A stretch of DNA of 45,775 bases from Flavobacteriales bacterium (lineage in GTDB: Bacteria; Bacteroidota; Bacteroidia; Flavobacteriales_E; Vicingaceae): positions 1 to 45,775 of the forward strand of contig JAESST010000315.1 of NCBI GenBank assembly GCA_016763995.1, given 5' to 3'. Each line of letters begins with the position of its first letter. Position 1 is the stretch's first letter. A program made the position numbers and the translations under genes. Positions 1 through 45,775 of the stretch are shown one piece after another. The notes below the pieces were generated by a model. It was not told the origin of the DNA. It did not search any database and saw nothing but the letters and a program-made list of their open reading frames with translations.

Positions 1-1008
1 GAAAAAGAGTTAAGGCAAGAAGTTACACTGGCCAAGAAGGCGATAACTCAAGATAAGGTGAGCATAGGTTTAATTGGGGCAGGCTCATTCGCACAAAATT
101 TTTTACTGCCTATTTTAAAAGGTAAAGTAGATTTAGTTGGTATAGCTACAGCAAGACCAACCAGTGCAAAATACATCGCCGACAAGTATCATTTCGGATT
201 TTGTACCAATGATGCTAATTCATTAGCTAAAAGCGATAAACTAAACACTATTTTTATTGCTACTAGACACAATGCACATGCACAATATGTAGTAGAAGGC
301 TTAAGGGCAAATAAGAATGTATTTGTTGAAAAACCACTTTGCTTAAACGAAGAAGAATTAGAGCAAATTAAAGATGTTTATAAGAATAGTAAAGGCTCTT
401 TGATGATTGGCTTTAATAGGAGATTTGCTCCTTTTACGGAAAAGATAAAAAAGTTTATGGGCTCAGAATTTCCCATGTCAATTAATTATAGAATTAATGC
501 AGGGCAGTTACCAGCAGACCACTGGGTACATGATCCAAAAGTTGGAGGAGGCAGAATTGTTGGAGAAGCATGTCATTTTATTGATTTGGTTCAACATTTA
601 ACAAATAGTCACATTAAAAGTGTAGCAGCAAATGCAGTAGTAAACTCAGAGAATTTGCATGATAATGTAGCCATTAGCTTGGAATTGCAGAATGGCAGTA
701 TTGCTACTGTCTCTTATTTCTCCAATGGAAGTAAGCAAGTCTCTAAAGAATATATAGAAGTGTTTTCGGCAAATAAAACGGCCATTATAGATGACTTTAA
801 AAAACTGACTTTGGCGGACAATCAAGTTCAAAATTTTAAAGGAGATCAGGATAAAGGTTATGATCAAGAAATTAGTCAATTCGTGAAAACAATTGTAGAA
901 GGAACAGAAGCACCAATTCCAGCAGAAGAACTATTCTTGTCTACTTTGGCTTCTTTCAAAGTAATAGAATCGATCCAAAAGAACGGTGAGAAAATCATTA
1001 TTTCCTAG
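1..1008 (+). CDS. Gfo/Idh/MocA-family NAD(P)-dependent oxidoreductase domain, 5'-truncated by the window edge (probably the C-terminal half of a bi-domain oxidoreductase)
   Basis: Frame 1 is open from nt 1, with no stop before the listed GTG at 58, so the gene begins upstream. Rossmann motif IGLIGAGSFAQNFLLP and VFVEKPLCL (EKP motif) are typical of the family. It sits at the head of a sugar-biosynthesis gene string. Confidence 0.7.
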   Translation, partial: EKELRQEVTLAKKAITQDKVSIGLIGAGSFAQNFLLPILKGKVDLVGIATARPTSAKYIADKYHFGFCTNDANSLAKSDKLNTIFIATRHNAHAQYVVEGLRANKNVFVEKPLCLNEEELEQIKDVYKNSKGSLMIGFNRRFAPFTEKIKKFMGSEFPMSINYRINAGQLPADHWVHDPKVGGGRIVGEACHFIDLVQHLTNSHIKSVAANAVVNSENLHDNVAISLELQNGSIATVSYFSNGSKQVSKEYIEVFSANKTAIIDDFKKLTLADNQVQNFKGDQDKGYDQEISQFVKTIVEGTEAPIPAEELFLSTLASFKVIESIQKNGEKIIIS

Positions 1009-1014
1009 ACCGGT

Positions 1015-2199
1015 ATGACTGAGACCAAAGAAAACTCCGTTTATCGAAAAGCAAAAAATAAGCTACAACAATACATAGAGAAAGAAAAATTCAAGGGTTA
1101 TGACCCTTACGATACTCTTAATTCTTGGGTCCCATTTGGCTGGCTAGGAAAGTGGGGGAAACCTATTGGGATTCAAATTCAAAAACGTAATCCGATTAAT
1201 GTTAGATCGTTAATTGGGATTAGAAAAGAATATAACCCAAAGGCAATAGGACTGTTATTGCATGCATACAGTATAATGTATCAGCAGCAGAAGAGTAATG
1301 ATGTAAAAGAAAAGCTTGATTTTTTATTTAATTGGTTAATCGAAAATCGGACCGTTAATTTTAACCATTACTGTTGGGGCTATAATTTTGATTGGGCTAG
1401 TTCAGAAAAATTATTGCCGGCTTATTCGCCTACTATTGTGGTCAGTGGTTTTATCTCTAAAGGGATTGTAGCTTATTACGAAGCTACTAAAGACCCTAAA
1501 GCTTTAAAGATTTTAATCAGTATTGGAAACTTTATAGAAGAGAATTTGGCATTATCTAAAGACGCTTCGGGAATTTGTTTTAGTTATAGTACCATAGAGA
1601 AAGATTGCTGTTACAATGCAAGTATGTTGGGTAGTGAGCTGTTTGCAACGCTTTATTATTATACCAAGGAAGACAGGTATAAAGACTTGGCATTAAAATC
1701 AACTGATTTTGTTGTAGATAAGCAGAAGGATGATGGTAGGTGGAATTACAGTATTAAACTTGATACGGGAAAAGAGCGAACTCAAATTGACTTTCACCAA
1801 GGATATGTTTTGGATAGTTTAGCAAGTGTTGTGAAATACATTCCGACTAGTGCGACCAAATATACTGAGGCTTTAAAATTGGGATTAAGCTATTATAAAA
1901 AATATCAGTTTTTAGATAATGGACAATCTTACTACAGAGTACCGAAAAAATGGCCGGTAGAAATTCATAATCAAGCCCAAGGAATTATAACATTTTCTAG
2001 GTTAAGTAATTTAAATTCAGGAGATTTGAGTTTTTCAAAAGAAATAGCCAATTATACAATAAAAAATATGTTTTCGCCACAAGGGTACTTCTTCTACAAA
2101 AAATACCCTTGGGTAAGCATTAAAACACCTTTTATGAGATGGTCTCAAGCTTGGATGTTTTTAGCATTGAATGAATTAGAGTTTGCATCAAATAAATAG
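1015..2199 (+). CDS. hypothetical soluble protein of the polysaccharide locus, family not recognised
   Basis: ATG lies 7 nt after the upstream stop. The ORF is 394 aa with no TM segment and has W/Y-rich motifs (WGYNFDWAS, RWSQAWMF). It is co-directional and tightly packed with sugar-locus genes. Confidence 0.5.
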   Translation: MTETKENSVYRKAKNKLQQYIEKEKFKGYDPYDTLNSWVPFGWLGKWGKPIGIQIQKRNPINVRSLIGIRKEYNPKAIGLLLHAYSIMYQQQKSNDVKEKLDFLFNWLIENRTVNFNHYCWGYNFDWASSEKLLPAYSPTIVVSGFISKGIVAYYEATKDPKALKILISIGNFIEENLALSKDASGICFSYSTIEKDCCYNASMLGSELFATLYYYTKEDRYKDLALKSTDFVVDKQKDDGRWNYSIKLDTGKERTQIDFHQGYVLDSLASVVKYIPTSATKYTEALKLGLSYYKKYQFLDNGQSYYRVPKKWPVEIHNQAQGIITFSRLSNLNSGDLSFSKEIANYTIKNMFSPQGYFFYKKYPWVSIKTPFMRWSQAWMFLALNELEFASNK

Positions 2200-2207
2200 A
2201 CAGGAGC

Positions 2208-3293
2208 ATGAAATTTATTTTTTACATTGGACATCCTGCGCATTACCATAACTTTTCTAATGTTTCTAAAAACTTAGCAGATAAAGGACATCAAATTGTT
2301 TGGGTAGTAAGAGAAAAGGATGTTTTATTTGAGTTAACCAAAGGAACTCCGTATAAAACTTATTTTATAAAAGAGAAAGCCCCTAAAAATAAATGGGGTA
2401 GGATCTTACGTATTCTGAAGCGTGAACTGATCATGTTTTTTATTATGTTAAAGTTTCGGCCGGATATGAGTATAGGAACTGATTTAGTGATTACCCATAT
2501 TGGTAAAATCTTAAATATACCATCTATTATTGTAAATGAAGACGATGCAGAAGCAGTGCCTTTGTTTGCTAATATGGGAATGAAGTATGCAAGTACTATT
2601 TTGGCTCCTGAATCTTGTTCAGTTAGCCCCTATGAGGCAAAGAGCGTTCTCTACAAAGGCTATCAAGAATTAGCGTATTTACATCCTAATTATTTTATAC
2701 CAAATCGGAAAAAAATAGAAGAGCTCTTTGGTGGAAGAGAAAAATATTTTTTACTGCGCTTTGCCTCTTTGACAGCTCATCACGACGATGGAATGAATGG
2801 AATAGATGATGCTTTAGCTAGAAAGATTATTGCTATACTGGAAACAAAAGGGAAAGTGTGGATTACTTCTGAAAGACCTTTGTCTGAAGAGTTTGAGCAG
2901 TATCGAATTGCAATTCCTGCCAAAGAGATACATCATGCCATGTATTTTGCATCACTTTACATTGGAGATAGCCAAACAATGGCAGCAGAAGCAGCAGTAC
3001 TAGGAACGCCTTCTTTACGATTTAATGATTTTGTTGGTAAATTAGGTTACCTAGAAGAATTAGAACACAAGTATCAGCTTACTTTTGGATTTCTTACAGA
3101 TAAGGCCGATGAATTAATAGATAAGATAAAGGAAATAATTTCCTTATCAGATTCGGAGTCAATATGGAAGGAGAGAAAAGAATATCTTTTAAAAAATACC
3201 ATCGATGTAACAGTATTTTGGACTCAGTTTTTTGAGAATTATCCGGATAGTGTTCTTCAATTGAAAAATGAAAAGAGTAATTTCGAAAATTAG
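2208..3293 (+). CDS. DUF354-family protein (glycosyltransferase/epimerase-like)
   Basis: The N-terminus MKFIFYIGHPAHYHNF and the ~360-aa size match my recollection of DUF354 proteins, which occur in surface-polysaccharide loci. Its stop abuts the next start (TAG ATG). Confidence 0.55.
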   Translation: MKFIFYIGHPAHYHNFSNVSKNLADKGHQIVWVVREKDVLFELTKGTPYKTYFIKEKAPKNKWGRILRILKRELIMFFIMLKFRPDMSIGTDLVITHIGKILNIPSIIVNEDDAEAVPLFANMGMKYASTILAPESCSVSPYEAKSVLYKGYQELAYLHPNYFIPNRKKIEELFGGREKYFLLRFASLTAHHDDGMNGIDDALARKIIAILETKGKVWITSERPLSEEFEQYRIAIPAKEIHHAMYFASLYIGDSQTMAAEAAVLGTPSLRFNDFVGKLGYLEELEHKYQLTFGFLTDKADELIDKIKEIISLSDSESIWKERKEYLLKNTIDVTVFWTQFFENYPDSVLQLKNEKSNFEN

Positions 3294-4382
3294 ATGCAGG
3301 TAGTAAGTAGAAATTATAATCACTTTCAAGATAATTTATTGCTAAAAGGTATTAAAGATGAGGAGACTATTGAGTTTATATCTAAATCAATAGAAGGGAA
3401 AAATGTAGACAGAACAGCTGTTTTATCTGTAGACAATAGATTCTCTATAGATAACTTACATGATTTAAGTGGAAACGACACACAATATTCTGCTATTCTT
3501 AACCTAAGAAAAGGGAATGATATTAAACATTTAACGAATTTTTACGGAGCCGTTAATGAGAAGTTAGAAGTTGGAGGAAGATTTGTAACTTGTGTAGAGA
3601 CTGCTTTGTTTAGAAAAGAACGTTTGTATAAAAAGTTTCCACCCATTATCAACTCTCTTTATTATTTTGTGGATTACCTAACCAAGAGAGTGGCTCCTAA
3701 ACTACCTGTTCTTCGGAACATATACTTTTTTATTACCGCAGATAGAAATAGAGTATTAACATCTGTGGAAGTATTAGGACGATTGGTGTATTGTGGATTT
3801 AAAATTGTTGAAACAAAAAAGATTAATAACCTTTTATATATCACGGTAGAGAAAGAAGAAGACAGGAAGGATGTAGAGTCTAAAAATTATGGTTTCTTTT
3901 TTAAAATGAAACGTACAGGTTTAAATGGGAAACCAATTCATGTATATAAAATAAGGACCATGAATGCCTATTCTGAATATTTGCAAGGTTATATATATCA
4001 AACAAATAGCTTGGACTCAGGAGGTAAGTTTAAAGATGACTATAGAGTGAATTTCATGGGAAATATCTTTCGTAAATTATGGATTGATGAATTACCAATG
4101 ATATATAATTTACTTAAAGGAGATATAAAGCTAGTAGGAGTGAGACCATTGAGTCAGCACTATTTAAGTTTATATTCGAATGACATTAGGCTTCGTAGGT
4201 CGAAATTCAAGCCGGGATTAGTTCCTCCTTATTACGTTGATATGCCAAAGACTATCGATGAGATTATGGCATCTGAGATGAAGTATTTTGAGGCTTATGA
4301 AAAGAGCCCTTTTTTAACCGACGTTAAATACTTCTTTAAAGCTGCTAAGAACATTATTATTAAAAAGGCTCGAAGCAAGTAA
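3294..4382 (+). CDS. polyprenyl-phosphate sugar-phosphate transferase (bacterial sugar transferase domain) with a ~190-aa N-terminal extension
   Basis: C-terminal hallmarks are KPIHVYKIRTM, DELPMIYNLLKGDIKLVGVRPL and KPGLVPPYY (WbaP/EpsL-type Bac_transf domain). The N-terminal part contains a GGRFV segment reminiscent of methyltransferase-like folds. Confidence 0.75.
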   Translation: MQVVSRNYNHFQDNLLLKGIKDEETIEFISKSIEGKNVDRTAVLSVDNRFSIDNLHDLSGNDTQYSAILNLRKGNDIKHLTNFYGAVNEKLEVGGRFVTCVETALFRKERLYKKFPPIINSLYYFVDYLTKRVAPKLPVLRNIYFFITADRNRVLTSVEVLGRLVYCGFKIVETKKINNLLYITVEKEEDRKDVESKNYGFFFKMKRTGLNGKPIHVYKIRTMNAYSEYLQGYIYQTNSLDSGGKFKDDYRVNFMGNIFRKLWIDELPMIYNLLKGDIKLVGVRPLSQHYLSLYSNDIRLRRSKFKPGLVPPYYVDMPKTIDEIMASEMKYFEAYEKSPFLTDVKYFFKAAKNIIIKKARSK

Positions 4383-4393
4383 ATTAGTTCTTC

Positions 4394-5992
4394 ATGTCAA
4401 CCTTAATTCGTTTTCTAATAGTATTAACACTAGTCTTTGCTACTTCTTTTAAAATAGTAGCTCAAGTGGTGAATCATGATTTAGCGAAGCAAACAGTTTA
4501 TGAATATTTAGACGAGTTGGCTAATCTTCAATTGATAGAACTCAATACTTTAATTAAGCCCTATTCTCGCCAACTGATAGCGAAAAAATTGAAGGCAGTA
4601 GACAAAACTTTATTGAACAAAAGACAATTAAAGGAGTTAGAGTTCTATCTAAGAGATTTCAATAAGGAGACACATTCAAATAAGGAATTTGATAAACGAT
4701 ATGATCTTTTTTATTACAAAGATTCATTGTTCTCTATAACACTAAATCCAATCATGGGTGGAAGAATATGGAACAATGAAAATGGAGTTAACTTTCATAG
4801 AAGAAATGGAGGAGAAGTGTTTGGTTCCGTTGGGAAGAGCTGGGGCTATTGTCTTGCTTTGCATGATAATAGCGAAAAAGAGCTATTGCAAAACGAACTA
4901 TATCTAAACAATGACCCAGCAGCGGTATATAAAAGTAGCGGAGATTTTAGTGATCTACGAGCAGGTTTAACTTATGCATGGGGATGGGGTTCAATTGCTT
5001 TGTTAAAGGATAATTTTACCTGGGGAAACAATAACTTTGGAGCAAACATTATTTCTAATAAAGTACCCTCCTTTGCAAGAGTAGAATTAAAATTAAGCCC
5101 TGTTAAATGGTTAGATTTTACCTACTATCACGGCTGGTTAGCATCAGGAGTTAGAGATAGTTCAAGAGCTTATACTGCAGGAGCTAGGCAACGGAGTATT
5201 GATGTAAGAAAATACATAGCGGCTAATTTTGTAAGTATAAAACCAGTAAAACACTTCAATGTATCACTAGGTAACTCTATTGTCTACAGCGATAATATTC
5301 AAGCTGCATTTTTCATTCCTTTTGCCTTTTTCAAGTCTATAGACCATGTTGTTTATTCCGGATCAGGGAATTTTGGCGGACAGAATACCCAACTATTTTT
5401 GGATATTAGTTCAAGGAATATTAAAGGGATTCACTTGTATGTCTCCGTTTATGTTGATGAAATTTCATTTTCAAGATTTTGGAGCAAGAGTCAGCATTCT
5501 AATTTTGTGAGTGGGAAATTGGGAGCTCAGTGGAGTAATATATTAAATAAAAATATACAACTTACTGTAGAGTATACAAGAACAAACCCGGTAACCTATA
5601 ATCACTTTGTAAATACCACCACCTATGCTTCAAACGGGTATAGCTTAGGTCATTATTTGCGAGACAATGCTCAAGAATTTGCTGTAGAGTTGAGTGTTAA
5701 GCCAATTGCCAGGTTAAACCTTAAAGCAAGTTATATTTTGGCTCAAAAGGGTTTGGTGTATGAATATTTAGGAACCAATACAGATGTTTGGGGTTTGTCT
5801 TTCTTGAAAGACAAACGATGGGAGAGCAGTAGAGTGCTAATTAGTGCTGGATATGAACTCTTCAACGACGTTCGACTATTTGTCGATTATCAATATCGAA
5901 ATAACAGAGGAGTTGACCAATTACTATATAGCCCCGAATATTCTCAGGGAGAAACTAACACGGTTTCTTTTGGGGCAACAATAGGTTTCTAA
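4394..5992 (+). CDS. capsule-assembly Wzi-family outer-membrane protein
   Basis: Signal peptide MSTLIRFLIVLTLVFATSFKIVAQ. N-terminal helical motif YEYLDELANLQLIE...KPYSRQLIAKKL as in Wzi. The body is beta-strand rich and ends in an aromatic residue (ATIGF), typical of OM beta-barrels. Confidence 0.65.
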   Translation: MSTLIRFLIVLTLVFATSFKIVAQVVNHDLAKQTVYEYLDELANLQLIELNTLIKPYSRQLIAKKLKAVDKTLLNKRQLKELEFYLRDFNKETHSNKEFDKRYDLFYYKDSLFSITLNPIMGGRIWNNENGVNFHRRNGGEVFGSVGKSWGYCLALHDNSEKELLQNELYLNNDPAAVYKSSGDFSDLRAGLTYAWGWGSIALLKDNFTWGNNNFGANIISNKVPSFARVELKLSPVKWLDFTYYHGWLASGVRDSSRAYTAGARQRSIDVRKYIAANFVSIKPVKHFNVSLGNSIVYSDNIQAAFFIPFAFFKSIDHVVYSGSGNFGGQNTQLFLDISSRNIKGIHLYVSVYVDEISFSRFWSKSQHSNFVSGKLGAQWSNILNKNIQLTVEYTRTNPVTYNHFVNTTTYASNGYSLGHYLRDNAQEFAVELSVKPIARLNLKASYILAQKGLVYEYLGTNTDVWGLSFLKDKRWESSRVLISAGYELFNDVRLFVDYQYRNNRGVDQLLYSPEYSQGETNTVSFGATIGF

Positions 5993-6000
5993 CTTAAAAT

Positions 6001-7656
6001 TTAAATCTTGGAAATGAATTCGTAAATGTCTTGTTCGGGTGGAAGTTCTAACTTTTTACGAAGTCTATGCCTTAGTTTTCTTACAGAAGAAGGATGAATG
6101 TTACGTATAACTGCAATTTCTTTCCCATCTAAACGCAATCGAATTAAGCCACAAAGTTCTCTTTCTGATTTAGTCAATTTTGGATGTGTTTTGTCTAATT
6201 GAGCGAAGAAGGCTGAGTTTACCTCTTTAATCCCTTTTTGTTGTAAACTTACTTTATCGTATACGCCTGACTTTTGCTTTAATTCTCTGATGATGTTTTT
6301 AAGTTGTACTGGATCAATGCTTTCTTTTAATTTTCTTAATTCTTCAAGCTGAGTAATTAATTCTTGGCTCCAATCTTCTTTTAAAGAAATCTGCATTATT
6401 AAATCAGAAAAGTCATTGGATTTATGTTGTAAATCTTTGCTTAGCCTTTCATTTTCTAGTTCTGTTAGTTTTAGTCTTTGTTCTTTCAATTGCCTTTCGG
6501 CAGATTCAATTTTAGTTTTTCTCTTGGCGGTAGATCTTATGAGTAAACTGATAACTATAAAAGTGCCAATAAGAAATGCAATTAAAAAACTCTTTCTTTT
6601 ATTGTCTTCTTTGGATTTTAGCGCTTTATCTTTCTCAAGTTCAATTTCTCGATCGGCTGAAATTAGAAAGTAATCCGACATGGTGGCATTTAATAAAACA
6701 CGCTGCTCTTCTTCCCGTTTTAGTTCAATGGTTTTTAGGGAATCTAATATTCTATATTCCTTCAATATTAATGAACTTGTTTTAGAATGTTTTACCAGTC
6801 TAAGCTTGGCTTCATGGTACTTTAATTGGGTTTTAAAATACCAATTGTGTTGTCCAAATTGAAGGTAGGGTTTCATCGTGATTAGTAAGTTCTCTGCCTC
6901 TTGCCAATTCCCATTTTTGATAAGAATATCAAACAGCTTAAAGCCAAATTTCATTGCTTTTTTATATCGTTTGGGTCTCTTTGATAATAAATTAAAGTTG
7001 CTTTTTAAGAGAGAAAGACCCTTTAAACTATCCTTTTTGTGGAAGTAGTAGTTAGCTTTATTATCATTGATACTGGTTAAAAAGACACTATCGCTTTCAT
7101 CGTTAAATAATAAAGCATTAGAAGCTTTATGATAGTATTGGAATGCCTTTTCCCAATCTTTCTTTTTTTCATAAAGCATTCCTAGGTTATTTAATGAACT
7201 TGCTTCGTAAATTTTCTTGCCGTGTAAATAAGCAGACTTATTTGCCAATTGAAAATACCGTAAAGCAGAATCTAATTCGCCAGCTCGTAAGTAATCAGAC
7301 GCAAGTCTGCCTGCGTTCAAAATGTAGTTTGCCGTAGCAAACTGATCATTTTTGACTATAATATCTAACAGCCGTCTCAAATGTTTTTTTGCGTTTTTTG
7401 GTTGATTCACTATTCTAAAAGCACCAATGAATTTAAGCTGTATTTGCTGTTCTAATTTATCGTCATTGATTTGATGCTCGAGAAATAGTTTCTCTGCAAT
7501 CATGGCATGAAATATTGCTTTATCACCCCTTAAACTTATGGTTGTTGCTTCTTCAGATTTTTTGAGGTGACCTTTTATTATTGCAACGTGTTCCTCATTT
7601 TTTGCATGGACAGAAATTAGGCTAATAATAAAAAAGGAAAGTATAAAATACCTCAT
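6001..7656 (-). CDS. transmembrane TPR-repeat regulator with C-terminal LuxR/GerE-type HTH
   Basis: Signal-like N-terminus MRYFILSFFIISLISVHA and TPR-like repeats (e.g. EASSLNNLGMLYEKKKDWEKAFQYYHKA). One central TM helix (FLIAFLIGTFIVISLLI) is followed by a coiled coil. C-terminal LTKSERELCGLIRLRLDGKEIAVIRNIHPSSVRKLRHRLRKKL is a LuxR-type HTH. Confidence 0.65.
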   Translation of the reverse strand: MRYFILSFFIISLISVHAKNEEHVAIIKGHLKKSEEATTISLRGDKAIFHAMIAEKLFLEHQINDDKLEQQIQLKFIGAFRIVNQPKNAKKHLRRLLDIIVKNDQFATANYILNAGRLASDYLRAGELDSALRYFQLANKSAYLHGKKIYEASSLNNLGMLYEKKKDWEKAFQYYHKASNALLFNDESDSVFLTSINDNKANYYFHKKDSLKGLSLLKSNFNLLSKRPKRYKKAMKFGFKLFDILIKNGNWQEAENLLITMKPYLQFGQHNWYFKTQLKYHEAKLRLVKHSKTSSLILKEYRILDSLKTIELKREEEQRVLLNATMSDYFLISADREIELEKDKALKSKEDNKRKSFLIAFLIGTFIVISLLIRSTAKRKTKIESAERQLKEQRLKLTELENERLSKDLQHKSNDFSDLIMQISLKEDWSQELITQLEELRKLKESIDPVQLKNIIRELKQKSGVYDKVSLQQKGIKEVNSAFFAQLDKTHPKLTKSERELCGLIRLRLDGKEIAVIRNIHPSSVRKLRHRLRKKLELPPEQDIYEFISKI

Positions 7657-8331
7657 AATTAATCATAAATCAGAGAGATAAAATTAGTGAAAGAATTGTC
7701 ATTAATGCGTGACAGTTTTGTTTGTCCCCCCTTTGTGACGTTAAATGTACAGGATTCTAATATGAGATGTTATAACATTGTGCTTTAGAAATGGAATAAT
7801 TAAACAGAACTGTCAATTTATAATAATGGAAATAGAATGTATTCTAAAATCAATAAGAACAATTCTTTCAAAGATTGAGGGAGTAATCTAAGGTCTTTAT
7901 CAAATTTATCAGAAGAGTCAGATTTTTATTTTCACTTGAGTCTAACTAGGGTGGAGTTTGAAATTGTGATTGAAGAAATTGAGAAGTACTACCTGTTAGA
8001 TTTGGAGAGAAATGCATTGAAGCATACGGCAATGAAATGGTGGATTCTAAGATTTCTACAATTTGGGAAAACAAAAAAGGGAGGCAAGTTATGATAAATT
8101 AAAGTACGCAGCCTAATGTCATTAATGAAACTCACAGCTATGAAATTTTTAATTCTATTCGTTGTTCTAATTTCTTACCTATTTTTATCTGTGGTTAATT
8201 TTTTGGAAAGGAAGCCTCAGACATATATTTAGCTTTTATTGTGGTTTAGATTAAAATTTAATGTAATAAATTGAGGGTTTATCGTCTTTCGCTTTTCTGC
8301 AGTAAAACGAAAGATGAAGTTTATATTTTTG

Positions 8332-8556
8332 CTATTCTGCCAATTTATTCCCTTTTTTCATGGCATCAAAAAGAATTTCTACTACTAAGGTAAATAGCTT
8401 TTGTTCTTTTTTCTCACTCATTAATGGAATATTCACTTTCTCGTTCAAAAAGTTAGTAATTCCTTTCATGGTCTTTTTAGTTTCATCTATAGGTAGAAAA
8501 CCATCGCTCACGTCATTCATTAATTGGAGATATTCCTCAGGAAGCTTTTCTTCCAA
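8332..8556 (-). CDS. small hypothetical ORF immediately downstream of the RHS remnant (possibly orphan immunity-like or non-coding)
   Basis: 74-aa ORF with only a TTG start in the track and no ATG upstream in frame. I recognise no motif. Its position just 3' of an RHS core fragment is the only context. Confidence 0.2.
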   Translation of the reverse strand: MEEKLPEEYLQLMNDVSDGFLPIDETKKTMKGITNFLNEKVNIPLMSEKKEQKLFTLVVEILFDAMKKGNKLAE

Positions 8557-8585
8557 TTTTTCAAGTACTTTTTCTACTGCATGAG

Positions 8586-8985
8586 AAAAGACTCTTTCTC
8601 CACATATTGGTAGCGTTTTTAGTTATAAGTCTTCAGAGATGTATCTCCAAAAGGATAATATTCTTGATGATCAATACTACTTCCGTTGCTATCTAGTCTG
8701 GTGTTAGAAGAGCCAAAATGATCGTCAAAGCTATAGACGTTCAGCATCAATATTGTCATTAAAGGCCGTTCCAATGCTTACTTGTGCAATTCGAATTGCA
8801 TCGTCCATGATGTGAACAAGATTTTGTTCTTTGTCTTCTCCATCTTTTTGTTCTAGGGGTATTCAAATATTCCATCTATATAAACGCTTACTTCTTTGTT
8901 GCCTTGTTGATCAAAAACTATTTTCTTTACTCGATTTCCACCAGCATCATACAAATAATGAACATAGATAGAGGCTTCTTCTCCC
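8586..8985 (-). pseudogene. remnant of an RHS/YD-repeat (Tc-toxin C-like) core, broken by frameshifts and stops
   Basis: Hand translation of the minus strand gives HYLYDAGGNRVKKIVFDQQGNKEVSVYIDGIFEYP, then (shift) LEQKDGEDKEQNLVHIMDDAIRIAQVSIGTAFNDNIDAERL. A further shift gives YSFDDHFGSSNTRLDSNGSSIDHQEYYPFGDTSLKTYN*KRYQYVEKESF. YDxxGNR repeats and the ...EEYYPFG...(K/N)RYxYxGKE core-end motif are RHS hallmarks. At least two frame changes and an in-frame TAA are present. Confidence 0.6.
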
Positions 8986-9399
8986 GCTTATTGTGGTTTG
9001 AATTTGTTAAAAATTCTAGTTGTTTGTTTTTAATAAGCAGAATCTCTGCTGAGACTAGGATTATTGGGTTTGTAATAAAATGTTAATTAACAATTATTTA
9101 GAAATGTTGTTGTTGTGTATTTAGGATAACTGAATTTTTCGTTTAAAAACTTTGCTTCCGTTTTTAATGCTAGAGCCACCCAAAAACGGAAGCTATAGGA
9201 GGGGTAGAATATAGTTCGTAAACGTTTTTTTCAATTATCCTTTTTAAGGCATTACTACCTCAAGAAATACAATCATTTTGCGATAAGGTTTGGAGTGAAT
9301 CAATGTTGTTTTACTTTCGCGTAATTACTTTGGTTCTGCAGTTTCCGCCGATAATCTATTGCGTATTTTTTATTCACCTTTGTAAATGAATTAGGATGT

Positions 9400-9439
9400 A
9401 ATAATTGATAATTATCTTTGATGATAATTATCAATTATT
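9400..9439. promoter_or_regulatory. perfect 17-bp inverted repeat (AATAATTGATAATTATC-N6-GATAATTATCAATTATT), candidate operator
   Basis: Arms at 9400-9416 and 9423-9439 are exact reverse complements. The repeat ends 12 nt before the ATG (9451) of the HTH-S24 repressor-like gene. Confidence 0.4.
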
Positions 9440-9450
9440 TTTCAAAATGA

Positions 9451-10190
9451 ATGATGACGGATAAGGAGAAATTACAGCAATACTTAGAGAGGAAAGGCTT
9501 TTAGAAAAATTCATTTTACACTAAAACTGGCTTGTCTATTGGTTTTTTAGATAGCGGTAAATCTTTTGGATTGGACAAGTTAAAGTTGATTGTAGATAAT
9601 TATGATGATCTAAGTTTAGACTGGCTCATTTTTGATGAAGGCGAGATGATTGTTGAAGCTTCAGATAAAAAAGGAATGATGAAGCCTATGCCAAAGAAAT
9701 CGTTTAAAACAATTCCTGTTAAGGCAGTGTTGAGTAAAAAAATGATTCCTCATGTTGTAACAGTAGATAGTGAGGGAAATGAAAATATTTCCTTGGTAAG
9801 AAGTAAGGTTGCAGCCGGTTATGCAACCGGATTTATGGAACCGGAGTTTATTAGTAGTTTGCCAGACTTGAATAATTCTACCTTTAGGATGTTTGAAGTA
9901 AATGGGAACAGTATGCTACCTACTTTACATTCTTTGATATTGTTATTGGAGAGTTTGTTGAAGATTTAAGAGATATTAGGAACGATAGAGTGTATGTGAT
10001 TATTACTGATGAGGATTTAGTAGTAAAGAGGTGCATTCGTCACGAAGATAAGATCATAGCAAAAAGCGATAATCGAAATCAAGGTTATGATGACATCGTT
10101 TTTGATTTTGAAAATATTCGAGAAGTGTGGTATGTTAAACGAAGGTTAACAGGGCAATTGTCGGGGCAGACAGATATTTTGCTCGAATAG
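9451..10190 (+). pseudogene. CI/LexA-like repressor (N-terminal HTH plus S24 peptidase domain), disrupted by an in-frame TAG and a frameshift
   Basis: ATG at 9451 opens MMTDKEKLQQYLERKGF, then TAG (9502-9504), then the same frame continues KNSFYTKTGLSIGFLDSGK...LSLDWLIFDEGEM (HTH-type). The S24 motif NGNSMLPTLHS lies at ~9905-9930. After ~9933 the sensible continuation DIVIGEFVEDLRDIRNDRVYVIITDEDLVVKRCI...SDN is in another frame (ORF 9990-10190). Confidence 0.65.
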
Positions 10191-10283
10191 ACAGTTTAGA
10201 GGCTAGAATGGGAATTCAAGAGATCAAAATTAAATAAATTAACGATTAGTGAGATATGATTTGTATTAATTTGAAGGTGTGAT

Positions 10284-12314
10284 TTGAAGCATATTCAGAG
10301 AGTTATATTGTTTTTTATTCTTGTAATTGTTGGGTTGAGTTTTAACCATCAACGGATGTCAAGTTTCCCAATAAATATTCATGCATGGGCAGAAGCAGAC
10401 CATTATGCAGTAGTTCTAAACTTTATTGAGAATGACCTTCGGTTTTGGGAGGTAGAGACATTTGTTTTAAATCCGCAATTCCCTGCTGAGTTAAATGAAA
10501 CTACTGAAAACGGTGCGTTAGCCATGGATTTTCCACTTTTCCACTACGGAGTAGCTATGGTAATGACTATCATTGGAAATCAAGCTAGTATTGTTTTTCG
10601 AGTTTTGGTTTTTTTATTTAGTTGCCTTTCTCTTGTTTTCTTTTTTAATGCAGTTTATCTGATCAGTAAAAGTTATCTAAAGAGCTTATTATGTGTTCTT
10701 TTTGTAATTACGTCTCCAGTCTTTATTTATTATCAGAATGGGATGTTGATTAGTATACCATCCCTTTCAATTTCTTTGATTGCGTTTTATTATTTGATAG
10801 CTTATGTGAAAACAAGGCAATTCTATTGCCTCGTTTTATGCGGCATACTGATGACTTTAGCATCATTAATGAGGATGACTTATGTTATGCTGATGTTCTC
10901 ATTTCTCATTTCTATTTCTTTTTTCATTTTTAAGAATAAAGCTTTTAGGTTCAAAAAGGAGTATTTGGTTTTTTTCATTAGTCTTTTGGCTATTGCTTTG
11001 TATCGTTACAGCCATTGGTTGATAGCAAAGGAGTATGGAAGTATTTTCTTAAATCACCTTCTTCCTGCTAAAGGTCTAAGTGAATTTTTCGAATACTTTA
11101 GCGATGCATGGAATAGGTGGAAGTACGACTATTTTTCTGCCACCCATTATACGTTCTTCTTAGTTTCTTTAGTGGCTGCCTTCTTTTTTAGACGAAAGAT
11201 ATCTCAAGAGTTAAAACTTGTAAGTTCGATTGTGTGTTTAAGCATTGTTGCTTCGATTCTTTTTTTAATTGCCATGATCAGGCAGTTTCCGCAGCACGAT
11301 TATTATTTTTTAGATACCTTCTTTCTACCTCTTGTATTACTTGTTGTTGTAGGGGTTAGTCTTCTTCCAAATACAAGAGAAGTATGGTGGAAGTATATTT
11401 TTCTATTGGTGTTCTTTATTCAACCTGCTATTCATGCGAATGATAAACAGCAAGAGAGGAGCAGAAGTGTAGATGCTAGTTTGCCGATACAGACCGTAAT
11501 CGAATTAGAAGATGTATCTCGATTATTGGACTGTATGTCAATTTCTAAAGAGAAGAGAGTGCTTGTAATGGGAGCACATGGAGCTAACCTGCCATTAATT
11601 TTATGTCAAAGAAAAGGGTATTCTACCATCTTTAATCAAGAGCAGGATTTGAGGCGTTCAATTGATTGGAATTATGATTATTTGATTCTGCCGCAAGGCT
11701 TATTTTTAGATCATATTTACAGGGAATTTCCTGATATTATCAATCGATTTGAAAGAATAGGAGGCAATCTTAAGGTGGGTATCTTTAGAAAGAAATTGAT
11801 GCCTCAACAGGCATTATATCGCTTTTTAGGACTTGATGAAACAAGCTCTCATTTGTTTAACAGAAGAGTAGACTTTGAAGGTGATGAGGATACTCTATTT
11901 CTTAAAGATGTTCTGAAAACTAATCAAGTAAGTTATTCCGGTGAGTATTCCTATCAGCTGTTAAAGAATAAGGAATTTGGTCTAAATTTTCACATAAAAG
12001 GAGTTGATCTTGTGCAAGATAATCTGTCCTTATTATTGAACTTTAAAGTTGCTCCAATTATCAACTCAGGAGTAAAGTTTGTTGTTCTAATAAAAGATGA
12101 AAGTAATGACGAGATTTTGTTTTCGCAGTCAAAGGATTTAAAACCTTTTGATAATGAAAATAATGATTGGGAGGATAGGAATTTGCTTTACTCTTTTCCT
12201 AAATCTAAGTGTTCGAGTTGTAGAATTGAATTTTTTATTTGGAACCCCTACCAAGCACAGGTAAATTTAGATGATCTGAACATTAGAGTTCTAAGGAGTC
12301 AGGCCTGTAATTGA
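10284..12314 (+). CDS. polytopic membrane protein, GT-C (ArnT/PMT, GT39/83-like) glycosyltransferase candidate with a C-terminal soluble domain
   Basis: TTG start in the track. About 10 or more hydrophobic helices fill the first ~390 aa, and an acidic motif lies in the first loop (HAWAEADHYAVVLNF), as in GT-C enzymes. A ~280-aa hydrophilic C-terminal domain follows. Confidence 0.4.
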   Translation: MKHIQRVILFFILVIVGLSFNHQRMSSFPINIHAWAEADHYAVVLNFIENDLRFWEVETFVLNPQFPAELNETTENGALAMDFPLFHYGVAMVMTIIGNQASIVFRVLVFLFSCLSLVFFFNAVYLISKSYLKSLLCVLFVITSPVFIYYQNGMLISIPSLSISLIAFYYLIAYVKTRQFYCLVLCGILMTLASLMRMTYVMLMFSFLISISFFIFKNKAFRFKKEYLVFFISLLAIALYRYSHWLIAKEYGSIFLNHLLPAKGLSEFFEYFSDAWNRWKYDYFSATHYTFFLVSLVAAFFFRRKISQELKLVSSIVCLSIVASILFLIAMIRQFPQHDYYFLDTFFLPLVLLVVVGVSLLPNTREVWWKYIFLLVFFIQPAIHANDKQQERSRSVDASLPIQTVIELEDVSRLLDCMSISKEKRVLVMGAHGANLPLILCQRKGYSTIFNQEQDLRRSIDWNYDYLILPQGLFLDHIYREFPDIINRFERIGGNLKVGIFRKKLMPQQALYRFLGLDETSSHLFNRRVDFEGDEDTLFLKDVLKTNQVSYSGEYSYQLLKNKEFGLNFHIKGVDLVQDNLSLLLNFKVAPIINSGVKFVVLIKDESNDEILFSQSKDLKPFDNENNDWEDRNLLYSFPKSKCSSCRIEFFIWNPYQAQVNLDDLNIRVLRSQACN

Positions 12315-12346
12315 TTTTTAAGTTGTATTGTGCAAGCCATCTTTAA

Positions 12347-13306
12347 TTAGAGAAGGCTAAGAATTTTTTTCAAATCAACATTTCCTCCACTTAAAATAAT
12401 GCCAACCTTCTGATCTTTAAAAAGAGCTTTGTTTCTTAGTAGTGCCGCTAAAGGAACAGCGGAGGAAGGTTCTATGATAGTTTTCATTCGTTCCCAAATC
12501 AAACGCATCGCTTCTTTTATTTCCCGATCGTTCACTAGCAAAATGTCACTGACCTGATCTTTGATGATCTCATAATTTATTTTACCTAAAGAAGTGAGTA
12601 AGCCATCTGCTATAGTGTTGGGGGAAATTTGTGGAATTAGCTTTCTTTGTTTGAAGGATTGATAAGCATCATCTGCTCCTTTGGGTTCGGTTCCATAGAT
12701 CTTGCAGTTATTTGAAAAAAACTGGGCAGATAGTATGGTTCCTGCTAATAATCCACCCCCTCCAACAGGGCAAAGAATACTTTCAAGTTGAGGAACTTCT
12801 TCTATGAGTTCTTTGGCTGCTGTTGCTTGACCGATGATAATGTCTTTATTGTCATATGGATGAATGAAAGTGGCAGTTTTATCTTCAATGATTTTTTGAG
12901 AAGTTGTTTCTCTTGCTACCAGAGTAGCCTCGCAAAAGGAAACGATTCCACCATAATCCTTCACAGCTGCAATTTTTACTTTAGGAGCATTCTCAGGCAT
13001 TACGATGTAAGCTGGAATACCAATGAGTTGGGCAGCTTTAGCAACGGCTTGAGCATGATTTCCCGAAGAGTGTGTGACTACGCCAGCCGAAATTTTGGTT
13101 TTGTCGAGTTGGAGAATTGCATTACTAGCTCCTCTCATTTTGAAAGCCCCAATCTTCTGAAAATTTTCACATTTGAAGTGGATAGAACAGCCTGCTATTT
13201 TATCAATGGCTTGTGAGGTCAGTACTGGAGTTTGATGAATATAAGGGCGAATCCGCTCGTGTGCTTTATTGATTTCCTGTGGATCAAAAATTTCAGAGTT
13301 GATCAT
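12347..13306 (-). CDS. PLP-dependent serine/threonine dehydratase-family enzyme (no regulatory ACT domain)
   Basis: FKCENFQKIGAFKMRGASNA carries the PLP-lysine motif. HSSGNHAQAVA and the GGGGLLAG glycine loop are also present. Length is 319 aa. Confidence 0.8.
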   Translation of the reverse strand: MINSEIFDPQEINKAHERIRPYIHQTPVLTSQAIDKIAGCSIHFKCENFQKIGAFKMRGASNAILQLDKTKISAGVVTHSSGNHAQAVAKAAQLIGIPAYIVMPENAPKVKIAAVKDYGGIVSFCEATLVARETTSQKIIEDKTATFIHPYDNKDIIIGQATAAKELIEEVPQLESILCPVGGGGLLAGTILSAQFFSNNCKIYGTEPKGADDAYQSFKQRKLIPQISPNTIADGLLTSLGKINYEIIKDQVSDILLVNDREIKEAMRLIWERMKTIIEPSSAVPLAALLRNKALFKDQKVGIILSGGNVDLKKILSLL

Positions 13307-13312
13307 TGTAGT

Positions 13313-13804
13313 TTACTTTGAACGAAGTTCAGCATTCATATCATCAACTTTTTGGACCAAATCTCTTTTGTATTGTTCCATCTGATTTGCGATTTCATCA
13401 TCTGATGTTGCTAATATTTGAGCAGCTAGTATGGCCGCATTTTTTGCTCCATCTAATGCAACTGTTGCAACTGGCACTCCACCTGGCATTTGTAGGATAG
13501 ATAATACTGAATCCCAGCCATCGATTGAATTACTAGATTTAATAGGTACTCCGATGACAGGTAGTGGAGTAGAGGCTGCCACCATTCCGGGTAAATGCGC
13601 AGCGCCACCGGCCGCCGCAATAATTACTTTTAGGCCTTTCGATTTAGCTGATTTTGCATATTCCAGCATCTTTTCTGGCGTTCGATGTGCAGAGACAATC
13701 TCCACTTCAAAATCGATATTTTGTTCCTTAAGGAAATCTAAAGCAGCATTCATAACTCTTAAATCAGAGATGCTGCCCATAATTATTCCAATTCTAGTGC
13801 TCAT
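13313..13804 (-). CDS. purE: N5-carboxyaminoimidazole ribonucleotide mutase
   Basis: IGIIMGSISD, VSAHRTPEKM, AAGGAAHLPGMVAA and PVIGVP are canonical PurE motifs. The gene lies directly downstream of purK. Confidence 0.95.
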   Translation of the reverse strand: MSTRIGIIMGSISDLRVMNAALDFLKEQNIDFEVEIVSAHRTPEKMLEYAKSAKSKGLKVIIAAAGGAAHLPGMVAASTPLPVIGVPIKSSNSIDGWDSVLSILQMPGGVPVATVALDGAKNAAILAAQILATSDDEIANQMEQYKRDLVQKVDDMNAELRSK

Positions 13805-13805
13805 A

Positions 13806-14951
13806 TTATTTTGAGGTTACGTTGACAATAGATTTTACTTTTCTGGCGATTTGCTTCGCTTTTTCCATACTTTCATTTATGATGGTAATATGTCCCATCT
13901 TTCGAAAAGGTTTTACTATCTCTTTCCCATATAGATGGGGGTATACTCCTTTAAGGCTTAAAACTTCTTCTAATCCTTCATAATGAGCAGTTCCATTTGC
14001 TTTTTCGTCTCCTAATAAGTTTACCATTACGGAAGGTAAAATTAAATCGGTAGATCCTAATGGTAGATTTAAGATGGCTCTTATATGCTGTCCAAATTGA
14101 GAAGTGTAGTTGCCTTCAATGTTTTGATGACCACTATTGTGGGCTCTTGGAGCAATTTCGTTGATTAAGAGTTTACCTTCTTTATCTAAGAAAAGCTCTA
14201 CAGCTAAAAGACCTACCATTTTTAATTCTTCGATTAATTTGGAAGCTAATTCATATGCTTTTTGTTCAATTTCATCACTCACATTTGCTGGAGAGAAAAG
14301 AAATTCAACCATGTTCGCCTTTGGGTTAAATTCTAATTCAACCAAAGGAAAGTACTTGATTTCTCCTTTTTCGTTTCGTGCAATAACAACTGATAATTCT
14401 TTGTCAAGATCTACCGCTTCTTCAATCATGGAAGCTTTGTCAAAAGCATTCTCAAGTGCCTCTCTATTGTTGATTTTCGTTACGCCATACCCATCATAGC
14501 CTGAAGTGCGTAACTTTTGAAAAAGCGGAAATTGAAGTGAAGTGTTTTGTATTTCCTCTTTTGATTGAATTAGTTCAAATTTAGAAGTAGGAAGTTGGTG
14601 ATCTACATAAAATTGCTTCTGAAGGCCTTTGTCTTGTATAATTTTTAAAACAGATGCTTGAGGAAAAACCTTTACACCCTCTTCTTCTAATTTTGCTAAT
14701 GCATCTGAATTGACATCTTCAAACTCGATGCTTACCACATCTTTATCCTTTCCAAACTCATAAACAGTATCGAAATCTTTAAAATCTCCAACAACAAAGT
14801 TATTGGCCATATTTTTACATGGAGCATTTTCCGAAGGGTCTAAAATATCTATGTGAAGATTCAAATTATAGGCCTCCTGAAGACTCATTCTGCCCAATTG
14901 CCCACCTCCTAATATTCCAATTTTAAAATTTTCCGAATGAATATTTGTCAT
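13806..14951 (-). CDS. purK: N5-carboxyaminoimidazole ribonucleotide synthase (ATP-grasp)
   Basis: IGILGGGQLGRM at the N-terminus, an ATP-grasp core, EIAPRAHNSGH, and C-terminal RKMGHITI. It ends 1 nt from purE. Confidence 0.93.
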   Translation of the reverse strand: MTNIHSENFKIGILGGGQLGRMSLQEAYNLNLHIDILDPSENAPCKNMANNFVVGDFKDFDTVYEFGKDKDVVSIEFEDVNSDALAKLEEEGVKVFPQASVLKIIQDKGLQKQFYVDHQLPTSKFELIQSKEEIQNTSLQFPLFQKLRTSGYDGYGVTKINNREALENAFDKASMIEEAVDLDKELSVVIARNEKGEIKYFPLVELEFNPKANMVEFLFSPANVSDEIEQKAYELASKLIEELKMVGLLAVELFLDKEGKLLINEIAPRAHNSGHQNIEGNYTSQFGQHIRAILNLPLGSTDLILPSVMVNLLGDEKANGTAHYEGLEEVLSLKGVYPHLYGKEIVKPFRKMGHITIINESMEKAKQIARKVKSIVNVTSK

Positions 14952-15040
14952 CTTGTTCTGCTTTTTTTAAAAAGGGTAAAGATAAATGGAATATATGAGA
15001 GAATTAACATGATTTTCGACTGATTAAAGTGGTTTATTGA

Positions 15041-15048
15041 TACATTTG
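15041..15048 (+). promoter_or_regulatory. Bacteroidota -7 promoter box (TAcaTTTG)
   Basis: Matches the TAnnTTTG consensus and lies 27 nt upstream of the hpt-adk ORF start. The identical octamer occurs upstream of obg. Confidence 0.3.
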
Positions 15049-15074
15049 CCCACTTCAATTTCAAAAGATATAAT

Positions 15075-16205
15075 TTGAAAAAAATTAAACTTCACGATAA
15101 GATCTTTGAGCCATTTATCTCAGAGGAAAAAATAGATCAAGCAGTAAGCGAAGTAGCGAAAAAGATCACGAATAAGTATGAAGGTAAAACGCCTGTATTT
15201 ATTGGCGTTTTGAACGGATGCTTCTATTTTACTGCTGACTTATTAAAGAAAATAGACTTTGATTGTGAAGTCTCTTTTGTTAAAGTTGCTTCCTATCAAG
15301 GAACCCAAACTACAGGAAATGTACGTCAGCTTTTAGGATTAGATCAAAAAATTAAAGGCAGAGATGTAATTATTATTGAAGATATTGTTGATACAGGAAA
15401 TACCATTGAAGCAGTAATTGAAATTATTACGAATATGGGAGTCTCTAGTGTTGCTGTTGCAACCTTGTTGATGAAGCCTGATGTTTATGACAAGAAGGTC
15501 AAAATTGACTATGTAGCTTTAAATATAGACCCTGAATTTGTAGTAGGATATGGTCTAGATTATGACGGATTAGGAAGAAATTTAAATCAGCTTTATGTAC
15601 TTTCACAAGCACAAAATTTAAAATCTGACGAGGATATGTTAAATATAGTTTTGTTTGGACCTCCGGGAGCAGGAAAGGGAACGCAAGCGATTAAATTAAA
15701 AGATAAATACAATTTAGTTCACCTCTCTACAGGAGATATTCTGAGAAAAGAAATAGGAGAAGGTTCGGAATTAGGAACTCTTGCTAAGTCTTTTATGAAT
15801 AAAGGAGAATTGGTTCCTGATGGGGTAGTGATTGATATGATTGAGAATTGTTTGAATGATTATAAAGATTCGAACGGATTTATTTTTGATGGTTTTCCAC
15901 GAACGACAGAACAGGCTAAGGCATTAGATAATTTATTGCAAAAGCATGATGCTGGAATTGATACTATGTTATCTTTAGAGGTAGATGATGAAGAGTTAGT
16001 AGATCGTATTGTTAAAAGAGGAAAAGAGAGTGGAAGGGAAGACGATAAAAATGAATCTGTCATCTTTAATCGAATAGTTACCTATAACAAGAAAACTTCT
16101 CCTTTAAAAAGTTATTATGACGAACAAGGTAAATACAATTCAATTACAGGAGTTGGAACTGTTGAAGAGGTTTTTGATCGTTTAATAACGTCAATCGATT
16201 CCTAA
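15075..16205 (+). CDS. hpt/adk: single ORF encoding hypoxanthine phosphoribosyltransferase (aa 1-~178) fused in frame to short-type adenylate kinase (aa ~188-376)
   Basis: HPRT motifs: VIIIEDIVDTGNT (PRPP loop) and VVGYGLDYDGLGRNL. There is no stop before MLNIVLFGPPGAGKGTQA (P-loop of Adk; ATG at 15636), and GDILR, GFPRT and RxDD motifs follow. The junction reads ctt tat gta ctt tca caa gca caa aat tta aaa tct gac gag gat atg with no stop. Confidence 0.8.
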   Translation: MKKIKLHDKIFEPFISEEKIDQAVSEVAKKITNKYEGKTPVFIGVLNGCFYFTADLLKKIDFDCEVSFVKVASYQGTQTTGNVRQLLGLDQKIKGRDVIIIEDIVDTGNTIEAVIEIITNMGVSSVAVATLLMKPDVYDKKVKIDYVALNIDPEFVVGYGLDYDGLGRNLNQLYVLSQAQNLKSDEDMLNIVLFGPPGAGKGTQAIKLKDKYNLVHLSTGDILRKEIGEGSELGTLAKSFMNKGELVPDGVVIDMIENCLNDYKDSNGFIFDGFPRTTEQAKALDNLLQKHDAGIDTMLSLEVDDEELVDRIVKRGKESGREDDKNESVIFNRIVTYNKKTSPLKSYYDEQGKYNSITGVGTVEEVFDRLITSIDS

Positions 16206-17860
16206 AACTTTACTCCAGCTATTAGAATATCATCTACTTGATCTTCATTGCTCATCCAGTCTTGAATTGTGTGTTTGATTACTTTTTGCTGCTCAATCAT
16301 TGATAAATGAGCAATGTCTCTGAGCATTTCACCAACATTTCTGGTCATGAATTTTTTGCCATTGGCGCCGCCAAATTGATCGGGGTAACCATCTGAAAAC
16401 AAGTAAAAACAATCTCCTTTTTGAAACTTAATTCGTGTTGTTGTGAATTCTTTTTCTCTTCGGGAAACCCCTCCAATAGAAAATTTGTTTCCTTTATAGA
16501 TGTGTAACTCTCCTGATCTGATAAGGTATAATGGACGCATTGCTCCAGCGAACTCTAGACGTTGTTGCGTATAGTCTACATGAATAAGACCTAATTCCAT
16601 TCCGTCCTTGCTGTTTCTTTCAGTCATTGAATTTTGGTGCAAAGCAACTCTAACCCTCTTATCTAATTCTCTTAAAATTACACCTGGGTCTGTTATGGAT
16701 TGTTGATTTACAATTTCGTTTAATTGTGTATACCCAATGAGAGACATAAATGCGCCAGGAACTCCATGACCTGTGCAATCAACAACCGCAAATAAAGGCT
16801 TGTTTCTTATTTTTTCATACCAGTAGAAATCTCCACTAACAACATCTTTTGGTTCGTAGTAAACAAAAGATTCTAAGAAGCCGTCTTTTAGTCGTTGAAG
16901 TGGCGGAAGAATAGACGCTTGTATTCGTTTTGCATACTGAATGCTTTCATTGATCTCTTTGTTGTTGACCTCTGCCATTTCTTTTTCACGCAACAACTCA
17001 TCAGTTCGTTCTCTAACTTTATCTTCTAATGTTGCGTTGAGTAATAACAATTCTTTATTAGCCTGATCTAAGTCGGCCAAGCTTTTAAATAAAGCTTGTT
17101 CCGCATTTTTCTTTTCAGTAATATCTCTTATAATTCCTTGATAGCCAATTATTTTTCCGATTTCGTCATAAATCAACATAGAACTAAGAAGGCAGTTAAC
17201 AGAAGATTTATTGTCTTTCTTTTGAAGTAGTATTTCATAATCAGAAACTTGTCCTTCTTTTGAAAGTTTTTCTTTTAATCTTTCTCTATCCGCTTTATTT
17301 ACATAAAGATCTTTTACTTTTAATTCTTTTAGGTCTTCAATTGTATACCCAAACAGAGCTAGGCCTGAGGGGTTAATGTCTATGAAGTCTCCCTCAACAG
17401 TTGACATATAAATAGCATCCTTAGATCGAAGAAATAGCTGGCGGTATTTCTCTTCACTTCTTCTAAGGTCTTTTTCTGAGTTTTTTCGCTCAATGGCATA
17501 GATGATCGATTTTAGCAAAGAATCAGTATCCATTTTGGTTTTCTGAATAAAATCTTGTGCTCCTTTTTTAACTGCTTCAATAGCAATTGAATTGTCATCA
17601 ATCTCTGTTAAGATAAGAAAGGGAATGTTGGAATAGCTTTTGAATAAACTGTCAAATGTATGTAAGCCGTAACTGTCAGGTAGAAACAGGTTGATTAGAA
17701 TAATGTCTGTTTTATTCTTACTTAAGAAACTATAGCTTTCACTTAAATTCTGAAAATGGGTAATCTCAATTTCAACGCCTTTCATTGATCCGATGAGATG
17801 AGCAATTGCGTATGCATCTTCTTCAGAATTTTCAATTAGTAAAAGCTGTATTTTTTTCAA
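16202..17860 (-). CDS. response-regulator receiver / PAS / PP2C (SpoIIE, RsbU-like) serine phosphatase
   Basis: Receiver domain: LLIENSEEDA...DIILINLFLPDSYG...K. A PAS-like middle domain (RQLFLRSKDAIYMSTVEGDFIDINP) is followed by a coiled coil. PP2C motifs are SGDFYWYE and VVDCTGHGVPGAFMS. Confidence 0.85.
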   Translation of the reverse strand: MKKIQLLLIENSEEDAYAIAHLIGSMKGVEIEITHFQNLSESYSFLSKNKTDIILINLFLPDSYGLHTFDSLFKSYSNIPFLILTEIDDNSIAIEAVKKGAQDFIQKTKMDTDSLLKSIIYAIERKNSEKDLRRSEEKYRQLFLRSKDAIYMSTVEGDFIDINPSGLALFGYTIEDLKELKVKDLYVNKADRERLKEKLSKEGQVSDYEILLQKKDNKSSVNCLLSSMLIYDEIGKIIGYQGIIRDITEKKNAEQALFKSLADLDQANKELLLLNATLEDKVRERTDELLREKEMAEVNNKEINESIQYAKRIQASILPPLQRLKDGFLESFVYYEPKDVVSGDFYWYEKIRNKPLFAVVDCTGHGVPGAFMSLIGYTQLNEIVNQQSITDPGVILRELDKRVRVALHQNSMTERNSKDGMELGLIHVDYTQQRLEFAGAMRPLYLIRSGELHIYKGNKFSIGGVSRREKEFTTTRIKFQKGDCFYLFSDGYPDQFGGANGKKFMTRNVGEMLRDIAHLSMIEQQKVIKHTIQDWMSNEDQVDDILIAGVKF

Positions 17861-18040
17861 GGCGACAATTAATTTTTAGCTTCTGCAATTTAATAAAGAA
17901 GTGTCGCATGTTTTGCATTTTATTCAATGAATCGACCAAGAATAAGTGCTTTTCAGTGAAGAAAGCTTTTCTTTCGACGAAAGTCTTATTTGGAAGCATT
18001 ACTGCAAGGTGTTTTTCCATTTTTATCTTGATAGAATAGA

Positions 18041-18048
18041 TACATTTG
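18041..18048 (+). promoter_or_regulatory. Bacteroidota -7 promoter box (TAcaTTTG)
   Basis: TAnnTTTG match 14 nt upstream of the obg ATG. It has the same GATACATTTG context as at 15039-15048. Confidence 0.3.
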
Positions 18049-18061
18049 TGAAAAAATAGCC

Positions 18062-19060
18062 ATGGCTCAAAGTAACTTCATTGATTATGTAAAAATCTGT
18101 TGTAGATCCGGCCAAGGAGGTTCAGGTTCGCACCATTTAAGAAGGGATCGATTAACGGCAAAAGGTGGACCAGATGGAGGAGATGGTGGCCGAGGCGGAC
18201 ATATTATTATTCGAGGGAATAAGCAGCTTTGGACTTTACTTCATTTAAAGTATAAGCGACATGCAATTGCTGAAGCTGGTCAAAATGGCGGAGATAGTAC
18301 AAGTACGGGTAAAGAAGGGGATGATCAATACATTGATGTTCCTGTAGGGACAGTGGCTCGTGATGTAGAAACTGGAGAACAGTTATTCGAAATCATGGAA
18401 GATGGAGAAGAGCAAATTATTTTGAAAGGAGGAAGAGGTGGTTTAGGAAATGCTCATTTTAAATCTTCTACCAATCAAACTCCAAGATACGCTCAAACAG
18501 GAGAAGATGGGAGTGAAGAATGGAAGATATTAGAGTTAAAAGTTTTAGCGGATGTCGGATTAGTTGGTTTTCCAAACGCCGGTAAATCAACTTTACTATC
18601 TGTACTTTCAGCAGCAAAACCTGAAATTGCAGATTATGCTTTTACAACTTTAACTCCAAATCTTGGAATTGTAGCCTATAGAAATCATCGTTCTTTTGTA
18701 ATGGCAGATATCCCTGGAATTATAGAAGGAGCTCATGAAGGAAAGGGCTTAGGCTTGAGGTTTTTGAGACACATTGAAAGAAATGCCGTTTTATTATTTT
18801 TAATTCCTGCTGACAGTGATGATATTATTAAAGAATATCAAATTTTAATGAATGAATTAAAGCAGCATAATCCTGAGCTTTTAGATAAGAATAGAGTTTT
18901 GGCCATTTCAAAGGCCGATTTGTTGGACGATGAGTTGAAAACTGAGATTAAAGAAGAGCTTGCTCCGCAGGAATGTATCTTTATTTCATCGGTAGCTAGC
19001 GAAAATTTAATTGAACTTAAGGATTTATTATGGTCGAAAATAAATGAGTCAGATGCTTGA
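18062..19060 (+). CDS. obg: GTPase Obg/CgtA
   Basis: [41 protein letters not shown] is the Obg glycine-rich fold. The G domain shows [13 protein letters not shown] and SKAD. Confidence 0.95.
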
Positions 19061-19616
19061 AACGCTTGAGCAATATGATCAATCTCTTTTTTTGTGGCTA
19101 AATAGTTGCCATTCGGAAATTTTAGATTTTATCATGTGGCAAGTTTCAGGTAAGCTTCAGTGGGTGCCATTGTATTTAATTCTTCTTTATTTATTGTATA
19201 AAAAGTATGGTAGGAGTATCTGGGTTATTATTATTGGTGCCGCAGCTGCAGTTACATTAGCAGATCAGATTTCAGTTCAATTGTTTAAAGATGTTTTTGA
19301 GCGATGGAGGCCTTGCCATAACTTAGATCTAAAAGAATTGGTGCATACTGTTAATGGGAAGTGTGGAGCTAGATTTGGATTTGTTTCTAGTCATGCAGCA
19401 AATTCATTTGCTACAGCCAGCTTTATTGGTTTGTTACTGAATAAAAAAATACTTAAGTACTTGCTTCTTTGGGCAATATTAGTTGCTTATAGTAGAGTAT
19501 ATTTAGGTGTGCATTATCCAGGAGATATTATAGGAGGAGCAATCTTGGGAACTGCAATTGGGTTTTTTATTTATAAAGGTGTTGGTCTTGGGTTAAAAAG
19601 GATCAATCATGTTTAA
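19044..19616 (+). CDS. PAP2-family membrane phosphatase
   Basis: Acid-phosphatase motifs [17 protein letters not shown] and [12 protein letters not shown], plus several TM helices. It overlaps the obg stop by 17 nt. Confidence 0.8.
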
Positions 19617-19980
19617 TAACATTCTCCTTGTTTTTATTGGAGGCGGCTTAGGTTGTGTTTGTCGCTTTCTTATTTCAAAAATATCATTGCATTATTGTAA
19701 TGGTTCCTTTCCTGTAGGAACGTTTGTTTCAAATGTAATTAGTTGTATAATTCTTGCCCTATTAGTTTATTTCTTCTCTATTAGAACTGATTTAAGTTCT
19801 AAGGCATTGTATTTTTTATTGATTACCGGTTTTTGTGGTGGCTTAAGTACATTTTCTACTTTTAGTTTTGAGACATTTGAGCTATTTAAACAAGGGAATC
19901 CGATGCTTGCTCTCTTAAATATTGTGTTAAGTATATCTGTAGGTCTAGGGGCGATGTATTTTCTCTATAAGCAAAATTGA
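19609..19980 (+). CDS. crcB: fluoride ion channel CrcB/FluC
   Basis: 123 aa with four TM helices. Motifs are GGGLGCVCRF and GFCGGLSTFSTFSFE. It overlaps the PAP2 gene by 8 nt. Confidence 0.9.
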   Translation: MFNNILLVFIGGGLGCVCRFLISKISLHYCNGSFPVGTFVSNVISCIILALLVYFFSIRTDLSSKALYFLLITGFCGGLSTFSTFSFETFELFKQGNPMLALLNIVLSISVGLGAMYFLYKQN

Positions 19981-19985
19981 TTAAA

Positions 19986-21578
19986 ATGAGAAATAACTTA
20001 TTAATAGCTGGGTTGTTATTGACAGGAATATTGTCAGGGCAAACTCAAAAAAGGCCTAAATTAGTGATAGGGGTCGTAGTAGATCAAATGCGCTACGATT
20101 ATCTAGATCGTTTTTTTGATGATTTCTCAGATACCGGTTTTAAGCGATTGATAAATGAGGGCTTCAATTGTAAAAATGTTAATTATAATTACAAGCCAAC
20201 CTATACAGGGCCTGGCCATGCAACTATATTTACAGGAGTCCCTCCATCGGTTCATGGCATTGTGGGAAATTATTGGTTTGATAGAAAGTTGAACAAACCT
20301 GTATATTGTGTTAAAGTTGATTCAAAAGAAGGAATAGAGAAAAACCCATCAAGATTATTAGTAGAAACTTTTGCTGATGAAATGAAGCAATTCTCAAATT
20401 TTAAATCTAAAAGTTTTGGTATTTCGTTAAAAGATAGGGGAGCAATACTTCCTGCGGGTCATCTTGCAGATGGGGCATATTGGTTTGACGATAAAACAGG
20501 GGAATGGATTTCTAGTAGTTATTATCCCAAAAAGAGACCTCAATGGTTAGCTAAATTTAATGATCAAGATTTTGAGAAAGAATACTTAGCTGAAGGCTGG
20601 GGTTTGATGCATGAAGCATCAAATTATTCGGAAAGTTGGCCTGATTTGAATAGTTTCGAAAATAAGTTGAGTGAAAACTCCTCAACTGTATTTCCATACG
20701 ATCTTAAAAGTGTAAAACAAGAAATTGGTTGGGCTGTATTAAAAAGAATTCCTCAAGGAAACCAGATGTCGGCCGATTTATTCATGGAATTGATAGAAGG
20801 CGAAGAATTGGGCAAAGATGAGATAACTGATTTTATTTCACTTAGTTTTTCTGCAACAGATTATGTTGGGCATCGTTTTGGGGTTCAATCAGTAGAAGTT
20901 CACGATACCTATCTTCGACTTGATAGAACGATAGCTGAATTGTTAAGCTTTCTAGATAAAAAGATTGGAGAGAAGGAATATGTGTTTTTTTTAACTTCAG
21001 ATCATGGGGCTAGCATGCCTTTGGCCTATTTAGAAGAAAAAGGCTTACCACATGGGAAAATAGATGGAAAAGAACTTACAGCAAACTTGAAAAAGCAAAT
21101 GCAATTACAATTTGGAGATTCTTCTTGGCTGGCAAAGTTGATGAATCTGAATGTATATTTTAATGAAAGTTTAAAAAGAGCTAACGAACAAAAATATCTA
21201 GAGATTAAATCGTTTACTAAAAAATGGTTTCAAAATCAAGCAGGAATTGTTCATGTTGTAGAAAATGGAGCCTTATTTAAATCTACCGAAGAAAGAGTAA
21301 ATCGCACATTATTGGGAATACACCCAGATAGAGCGGGAGATTTAATTTTAATAGAAGAACCCAATTGGGTGTCTTATTCTGAAAAAGGCTCAACTCATGG
21401 TTCAGCCTACGCCTATGATACTCATGTACCATTAATTTTCTTTGGCAAAGGCATAGAGAATGGAGAAAGCTCAATGCCATATTCTATCACTTCTATCGTG
21501 CCAACATTATCTCTTTTGTTAAATATACCCTTGAATCATGCTTTGCAGACTTCGCCAATTGAGAAGATTATTAGATAA
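19986..21578 (+). CDS. secreted alkaline phosphatase / nucleotide pyrophosphatase-family enzyme (PafA-like)
   Basis: I prefer the ATG at 19986 (MRNNLLIAGLLLTGILSGQ signal peptide) over the TTG at 19977. Motifs are VVVDQMRYDYL, TGPGHATIFTG, TSDHG and GSHG-type metal ligands. Confidence 0.75.
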   Translation: MRNNLLIAGLLLTGILSGQTQKRPKLVIGVVVDQMRYDYLDRFFDDFSDTGFKRLINEGFNCKNVNYNYKPTYTGPGHATIFTGVPPSVHGIVGNYWFDRKLNKPVYCVKVDSKEGIEKNPSRLLVETFADEMKQFSNFKSKSFGISLKDRGAILPAGHLADGAYWFDDKTGEWISSSYYPKKRPQWLAKFNDQDFEKEYLAEGWGLMHEASNYSESWPDLNSFENKLSENSSTVFPYDLKSVKQEIGWAVLKRIPQGNQMSADLFMELIEGEELGKDEITDFISLSFSATDYVGHRFGVQSVEVHDTYLRLDRTIAELLSFLDKKIGEKEYVFFLTSDHGASMPLAYLEEKGLPHGKIDGKELTANLKKQMQLQFGDSSWLAKLMNLNVYFNESLKRANEQKYLEIKSFTKKWFQNQAGIVHVVENGALFKSTEERVNRTLLGIHPDRAGDLILIEEPNWVSYSEKGSTHGSAYAYDTHVPLIFFGKGIENGESSMPYSITSIVPTLSLLLNIPLNHALQTSPIEKIIR

Positions 21579-21585
21579 TAAAAAA

Positions 21586-21609
21586 ACCCCTGAAGTAAAC
21601 TTCAGGGGT
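21586..21609 (-). terminator. intrinsic terminator hairpin between convergent genes
   Basis: CCCCTGAAG / CTTCAGGGG stem (21587-21595 / 21600-21608). An A-run lies on the + strand at 21579-21585, which reads as a T-run after the hairpin on the minus strand. It sits 28 nt downstream of the 342-aa gene stop and 8 nt after the phosphatase stop. Confidence 0.7.
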
Positions 21610-21636
21610 GCAAAACTCATCTATTTTATTAACCAA

Positions 21637-22665
21637 TTAAATTTGATTCGGACGAATCATTATAGAGTTTTGCTTAGGAGAGAAGGTAGTAAACTTCTTT
21701 ACGAAGTCGCGAATTAGTAGCTCTTTGTTAGTATGTACTTGTGATGTGTTTTTTGTTGTTAAGTTGAATCCAAAATTGAAATAATCTCCTGAGCCTTCAA
21801 TTACTCTTAGGCGTTGGAAAAAGTTATCGTTAATTTCAATTTGAGACAGGCTTATTGCGTGAGTTAATGTTTGATTGAAAATTGTATCCATAAACAAGGA
21901 TTCGACTCCAAATGGCATTTCTGAAATTTGTCCATAACAAACTTCAAGCAGTTGTTTAATGCTCCATTTGTTTTCTTTCAATAACTGAGTTTGCTTACAA
22001 TGGCTAGCTAGTAGTAACATTGAAGTGTTCAGAATAGTTTCAGAAATTCTATTCTCATTTATCTGATGAAGAGTTCTAATTTCTTTGTAAACAACGATCA
22101 AATCTTTGATGGTAATCCCTTTGGAATTGTTGTCAAGAAAATAAGATAGCTTTTTACTTAATTTCTCAAATGTTTCGAAAACAAGATTGTTGTTCTCTTC
22201 CATCTCAGTATACTTGTTATATAGGTGAAGATATACTGCATGTAAAGGACTGCCTTTACTGATTTTTGTTAACTCCTTTAATAAGGGAGCAGATTCTTGT
22301 TCTAAATTAAACCTCTTCATTTGGTGGAAAAGATTTTCTAGCTTCTTTGTTTTTTGAGCATTATTTTCAAACTGCTCTAAATGTATAGCATAATGCACAG
22401 TTGCTAAAAAACGATCTCTTGCATTCTCTGCTTTTAATCCGTACAATTCTTGAATTGCAACTAAAATTGGTCTTTCCAATCTTGGATAATTGCTATCATT
22501 TAAATAACAACTGATCATTATTTCTTTCTTAGACTCTCCCATCATCATGCTGTTGAAGATAGAAAGTACTGAGCTGTTGTAAGCAACTTTTGACTGTAAG
22601 CTCTTCTCTACCTCTAGCTGCTGCATGGTGGTTAGTTGGGATAGAAGAGTGGATACTGTCAACAT
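21637..22665 (-). CDS. hypothetical all-helical protein, no recognisable domain
   Basis: 342-aa ORF with ATG start. Composition is typical of helical-repeat proteins (L/E/K/N rich, no TM). It has its own terminator and an upstream region separated from the peptide genes by a strong hairpin. Confidence 0.6.
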   Translation of the reverse strand: MLTVSTLLSQLTTMQQLEVEKSLQSKVAYNSSVLSIFNSMMMGESKKEIMISCYLNDSNYPRLERPILVAIQELYGLKAENARDRFLATVHYAIHLEQFENNAQKTKKLENLFHQMKRFNLEQESAPLLKELTKISKGSPLHAVYLHLYNKYTEMEENNNLVFETFEKLSKKLSYFLDNNSKGITIKDLIVVYKEIRTLHQINENRISETILNTSMLLLASHCKQTQLLKENKWSIKQLLEVCYGQISEMPFGVESLFMDTIFNQTLTHAISLSQIEINDNFFQRLRVIEGSGDYFNFGFNLTTKNTSQVHTNKELLIRDFVKKFTTFSPKQNSIMIRPNQI

Positions 22666-22758
22666 TCGTTTTATTGTTTGTTTGATTACGATGTAAAAGT
22701 ATCCACATACCTTTTCTATATATAGGACATCTTATTTATAATTGGGACAATAGAAATG

Positions 22759-22824
22759 AAAAAAAATCAACTCGAATAACGCATAACTAATTAATATATA
22801 ATTTGTTATGCGTTATTCGAGTTG
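22759..22824 (-). terminator. strong intrinsic terminator (perfect 20-bp stem, 17-nt loop, T8 tract on the minus strand)
   Basis: CAACTCGAATAACGCATAAC (22768-22787) is the exact reverse complement of 22805-22824. On the minus strand the hairpin is followed by A + T8 (22766-22759). It lies ~50 nt downstream of the stop of peptide gene copy 1. Confidence 0.75.
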
Positions 22825-22874
22825 GATAGCTAAAAGTCGTAATATGTTATGTGTTTCTGACTACTTATTCTCCC

Positions 22875-23033
22875 CTAATTTTGTGCAGGAGCTACCACTG
22901 CTTGATCCCAGTCATTTAAATTTCCACCTTCTTCTAGGTACTTAGTTTTTAATTCTTCTTGTGTCCTGGTTTCAAAGTTAGCTGGTGTTCCGTATCCTAG
23001 TAATGAAATTAAAAGTGCAATTAAAGTAGTCAT
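22875..23033 (-). CDS. small peptide gene, copy 1 (52 aa): MTTLIALLISLLGYGTPANFETRTQEELKTKYLEEGGNLNDWDQAVVAPAQN
   Basis: Hand translation; the ORF is below the 60-aa cutoff of the ORF track. ATG start, TAG stop. It has a hydrophobic N-terminal helix and an acidic tail. A paralogue with synonymous differences lies 253 nt upstream, and a terminator lies downstream. Confidence 0.5.
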   Translation of the reverse strand: MTTLIALLISLLGYGTPANFETRTQEELKTKYLEEGGNLNDWDQAVVAPAQN

Positions 23034-23118
23034 AGTAAGGAAGTTATATGTAATTGGTGGTGAATTATTCGGGTTGGACAGCTAGAAGCCGTAATATGAT
23101 TAGTATGTTTCTGACTAC

Positions 23119-23286
23119 TTATTCTCCTTCATTTGGAGCAGGAGCTGCCACTGCTTGATCCCAGTCATTTAAATTTCCACCTTCTTCTAAGTATTCAGTT
23201 CTTAGCTCTTCTTGTGTCATGGTTTCAAAGTTAGCTGGTGTTCCGTATCCTAGTAATGAAATTAAAAGTGCGATTAAAGTAGTCAT
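23119..23286 (-). CDS. small peptide gene, copy 2 (55 aa): MTTLIALLISLLGYGTPANFETMTQEELRTEYLEEGGNLNDWDQAVAAPAPNEGE
   Basis: Hand translation with ATG start and TAA stop. The first 22 aa are identical to copy 1. Differences from copy 1 include 5 synonymous codon changes, which suggests selection on the coding frame. Confidence 0.5.
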   Translation of the reverse strand: MTTLIALLISLLGYGTPANFETMTQEELRTEYLEEGGNLNDWDQAVAAPAPNEGE

Positions 23287-23466
23287 AGTAAGTAAGTTAT
23301 AGGTGTATTTTATATTTTGCTTGCTGCAAACATACGCCTGTTAAAAACTATTATTTTAGGACAAAATAGCTCATTATCGGACAATTAGGGAGGGGGCTTT
23401 TAAAAGAAAGGAAAAGCAGTAAACTGACTAAGAAAGCTTTTCTCTATTTTCGCTTGGACAATAGAA

Positions 23467-25008
23467 ATGGAAAGAAATAGATATTTAACACAATTGCTTG
23501 ATGTAATCCGAGTGCTTAGGGGCTCCGAAGCAGATCTTGCGAAAAAGCATCTTATCGCTTACGAAACAAATCATACAGCAAAGCGTAGGAAAATGTTTCA
23601 GCTGTACAAATATATCAAAATTAATGACATAGAAGATTATGCTAAACTAAAAAAGAAAATTTCCCCCGATTCTACTGACGATTCCTTCAATAAATTGATC
23701 CGAAGAACGACGGGGCGAATTCAAGAATCTTTAATAGTTGACGTGAATATTCGAAGAAAAGACGCGTACAATGAAGTATTTAGAATGAAGTTCTTTTTGA
23801 GAAAACAATTAATGCAGGCTGAAATACTGATGAGTAGAGGCCTAGCCACTCGCCCAAGGATCATATTTGACAACTCTATTCGAATTGCCAAGAAATATGA
23901 ATTGTACGATGAATTGATAGAATCAACTGAATTTAAACAGAGGTTAGTCTATGATACACAAGGGATAAAGGCTTTTAGGCAAGTTGTAGAGGAATTAGAT
24001 TTTTATGAAAAATGCCGGTATTATCTAAGAAAAACAAAAAGAATTCAAACAATGCTTGAAGTGACTATTTTGCAAAAGTCGTTCGTTGGAAAAATTAATA
24101 AGAGCCAAAAAAATGATATTAATAAAATACTAGACTACTACGAAGAAACAAAGTCGGCTAATATATTGAGTTATTATTATTTATTAAAGCTAAGGATAGC
24201 AAAGATAGAGAGTAATTTGAACGAGGTTTCTATGGTAATTAAAAGCCTGATTGATTTAGTAAGTAACTCCTCCGCATTATATTCAATCGCAAGGATCTCA
24301 TTTCTAAAAAGAGAGTTGGCTAATGTAGAGTTTACTAAGATGGATTTTGAGGTGGCTCTAGTAGAGATTGAAAATGCTATAGGTGAGATTAAAAAGGATG
24401 GAATGCTGTATGTTGGTCTTCAGACTAGAAAGCTTGAAATATTAATCTTGTTATCTCGATACCAAGAGGTATTTCCTGTAATTGAAGAGTTTAGCAATTT
24501 AAAGTTTATAGAAAAGTATCCGTATCAACAATCATTGATTAATTATAACAAAGCGATTGCTCATTTTGGGCTTTTGGAATACAAGCAGGCATTAAACCTT
24601 CTTTCTCAAAAGAATGAAACCGAGAAAGATAAAGAAGGTTGGAACGTATGGATTCGAATCATGAGAATTCTATGTTCTATTGAACTCTTAAAGTTGAACA
24701 TGATTGATTATGATGTAGAGAGTTTTCGTAAGTACCTTCAACGAACTGCCAAGCAATATGAAGTTCGCGAGCGTGATAAATTAATTCTAAATGTATTAAT
24801 GGAACTGGACAAGCAGAGCTATAATTTTGAAGCCACTTCTGTAGAAAAAGAAAAGGAATTAAATCTACTCAAATCCACCGATAAAAAATTCGCTTGGAAC
24901 CCAGATTCTCCTGAAATGATTTTATTTCACGAATGGTTTGAAGCCAAACGATTAAAGATGGCATATCTGCCTAATTTTGAGGTTTATCGAGAGGCGAGGA
25001 AAAATTAA
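23467..25008 (+). CDS. hypothetical all-helical (TPR-like?) protein, no recognisable domain
   Basis: 513-aa ORF with ATG start, transcribed divergently from the peptide genes. It has no TM or signal peptide. Helical-repeat-like segments are present (e.g. YNKAIAHFGLLEYKQALNLLSQ). Confidence 0.6.
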   Translation: MERNRYLTQLLDVIRVLRGSEADLAKKHLIAYETNHTAKRRKMFQLYKYIKINDIEDYAKLKKKISPDSTDDSFNKLIRRTTGRIQESLIVDVNIRRKDAYNEVFRMKFFLRKQLMQAEILMSRGLATRPRIIFDNSIRIAKKYELYDELIESTEFKQRLVYDTQGIKAFRQVVEELDFYEKCRYYLRKTKRIQTMLEVTILQKSFVGKINKSQKNDINKILDYYEETKSANILSYYYLLKLRIAKIESNLNEVSMVIKSLIDLVSNSSALYSIARISFLKRELANVEFTKMDFEVALVEIENAIGEIKKDGMLYVGLQTRKLEILILLSRYQEVFPVIEEFSNLKFIEKYPYQQSLINYNKAIAHFGLLEYKQALNLLSQKNETEKDKEGWNVWIRIMRILCSIELLKLNMIDYDVESFRKYLQRTAKQYEVRERDKLILNVLMELDKQSYNFEATSVEKEKELNLLKSTDKKFAWNPDSPEMILFHEWFEAKRLKMAYLPNFEVYREARKN

Positions 25009-25282
25009 TTATGAATTGCTAATTGATAATGAATAATTACTGATGTGGGATTGTGATCGACTTTAGGAGAGACGAAATCTCTTTAAGAATACACCAAATG
25101 TTTTTTCAATGCTTTATATTGATTTTTGGTCTAAAAAATAGAGTAAATGATTGAGAATATAAAAGGATATTGTTTCTTAATAAATTATTGAATTATAAGG
25201 AATAAAAATTATTTTCTATTTAGTATTCAGGATGTTGTCTTGGTGAATTATTAATTAGACAATCGTTATTGTTAATTCTCAA

Positions 25283-25966
25283 TTAGTCACTCAATAAGCC
25301 CTTAATGTCTTTATTGTCGCCATAAATGACCATGATGTCATTCTCTTCCAAAACTGTTTTGGGAGAAGCAACACCTTGAACAGTATTTACCTCTCTATTT
25401 ACACCTAACAGATTTTTCCGTTCCTCTTTTTTTATGGTGGTCAACACAACCACATTATGTCGTCGTCTAAAACCAACTTCTTGTAAAGTTTGTCCAGTAT
25501 ATTTCTTAGGTACTGTTACTTCTACAATGCTATATTGGCTGCTTAATTCGAAGGATTCAACTACACCTTTTAAAGTTAATTTCTTAGCCCAGCGTTCTGC
25601 TGTTTCTTCCTCAGGATGAACCACATCATCTACGCCAATAGCTTCAAGTACTGTTTCATGTAAAGGAGTAATGGCCCGAGAAATTAGGCGTTTTACTTTA
25701 AGGTTTTTTAATACAGCAGTAGTCATCACATTTGCTCCTTGGTCTTCTCCTATAGCAACAATTACAACATCTGTATCTTTTAATGGGAGACCAGATACCG
25801 TAAACTGATCAGTAGAATCCATGCAAACGGTATGGGAAATAGATTCTTTTAATAAGTCTACTTTATCCATATTACTATCTACACCAATTACTTCGTTACC
25901 TGCTTCTGTTAGCTTCTGACCCAAGGAAGATCCAAAGTTTCCTAAACCAAAAATGATATACTTCAT
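25283..25966 (-). CDS. TrkA/KtrA-type K+ transport NAD-binding (RCK) subunit
   Basis: Rossmann N-terminus MKYIIFGLGNFGSSLGQKL..VIGVD with a C-terminal TrkA-C-like domain. It lies immediately downstream of the TrkH-family gene. Confidence 0.85.
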   Translation of the reverse strand: MKYIIFGLGNFGSSLGQKLTEAGNEVIGVDSNMDKVDLLKESISHTVCMDSTDQFTVSGLPLKDTDVVIVAIGEDQGANVMTTAVLKNLKVKRLISRAITPLHETVLEAIGVDDVVHPEEETAERWAKKLTLKGVVESFELSSQYSIVEVTVPKKYTGQTLQEVGFRRRHNVVVLTTIKKEERKNLLGVNREVNTVQGVASPKTVLEENDIMVIYGDNKDIKGLLSD

Positions 25967-25975
25967 GTGTTAAAA

Positions 25976-27754
25976 TTAATTGATTAAGATCTCTTCTTTT
26001 GAATAACGATAGTTTTTAAATTTCTCTTTACGAATCAAAGCAATAAGAATTGTTAGCATGCTTACTCTACCAACAAACATGATCAAGATAATTACTAGCT
26101 TGCTAGGGCTTGAAAGTTCACTTGTAATACCAACACTAAGTCCAACCGTGCTATAGGCAGAGAAACACTCAAACGCAATACTGAGTAGATCTTTTTCACT
26201 ATCGAAGTAGGTAATGGCAAAAACCCCTGCTCCGATAATAACTAGAGAAAGTGTGATAATGGCAAAAGCCCTTCGAACAGATATATCAGAAATCTCTCTT
26301 CGAAAGATTTCAATTCTAGATTTACCTCTTGCTAAACTCCAAAAATTGAGGGTAGCAATTGCAAACGTACTGGTTTTTATTCCCCCTCCTGTGGATGCAG
26401 GAGAGGCGCCTACCCACATTAGTAAGAAAATTAGCATCAAAGTAGAAAAGTTTAATGCTGAAGTATCCACGGTATTGAATCCTGCAGTTCGGGGGCTTGC
26501 TGCGCTAAACATTGCAGTAATCACTTTTCCGAAACCACTATGCTCTGCTAAGGTATTGTTGTATTCAAAGAAGAAAAAAATGATGGAGCCAACTATAAAT
26601 AGTGTTAAACTGGTAATGAGTGTAATTCTAGAACTTAAATTGATCACCCAGGGAGTTACTAAGTTTTCCTTTTTTTCTCCTAAAAGAAATGGAATAATTC
26701 TTTTGCTAACAAGATATTTGAGGTATTTAAAAAGATTGAAAACAATGGGAAAGCCTAATCCTCCAAAGATGAAAAGAACCATAGCAACACCATATATTCC
26801 ATAATTAAATCTGAATGCTCCTGTATATAAACTATTAGGTAAAGTGCTAAATCCTGCATTACAAAATGCCGATATAGAGTGGAAAAAAGAGAAGAAAGTT
26901 CGCTCAAAAAACGAAGGCATTTCAAGTTCGCTTAAATTCCCAAAAATTAGAATAGCGCCCAGAGTTTCAATGCTGATAGTAATTAAAAGTATGTTTTTTA
27001 ACGTACTGAAGACTTCACCTAGCTTGCTTGAGTTAGACATGTCACTTAGCATCAATTGATTTTCATAAGAAGTTCCCCCACGAAAAAAATAACTAAAATA
27101 ACTGGCAAAGGTCATAATTCCAAGTCCTCCAATCTGTATGAGTGTGAGGATAATACATTGTCCGAACAAGGTGAAGTAAGACCCAGTGTCTACCACAATT
27201 AAACCTGTTACGCAAACTGCCGAAGTTGAGGTAAACAGTGCGTTAAGAAAACTAATGCCTCCATGAGAGGCATTGGGCAACATGAGTAAAAGGGCTCCTA
27301 AGAATATTATTCCAAAAAAACTGATGATGAACAGCTGTGCAGGATTAAAATAGGTTCTACTGAGGCTCAATTTTTTTGCAGCTAATTCCCTAATAAATAC
27401 GAGAAATATAGCGATATAATACCAGGGCGTAGAATCAAAGGAATCGAGAAATCCAACTCCTTTCAGAATTTTAAACTGGTCGATGATAAGGATAATAAAA
27501 AGTAAAACACTAATTGTATCAAAGATTAATACTTTAAAGAGCGGGCGGTTTGATTTCTTTGAGTATCGAATTGCGGTGGATACAATACCAATTAATAAAG
27601 TGAAAGCATATAACCACTTTAGTCCTATTTGTGCAATTCCATTCTGATTAAAACCAAAGTCGTAAAAAACGGCAAGAATGGAAATAATACTAATGGTTAA
27701 AGCAGACTGTTTTAATCTTCTTTCAATCAAGGAAGAAAAAGATTTATTACCCAA
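25976..27754 (-). CDS. TrkH/KtrB-family potassium transporter membrane subunit
   Basis: 592-aa polytopic protein. Repeated pore-loop motifs (CVTGL, FCNAGFS, RTAGFNT, TGGGIKT, STVGLS) are characteristic of TrkH/KtrB. Confidence 0.9.
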   Translation of the reverse strand: MGNKSFSSLIERRLKQSALTISIISILAVFYDFGFNQNGIAQIGLKWLYAFTLLIGIVSTAIRYSKKSNRPLFKVLIFDTISVLLFIILIIDQFKILKGVGFLDSFDSTPWYYIAIFLVFIRELAAKKLSLSRTYFNPAQLFIISFFGIIFLGALLLMLPNASHGGISFLNALFTSTSAVCVTGLIVVDTGSYFTLFGQCIILTLIQIGGLGIMTFASYFSYFFRGGTSYENQLMLSDMSNSSKLGEVFSTLKNILLITISIETLGAILIFGNLSELEMPSFFERTFFSFFHSISAFCNAGFSTLPNSLYTGAFRFNYGIYGVAMVLFIFGGLGFPIVFNLFKYLKYLVSKRIIPFLLGEKKENLVTPWVINLSSRITLITSLTLFIVGSIIFFFFEYNNTLAEHSGFGKVITAMFSAASPRTAGFNTVDTSALNFSTLMLIFLLMWVGASPASTGGGIKTSTFAIATLNFWSLARGKSRIEIFRREISDISVRRAFAIITLSLVIIGAGVFAITYFDSEKDLLSIAFECFSAYSTVGLSVGITSELSSPSKLVIILIMFVGRVSMLTILIALIRKEKFKNYRYSKEEILIN

Positions 27755-27826
27755 ATTCTAACAGATAAAATTCTAAGCGCAATGTTAGGACTTTAATCGA
27801 AATTTGCTCAGTAAAATCAATAAAAA

Positions 27827-27856
27827 AGCCCTATCACGATTGAAACGAATAGGGCT
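27827..27856 (-). terminator. intrinsic terminator downstream of the YceI-like gene
   Basis: AGCCCTAT (27827-27834) pairs with ATAGGGCT (27849-27856). On the minus strand the hairpin is followed by TTTTT. It lies 19 nt after the stop at 27875. Confidence 0.55.
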
Positions 27857-27874
27857 AACAAATGTTAGTTGATT

Positions 27875-28462
27875 CTACTTAGAAGCAGCAACCTTAAACT
27901 TAACTTTAAAGTCGTTCATAATTGCTTTGTCTCCAAGATTGTCGAAGAAAGAACCTGAACCATATTTAATATCAAACAAAGTTCTGTCTATTACTATTTC
28001 TCCAATCGCGACCAATTTGTTTTCCTCCTGCATTAAGGTTGTTGGGATTTCAATTCGTTTTGAGATGCCCTTCAAGGTTAGTTCGCAAATTAATTTTAGT
28101 TTGTTATCTGCAGTTTTTTCAGAGCTAGTGATTTTTAATTTCCCTGTGGGATAATCTTCTACTCCAAAAAAATCAGGAGATGTTAAATGCCTTTTAAGTT
28201 TGGCATTCATTCCTTTATTTTCTATATCAGTAACCGCTATTGTATTCATGTCAATGATAATTTCTCCACTTGAAATTATGTCACCTTTAAGAACAACAAA
28301 TCCTTCTATTAATTGAATTGTTCCTTCATGTGAACCTGTTACTTTTTTTCCGACCCATTCTACTTGACTGATTGATTTGTTGATAGTATAAGATTCTCCT
28401 CCCCCTGCAAAGGTGATGATGCAAATTAGGAGAAGCCCTATTGTGCTTGCTAGTTTTTTCAT
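27875..28462 (-). CDS. YceI-family periplasmic protein
   Basis: I prefer the internal ATG at 28462 (MKKLASTIGLLLICIITFAGG signal peptide). The 245-aa extension in the track would overlap the dinB start. VEWVGKKVTGSHEGTI and KAIMNDFKVKFKV fit YceI-like lipid-binding beta-barrels. Confidence 0.8.
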   Translation of the reverse strand: MKKLASTIGLLLICIITFAGGGESYTINKSISQVEWVGKKVTGSHEGTIQLIEGFVVLKGDIISSGEIIIDMNTIAVTDIENKGMNAKLKRHLTSPDFFGVEDYPTGKLKITSSEKTADNKLKLICELTLKGISKRIEIPTTLMQEENKLVAIGEIVIDRTLFDIKYGSGSFFDNLGDKAIMNDFKVKFKVAASK

Positions 28463-28600
28463 TTTGATTAGTTTATGGCGTTTGCTTGAGACAAATGTAT
28501 AGTCTAATAAAAGAAAAATGGAAACGTTTCGAAAAAAATATAAAATTTTAACATTCTTTAAACGAGCAGAATTTGAAGAGCTTCGGTTAACTTTGGAGAG

Positions 28601-29695
28601 ATGCCTGAGCAATTAAAAGATATAAGAAAGATTATCCACATTGATATGGATGCTTTTTATGCTTCAGTTGAACAGATGGATTTTCCTGAATTAAAAGGAA
28701 AACCATTAGCTGTTGGAGGTTCCAGAGAAAGGGGAGTAGTGGCAGCAGCAAGTTATGAAGCTCGAGCCTTTGGAGTGCATTCTGCTTTAGCATCCAGTAT
28801 CGCTGCAAGACGTTGTCCTGATTTAATTTTTGTGCGTCCAAGATTTGATCGGTACAAGGAAGTTTCTTCTCAGATCATGGAAATTTTTCATGAATTTACT
28901 GACCTGGTAGAACCTTTGTCGTTAGATGAAGCTTTTTTGGATGTAACCTACAATAAGAAAGATCTGAAATCGGCAATAAAAATTGCGATGTTGATTCGAA
29001 AGGAGATAAAAGAAAGGGTAGGATTAACGGCTTCAGCCGGAATCTCTTTTAATAAATTCTTAGCAAAGACCGCTTCTGATCTCGATAAGCCGGATGGCTT
29101 GAGTGTTATTTTACCAGATAAAGCAATTGCTTTTATGGAGAAACTTCCCATTGAGCAATTTCATGGAGTTGGAAAAGTAACAGCAAAGAAAATGAAGAAT
29201 CAAGGTGTGTTTTTTGGCTCAGATCTAATGAAAATGCAATGTAGTGAATTGGTTCGGCGATATGGCAAGGCAGGGAAACATTATTACAACATTGTTACCG
29301 CTAATGATACTCGGGAGGTAAAAGCAGATCGAATGCGTAAATCTATAGGTGCAGAAAATACCTTTTCAGAAAATATTATTGAAGAAGCTCAAGTATTATC
29401 TCAGTTAGAAAGAATTCATGAAACTTTGATGAAACGTGTTCTTAAAACAGAAAGCAAAGGCAGGACAGTTACTCTAAAAATTAAATACCACGATTTTACA
29501 GTAAAGACAAGGTCGAAAACGTATGAAAGCTTTACGGATGATTCTGAAATGATATGGAAGACGGTAGTAGAGCTCTTGCACCATCCAACATATTTAGAAA
29601 AAGAAGTTAGATTACTTGGTATATCTATTTCTCAGCTTGATAATTTAAAGAATGTTAAGGGCTTAGGAGCTTACCAGTTGACCTTAGATTTTTAA
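28601..29695 (+). CDS. dinB: DNA polymerase IV (Y-family)
   Basis: IIHIDMDAFYASVEQ, LSLDEAFLDVT, and the SAGISFNKFLAKTASDLDKPDG motif. Confidence 0.95.
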   Translation: MPEQLKDIRKIIHIDMDAFYASVEQMDFPELKGKPLAVGGSRERGVVAAASYEARAFGVHSALASSIAARRCPDLIFVRPRFDRYKEVSSQIMEIFHEFTDLVEPLSLDEAFLDVTYNKKDLKSAIKIAMLIRKEIKERVGLTASAGISFNKFLAKTASDLDKPDGLSVILPDKAIAFMEKLPIEQFHGVGKVTAKKMKNQGVFFGSDLMKMQCSELVRRYGKAGKHYYNIVTANDTREVKADRMRKSIGAENTFSENIIEEAQVLSQLERIHETLMKRVLKTESKGRTVTLKIKYHDFTVKTRSKTYESFTDDSEMIWKTVVELLHHPTYLEKEVRLLGISISQLDNLKNVKGLGAYQLTLDF

Positions 29696-29760
29696 AGAAT
29701 AGGATGAAATTTATTTTAGAGAATTGCAGCGCATTATTTTGTGAAATGGGGTAGAAACTC

Positions 29761-29768
29761 TAATTTTG
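29761..29768 (+). promoter_or_regulatory. Bacteroidota -7 promoter box (TAatTTTG)
   Basis: TAnnTTTG match 35 nt upstream of the sucD ATG. Confidence 0.3.
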
Positions 29769-29802
29769 GAAACCTTATAAATAAAACTAATCGAAATATA
29801 AA

Positions 29803-30681
29803 ATGAGTGTTTTAGTAAATAACGATTCTAAAGTAATAGTACAAGGATTCACTGGTGGAGAAGGTACGTTTCACGCTGGACAGATGATTGAGTATGGAAC
29901 TAACCTTGTAGGTGGAGTTACTCCAGGTAAAGGAGGCCAAACTCATTTAGATAAGCCTGTATTCAATACAGTTGATGAAGCTGTAACTAAAGTTGGAGCA
30001 AACGTTTCTATTATTTTCGTGCCGCCTGCATTTGCTGCGGATGCAATCATGGAGGCTGCTGAAGCAGGAATTGGTGTAATTATTTGTATTACCGAGGGAA
30101 TTCCTACTAAAGACATGATTATTGTAAAAGAATACTTGAAGAACAGAGATTGTAAGTTAATTGGCCCTAACTGTCCTGGAGTGATTACTCCGGGTGAAGC
30201 GAAAGTTAGGATTATGCCAGGTTTTGTATTTAAGGAAGGGAATATTGGAATTGTATCAAAATCTGGAACTTTAACTTATGAAGCTGCTGACCAAGTAGTA
30301 AAAGCTGGTTTAGGAATTACAACTGCAATCGGAATTGGAGGAGACCCAATTATTGGAACTACCACAAAAGAAGCGGTTGAATTATTGATGAATGATCCGG
30401 ATACTGAAGGCATCATCATGATTGGAGAAATTGGAGGATCTATGGAAGCAGATGCTGCAAATTGGATCAAGGAAAATGGAACAAAGCCAGTTGTTGGTTT
30501 TATTGCAGGTAAAACAGCACCAGCAGGAAGAACAATGGGACATGCAGGTGCTATTGTTGGTGGAGCTGATGATACAGCAGAAGCTAAGATGAAGATCATG
30601 AAAGAGTGTGGAATTTCTGTAGCGGAATCTCCAGCTGTAATTGGAAAAATGATGGCAGAATTGATGGGCGTTAGCGCTTAA
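29803..30681 (+). CDS. sucD: succinate--CoA ligase (ADP-forming) alpha subunit
   Basis: [35 protein letters not shown] and the phosphohistidine loop GHAGAI. Confidence 0.97.
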
Positions 30682-30707
30682 CAATTATTCACTCGTTATA
30701 AAATATA

Positions 30708-30741
30708 GAAAGCCCATTTAACAAAAGTTAAATGGGCTTTC
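30708..30741. terminator. bidirectional terminator hairpin between sucD and the YdcF-like gene
   Basis: A 13-bp perfect stem, GAAAGCCCATTTA (30708-30720) / TAAATGGGCTTTC (30729-30741), with an 8-nt loop. It lies between convergent genes. Confidence 0.65.
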
Positions 30742-30790
30742 TTATGATTATATATGAGCTAGATTTAATTTACTCTGAATTATTACAGTT

Positions 30791-31555
30791 CTAACAATAG
30801 CCCATAAATTTATAGCTTAGAATACCAAGCCATTCATGTAAAAGCCAATACCAGTTGTTCATTGTTTTAGGGTCTGGAAGTAGAAGATAATCTAATGAAA
30901 AGGTCATGTCTTCACGGCTTAAATAATCCACTGAGAAAGGAGTTATTTGGAATCCTAATTTTTTAAAACAAGCTGCAGAACGGTACATATGTGTTGCTGA
31001 AGTAGAAAGTAATACCTTAGCATCAAAGTGTGTCTTTTCTATTAACTCAATTGAATATTTAGCATTCTCAAAGGTATTTCTAGACCTAGTTTCAATTAAA
31101 ATATCCTTGGAATCAACTCCAATAGAAATTAAATAATCTCGGATAGAAATAGCCTCTATTTTATCGTCGGTTAACTTACCTGAACCACCTGCAAAGAGTA
31201 TTTTTTTAACTCTACCATTGAAATATAGAGGTAGAATATTCAATAGCCTTTCTGAATTGGCAAAAAAGGCTTGTTGTTTTCTTGCATTGTCATAACCTGA
31301 TATCCCTCCTAATACTATTGCTACTTCAAAATGTTCATCATCTTGTATTGAATTACTAAATTGATTTTCCCATGCTTTACTAACTTCATTGAATAGAAAT
31401 TGGTTAGAGAAAATGAAAAGCACTAAAATGGAAGCGACTAAAAGCCTTTTCCTTTTTTTAGAAGATTTAGTGAGAATGCTCCAGATTAAAAGGGTCGAAA
31501 TCCATACAGTAGGCTGTATTAGAAAGAATAAAATCTTTGAGAAAATAAAAAACAT
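30791..31555 (-). CDS. YdcF/DUF218-family (ElyC/SanA-like) membrane-anchored protein
   Basis: N-terminal TM helices, then AIVLGGISGYD...FAGGSG...TFENA motifs typical of DUF218. The start abuts the hemY-like stop. Confidence 0.7.
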   Translation of the reverse strand: MFFIFSKILFFLIQPTVWISTLLIWSILTKSSKKRKRLLVASILVLFIFSNQFLFNEVSKAWENQFSNSIQDDEHFEVAIVLGGISGYDNARKQQAFFANSERLLNILPLYFNGRVKKILFAGGSGKLTDDKIEAISIRDYLISIGVDSKDILIETRSRNTFENAKYSIELIEKTHFDAKVLLSTSATHMYRSAACFKKLGFQITPFSVDYLSREDMTFSLDYLLLPDPKTMNNWYWLLHEWLGILSYKFMGYC

Positions 31556-32920
31556 TTATTGTTCTATCAATTTATTTGCTAAAATTGTGGCATTTTTAAC
31601 ACAATCACTTACCGATATTCCTTTGTAATAGTTGGCGCTAAGATAGAAATTAGGATGTGCAATTAGAAATGAGTTGATACTGTCTTCAATTTCTTGATGA
31701 CCTAATTCGTACTGAGGAATTCCTTTCTTCCACCGAACAAGATTGATCATTTCAAAATTTCCTGATATACCTAATAACTCTTTAATGCTTAATGTTACTT
31801 CAGAAATAATTTCTTGATCACTTTTATGAATGAGTTCAGGGTACTTGCTACCACCACAAATTACAGAGATTAATTCTTTGTTTTTTTGAACAACATGAGG
31901 GAAAAAATGACTGTTGAAGAGGACTCCAAGAAATGGGACTTTCTCCATAGTACGACTCAAAATTCCAAATCCCTTTTGGTTGAATTTTATCTGGTTCGAC
32001 GAGAAGCCTAAATGAACAACAACTGCCGGAACATAATTTATTTTGGAAAGCTGTTGGGAGAAACTAGAAGACAGTTTCGAGCAAATTTTGGAAGTGATAT
32101 TTGCGGGTAAGCAGCAAATTACTTTATCTGCTAATACTGACTTTTCAAGATTATTTTGAGAATAGTTAATCTGGTATCCTTGATCGATTTGTTCAATAGA
32201 ATGGATGCTTGATTGGAAGCGAACATGATCAGATATCTTATTCTCAATTGAATCAGTAAGATGCTGTAAGCCTGTTTTAAAGGTAAATATTTTTTGTTTG
32301 GGAAGGCCTAAGCGATCATACTCAAGCTTCTTTTCCTTCATCAATTTTATCATTCCTTTAATGACGCTTCCATGTTTCTGTTCAGCATCCTTTAGAATAT
32401 TCAAGGTGTAATTGATACTCATCTTTTCAGGATCTCCGGCATAAATACCAGTAACAAATGGAGTAATGAAGTCTTCAAAAATTTGAGATCCAAATCGCCT
32501 TCTTGAAAAGTCGGCTAAACTCTCTTCTAGATTGTTTTGTGTTGGTTTTTTGAAGCGTTCTTTGAGTATAGAAAATAGGGTAGAAAAGCCAAAAAGCTTG
32601 CTTTTTATGGCTGATTTAATACTATTTGGGATTGGTTCTATATTTCCGTCTTTTAAAACAAATCTATTTTTTGCCGCAATATCATCTGGAAAAATTAATT
32701 CATCCCAAAGCTTAAGATCTTTAATTAACTCTTGAATTTCTTTGTTGTTGACCAATACTGTGTTTGGGCCATATTCTACAAGAAAACCATTGATGTTATT
32801 TGATTTAATTTTACCTCCAAGTTGATGACTTTCTTCTAATAGAATAAATTCTTTTCCAGCTTTTTTAAGCTGATAAGCTGCGCTTAAACCGCTAATTCCA
32901 CCCCCAAGAATAACAATCAT
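31556..32920 (-). CDS. hemY: FAD-dependent protoporphyrinogen (or coproporphyrinogen) oxidase, HemY type
   Basis: Dinucleotide-binding N-terminus MIVILGGGISGLSAAYQLKKAG..ILLE..LGGK, ~450-aa amine-oxidase-like length, and a 4-nt overlap with hemN. Confidence 0.75.
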   Translation of the reverse strand: MIVILGGGISGLSAAYQLKKAGKEFILLEESHQLGGKIKSNNINGFLVEYGPNTVLVNNKEIQELIKDLKLWDELIFPDDIAAKNRFVLKDGNIEPIPNSIKSAIKSKLFGFSTLFSILKERFKKPTQNNLEESLADFSRRRFGSQIFEDFITPFVTGIYAGDPEKMSINYTLNILKDAEQKHGSVIKGMIKLMKEKKLEYDRLGLPKQKIFTFKTGLQHLTDSIENKISDHVRFQSSIHSIEQIDQGYQINYSQNNLEKSVLADKVICCLPANITSKICSKLSSSFSQQLSKINYVPAVVVHLGFSSNQIKFNQKGFGILSRTMEKVPFLGVLFNSHFFPHVVQKNKELISVICGGSKYPELIHKSDQEIISEVTLSIKELLGISGNFEMINLVRWKKGIPQYELGHQEIEDSINSFLIAHPNFYLSANYYKGISVSDCVKNATILANKLIEQ

Positions 32921-34278
32921 ATCGTCATAGAAAAAAGTTGAGTTGAGGGTTTGTTTCTCAGTAATCTAGCATCAAAAGCCATGCAGATGTTCCGAACAAA
33001 AGGTTTTCCCTTTTCTGTTACGGTCAGCTGTTGGTTAGAAATTTCTAACAGTTCATCCTGCATCATTTCTTTTAACCGTTTGATTGCATCAATTACAAAC
33101 TGATTTTGTAAGTCTTCATCCTCCCAATTTGTTTCAAAGTGACACATAATGTTGAGGATGTGCTTGCGAATAATTAAATCTTCTTTTGTTAACTCATGAC
33201 CTCTAAAAATAGGAATCTCTCCTTTTTCTATCTCTTCGTAATATTCTTCAACTGTTTTTACATTTTGCGCAAATGCGTACCAGCTATCACTGATACTAGA
33301 AACGCCTAATCCAATCATTAATTGGGTTTTAGAGGCAGAGTAGCCCATAAAATTTCGATGTAGTTTTTTAGCTTCATAAGCCTGATACATTTCGTCACTT
33401 TCAAGTGCAAAATGATCCATTCCCACTTCTTTATATCCTGCTTTAAGTAAAAGTTGGTAACCTGTTTCGTACATTGCTCTTTTAACTTCTGGTGCAGGTA
33501 AGTCATTGTCATCAAATCCTCTTTGTCCGTTTCCTTTAATCCAAGGGACATGAGCATAACTATAAAATGCAATTCGCTCAGGCATTAATTCTTTCACCTT
33601 TTCGATGGTCATTTCTATGCTGTCGACTGTCTGATGAGGAAGTCCATAAACTAGATCGAAGCTTGTAGAGTTATAGCCCAATGCTCTACTTTCTTCTGTG
33701 ACTCTTTTAACATTCGCAAAAGGTTGAATCCGATTGATCGTTTTTTGAACTTTTTCGTCTAAATCCTGAACACCATAACTTGCTCTGGTAAAGCCATGCT
33801 TAGCCATTACTGCTAAATGCGAAGCTGTGGTGTTATTCGGATGCCCTTCGAAGCTATATGAATGTTTCTCGGGAATAATTCCTTTGGACAAAATTCCATT
33901 TAGAAGAAGATCTAAACTCTCTGATCGAAAGAAGGTAGGAGTGCCGCCTCCAAGGTGCAGTTCGCTGATAATCGGTTTGCTATCAAATAGATTTAGGTAT
34001 AAATCCCATTCTTTTAACACTGCAGTAATGTAAGGTGATTCTACTTCGTGATTCTTAGTAATTCTCTTGTTACAACCACAGAAAGTACATAGACTCTCAC
34101 AGAAGGGTAGATGGATGTATAAACTAATTCCTTCTTCTTGATTGCTTTCTGAGAATGATTGCTTGACTGAGTTGATCCAGATCTGTTTTTCTATCCCCTC
34201 CTGATCCCAATAAGGGACAGTTGGATAAGAGGTGTACCGAGGACCTGGAATATTGTATTTTGAGATCAAATTTTCCAC
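32917..34278 (-). CDS. hemN: oxygen-independent coproporphyrinogen III oxidase (radical SAM)
   Basis: PRYTSYPT near the N-terminus, radical-SAM cluster motif LPFCESLCTFCGCN, GGGTPTF, and a HemN C-terminal domain. Confidence 0.9.
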   Translation of the reverse strand: MENLISKYNIPGPRYTSYPTVPYWDQEGIEKQIWINSVKQSFSESNQEEGISLYIHLPFCESLCTFCGCNKRITKNHEVESPYITAVLKEWDLYLNLFDSKPIISELHLGGGTPTFFRSESLDLLLNGILSKGIIPEKHSYSFEGHPNNTTASHLAVMAKHGFTRASYGVQDLDEKVQKTINRIQPFANVKRVTEESRALGYNSTSFDLVYGLPHQTVDSIEMTIEKVKELMPERIAFYSYAHVPWIKGNGQRGFDDNDLPAPEVKRAMYETGYQLLLKAGYKEVGMDHFALESDEMYQAYEAKKLHRNFMGYSASKTQLMIGLGVSSISDSWYAFAQNVKTVEEYYEEIEKGEIPIFRGHELTKEDLIIRKHILNIMCHFETNWEDEDLQNQFVIDAIKRLKEMMQDELLEISNQQLTVTEKGKPFVRNICMAFDARLLRNKPSTQLFSMTI

Positions 34279-34316
34279 GATGTAAAGGTAAACACAGTCA
34301 GTGCTAGAAAGCGTGT

Positions 34317-37300
34317 TTAGTAGAACATTTCTGCCACTTTTTCCTTCTTCCCGATAATTAAATTTCCGTTGAAAAAAATGCTTGATTTTTTCTCAATGAG
34401 AAGATCTTCTTTACAATTTGTAAGTGTTAACTCATTTGTAGTAATCTTTGCAGGGCCGTATTCAGCTTTCTTTTTTAACACAACAAGGCCATACTTACAA
34501 TTTGCGATCGAACAGTTCTCTAAACTAACTTCAGATAAATCTTTGGAAGCAACTCCAATGTTGCACTGTTCCATAGTTGTGTTTTTAACCCAAAGAGTAG
34601 AGCCTTCTCCGCCACTTATTCCTTTGTCTTGAATATTTTTAATAGTGCAGTTCTCTATTTTGATCTGACTAGTACTAAAGTCAATAGCATCATTCCCAAC
34701 TCGGTCGAACAACGAATTTTCCAAGATTCCCGTACAAAAATCAGAATCAAAGGCATCCGCGTAGATGTTTAAAAACTTGCAATTATTTACCTTAAAGTTG
34801 GATCTAATAATGTTGAGCGCGTCTTCACATTGATTGTGTTCAAAAGTAGAGTGATTGATTTCAACTTCTGATTCGTAAAAATTAACTGCCCCTGACAGTG
34901 TCCACCCTAAATAATCTAAGGTATTAAGCTTAGAGAATATAGTATGCTTGATTATGCTCTTTTTGTTTGCTTGAAGCACCACTATTCCGTTAGAGGAATA
35001 ATCAGAAGATGTTATTTTGATTATCCCACTTTCAGTTCCCTTCATTTGTAAAGCTGAATGAGAGATAATTGCAGCGTTGTTGATCATATCTAATTCTACT
35101 CCTGCCTCAAACACCACAATTCTATTTTCAGGAATTAGAATGCGTTCGGTCAATTGGTATTTTCCCAAGCTTAAGAGTAAAGTATCTCCTTTCTTTAGGA
35201 AAAGTTGTTCTGGTTTTGCCTTGTCAGAAACAAGTAATCTTTGATAGGGAGATTTCTCTGTATTTTTTCTCCAGAGAGTCAGTTCTGTTTCAAAAATGGT
35301 ATTAGAATCAAGATCTTTAAAGATTAATTTTGAGACGTTTGGTATTGTAGGAATGTTTAATAGCGTATCAGACGGATGTCCAGATTGAAACTTATCTATC
35401 TCTATTTCTTTCTGGAACTCATATAAAATTTTACCCTTTTCACCTTTTAATCCTAATAGGACTAATTTACGAGGGTTGAAATTTTCAACAACTAAAGTAC
35501 TATTCGAGTCATTTGTTGAATAATATGCATTTAAGAATAGAGGAATAATTGAAGGTCTATATTGATTTGAAACTTCTACTTTTTGGTCAATCAGATTGAT
35601 GTTTTCAAAATAACCACTTGCAAGTTTCTTTTTTAACTCAGGGATTTCGTTCCTTAATGAATGAGCATTTTTTAATTGAAAACTACTGTCAATATGATAA
35701 GCCGGGAATTCTTTTTTTAGAAGTGTTAGATAATATTCTATAGATTCTTTTTGGGAATTGTAAAATTCAAGGAGAAAAGATTCTTGAGTGTATTTTTCAA
35801 GATAAGAAATGTACTTCTTAACAATAGTGTCTGTGGTGAATAGGGAAGGATAAATTAGATTTTCACTAACATCAGTAAAGTTTTGATCAAAAGAAAAAAT
35901 ATGCGCATGAGCTGACTTCTCCTTGTCTATGGAACTTGTAAAATTGTCATAATTAATTAATTCGATTTTACAATTTATAGGGTTATAATAAAACCTTTGA
36001 TTGTGCCACGTTGTGCCATGTTTTCCATTTAATAAATCTGTCAGGGCAAGAAATTTTGCAGTTTTTTCAATATCAAAGATTTCTTCCGCTGGAGTTAACC
36101 TATTTTTATATTGAAAGATAAGGCTATGCGCGATTTCAAATTGAGATTTTAATTTTGGATTCTTAACAACATCTGAAGCAGAGAAGGGAATAATCCTGCT
36201 TGATTGGTATTCTGGCATAAGACTTCGATACCTTTCTTTAGCTTTAGGGTTCAATCCAAACACAGTGTTTCTCCACTTAGTATCTTCATCAAATTTTAAT
36301 ATTGGACCTTCTCTTCTTAAATTAAATTCAATTAATTGTTTGGCAAAATGCTCTTCAATTGCATAATTACCTCTACTCTTTGAGTTAATATAAACAGGTG
36401 CGAAATCATATCGAGTTGTTAGCAATCCTTCTTGAAGAAATAGTTGGTGAGAAACATACTCATGAAGGTAGTATCTGCTTTCAGGGGTTTGTAACGAAAA
36501 GGCCTTCATGCGCTTGAATGTTTTACCTTTTCTTATTTTAACTCTGAAAGACCATTTGGCCCCTTGGATATGATCTAACAAATCACCTTTTAATCTAGTT
36601 TTTATCGGCAAGATGTTTTCTCTAGAAGAAAAACTCCCTTTTTCCCACGAATCCCGACTAAAATGGAGTCCCGTTCTAAATGATTCAAGTCTTTCGTCTT
36701 GAAACCTTTGCATTTGTTCTTCAGTGAAGTACAAAGAAATAACTTCAGGAGTATTATGTTTTAAATACTCTTTTTCAGCTATTAGCTCAATTACCAAATC
36801 ATCGAAGTATGAGCTATCGGATATAGAAAGAAAGGCAAATATTGTAATCGAATCCATATTGGGAGGGATTTCAAATTCTAATAAAATCTTCTCCCATCCG
36901 TTCTCAGCTGTTTCAACTACGCGTGTACTTGATCTAGAGAAAATAGTAGGAAAACCTCCCGCTACAACAAGGCATGATTTTTTAAAGGGGTCTTTTCTCC
37001 AGGCAGATACTTGGTAAAATTGATCTGGCTGTAAATGTTTAATTGTAGTTCCGAAGCAATATTTATAGTCCCCTTTTAATAAAGCACTTTGGGGTGCACT
37101 ATGAAACTCTTTCTTTGATTTAATGCCTCCCTGATAGGTAACAAGAGATACATCTCTATAAATCTTATGAAGGTGTTTTTTCCCACCATCAATATCGAAA
37201 TCCGGAGATACCTTACATTCTAATTTAAAAGGAGGAATCGAATCAGTTTTTTTATATTCACAAGAGCTGAATAAACTAAGTGCAATTGCTAGAAGGATAA

Positions 37301-37340
37301 AACTTCTTTTAAAAGATCGAAGGATATTATCAACAAGCAT
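34317..37340 (-). CDS. exported CotH-kinase-like protein with an N-terminal accessory domain and a C-terminal right-handed beta-helix domain (probable lipoprotein)
   Basis: Signal/lipobox-like MLVDNILRSFKRSFILLAIALSLFSSC. CotH-type core: LHEYVSHQLFLQEGLLTTRYDFAPVYINSKSRGNYAIEEHFAKQLIE ... HNQRFYYNPINCKIELINYDNF. The C-terminal ~300 aa carry repeated N/C/I-rich PbH1-like turns (NCKFLNIYADAFDSDF, IENCTIKNIQDKGISGG, LENCSIANCKYGL). Confidence 0.75.
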   Translation of the reverse strand: MLVDNILRSFKRSFILLAIALSLFSSCEYKKTDSIPPFKLECKVSPDFDIDGGKKHLHKIYRDVSLVTYQGGIKSKKEFHSAPQSALLKGDYKYCFGTTIKHLQPDQFYQVSAWRKDPFKKSCLVVAGGFPTIFSRSSTRVVETAENGWEKILLEFEIPPNMDSITIFAFLSISDSSYFDDLVIELIAEKEYLKHNTPEVISLYFTEEQMQRFQDERLESFRTGLHFSRDSWEKGSFSSRENILPIKTRLKGDLLDHIQGAKWSFRVKIRKGKTFKRMKAFSLQTPESRYYLHEYVSHQLFLQEGLLTTRYDFAPVYINSKSRGNYAIEEHFAKQLIEFNLRREGPILKFDEDTKWRNTVFGLNPKAKERYRSLMPEYQSSRIIPFSASDVVKNPKLKSQFEIAHSLIFQYKNRLTPAEEIFDIEKTAKFLALTDLLNGKHGTTWHNQRFYYNPINCKIELINYDNFTSSIDKEKSAHAHIFSFDQNFTDVSENLIYPSLFTTDTIVKKYISYLEKYTQESFLLEFYNSQKESIEYYLTLLKKEFPAYHIDSSFQLKNAHSLRNEIPELKKKLASGYFENINLIDQKVEVSNQYRPSIIPLFLNAYYSTNDSNSTLVVENFNPRKLVLLGLKGEKGKILYEFQKEIEIDKFQSGHPSDTLLNIPTIPNVSKLIFKDLDSNTIFETELTLWRKNTEKSPYQRLLVSDKAKPEQLFLKKGDTLLLSLGKYQLTERILIPENRIVVFEAGVELDMINNAAIISHSALQMKGTESGIIKITSSDYSSNGIVVLQANKKSIIKHTIFSKLNTLDYLGWTLSGAVNFYESEVEINHSTFEHNQCEDALNIIRSNFKVNNCKFLNIYADAFDSDFCTGILENSLFDRVGNDAIDFSTSQIKIENCTIKNIQDKGISGGEGSTLWVKNTTMEQCNIGVASKDLSEVSLENCSIANCKYGLVVLKKKAEYGPAKITTNELTLTNCKEDLLIEKKSSIFFNGNLIIGKKEKVAEMFY

Positions 37341-37343
37341 AAG

Positions 37344-38057
37344 TTAAACAGCTAAATGAGGGTTGAAGATTTCAATACCCCTTACATACTTTGAAAATTT
37401 ATTCAATCGAATTGGAAGAGTTGAGCTAATATTTTTAACCAAACGATCATTTTTTAGATCATATTTCAGTTCAATAATCTTAGTAGGTTCTTTAAAAGAT
37501 TTCTCCAAAAAACGATTATTATTTAATCTGATGTTAAAGAATGAAAGATTGTAATCTAACGTAAAGCGAAACAAAGCATCGAATGATTGGAAGTATTTTC
37601 GTTCATAGCTGTTTAATAGGGTAGGAATATTACTCTTTAACTCAAGGAGTACGAATTCTGGTAAATCTGAAGCATTAAAAAGTTTGAGCCAATCACTTTT
37701 CGTGAATCTGTCATTCAAAGTAAACGACTTTAGCGGAAACGATTTCTTTTTTCCAGCCGCCCCAAACTTCATTTTGAATTCTAAAATTGGACGCTTAATC
37801 TCTCCAAAGGTATCACCATACCATCGTATTCTAATTTTGGTGCGATTACTTTTTCCGAAATGATTATCGTAATAGTTCGTGAGATTTGGAGTGTCGAAAT
37901 AAATATTATTAATCGTCCTTTTTTTATAAATATCTCTAAATGCGCCACAGTTCATCTTAATCATATTCTCGGCAAAAGCCAAGCTCTGATTTTCCAGAAC
38001 GAACTTTCGTTCGAATCGGGCAGTTTCTAAAACAGTATATTCAGATGAAGTAGACAT
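37344..38057 (-). CDS. VTC-domain (polyphosphate polymerase-like, CYTH/triphosphate-tunnel superfamily) protein
   Basis: ARFERKFVL, TKIRIRWYG, RPILEFKMKFGAAGKKKS and KIIELKYD give the alternating basic/acidic beta-strand pattern of VTC/CYTH tunnels. Length is 237 aa, typical of bacterial VTC proteins. Gaps to neighbours are 2-3 nt. Confidence 0.75.
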   Translation of the reverse strand: MSTSSEYTVLETARFERKFVLENQSLAFAENMIKMNCGAFRDIYKKRTINNIYFDTPNLTNYYDNHFGKSNRTKIRIRWYGDTFGEIKRPILEFKMKFGAAGKKKSFPLKSFTLNDRFTKSDWLKLFNASDLPEFVLLELKSNIPTLLNSYERKYFQSFDALFRFTLDYNLSFFNIRLNNNRFLEKSFKEPTKIIELKYDLKNDRLVKNISSTLPIRLNKFSKYVRGIEIFNPHLAV

Positions 38058-38059
38058 TA

Positions 38060-38743
38060 TTAATATGCCTTACTGTCTAAAAATGAAAGATTAATTTTAG
38101 GATACTTTGTTACTATTTCCTTTCTGAAAGATTCTAAATCTTGCGTTTTTTTGATATCAGCAATAAAAGAAATTTCAGTTGCTCCCTCATTCTGGTCATA
38201 CCTTTTCAACTGAGATTTATTAAAGTGCTTTTTTACTAATAAATCAATATCACTTGCTTCTATTACTTGATCTGAACCTGAATGAATGCTGATGTATAAG
38301 TTTTGAGACTCATTCTTTCCCTGAAGAAAGAATCTTCCCCAAAGAATAAGCATGAATACTCCAAATGCGGTTAAAACAATTGGCAATTGTTCAGCACCTA
38401 GTCCTAATCCAATAGAAATAGAAAAGAAAATGAAAGCCAATTCTTCAGGTTCCTTTATTGCAGCTCTAAATCTTACTATTGATAGCGCTCCCACTAATCC
38501 TAATGATAGCGCTAATGAAGATTTAACAATCGTAATAATTAACATGGTGGTAAACGCTAATACCATAAAATTGGCAGAAAAATCTTTTCTATTAGATAAA
38601 CTCTTCGCAACCTTTTGATAAGTTAAGCCAAGTAAAAAACACAAAACAATGATCGCACAAGAATTGATTAAAAAATCAATAAGAGAAATACTGCTACTCT
38701 CAGTGATTAAAAATTTCTCAAATAGGTTCCACTTATTCTCCAT
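38060..38743 (-). CDS. DUF4956-family membrane protein
   Basis: Four or so TM helices. The signature-like segment LSLGLVGALSIVRFRAAIKEPEELAFIFFSISIGLGLGA is followed by a soluble C-terminal ~90 aa. This family is the usual partner of bacterial VTC genes, as far as I recall. Confidence 0.7.
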   Translation of the reverse strand: MENKWNLFEKFLITESSSISLIDFLINSCAIIVLCFLLGLTYQKVAKSLSNRKDFSANFMVLAFTTMLIITIVKSSLALSLGLVGALSIVRFRAAIKEPEELAFIFFSISIGLGLGAEQLPIVLTAFGVFMLILWGRFFLQGKNESQNLYISIHSGSDQVIEASDIDLLVKKHFNKSQLKRYDQNEGATEISFIADIKKTQDLESFRKEIVTKYPKINLSFLDSKAY

Positions 38744-38836
38744 TTTTCTAGCTTAAAAATTAGGAGCATAAAATTACACTATTAAAGTAATGTTATGGAG
38801 ACTTATTTAGTGTTAAATATTGGGTCTTTTGGTCTT

Positions 38837-39457
38837 TTATTTTTTTTCGATTTGGGCTTTTTCTAGGATTGTAATTGCATCTTGTATTGATTTAAAACCT
38901 TGAGATTTTATTTTGTTAGGGCCTTTATAGTTGCTGAACCATGTTTCAATAATTTCAAGAATACCTGGATATTTTAGTTTTAAATCTTCTAGTGTTTTTA
39001 TGTTACTTAAAGTACTGTTCTTACTGATAGCAATTAGTTTGTCATCTTGTTCGCCTCTATCCAGTAACTTAAGAACACCGATGATCCTACATTAGATTAA
39101 TTCTCCTGATTGTGCTACCGGCCCAATTGAAAGAATGTCAAGCGGATCCCCATCTCCACCTTTATCTAATGGTAATAATGTATTAGGAATCATTCCATAG
39201 TTGGCAGGGTAACCTAAATATTGAATGAACCTTGGTTTTCCATCTATAGAATCCATCTCTATCAAGCCATTCTGCTTATTCAATTCAAACTTCTTAATGC
39301 TTCCAGCAGGGATTTCAACAAGCATATCCACCCAAAGCTCTTCCTCAGCTAGTTCTGTATTGTTGGTAGGCAAAGATTGTTTTTTTTGTGTATCGGAACA
39401 AGCATTAATTAATAAGAGACTAGCAATCGTTACTAGTAAGTATGCATATATTTTCAT
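38837..39457 (-). pseudogene. ppa: family I inorganic pyrophosphatase with lipoprotein signal peptide, interrupted by an in-frame TAA
   Basis: MKIYAYLLVTIASLLLINAC is a lipobox. EIPAGSIKKFELNK, YPANYGMIPNT and the signature DGDPLDI follow, then ...SGELI-TAA(39092-39094). The same frame continues CRIIGVLKLLDRGEQDDKLIAI...ETWFSNYKG to TAA at 38837, the conserved C-terminal half of PPases. Confidence 0.7.
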
Positions 39458-39545
39458 GATAATAATTTGCTGTAAAAATAAAGAGAACATTTTTTTTGTT
39501 AAAATTGAAACCTAACTTAAAACCATCCGTATTGCTTTTGTTAAA

Positions 39546-39571
39546 TATTTATTATGCATGCATAATAAATA
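39546..39571. promoter_or_regulatory. perfect 26-bp palindrome TATTTATTATGCATGCATAATAAATA in a divergent intergenic region
   Basis: I checked by hand that the sequence equals its own reverse complement. It lies between the ppa-like start (39457, minus) and the 132-aa ORF start (39581, plus). Confidence 0.4.
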
Positions 39572-39580
39572 ATAATATAT

Positions 39581-39979
39581 ATGCTTATGGTAGTGACAGA
39601 TGTCATAGAAACAAGATGTTGTTTTATCAATAAAATTGATGAAGCACAAAATATACTTCGCATAGAGCCTAAGAGAGACATAGAAGTCGAATTAGATGAC
39701 ATTGCGGATATTGATAATGCTTACAAGCACCTCTTAAACAATGAGAGAGGGAAATTTTTAGTCGTTTTTTCTGAGGATTGTTCTTCAAATAAAGAGATGA
39801 AGGAAAAGTTAGCAAGTAAAGAACGTTCTGAAATTAAAAAGGCAGAAGCTTTGGTAATTAAATCTTTAGCACATCGCCTAGAAGCTAATTTCTACATTCG
39901 ACATTTTAAACCTCAGCATCCGATAGCTGTTTTTACTTCTGAAATGAAGGGGATTGAATGGTTAAAGACAATCAATTAA
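39581..39979 (+). CDS. small hypothetical protein (possibly STAS/SpoIIAA-like fold)
   Basis: 132-aa ORF with no TM. The alternating beta/alpha-like pattern resembles STAS-type small domains, but I recognise no diagnostic motif. Confidence 0.35.
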   Translation: MLMVVTDVIETRCCFINKIDEAQNILRIEPKRDIEVELDDIADIDNAYKHLLNNERGKFLVVFSEDCSSNKEMKEKLASKERSEIKKAEALVIKSLAHRLEANFYIRHFKPQHPIAVFTSEMKGIEWLKTIN

Positions 39980-40009
39980 TGTAACTTGCCTCACTTAAAA
40001 GAAGTAGAG

Positions 40010-41020
40010 ATGAGTGAGACTGAGTTAAAATATTTAATCGAGCAGCTACCAAAGGCTGAATTACATTTGCATCTAGAAGGTTCATTCGAACCTGAATTGA
40101 TGTTTGAAATAGCAAAACGAAATCAACTTAAAATTAAGTTTGAGTCAGTTGAAGAAGTAAAGGAAGCTTATAAATTCAATAATCTTCAAGAGTTTTTAGA
40201 CATTTACTATGAAGGGGCCGGAGTACTATTAAAAGAACAAGACTTTTTTGATTTAACTTGGGCTTATTTGACGAAAGTACATTCCCAAAATGTAGTTCAT
40301 GTTGAGGTGTTTTTTGATCCTCAAACGCATACAGAAAGAGGCGTTCCTTTTGAAACGGTTCTTTTAGGGATTTACAAAGCATTGGAAAAAGGGCAACATG
40401 ATTTGAATATTTCGTTTTGCTTAATTATGTCTTACTTGAGGCACCTAAGCGAAGAGTCTGCTTTTAAAACATTAGAACAATCTCTAGCTTTTAAAGATTT
40501 AATTGATGGGATTGGATTGGATTCTTCAGAAGTTGGAAATCCACCTGAAAAATTTGAGAAAGTATTTAAAGCCTCTGCTGAAGCAGGCTATAAATTGTGC
40601 GCCCATGCCGGTGAAGAAGGACCTGCTTCCTATATTTGGGGGGCATTAGATCTCTTAAAGGTTGACAGAATAGACCATGGTAATCGTTGTTTAGAAGACG
40701 AAGCATTAGTTGAGCGATTGGCAGAAGAGCAAATGCCTCTCACCTTATGTCCCCTTTCTAATTTAGAATTGAAAGTAATTGATCGACTAGAAGATTATCC
40801 ATTAAGAGAGATGATGAAGAAAGGTCTTTTAGTTACCTTAAATTCTGACGACCCCTCTTATTTTGGTGGATATATGAATGAAAATTTCATACAAACGGCT
40901 TTGGCAATTAAGCTCTCAAGAGATGAAATTATCACCTTAGCAAAAAATGCTTTTGATGCTTCTTGGTTGACCGAAGAAGAAAAACTGAAGAGAAAAGAAG
41001 AGATTGATGAAATGAGATAA
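40010..41020 (+). CDS. add: adenosine/adenine deaminase (Add family)
   Basis: I prefer the ATG at 40010 (MSETELKYL). PKAELHLHLEGS is the metal-binding motif. CAHAGE, DRIDHG and SLNSDDP-type (TLNSDDPSYFG) motifs are present. Confidence 0.9.
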   Translation: MSETELKYLIEQLPKAELHLHLEGSFEPELMFEIAKRNQLKIKFESVEEVKEAYKFNNLQEFLDIYYEGAGVLLKEQDFFDLTWAYLTKVHSQNVVHVEVFFDPQTHTERGVPFETVLLGIYKALEKGQHDLNISFCLIMSYLRHLSEESAFKTLEQSLAFKDLIDGIGLDSSEVGNPPEKFEKVFKASAEAGYKLCAHAGEEGPASYIWGALDLLKVDRIDHGNRCLEDEALVERLAEEQMPLTLCPLSNLELKVIDRLEDYPLREMMKKGLLVTLNSDDPSYFGGYMNENFIQTALAIKLSRDEIITLAKNAFDASWLTEEEKLKRKEEIDEMR

Positions 41021-41063
41021 AAATTTCGACAGACTTGGGTAACCTTTGTCAAATAGCTATCTT

Positions 41064-41112
41064 GAAGGCTTCTAAAAAATTCTATTATGAAATTAAGAAG
41101 CCTTCTTTTTTT
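41064..41112 (+). terminator. hairpin plus T7 tract after add; the loop contains the start codon of the next gene
   Basis: GAAGGCTTCT (41064-41073) is the exact reverse complement of AGAAGCCTTC (41096-41105), followed by T7 (41106-41112). The ATG at 41087 lies in the 22-nt loop. Confidence 0.45.
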
Positions 41113-44100
41113 GTTCTGCATCGTTCTTTTTTTAGCCAGCTGTGGCGATAAAAAAGAAGCTCCTGAACGAATCGATCCAGGGTTTACAAATCACATTAGT
41201 GGTTTTACAGCAGGTGTAGTTTCTAATCAAGCTAGAATTAGAATTCGATTAACGGAGCCTGTCTCCTCAGCTGTAGTAGGAGAAGAAGTAGACGAATCGT
41301 TATTTGATTTTTCTCCTAATATAGACGGAAAAACAATTTGGATTGATAACAAGGTCATTGAATTTCAACCAAACGAAAGGCTGCCTTCTGGAACCATTTA
41401 CGATGTAGAATTTGAATTGGGAAAACTCAAAGATGTTCCCTCTAAGTTAGAAACTTTCGAATTTAGATTCCAAACCATTACACAAGGAATCTTTGTTGTG
41501 TTTGAATCGATGAAAGCTTACGATGATAATCATTTGGAATGGCAGCAACTTTCAGGCAGTATACAAACCAACGATTATGCAGATTTAGATGCACTTCAAA
41601 AAACCTTAGAAGCAAGCCAAAACGGAAAAGAATTGACCTTGAGTTGGGAATTTGATGCGTCAGGTTTATCGCATCATTTTGAAGTAGATAGTGTAAGTAG
41701 AGGAGAGAAAGAGGGAAAAGTAATTCTTTTTTGGAGTGGTGAGGAAATAGATGCAGAGACAGAAGGTGAAGAAGTAATCGTTATTCCTGCCCTAGGCGAT
41801 TTCAAGGTGATGAGTGTAACAGTTGAGCAGCTGCCAAAGCAAACCATTACCGTTAATTTTTCTGATCCTATTAATCATTCCCAAAACCTAAATGGCTTAA
41901 TTTTTTCAGATGGAGGAGAGAAATTTAGGCTTCGAAAAGAAGGAAATACGGTTTATCTATATCCATCCAATGACCTTTTTGGCACTCGGAAATTAACCGT
42001 TTCTAAAAGCATTAAAAACACATCTGATTATCCATTGTCAGAGGAGTTTAGTAAGAGCATCGTATTTAACAACACCAAGCCAGAAATTGCCTTTGTGGGC
42101 AGTGGGAACATTTTACCATCTATGGATGGATTCAAATTGCCCATTAAAGCAGTTAATCTTAGTGGCGTTAATGTAAGAGTGATCAAAGTATTTGAAGATA
42201 AGGTATTGCAGTTTTTCCAAGTGAATGACCAAAATGGGGAAAGCGAAATGAAACGAGTGGGAAGGCTCATTGCTAAAGAATCTATTTCCTTTTTAAGCGA
42301 CAAAAAAATCAATTTTGCCACTTGGAACACTTTTAACTTAGACCTTACAGATATGGTGAAGGTAGAACCCGGAGCTATTTACAGAATCACCCTAAGTTTT
42401 GATCAAAGTCAGTCACTTTACCCTTGCGATAGTAGCGAAGAAGTAAGTTCTAACTATAACATTACAGACAAAGAGTTAGCTTGGTACGATACACCACTTA
42501 ATTATTACTACGATTATTATCCAGATTATGAATATGACCCGGATTATAATTACAAGGATCAAGATAATCCATGTAAAGCTTCTTTTTACTCGAGGAGAAA
42601 GCACTCTGTTACCAGAAATATTCTAGCATCAAATATTGGAATCATTGCAAAAAGCGGCAATGAAACTGAATTTAAAGTAGCTATTACAGACTTAAAAACG
42701 ACAAAGCCTATTTCAGGAGCTGAGGTAGAATTATTCAATTTTCAAGGACAAAAAACCACTTCTGTTTCAACCGATGGAGAAGGTTTTGCTTCTATTGATT
42801 TGAAAGGAAGCCCTTTCTTATTAGTAGCAAGTCATAACAATCAAAAAGGATATTTGAGAGTAGATGATGGTTCTGCCTTATCATTAAGTATGTTCGATGT
42901 GGGTGGTGAACGAAATACCAAAGGAGTGAAAGGATTCATTTATGGAGAAAGAGGCGTTTGGAGACCGGGAGATTCCTTGTTTTTAAGTTTTATCTTAGAA
43001 GATAAGAATCAATCATTACCCGAAGATCATCCTGTGATTTTTGAATTATATACTCCCGGTAATCAGTTGTTCCAAAGAATGGTAAAAACGAAGGGGCTCA
43101 ATGGTTTTTACGATCTACGAACTGCAACATCAAGCTCTTCTCCAACAGGAAATTGGCAAGCAAAAGTGAAAGTTGGAAACTCAATATTCAGGAAGAGATT
43201 GAAAATAGAAGCGGTTAAACCTAACAGACTAAAAATAAAGATTGAATTTGATGAAGAAATATTGTCTAGAGGCAATACGAACGGAACATTAAGCGCAAAG
43301 TGGTTACATGGAGCAGATGCAGACGACTTAAGAGCAACGATGGAAATGAACCTGAGCAGTGGAAATACGAGCTTTAAGGGACATCCTGATTATCATTTTG
43401 ACGATCCATCCAAAAGCTTCTCAACTGATGAAGAGATGGTATTTGATGGAAATTTAAGTTCCATTGGAGAAACATCAGTTTCTCCTGATATTTTAGTTGC
43501 AGAAGGGGCTCCGGGTATGTTGAATGCATCTTTCAAGACAAGGGTGTTTGAAAAAGGAGGAGATTTTAGTGTAGATCGTTTTAGAGTAAAGTATTCTCCT
43601 TATGATAGCTACGTCGGGGTGAAAATTCCAAAGGGAAAAGGATGGAACGATGCCTTGTATTCTAATGAGCCGAACTTGTTACCAATTGTTACTTTGGATG
43701 AAAAGGGGAATCCGGTAGACCGGAAAAACCTAAAGATTGAAATCTTTGACATCTATTGGAGATGGTGGTGGGAAAGAGGAGATGGAGATGATCTTGCTCG
43801 ATACGTCAGTAACAAAAGCCGATACCTGATTAAATCGGAAACTATTTCTACCAAGGGTGGAAAAGCACTATATCAAATGGAGTTCAATGAAAATCATTGG
43901 GGTAGGAAAATGATCCGAATTACTGATCCTGTTACAGGGCATTCTACAGGAGCTACCTTTTACTTGACCTATAAAGGATGGTGGAATAGCAACAGCGGCA
44001 ACAATCCAGGTGGAGCAGAGATGTTAAGTTTTGCGACGGATAAAAAGAAATACCAAGTAGGAGAGCAAGTAAAATTAGAATTGCCAGACTTAAAAGAAGG

Positions 44101-45775
44101 TCGAGTATTGGTGAGTATAGAAACGGGCTCTAAAATTATCTCCACGTTTTGGAAAGAAGCCTCAGAAATTTCTGACGGAATTACTTTCGAAACCACGGAC
44201 GAGATGGCTCCGAATGTATATGCTCATTTAACTTTAATACAAGCGCATGCATCAACGGCGAACGATTTGCCAATTCGAATGTATGGAGTACAAAACATTG
44301 AAGTGGAAGCGGCAAGTACGCACTTGAATCCGGTATTAGAAATGCCAGACGAATTGGCCCCAGAGCAAAAAGTGAAGCTAAATGTGTCAGAAAAGGATGG
44401 AAAAGCAATGACCTACACAGTGGCAGTTGTGGACGAAGGGCTATTAGATTTAACGCGTTTTCAAACCCCAGATCCTTGGCCTAATTTCTACAAAAGAGAA
44501 GCCTTAGGAATAAAGACTTGGGATTTGTATCAATATGTGATGGGAGCTTTCAGCGGAGAAATTTCCGGATTATTAGCCTTTGGAGGAGATGGGAATCTGA
44601 AAGGAAAAGATGGAACAAAAGCCAATCGTTTTAAACCTGTTGTCACATTTTTAGGCCCTTTTGAATTAGAAGAAGGAGATAATAATGATCATGAATTTAC
44701 CATGCCAAATTATGTGGGTTCTGTTAGAACGATGGTAATTGCAGGAAACCAAGGCGCATATGGATCAACTGATAAAGCAACACCAGTAAAGAAAGCTTTA
44801 ATGGTGTTGGCGACTCTACCACGAGTAGTGAGTCCTTCAGAAAAGTTAAAGTTGCCCGTTACTGTTTTTGCAATGGATGAAAAGATCAGCAATGTAAAAG
44901 TGACTGTAGAAGCGAACGAATTTTTCTCACTTCCTGAAAAGCAGAAAACAATCAACTTTTCTAAAGTAGGAGATCAGGTGTTATTTTTTGACATTATCGT
45001 AAAAGAAAAGATCGGTGTTGGAAAGGTGAAAGTAACTGTTGAAGGCAAAGGAGAAAAAGCAACGCACGAAATTGAAATTGGAATTCGATTGCCGAACCCT
45101 GAAATAGATAAAACTCTTAGCGATGTAGTAGAAAATGGACAAACTTGGTCGAGTGACTATCAACCGATAGGAATTGAAGGGACCAACAAAGGAGCGATTG
45201 AAGTTTCTATTATACCGCCGCTGAACTTGGAAAGAAGACTCGATTATTTGATCCGATATCCACACGGTTGTATCGAGCAAACGACTTCTTCTGTATTTCC
45301 TCAGTTGTTCTTAACTGATTTAGTGAAACTAAGTGCTGATAGAACCAAGGAAATACAAAGCAACATCTCCAATGGATTAAAACGAATTCGGACCTTCCAA
45401 TTGAACAACGGTGGCTTTTCGTATTGGCCTGGGGGTTATGAAGCAAGTACTTGGGGGACCAACTATGCAGGACATTTTGTGGTAGAAGCCAAAAATAAAG
45501 GCTATGCTATTCCTACAGGGATGTTTGACGATTGGGTTAAATTTCAGACAAAAGCCGCCAATGCTTGGGCAAGTGTAAAGAACTCTTACAACTCTAGAGG
45601 ATACAGATACGGCAGAGAGTTAGAGCAAGCCTATCGGTTGTATGCTTTGGCTTTGGCCGGGAAGTCAGCGATGGGAGCTATGAATCGTTTGAGAGAACAA
45701 GCTACTTTGAGTCAATCTGCAAAATGGCGCTTAGCCGCAGCCTATGTACTGTCTAATAAAATGGACGTTGCCAAA
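41087..45775 (+). CDS. alpha-2-macroglobulin-family lipoprotein (bacterial A2M, YfhM-like), 3'-truncated by the window edge
   Basis: Lipoprotein signal MKLRSLLFLFCIVLFLASCGD. Frame 2 is open from 41087 to the window end (1563 codons), and no + strand stop-terminated ORF is listed there. The thioester motif YPHGCIEQT lies at 45257-45283. Only antisense shadow ORFs appear on the minus strand. Confidence 0.9.
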   Translation, partial: MKLRSLLFLFCIVLFLASCGDKKEAPERIDPGFTNHISGFTAGVVSNQARIRIRLTEPVSSAVVGEEVDESLFDFSPNIDGKTIWIDNKVIEFQPNERLPSGTIYDVEFELGKLKDVPSKLETFEFRFQTITQGIFVVFESMKAYDDNHLEWQQLSGSIQTNDYADLDALQKTLEASQNGKELTLSWEFDASGLSHHFEVDSVSRGEKEGKVILFWSGEEIDAETEGEEVIVIPALGDFKVMSVTVEQLPKQTITVNFSDPINHSQNLNGLIFSDGGEKFRLRKEGNTVYLYPSNDLFGTRKLTVSKSIKNTSDYPLSEEFSKSIVFNNTKPEIAFVGSGNILPSMDGFKLPIKAVNLSGVNVRVIKVFEDKVLQFFQVNDQNGESEMKRVGRLIAKESISFLSDKKINFATWNTFNLDLTDMVKVEPGAIYRITLSFDQSQSLYPCDSSEEVSSNYNITDKELAWYDTPLNYYYDYYPDYEYDPDYNYKDQDNPCKASFYSRRKHSVTRNILASNIGIIAKSGNETEFKVAITDLKTTKPISGAEVELFNFQGQKTTSVSTDGEGFASIDLKGSPFLLVASHNNQKGYLRVDDGSALSLSMFDVGGERNTKGVKGFIYGERGVWRPGDSLFLSFILEDKNQSLPEDHPVIFELYTPGNQLFQRMVKTKGLNGFYDLRTATSSSSPTGNWQAKVKVGNSIFRKRLKIEAVKPNRLKIKIEFDEEILSRGNTNGTLSAKWLHGADADDLRATMEMNLSSGNTSFKGHPDYHFDDPSKSFSTDEEMVFDGNLSSIGETSVSPDILVAEGAPGMLNASFKTRVFEKGGDFSVDRFRVKYSPYDSYVGVKIPKGKGWNDALYSNEPNLLPIVTLDEKGNPVDRKNLKIEIFDIYWRWWWERGDGDDLARYVSNKSRYLIKSETISTKGGKALYQMEFNENHWGRKMIRITDPVTGHSTGATFYLTYKGWWNSNSGNNPGGAEMLSFATDKKKYQVGEQVKLELPDLKEGRVLVSIETGSKIISTFWKEASEISDGITFETTDEMAPNVYAHLTLIQAHASTANDLPIRMYGVQNIEVEAASTHLNPVLEMPDELAPEQKVKLNVSEKDGKAMTYTVAVVDEGLLDLTRFQTPDPWPNFYKREALGIKTWDLYQYVMGAFSGEISGLLAFGGDGNLKGKDGTKANRFKPVVTFLGPFELEEGDNNDHEFTMPNYVGSVRTMVIAGNQGAYGSTDKATPVKKALMVLATLPRVVSPSEKLKLPVTVFAMDEKISNVKVTVEANEFFSLPEKQKTINFSKVGDQVLFFDIIVKEKIGVGKVKVTVEGKGEKATHEIEIGIRLPNPEIDKTLSDVVENGQTWSSDYQPIGIEGTNKGAIEVSIIPPLNLERRLDYLIRYPHGCIEQTTSSVFPQLFLTDLVKLSADRTKEIQSNISNGLKRIRTFQLNNGGFSYWPGGYEASTWGTNYAGHFVVEAKNKGYAIPTGMFDDWVKFQTKAANAWASVKNSYNSRGYRYGRELEQAYRLYALALAGKSAMGAMNRLREQATLSQSAKWRLAAAYVLSNKMDVAK

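Follow-up and report, generated by a model that had tools for sequence, protein, structure and literature searches.

Conserved acidic peptide genes paired with a TPR-like protein in Bacteroidota, a possible analogue of the Rap-Phr modules

Two small open reading frames (ORFs) in a 45,775-nucleotide stretch of DNA from a Flavobacteriales bacterium (contig JAESST010000315.1; this whole stretch is the window) are true, conserved genes, and genes of this kind recur across Bacteroidota in strict pairing with a divergently encoded protein that is predicted to form a TPR-like superhelix. The locus may be a peptide-ligand/TPR-receptor regulatory module that is analogous, not homologous, to Rap-Phr, a reading to which a probability of about 0.4 is assigned.

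Organization and cis elements of the locus

As the original prediction had described, two tandem peptide genes lie between two large genes. On the minus strand are the gene of a 342-aa protein (21637–22665), peptide gene 2 (52 aa; 22875–23033) and the promoter-proximal peptide gene 1 (55 aa, MTTLIALLISLLGYGTPANFETMTQEELRTEYLEEGGNLNDWDQAVAAPAPNEGE; 23119–23286), and on the plus strand, divergent from the peptide genes, is the gene of a 513-aa protein, T513 (23467–25008). Put earlier at about 800 bp, the distance from one large gene to the other measures 801 bp. The peptide genes belong to a tandem duplication (22784–23304, minus strand; repeat families D1, D2 and D6) of two units of about 253 bp, each of which contains one peptide gene with its 3′ flank; 22873–23051 and 23126–23304 are 92% identical, and the flanking pieces 78–100%. 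Peptide gene 2, whose product is a 90%-identical paralogue of that of peptide gene 1, stops earlier by change of a GAA codon to TAG. The duplication includes neither the promoter nor the second terminator arm, so both peptide genes probably share a single promoter and a single terminator.

The −7 promoter box of Bacteroidota has the consensus TAnnTTTG, which is fitted by TATGTTTG (23327–23334, minus strand), read 40 nt 5′ of the first peptide ATG. The same box is found at the same distance from the ATG in most relatives, and in the relative L004 the 5′ end of an RNA contig falls 28 nt 5′ of the ATG, just downstream of the box. A direct repeat, TTGTCC-N15-TGTCC (23359–23384, minus strand), lies 24 nt 5′ of the −7 box as a candidate regulator site, and its position is kept in L003–L008. 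The pattern TTGTC[CA]-N14-16-TGTCC has just two occurrences in the 45.8-kb window, where 0.09 would be expected, once 5′ of the peptide promoter and once 5′ of the 342-aa promoter. The second repeat is accompanied by a ATTTCTATTGTCC box (22725–22757 together, minus strand); this box, at 22745–22757, is a near-identical copy of a third box (23456–23468, minus strand; repeat D7), which overlaps the 513-aa start codon and is kept in close relatives. About 20 nt 5′ of the 342-aa ATG is a conserved block, TACTTTTACATCGTAAT (22685–22701, minus strand), comprising a −7-like box and the start of the 5′ UTR, which is kept among relatives whose 342-like proteins share just 35–57% identity. Since the TTGTCC repeat precedes both the peptide operon and the gene of the 342-aa protein, the two are probably co-regulated, possibly in a feedback loop.

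The very strong terminator claimed for the peptide genes is borne out by an intrinsic terminator 3′ of peptide gene 2 (22758–22824, minus strand; inverted repeat I1) with a 26-bp stem, a 5-nt loop and a T8 run. Its 26-nt arms (22768–22793 and 22799–22824) are 96% complementary and are followed by T8 on the minus strand, with an RNAfold ΔG of −34.3 kcal/mol; it was found as an inverted repeat, not by the simple terminator scan. All 16 relatives examined have a hairpin 3′ of the peptide gene, and the L004 RNA contigs stop at the equivalent of the window terminator. The terminator scan placed a G+C-rich hairpin with a T run (21586–21609, minus strand), which ends the 342-aa transcript, in the space that separates the 342-aa gene from the phosphodiesterase gene convergent with it.

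The order and orientation of the peptide, 342-aa and 513-aa genes are identical in 17 related genomes, and none of the four proteins has a match above noise in Pfam, NCBIfam, PADLOC or PHROGs, in agreement with the view of a compact, conserved, duplicated module with no known domains. This arrangement, together with the coding signature and in situ transcription described below, is far beyond chance. The locus is chromosomal and syntenic, adjoins obg (the neighbours in the window's clade being obg, PAP2, crcB, phosphodiesterase and trkAH genes) and is inherited vertically. The module is dispensable: L068 has lost it or keeps a truncated form, and in L017 an IS3 transposase stands in its place. 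A phage- or mobile-element-borne, arbitrium-like system was rejected on the basis of this syntenic site, the lack of any GC anomaly in the window and the lack of relatives among 2.9 million viral contigs.

The peptides and their TPR-like partner

The small ORFs carry a clear coding signature in relatives. In 20 peptide orthologues residues 1–17 are kept and codon changes there are mostly synonymous (1331 synonymous versus 582 non-synonymous differences), whereas codons 18–33 show 577 synonymous versus 1730 non-synonymous differences. Each peptide is built of an invariant apolar 13–17-mer at the N-terminus, a semi-conserved helix and an acidic, variable tail that closes with a short clade-specific cassette, which is GG-NLN-DWD in the window; within the window's clade residues 1–36 are conserved, more than a short leader. 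The original description of a hydrophobic N-terminal segment and an acidic, variable tail was correct for the tail and for the apolar character of the N-terminus, but the segment is short, with only about 13–17 apolar residues (14–22 for the apolar stretch counted from Met1) and a Kyte-Doolittle 19-residue maximum of 1.28, and a basic n-region was looked for at the peptide N-terminus and not found. On these features it qualifies neither as a classical Sec signal peptide nor as a clear transmembrane helix. The peptides have a pI of about 4, with strongly acidic tails, and are weakly hydrophobic. Cassettes are repeated within one peptide in L008 (EDGGTFGDWDVPG, twice), L023 (IGTEQSGWG, twice) and L069 (IVVVPDIDP, twice). 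Such internal repeats, or tandem gene arrays of up to four copies, are frequent.

Expression of the peptide gene was evident in seawater. In four marine metatranscriptomes, RNA contigs over a 3.4-kb stretch of L004 were essentially restricted to the peptide gene (3629–3857), with word depths of 45, 10, 11 and 6; the sole exception was one contig of depth 3.6 on the 342-like gene, and the 513-like gene had no RNA contigs in these four data sets. Conservation, expression and coding signature, the lack of which had been named as grounds for discarding the small ORFs, are thus all present.

The same combination of peptide and helical protein, sought in relatives, recurs across Bacteroidota. A peptide filter (ATG-started ORF of 35–110 aa, apolar residues 2–13, Gly at 12–16, hydrophilic tail), designed after peptides had been seen, was run in six frames over 76 loci (674 kb). 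All 49 matches, in 43 of the 76 loci, stand 5′ of a 513-like gene and on the other strand, mostly at 87–500 nt and in one case at about 700 nt, with none elsewhere in the 674 kb; eight more loci hold peptide variants outside the filter's reach. The pairing persists down to 25–30% identity. In other clades the conserved neighbourhood consists of housekeeping genes and REC or HTH genes, namely, in 14 or more species, a receiver-only response regulator (Pfam 5.5e-14) directly beyond the peptide gene and, in 18, an XRE-like HTH gene divergent from a second 513-like paralogue. No exporter, protease/peptidase or importer gene was found in the conserved neighbourhood.

The 513-aa protein, the central component of the module, with 74 homologues that are all annotated as hypothetical, is modelled as a TPR-like superhelix of a family not described before. 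The AF2 model (pLDDT 89.9, pTM 0.82) contains paired helices throughout and an N-terminal helical domain. The TPR superhelix sought with AF2 and Foldseek was thus recovered, with weak and generic neighbours (E about 1e-3, TM 0.3–0.6) among PDB structures of TPR proteins including Rap, MalT domain III and LGN. The Rap matches include the peptide-bound structures 6t46, 8rte and 4gyo and apo RapI 4i1a (TMt 0.60), and their scores (E about 1e-3, TMq 0.34–0.44) are no better than those of unrelated TPR proteins. In sequence comparisons the TPR signal is weak: TPR Pfam models (TPR_2, TPR_12, TPR_MalT) match 9 of 71 family members, and a PDB sequence profile search with the 513-aa protein returned only designed consensus TPRs and LGN. 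The hidden HTH sought in the large proteins was detected in neither; the N-terminal 110 residues of 40 members of the 513 family matched no HTH family even at E ≤ 10, nor did the family's N-termini match HTH structures in the PDB. A signal peptide or transmembrane segment was likewise not found in the 513-aa protein. Residues 1–150 and 381–500 are conserved and residues 151–350 hypervariable; E-K-D-K-E-G-W-N (residues 386–393), which lies in a low-confidence loop of the model, is nearly invariant in the family, and E21, E145, S230, K389, E406 and R436 are invariant polar residues.

The 342-aa protein is an all-helical orphan (AF2 pLDDT 77) with 37 representatives among 1.84 billion proteins, and it occurs only with the LLISLLGYG-type peptide. 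It has no Pfam or PDB match, and its model has no significant Foldseek neighbour; Rgg3 and ComR head the non-significant list at chance level (E > 1, TM about 0.2). Its gene occupies the position of the receiver-only response regulator of other clades. Neither large protein in the window was assigned to a known family unrelated to peptide binding, as no Pfam or NCBIfam family was matched.

Divergence is unevenly distributed over the module. Between the window and its nearest relative, protein identity is 94% for Obg, 96% for TrkA, 80% for the 342-aa protein, 62% for the 513-aa protein and about 45% for the peptide. Within the 513-aa protein it amounts to 74–86% for residues 1–150, 26–48% for 151–350 and 78–86% for 401–500, with dN values of 0.135 for residues 1–150, 0.61 for 151–350 and 0.17 for 351–513. 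A fast centre between slow flanks in the 513-aa protein is thus matched by a fast tail behind a slow N-terminus in the peptide, a sequence pattern that appears typical of receptor-ligand pairs. A Mantel-type test of peptide-tail against 513-aa-centre divergence gave no significant covariation (partial r 0.10, p 0.20).

Possible mechanism and alternative explanations

In the proposed mechanism, the peptide, abundant and made from a short transcript, would be a specific ligand or partner of the cytoplasmic 513-aa protein, the hypervariable central repeats of which may bind the variable peptide tail, and the conserved N- and C-terminal domains may contact conserved partners. The 342-aa protein, in the slot of the receiver-only response regulator, could serve as the output component, and co-regulation of its gene with the peptide operon via the TTGTCC repeat could amount to autoregulation. 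More speculatively, the N-terminal segment might direct non-classical export or membrane insertion, and a processed C-terminal cassette might act as a cell-cell signal. The peptide-signal/receptor pair first suggested for this locus gains from the TPR-like fold, the strict pairing, the REC/XRE context, the twin hypervariability and the repeated cassettes of some tails, but no HTH and no canonical export signal was detected, and it lacks homology to the RRNPP family. Against ligand and receptor also stands that a cytoplasmic receptor in a diderm would need export and import routes, neither of which is encoded nearby.

A somewhat less probable alternative is that the peptide stays in the cell as an acidic cytoplasmic or membrane-associated protein, a helical hairpin or N-terminally anchored, and controls the 513-aa and perhaps the 342-aa protein. 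It would tether, sequester or allosterically control its partner as an anti-adaptor or membrane anchor and would not be a diffusible signal. Such a role is consistent with an apolar stretch that begins at Met1 without a Sec-type n-region, with conservation over residues 1–36 in the window's clade, with a 513-aa protein that has neither signal peptide nor transmembrane segment and with housekeeping neighbours that include no exporter, peptidase or importer; the high transcript level also suits a stoichiometric partner. Small membrane-protein regulators of about 50 aa such as AcrZ, MgrB and KdpF, with an apolar helix at or near Met1, act by binding a larger partner and may be comparable, although the peptides described here differ from them by a shorter apolar stretch, a long, strongly acidic tail and a soluble TPR-like partner. 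However, duplicated cassettes, tandem arrays and tails that diverge fast would be expected of processed signals more than of structural partners, and the apolar segment in this clade is too short and weakly hydrophobic for a standard transmembrane helix.

It is improbable that the peptides are precursors of ribosomal natural products (RiPPs) or bacteriocins, with the 513-aa and/or 342-aa protein as novel leader-binding, maturation or immunity factors. A leader-like N-terminus before a variable C-terminus and multi-copy, multi-cassette precursors would fit, as would the GG or LGGD motif that precedes the cassette in many clades, but the spacing from GG to cassette varies and the motif is missing from some orthologues, such as that of L009. 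The invariant polar residues of the 513 family could make an active site, and a MauG-like di-haem peroxidase is encoded downstream in six distant loci, but the MauG-linked peptides contain no Trp, and neither a known modifying enzyme nor a C39 peptidase/ABC exporter nor an immunity gene occurs in the conserved neighbourhood. Strongly acidic tails are also unusual for bacteriocins, and vertical inheritance of the locus beside obg is not island-like. A double-glycine RiPP/bacteriocin cluster was accordingly rejected, with no enzyme or C39 exporter as neighbour and no fixed GG position. Type-I-toxin-like or generic small membrane proteins, whose adjacency to the large genes would be incidental or only regulatory, are very improbable, since the resemblance of tandem small ORFs, hydrophobic N-termini and strong terminators to ldr/ibs/zor-type loci is outweighed by a pairing that holds to 25–30% identity with no filter match elsewhere in 674 kb, by acidic tails and weak hydrophobicity, by abundant in situ transcription that is hard to square with a toxin and by the lack of a match to any Rfam antitoxin RNA or other Rfam family. 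Both the toxin and the bacteriocin options raised earlier look less likely.

Relation to known signalling systems and significance

The module has no homology to the RRNPP or Rgg systems. A TPR-type superhelical domain is predicted by the AF2 model, for which the top Foldseek matches are all TPR superhelices, and a small gene is adjacent with high specificity, although its product has only a short apolar stretch and no basic n-region; RRNPP membership by homology was rejected because no RRNPP-related Pfam or NCBIfam model was matched and Rap structures scored like any TPR protein. The analogy is closest to the Rap-Phr systems of Bacillus, its plasmids and phages (RapF/RapI; Rap-pLS20/Phr*/Rco), in which a cytoplasmic helical-bundle and TPR protein without an HTH likewise stands beside a pro-peptide-like gene, the peptide genes may occur in duplicate or with repeated cassettes, both receptor and peptide evolve rapidly, and the partners, receiver-only response regulators or XRE-type repressors, have counterparts encoded in equivalent slots of other Bacteroidota clades. 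Rap structures are also among the best Foldseek matches of the 513-aa model, and the circuits resembled by analogy are Rap-Phr-Spo0F/ComA and Rap-Phr-Rco. In contrast to Rap-Phr, where the peptide gene is downstream and overlapping, it is divergently upstream here; sequence homology and a recognisable Sec signal are missing, the host is a diderm, no Opp-like importer is linked, a clade-specific 342-aa orphan replaces the known partners, and the protein measures about 515 aa, with an extra conserved C-terminal domain, versus about 380 aa. The Rgg/SHP, ComR/ComS, PlcR/PapR, NprR/NprX and AimR/AimP systems share a TPR-type receptor with an adjacent peptide gene, often divergent in Rgg/SHP, and pherotype diversification is common among HTH-TPR receptors. 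Their N-terminal HTH was found in neither large protein described here, however, and the peptides are acidic and 45–98 aa long, versus short hydrophobic peptides.

Communication by ribosomal peptides via TPR receptors in the cytoplasm is regarded as a hallmark of the Bacillota and of the mobile elements they carry. An RRNPP survey covered Firmicutes only (PMC10075063), and a 2026 review gives the N-acyl-cyclolysines (ACL) as the sole widespread chemical signalling pathway reported for Bacteroidota (PMC13419125). ACL are acylated small molecules of enzymatic origin rather than gene-encoded peptides, and share no components with the present module. A broader and doubtful proposal is that signalling by gene-encoded peptides is phylum-wide in Bacteroidota, with the 513-like/peptide pair as its founding example and as a functional analogue of Rap-Phr that arose independently in diderms. 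The apolar 13-mer would then be a new export or processing signal, and the pherotype would be set by signals in the form of cassettes such as DWD, IVVxPDVDP, IITNDEVGM and GTEQSGWG, which the hypervariable TPR centre would read and pass on to partners of the receiver-only, XRE-like or 342-aa type.

Some 50 or more species-level genomes of Bacteroidota carry the module, its three protein families are missing from Pfam and NCBIfam, and a highly transcribed small peptide gene of this kind is easily overlooked by gene callers and annotators. If the peptide is a signal, peptide quorum sensing would open up in a phylum that is important in the sea, in soil and in the gut, and a new export signal would be implied. 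If it is an intracellular partner, the module would still be a new, widespread small-protein regulatory circuit with testable promoters, TTGTCC boxes and cassettes.

Gene organization and expression of the peptide genes

The predicted four-gene layout was borne out by the ORF list and by the sequence itself: a gene for a 342-aa protein (21637-22665, minus strand) and two genes for peptides of 52 aa (22875-23033, minus strand) and 55 aa (23119-23286, minus strand) are followed by a divergent gene for a 513-aa protein (23467-25008, plus strand). Both peptide genes are borne by a tandem duplication of approximately 253 bp, the coding part of which shows 92% identity. Because the duplicated unit begins past the promoter and contains just one terminator arm, a single promoter and a single terminator probably serve both genes. 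The -7 box of the candidate promoter, TATGTTTG (23334-23327, minus strand), fits the TAnnTTTG -7 box of Bacteroidota, and the terminator (22768-22824, minus strand), which consists of 26-nt arms followed by T8 with a dG of -34.3 kcal/mol, is as strong as had been claimed. The GC content is flat across the locus, and the flanking genes are housekeeping genes (obg, PAP2, crcB, and a phosphodiesterase gene on one side and trkA, trkH, and yceI on the other). Searches for Rfam families and tRNAs gave no match in the locus, its intergenic region included, which rules out a known RNA element there. Elsewhere in the window, positions 7657-10283 and 41021-45775 contain no complete ORF of at least 150 aa (ORFs running off the window end were left out) and gave no match to rRNA, tRNA, or Rfam families; translated in frame 1, 41020-45775 is riddled with stop codons.

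The 45.8-kb window contains exactly two copies of a direct repeat, TTGTC[CA]-N14-16-TGTCC, both on the minus strand, versus 0.09 occurrences expected. One copy (23359-23384) is located 24 nt upstream of the peptide -7 box, and the other (22725-22750) precedes the -7-like TACTTTTA of the 342-aa gene by 23 nt. The same geometry was found in the homologous loci L003-L008, a third box, related to these two (ATTTCTATTGTCC), lies across the start codon of the 513-aa gene, and a block of TTGTCC-TATATATAGA-N13-ACTTTTACATCGTAATT lies upstream of the 342-like gene in the whole clade. From the direct repeat at both promoters, we infer that a single putative DNA-binding factor jointly controls the peptide operon and the 342-aa gene. 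In three other homologous loci (L009, L011, and L012), the TTGTCC direct repeat is absent, and a palindrome-like TTAACTAAnTTTAGTTGA motif is found instead between the peptide and 513-like genes (approximately 3830-3990 in each locus) and a second time close to the 342-like gene; subclades may differ in their operator.

When the 55-aa peptide was used as the query in a word-indexed protein search, the sole match was its in-window paralogue, and peptide orthologues were recovered from homologous loci rather than by this search. In three relatives, whose 513-like proteins show 62%, 51%, and 44% identity, the order 342-like (minus), peptide (minus), and 513-like (plus) is kept, the module adjoins the identical obg-PAP2-crcB-phosphodiesterase block, and the peptides read MATLIALLISLLGYGTPSDFENY..., MTYLITLLISLLGYGTPSDFEHL..., and MTTLITLLISLLGYGTPADYADY..., respectively. 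With 72 further loci from species-representative genomes scanned, 20 peptide orthologues were obtained in 17 loci. Across these orthologues, the ATG is the exact start of the conserved reading frame, and a TAnnTTTG box lies 35-45 nt upstream of it in most loci. Codons 1-17 show 1331 synonymous versus 582 non-synonymous differences, including TCN/AGC serine switches, whereas codons 18-33 show 577 synonymous versus 1730 non-synonymous differences.

The window's own sequence was found in no RNA run, and expression was instead read from L004, a genome of Flavobacteriales UBA1494, whose orthologous region is present in four marine metatranscriptomes. Over 3.4 kb of L004, the RNA contigs are confined, bar one contig on the 342-like gene, to 3629-3857, that is, the peptide CDS (3656-3829) with a 28-nt leader and a 27-nt trailer. 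Word depths at the peptide gene were 45, 10, 11, and 6, the single contig on the 342-like gene had a depth of 3.6 in one run, and the 513-like gene had zero RNA contigs in the four metatranscriptomes; as these data are assembler contigs, depth is a rough measure only, and strand is not given by them. The peptide gene is thus transcribed as a small separate unit, at a level far above that of the neighbouring genes. The original prediction had named a lack of conservation, expression, and coding signature as grounds for discarding the small ORFs; since conservation, a coding signature, and transcription of an orthologue were all found, these grounds fall away and the small ORFs are real. Separately, one DNA metagenome (run X2) contains a 289-nt contig resembling the promoter-proximal copy (23131-23403) with 10 differences; the 7 that were itemised by base are clustered at 23190-23219. 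The contig's 3' end is loose, and its sequence, TACTTATTCTCCCCTA, fits the end of the 52-aa copy, which suggests, at very low coverage, a hybrid or single-copy variant in a natural population.

The TPR-like protein and its pairing with the peptide

For the 513-aa protein, 74 homologues were found in metagenome-assembled genomes of Flavobacteriales and Vicingaceae, none of them named. Its predicted structure (pLDDT 89.9, pTM 0.82) comprises approximately 27 helices and zero strands, and a Foldseek search against the PDB gave only TPR-type superhelices with E values of approximately 1e-3 or weaker, among them RapI (TMt 0.60), Rap-pLS20 in complex with Phr*, peptide-bound phage Raps, and a Rap-CSF complex, as well as MalT domain III, LGN, and consensus TPRs. 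A sequence profile shows a weak consensus-TPR match at profile positions 269-380, and TPR Pfam models match 9 of 71 family members, the window protein not being among them. The 513-aa protein is a TPR-like repeat protein. The TPR superhelix envisaged originally is retained as a fold in the model, but the likeness to Rap is generic, being no better than that to other TPR proteins, and provides no basis for homology. A hidden HTH, suggested for the N-termini of both large proteins by loosely LuxR/GerE-like sequence, found no support: Pfam scans gave no HTH in the N-terminal 110 residues of 40 513-family members or in 30 342-family members, and PDB profile searches gave none either. Homology between the 342 and 513 families was also rejected (hhalign probability 0.9%).

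The 513-like genes often occur as tandem paralogues. In the window clade, L003 (7591-9159), L010 (5810-7417), and L005 (6009-8730) have one or two additional 513-like paralogues, which lack a peptide gene of their own and lie immediately downstream of the copy linked to the peptide; in L003, T9SS-tailed (Por_Secre_tail) proteins come next. The window also encodes a further TPR regulator that is unrelated to the module, a 551-aa protein (6001-7656, minus strand). It has TPR repeats (Pfam TPR_12, 1.9e-9), a signal-like segment at the N-terminus, a single apolar segment in its interior, and a C-terminus that reads as LuxR-type HTH-like (...SERELCGLIRLRLDGKEIAVIRNIHPSSVRKLRHRLRKKLEL).

Where the 513-like protein is only distantly related (25-32% identity), a small ORF likewise lies divergently upstream, and its product has the N-terminus M-[IL]-E-x-L-I-A-x-L-[LM]-[SA]-L-G, aligned to MTTLIALLISLLG of the window, followed by a hydrophilic, mostly acidic tail. 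A generic small-ORF filter run over six frames of 674 kb (76 loci) gave 49 matches, which are spread over 43 of the 76 loci and are without exception upstream of a 513-like gene and on the strand opposite to it, with none elsewhere; one match is an overlapping-frame artefact, and, as the filter was devised after the peptides were known, the meaningful result is its specificity, not its sensitivity. Eight further loci carry peptide variants outside the filter, such as MISAISTLLIAASLLIGSGS...IITNDEVGM in two to four tandem copies. The peptide/513-like pairing is phylum-wide. The tails end in short cassettes, with GG..[DE]W[DE] in the window clade and [IV][IV][IV]xPD[VI]DP or ..TDDDDP, IITNDE[VT]GM, IIGLEE[ST]D[MF], and GTEQSGWGLK as other clade-specific types, and in three cases (loci L008, L023, and L069) the cassette is duplicated within one peptide.

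Relative to L001, the nearest relative, identities are 94% for Obg, 96% for TrkA, 88% for TrkH, 80% for the 342-aa protein, 77% for the phosphodiesterase, and just 62% for the 513-aa protein, while the peptides are approximately 45% identical overall and yet share 18 of their first 21 residues. The 513-aa protein is a mosaic, with identities of 74-86% at residues 1-150, 26-48% at 151-350, and 78-86% at 401-500. The corresponding dN values are 0.135 (1-150), 0.61 (151-350), and 0.17 (351-513) versus 0.03 for Obg and TrkA; dS is saturated (pS ~0.7), so dN/dS is not readable. The most conserved stretch of the family, 381-420 (ETEKDKEGWNVWIRIMRILCSIE), lies partly in a low-confidence loop of the model. 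An invariant peptide N-terminus with a variable tail, together with conserved flanks and a hypervariable centre in the 513-aa protein, is the pattern that would be expected of a co-diversifying ligand and receptor; covariation of tail and centre divergence was not significant in a partial Mantel test (partial r 0.10, p 0.20), and tail divergence is probably saturated.

The candidate third partner and loss of the module

The 342-aa protein is predicted to be all-helical with a disordered C-terminus (pLDDT 77). Its model has no significant structural neighbour in Foldseek (best E 1.3), Rgg3 and ComR at the top of the list being discarded as evidence (E>1, TM ~0.2), and searches of PDB and Pfam gave no match for the protein, including those with a profile broadened to 30 sequences. 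The family has just 37 representatives among 1.84 billion proteins, and its gene is found only together with the LLISLLGYG-type peptide. In at least 14 other species, the 342-like position, just past the peptide gene and on the same strand, is filled by a receiver-only response regulator (REC; Pfam Response_reg, 5.5e-14), and in 18 species an XRE-like protein of approximately 100 aa (weak HTH_31) is encoded divergently from a second 513-like paralogue. These genes form a recurrent array, REC - peptide / 513a - XRE / 513b - MauG-like peroxidase, whereas the remaining neighbours of 513-like loci are unrelated housekeeping genes. The array was observed in another Bacteroidota clade (loci L047, L055, L059, L063, L065, and L071; for example, L059 27-6424), with REC, peptide, and XRE-like genes on the minus strand and both 513-like genes and the last gene, for a MauG-like di-haem cytochrome c peroxidase of approximately 640 aa, on the plus strand; DUF2400 is often found past the REC gene. 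The recurring REC and XRE-like neighbours thus associate the 513 family with small signalling and regulatory proteins. It is in such a context that Rap proteins work, their targets being Spo0F, ComA, and Rco. Such an action is documented for Rap-pLS20 (PMC7641744).

The module is dispensable and has been lost naturally. In L068, a Vicingaceae single-cell genome, two broken C-terminal 513-like fragments (4097-4365) remain between crcB and trkA, and in L017, another homologous locus, an IS3-type transposase (HTH_Tnp_1 plus rve; 2827-4765) stands in place of the 342-like and peptide genes together with the first (5') half of the 513-like gene. An origin from a phage or defence system was rejected, with no PADLOC or PHROGs match and no relatives in viral contigs.

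A proposed peptide and TPR-partner regulatory module

On the best-supported reading of these analyses, the locus is a regulatory module, with the small peptide as the putative specific partner of the TPR-like 513-aa protein; the 342-aa protein, or the REC or XRE protein in other clades, would be the output. This proposed working is similar to that of Rap-Phr, although the module is not a member of RRNPP. Of the peptide-signal/receptor pair proposed originally, the putative regulatory peptide and its TPR-like partner are retained, whereas classical secretion is disfavoured. The peptide may be exported and perceived by other cells as a signal, or it may act within the cell or at the membrane. 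Repeated cassettes, gene arrays, fast-diverging tails, and a very abundant transcript favour a processed signal. Classical secretion is argued against by the lack of a basic n-region, by an apolar stretch of just 14-22 residues (for the window peptide, KD19 is 1.28), and by the lack of a transporter linked to the module. A RiPP or bacteriocin precursor and a type-I toxin are both less likely, given the lack of enzymes and exporters, the acidic tails, and the high expression. A double-glycine leader (misfit in register and spacing, PCAT absent), a pilin-like N-terminus (I-E-x-L-I, with no pre-pilin leader and the Glu missing in the window clade), and a KdpF-like subunit tied to the adjacent trkAH (not adjacent in the relatives L002 or L003) were dismissed.

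In line with the original claim of a module with no known domains, none of its three protein families is present in Pfam, NCBIfam, PADLOC, or PHROGs. No description of a peptide/TPR signalling system in Bacteroidota was found in the literature; an RRNPP survey analysed Firmicutes alone (PMC10075063), and a 2026 review gives N-acyl-cyclolysines as the Bacteroidota signal (PMC13419125). A module of a peptide and a TPR receptor is of a kind already known, and there is a real chance that the one described here represents something more distinct.
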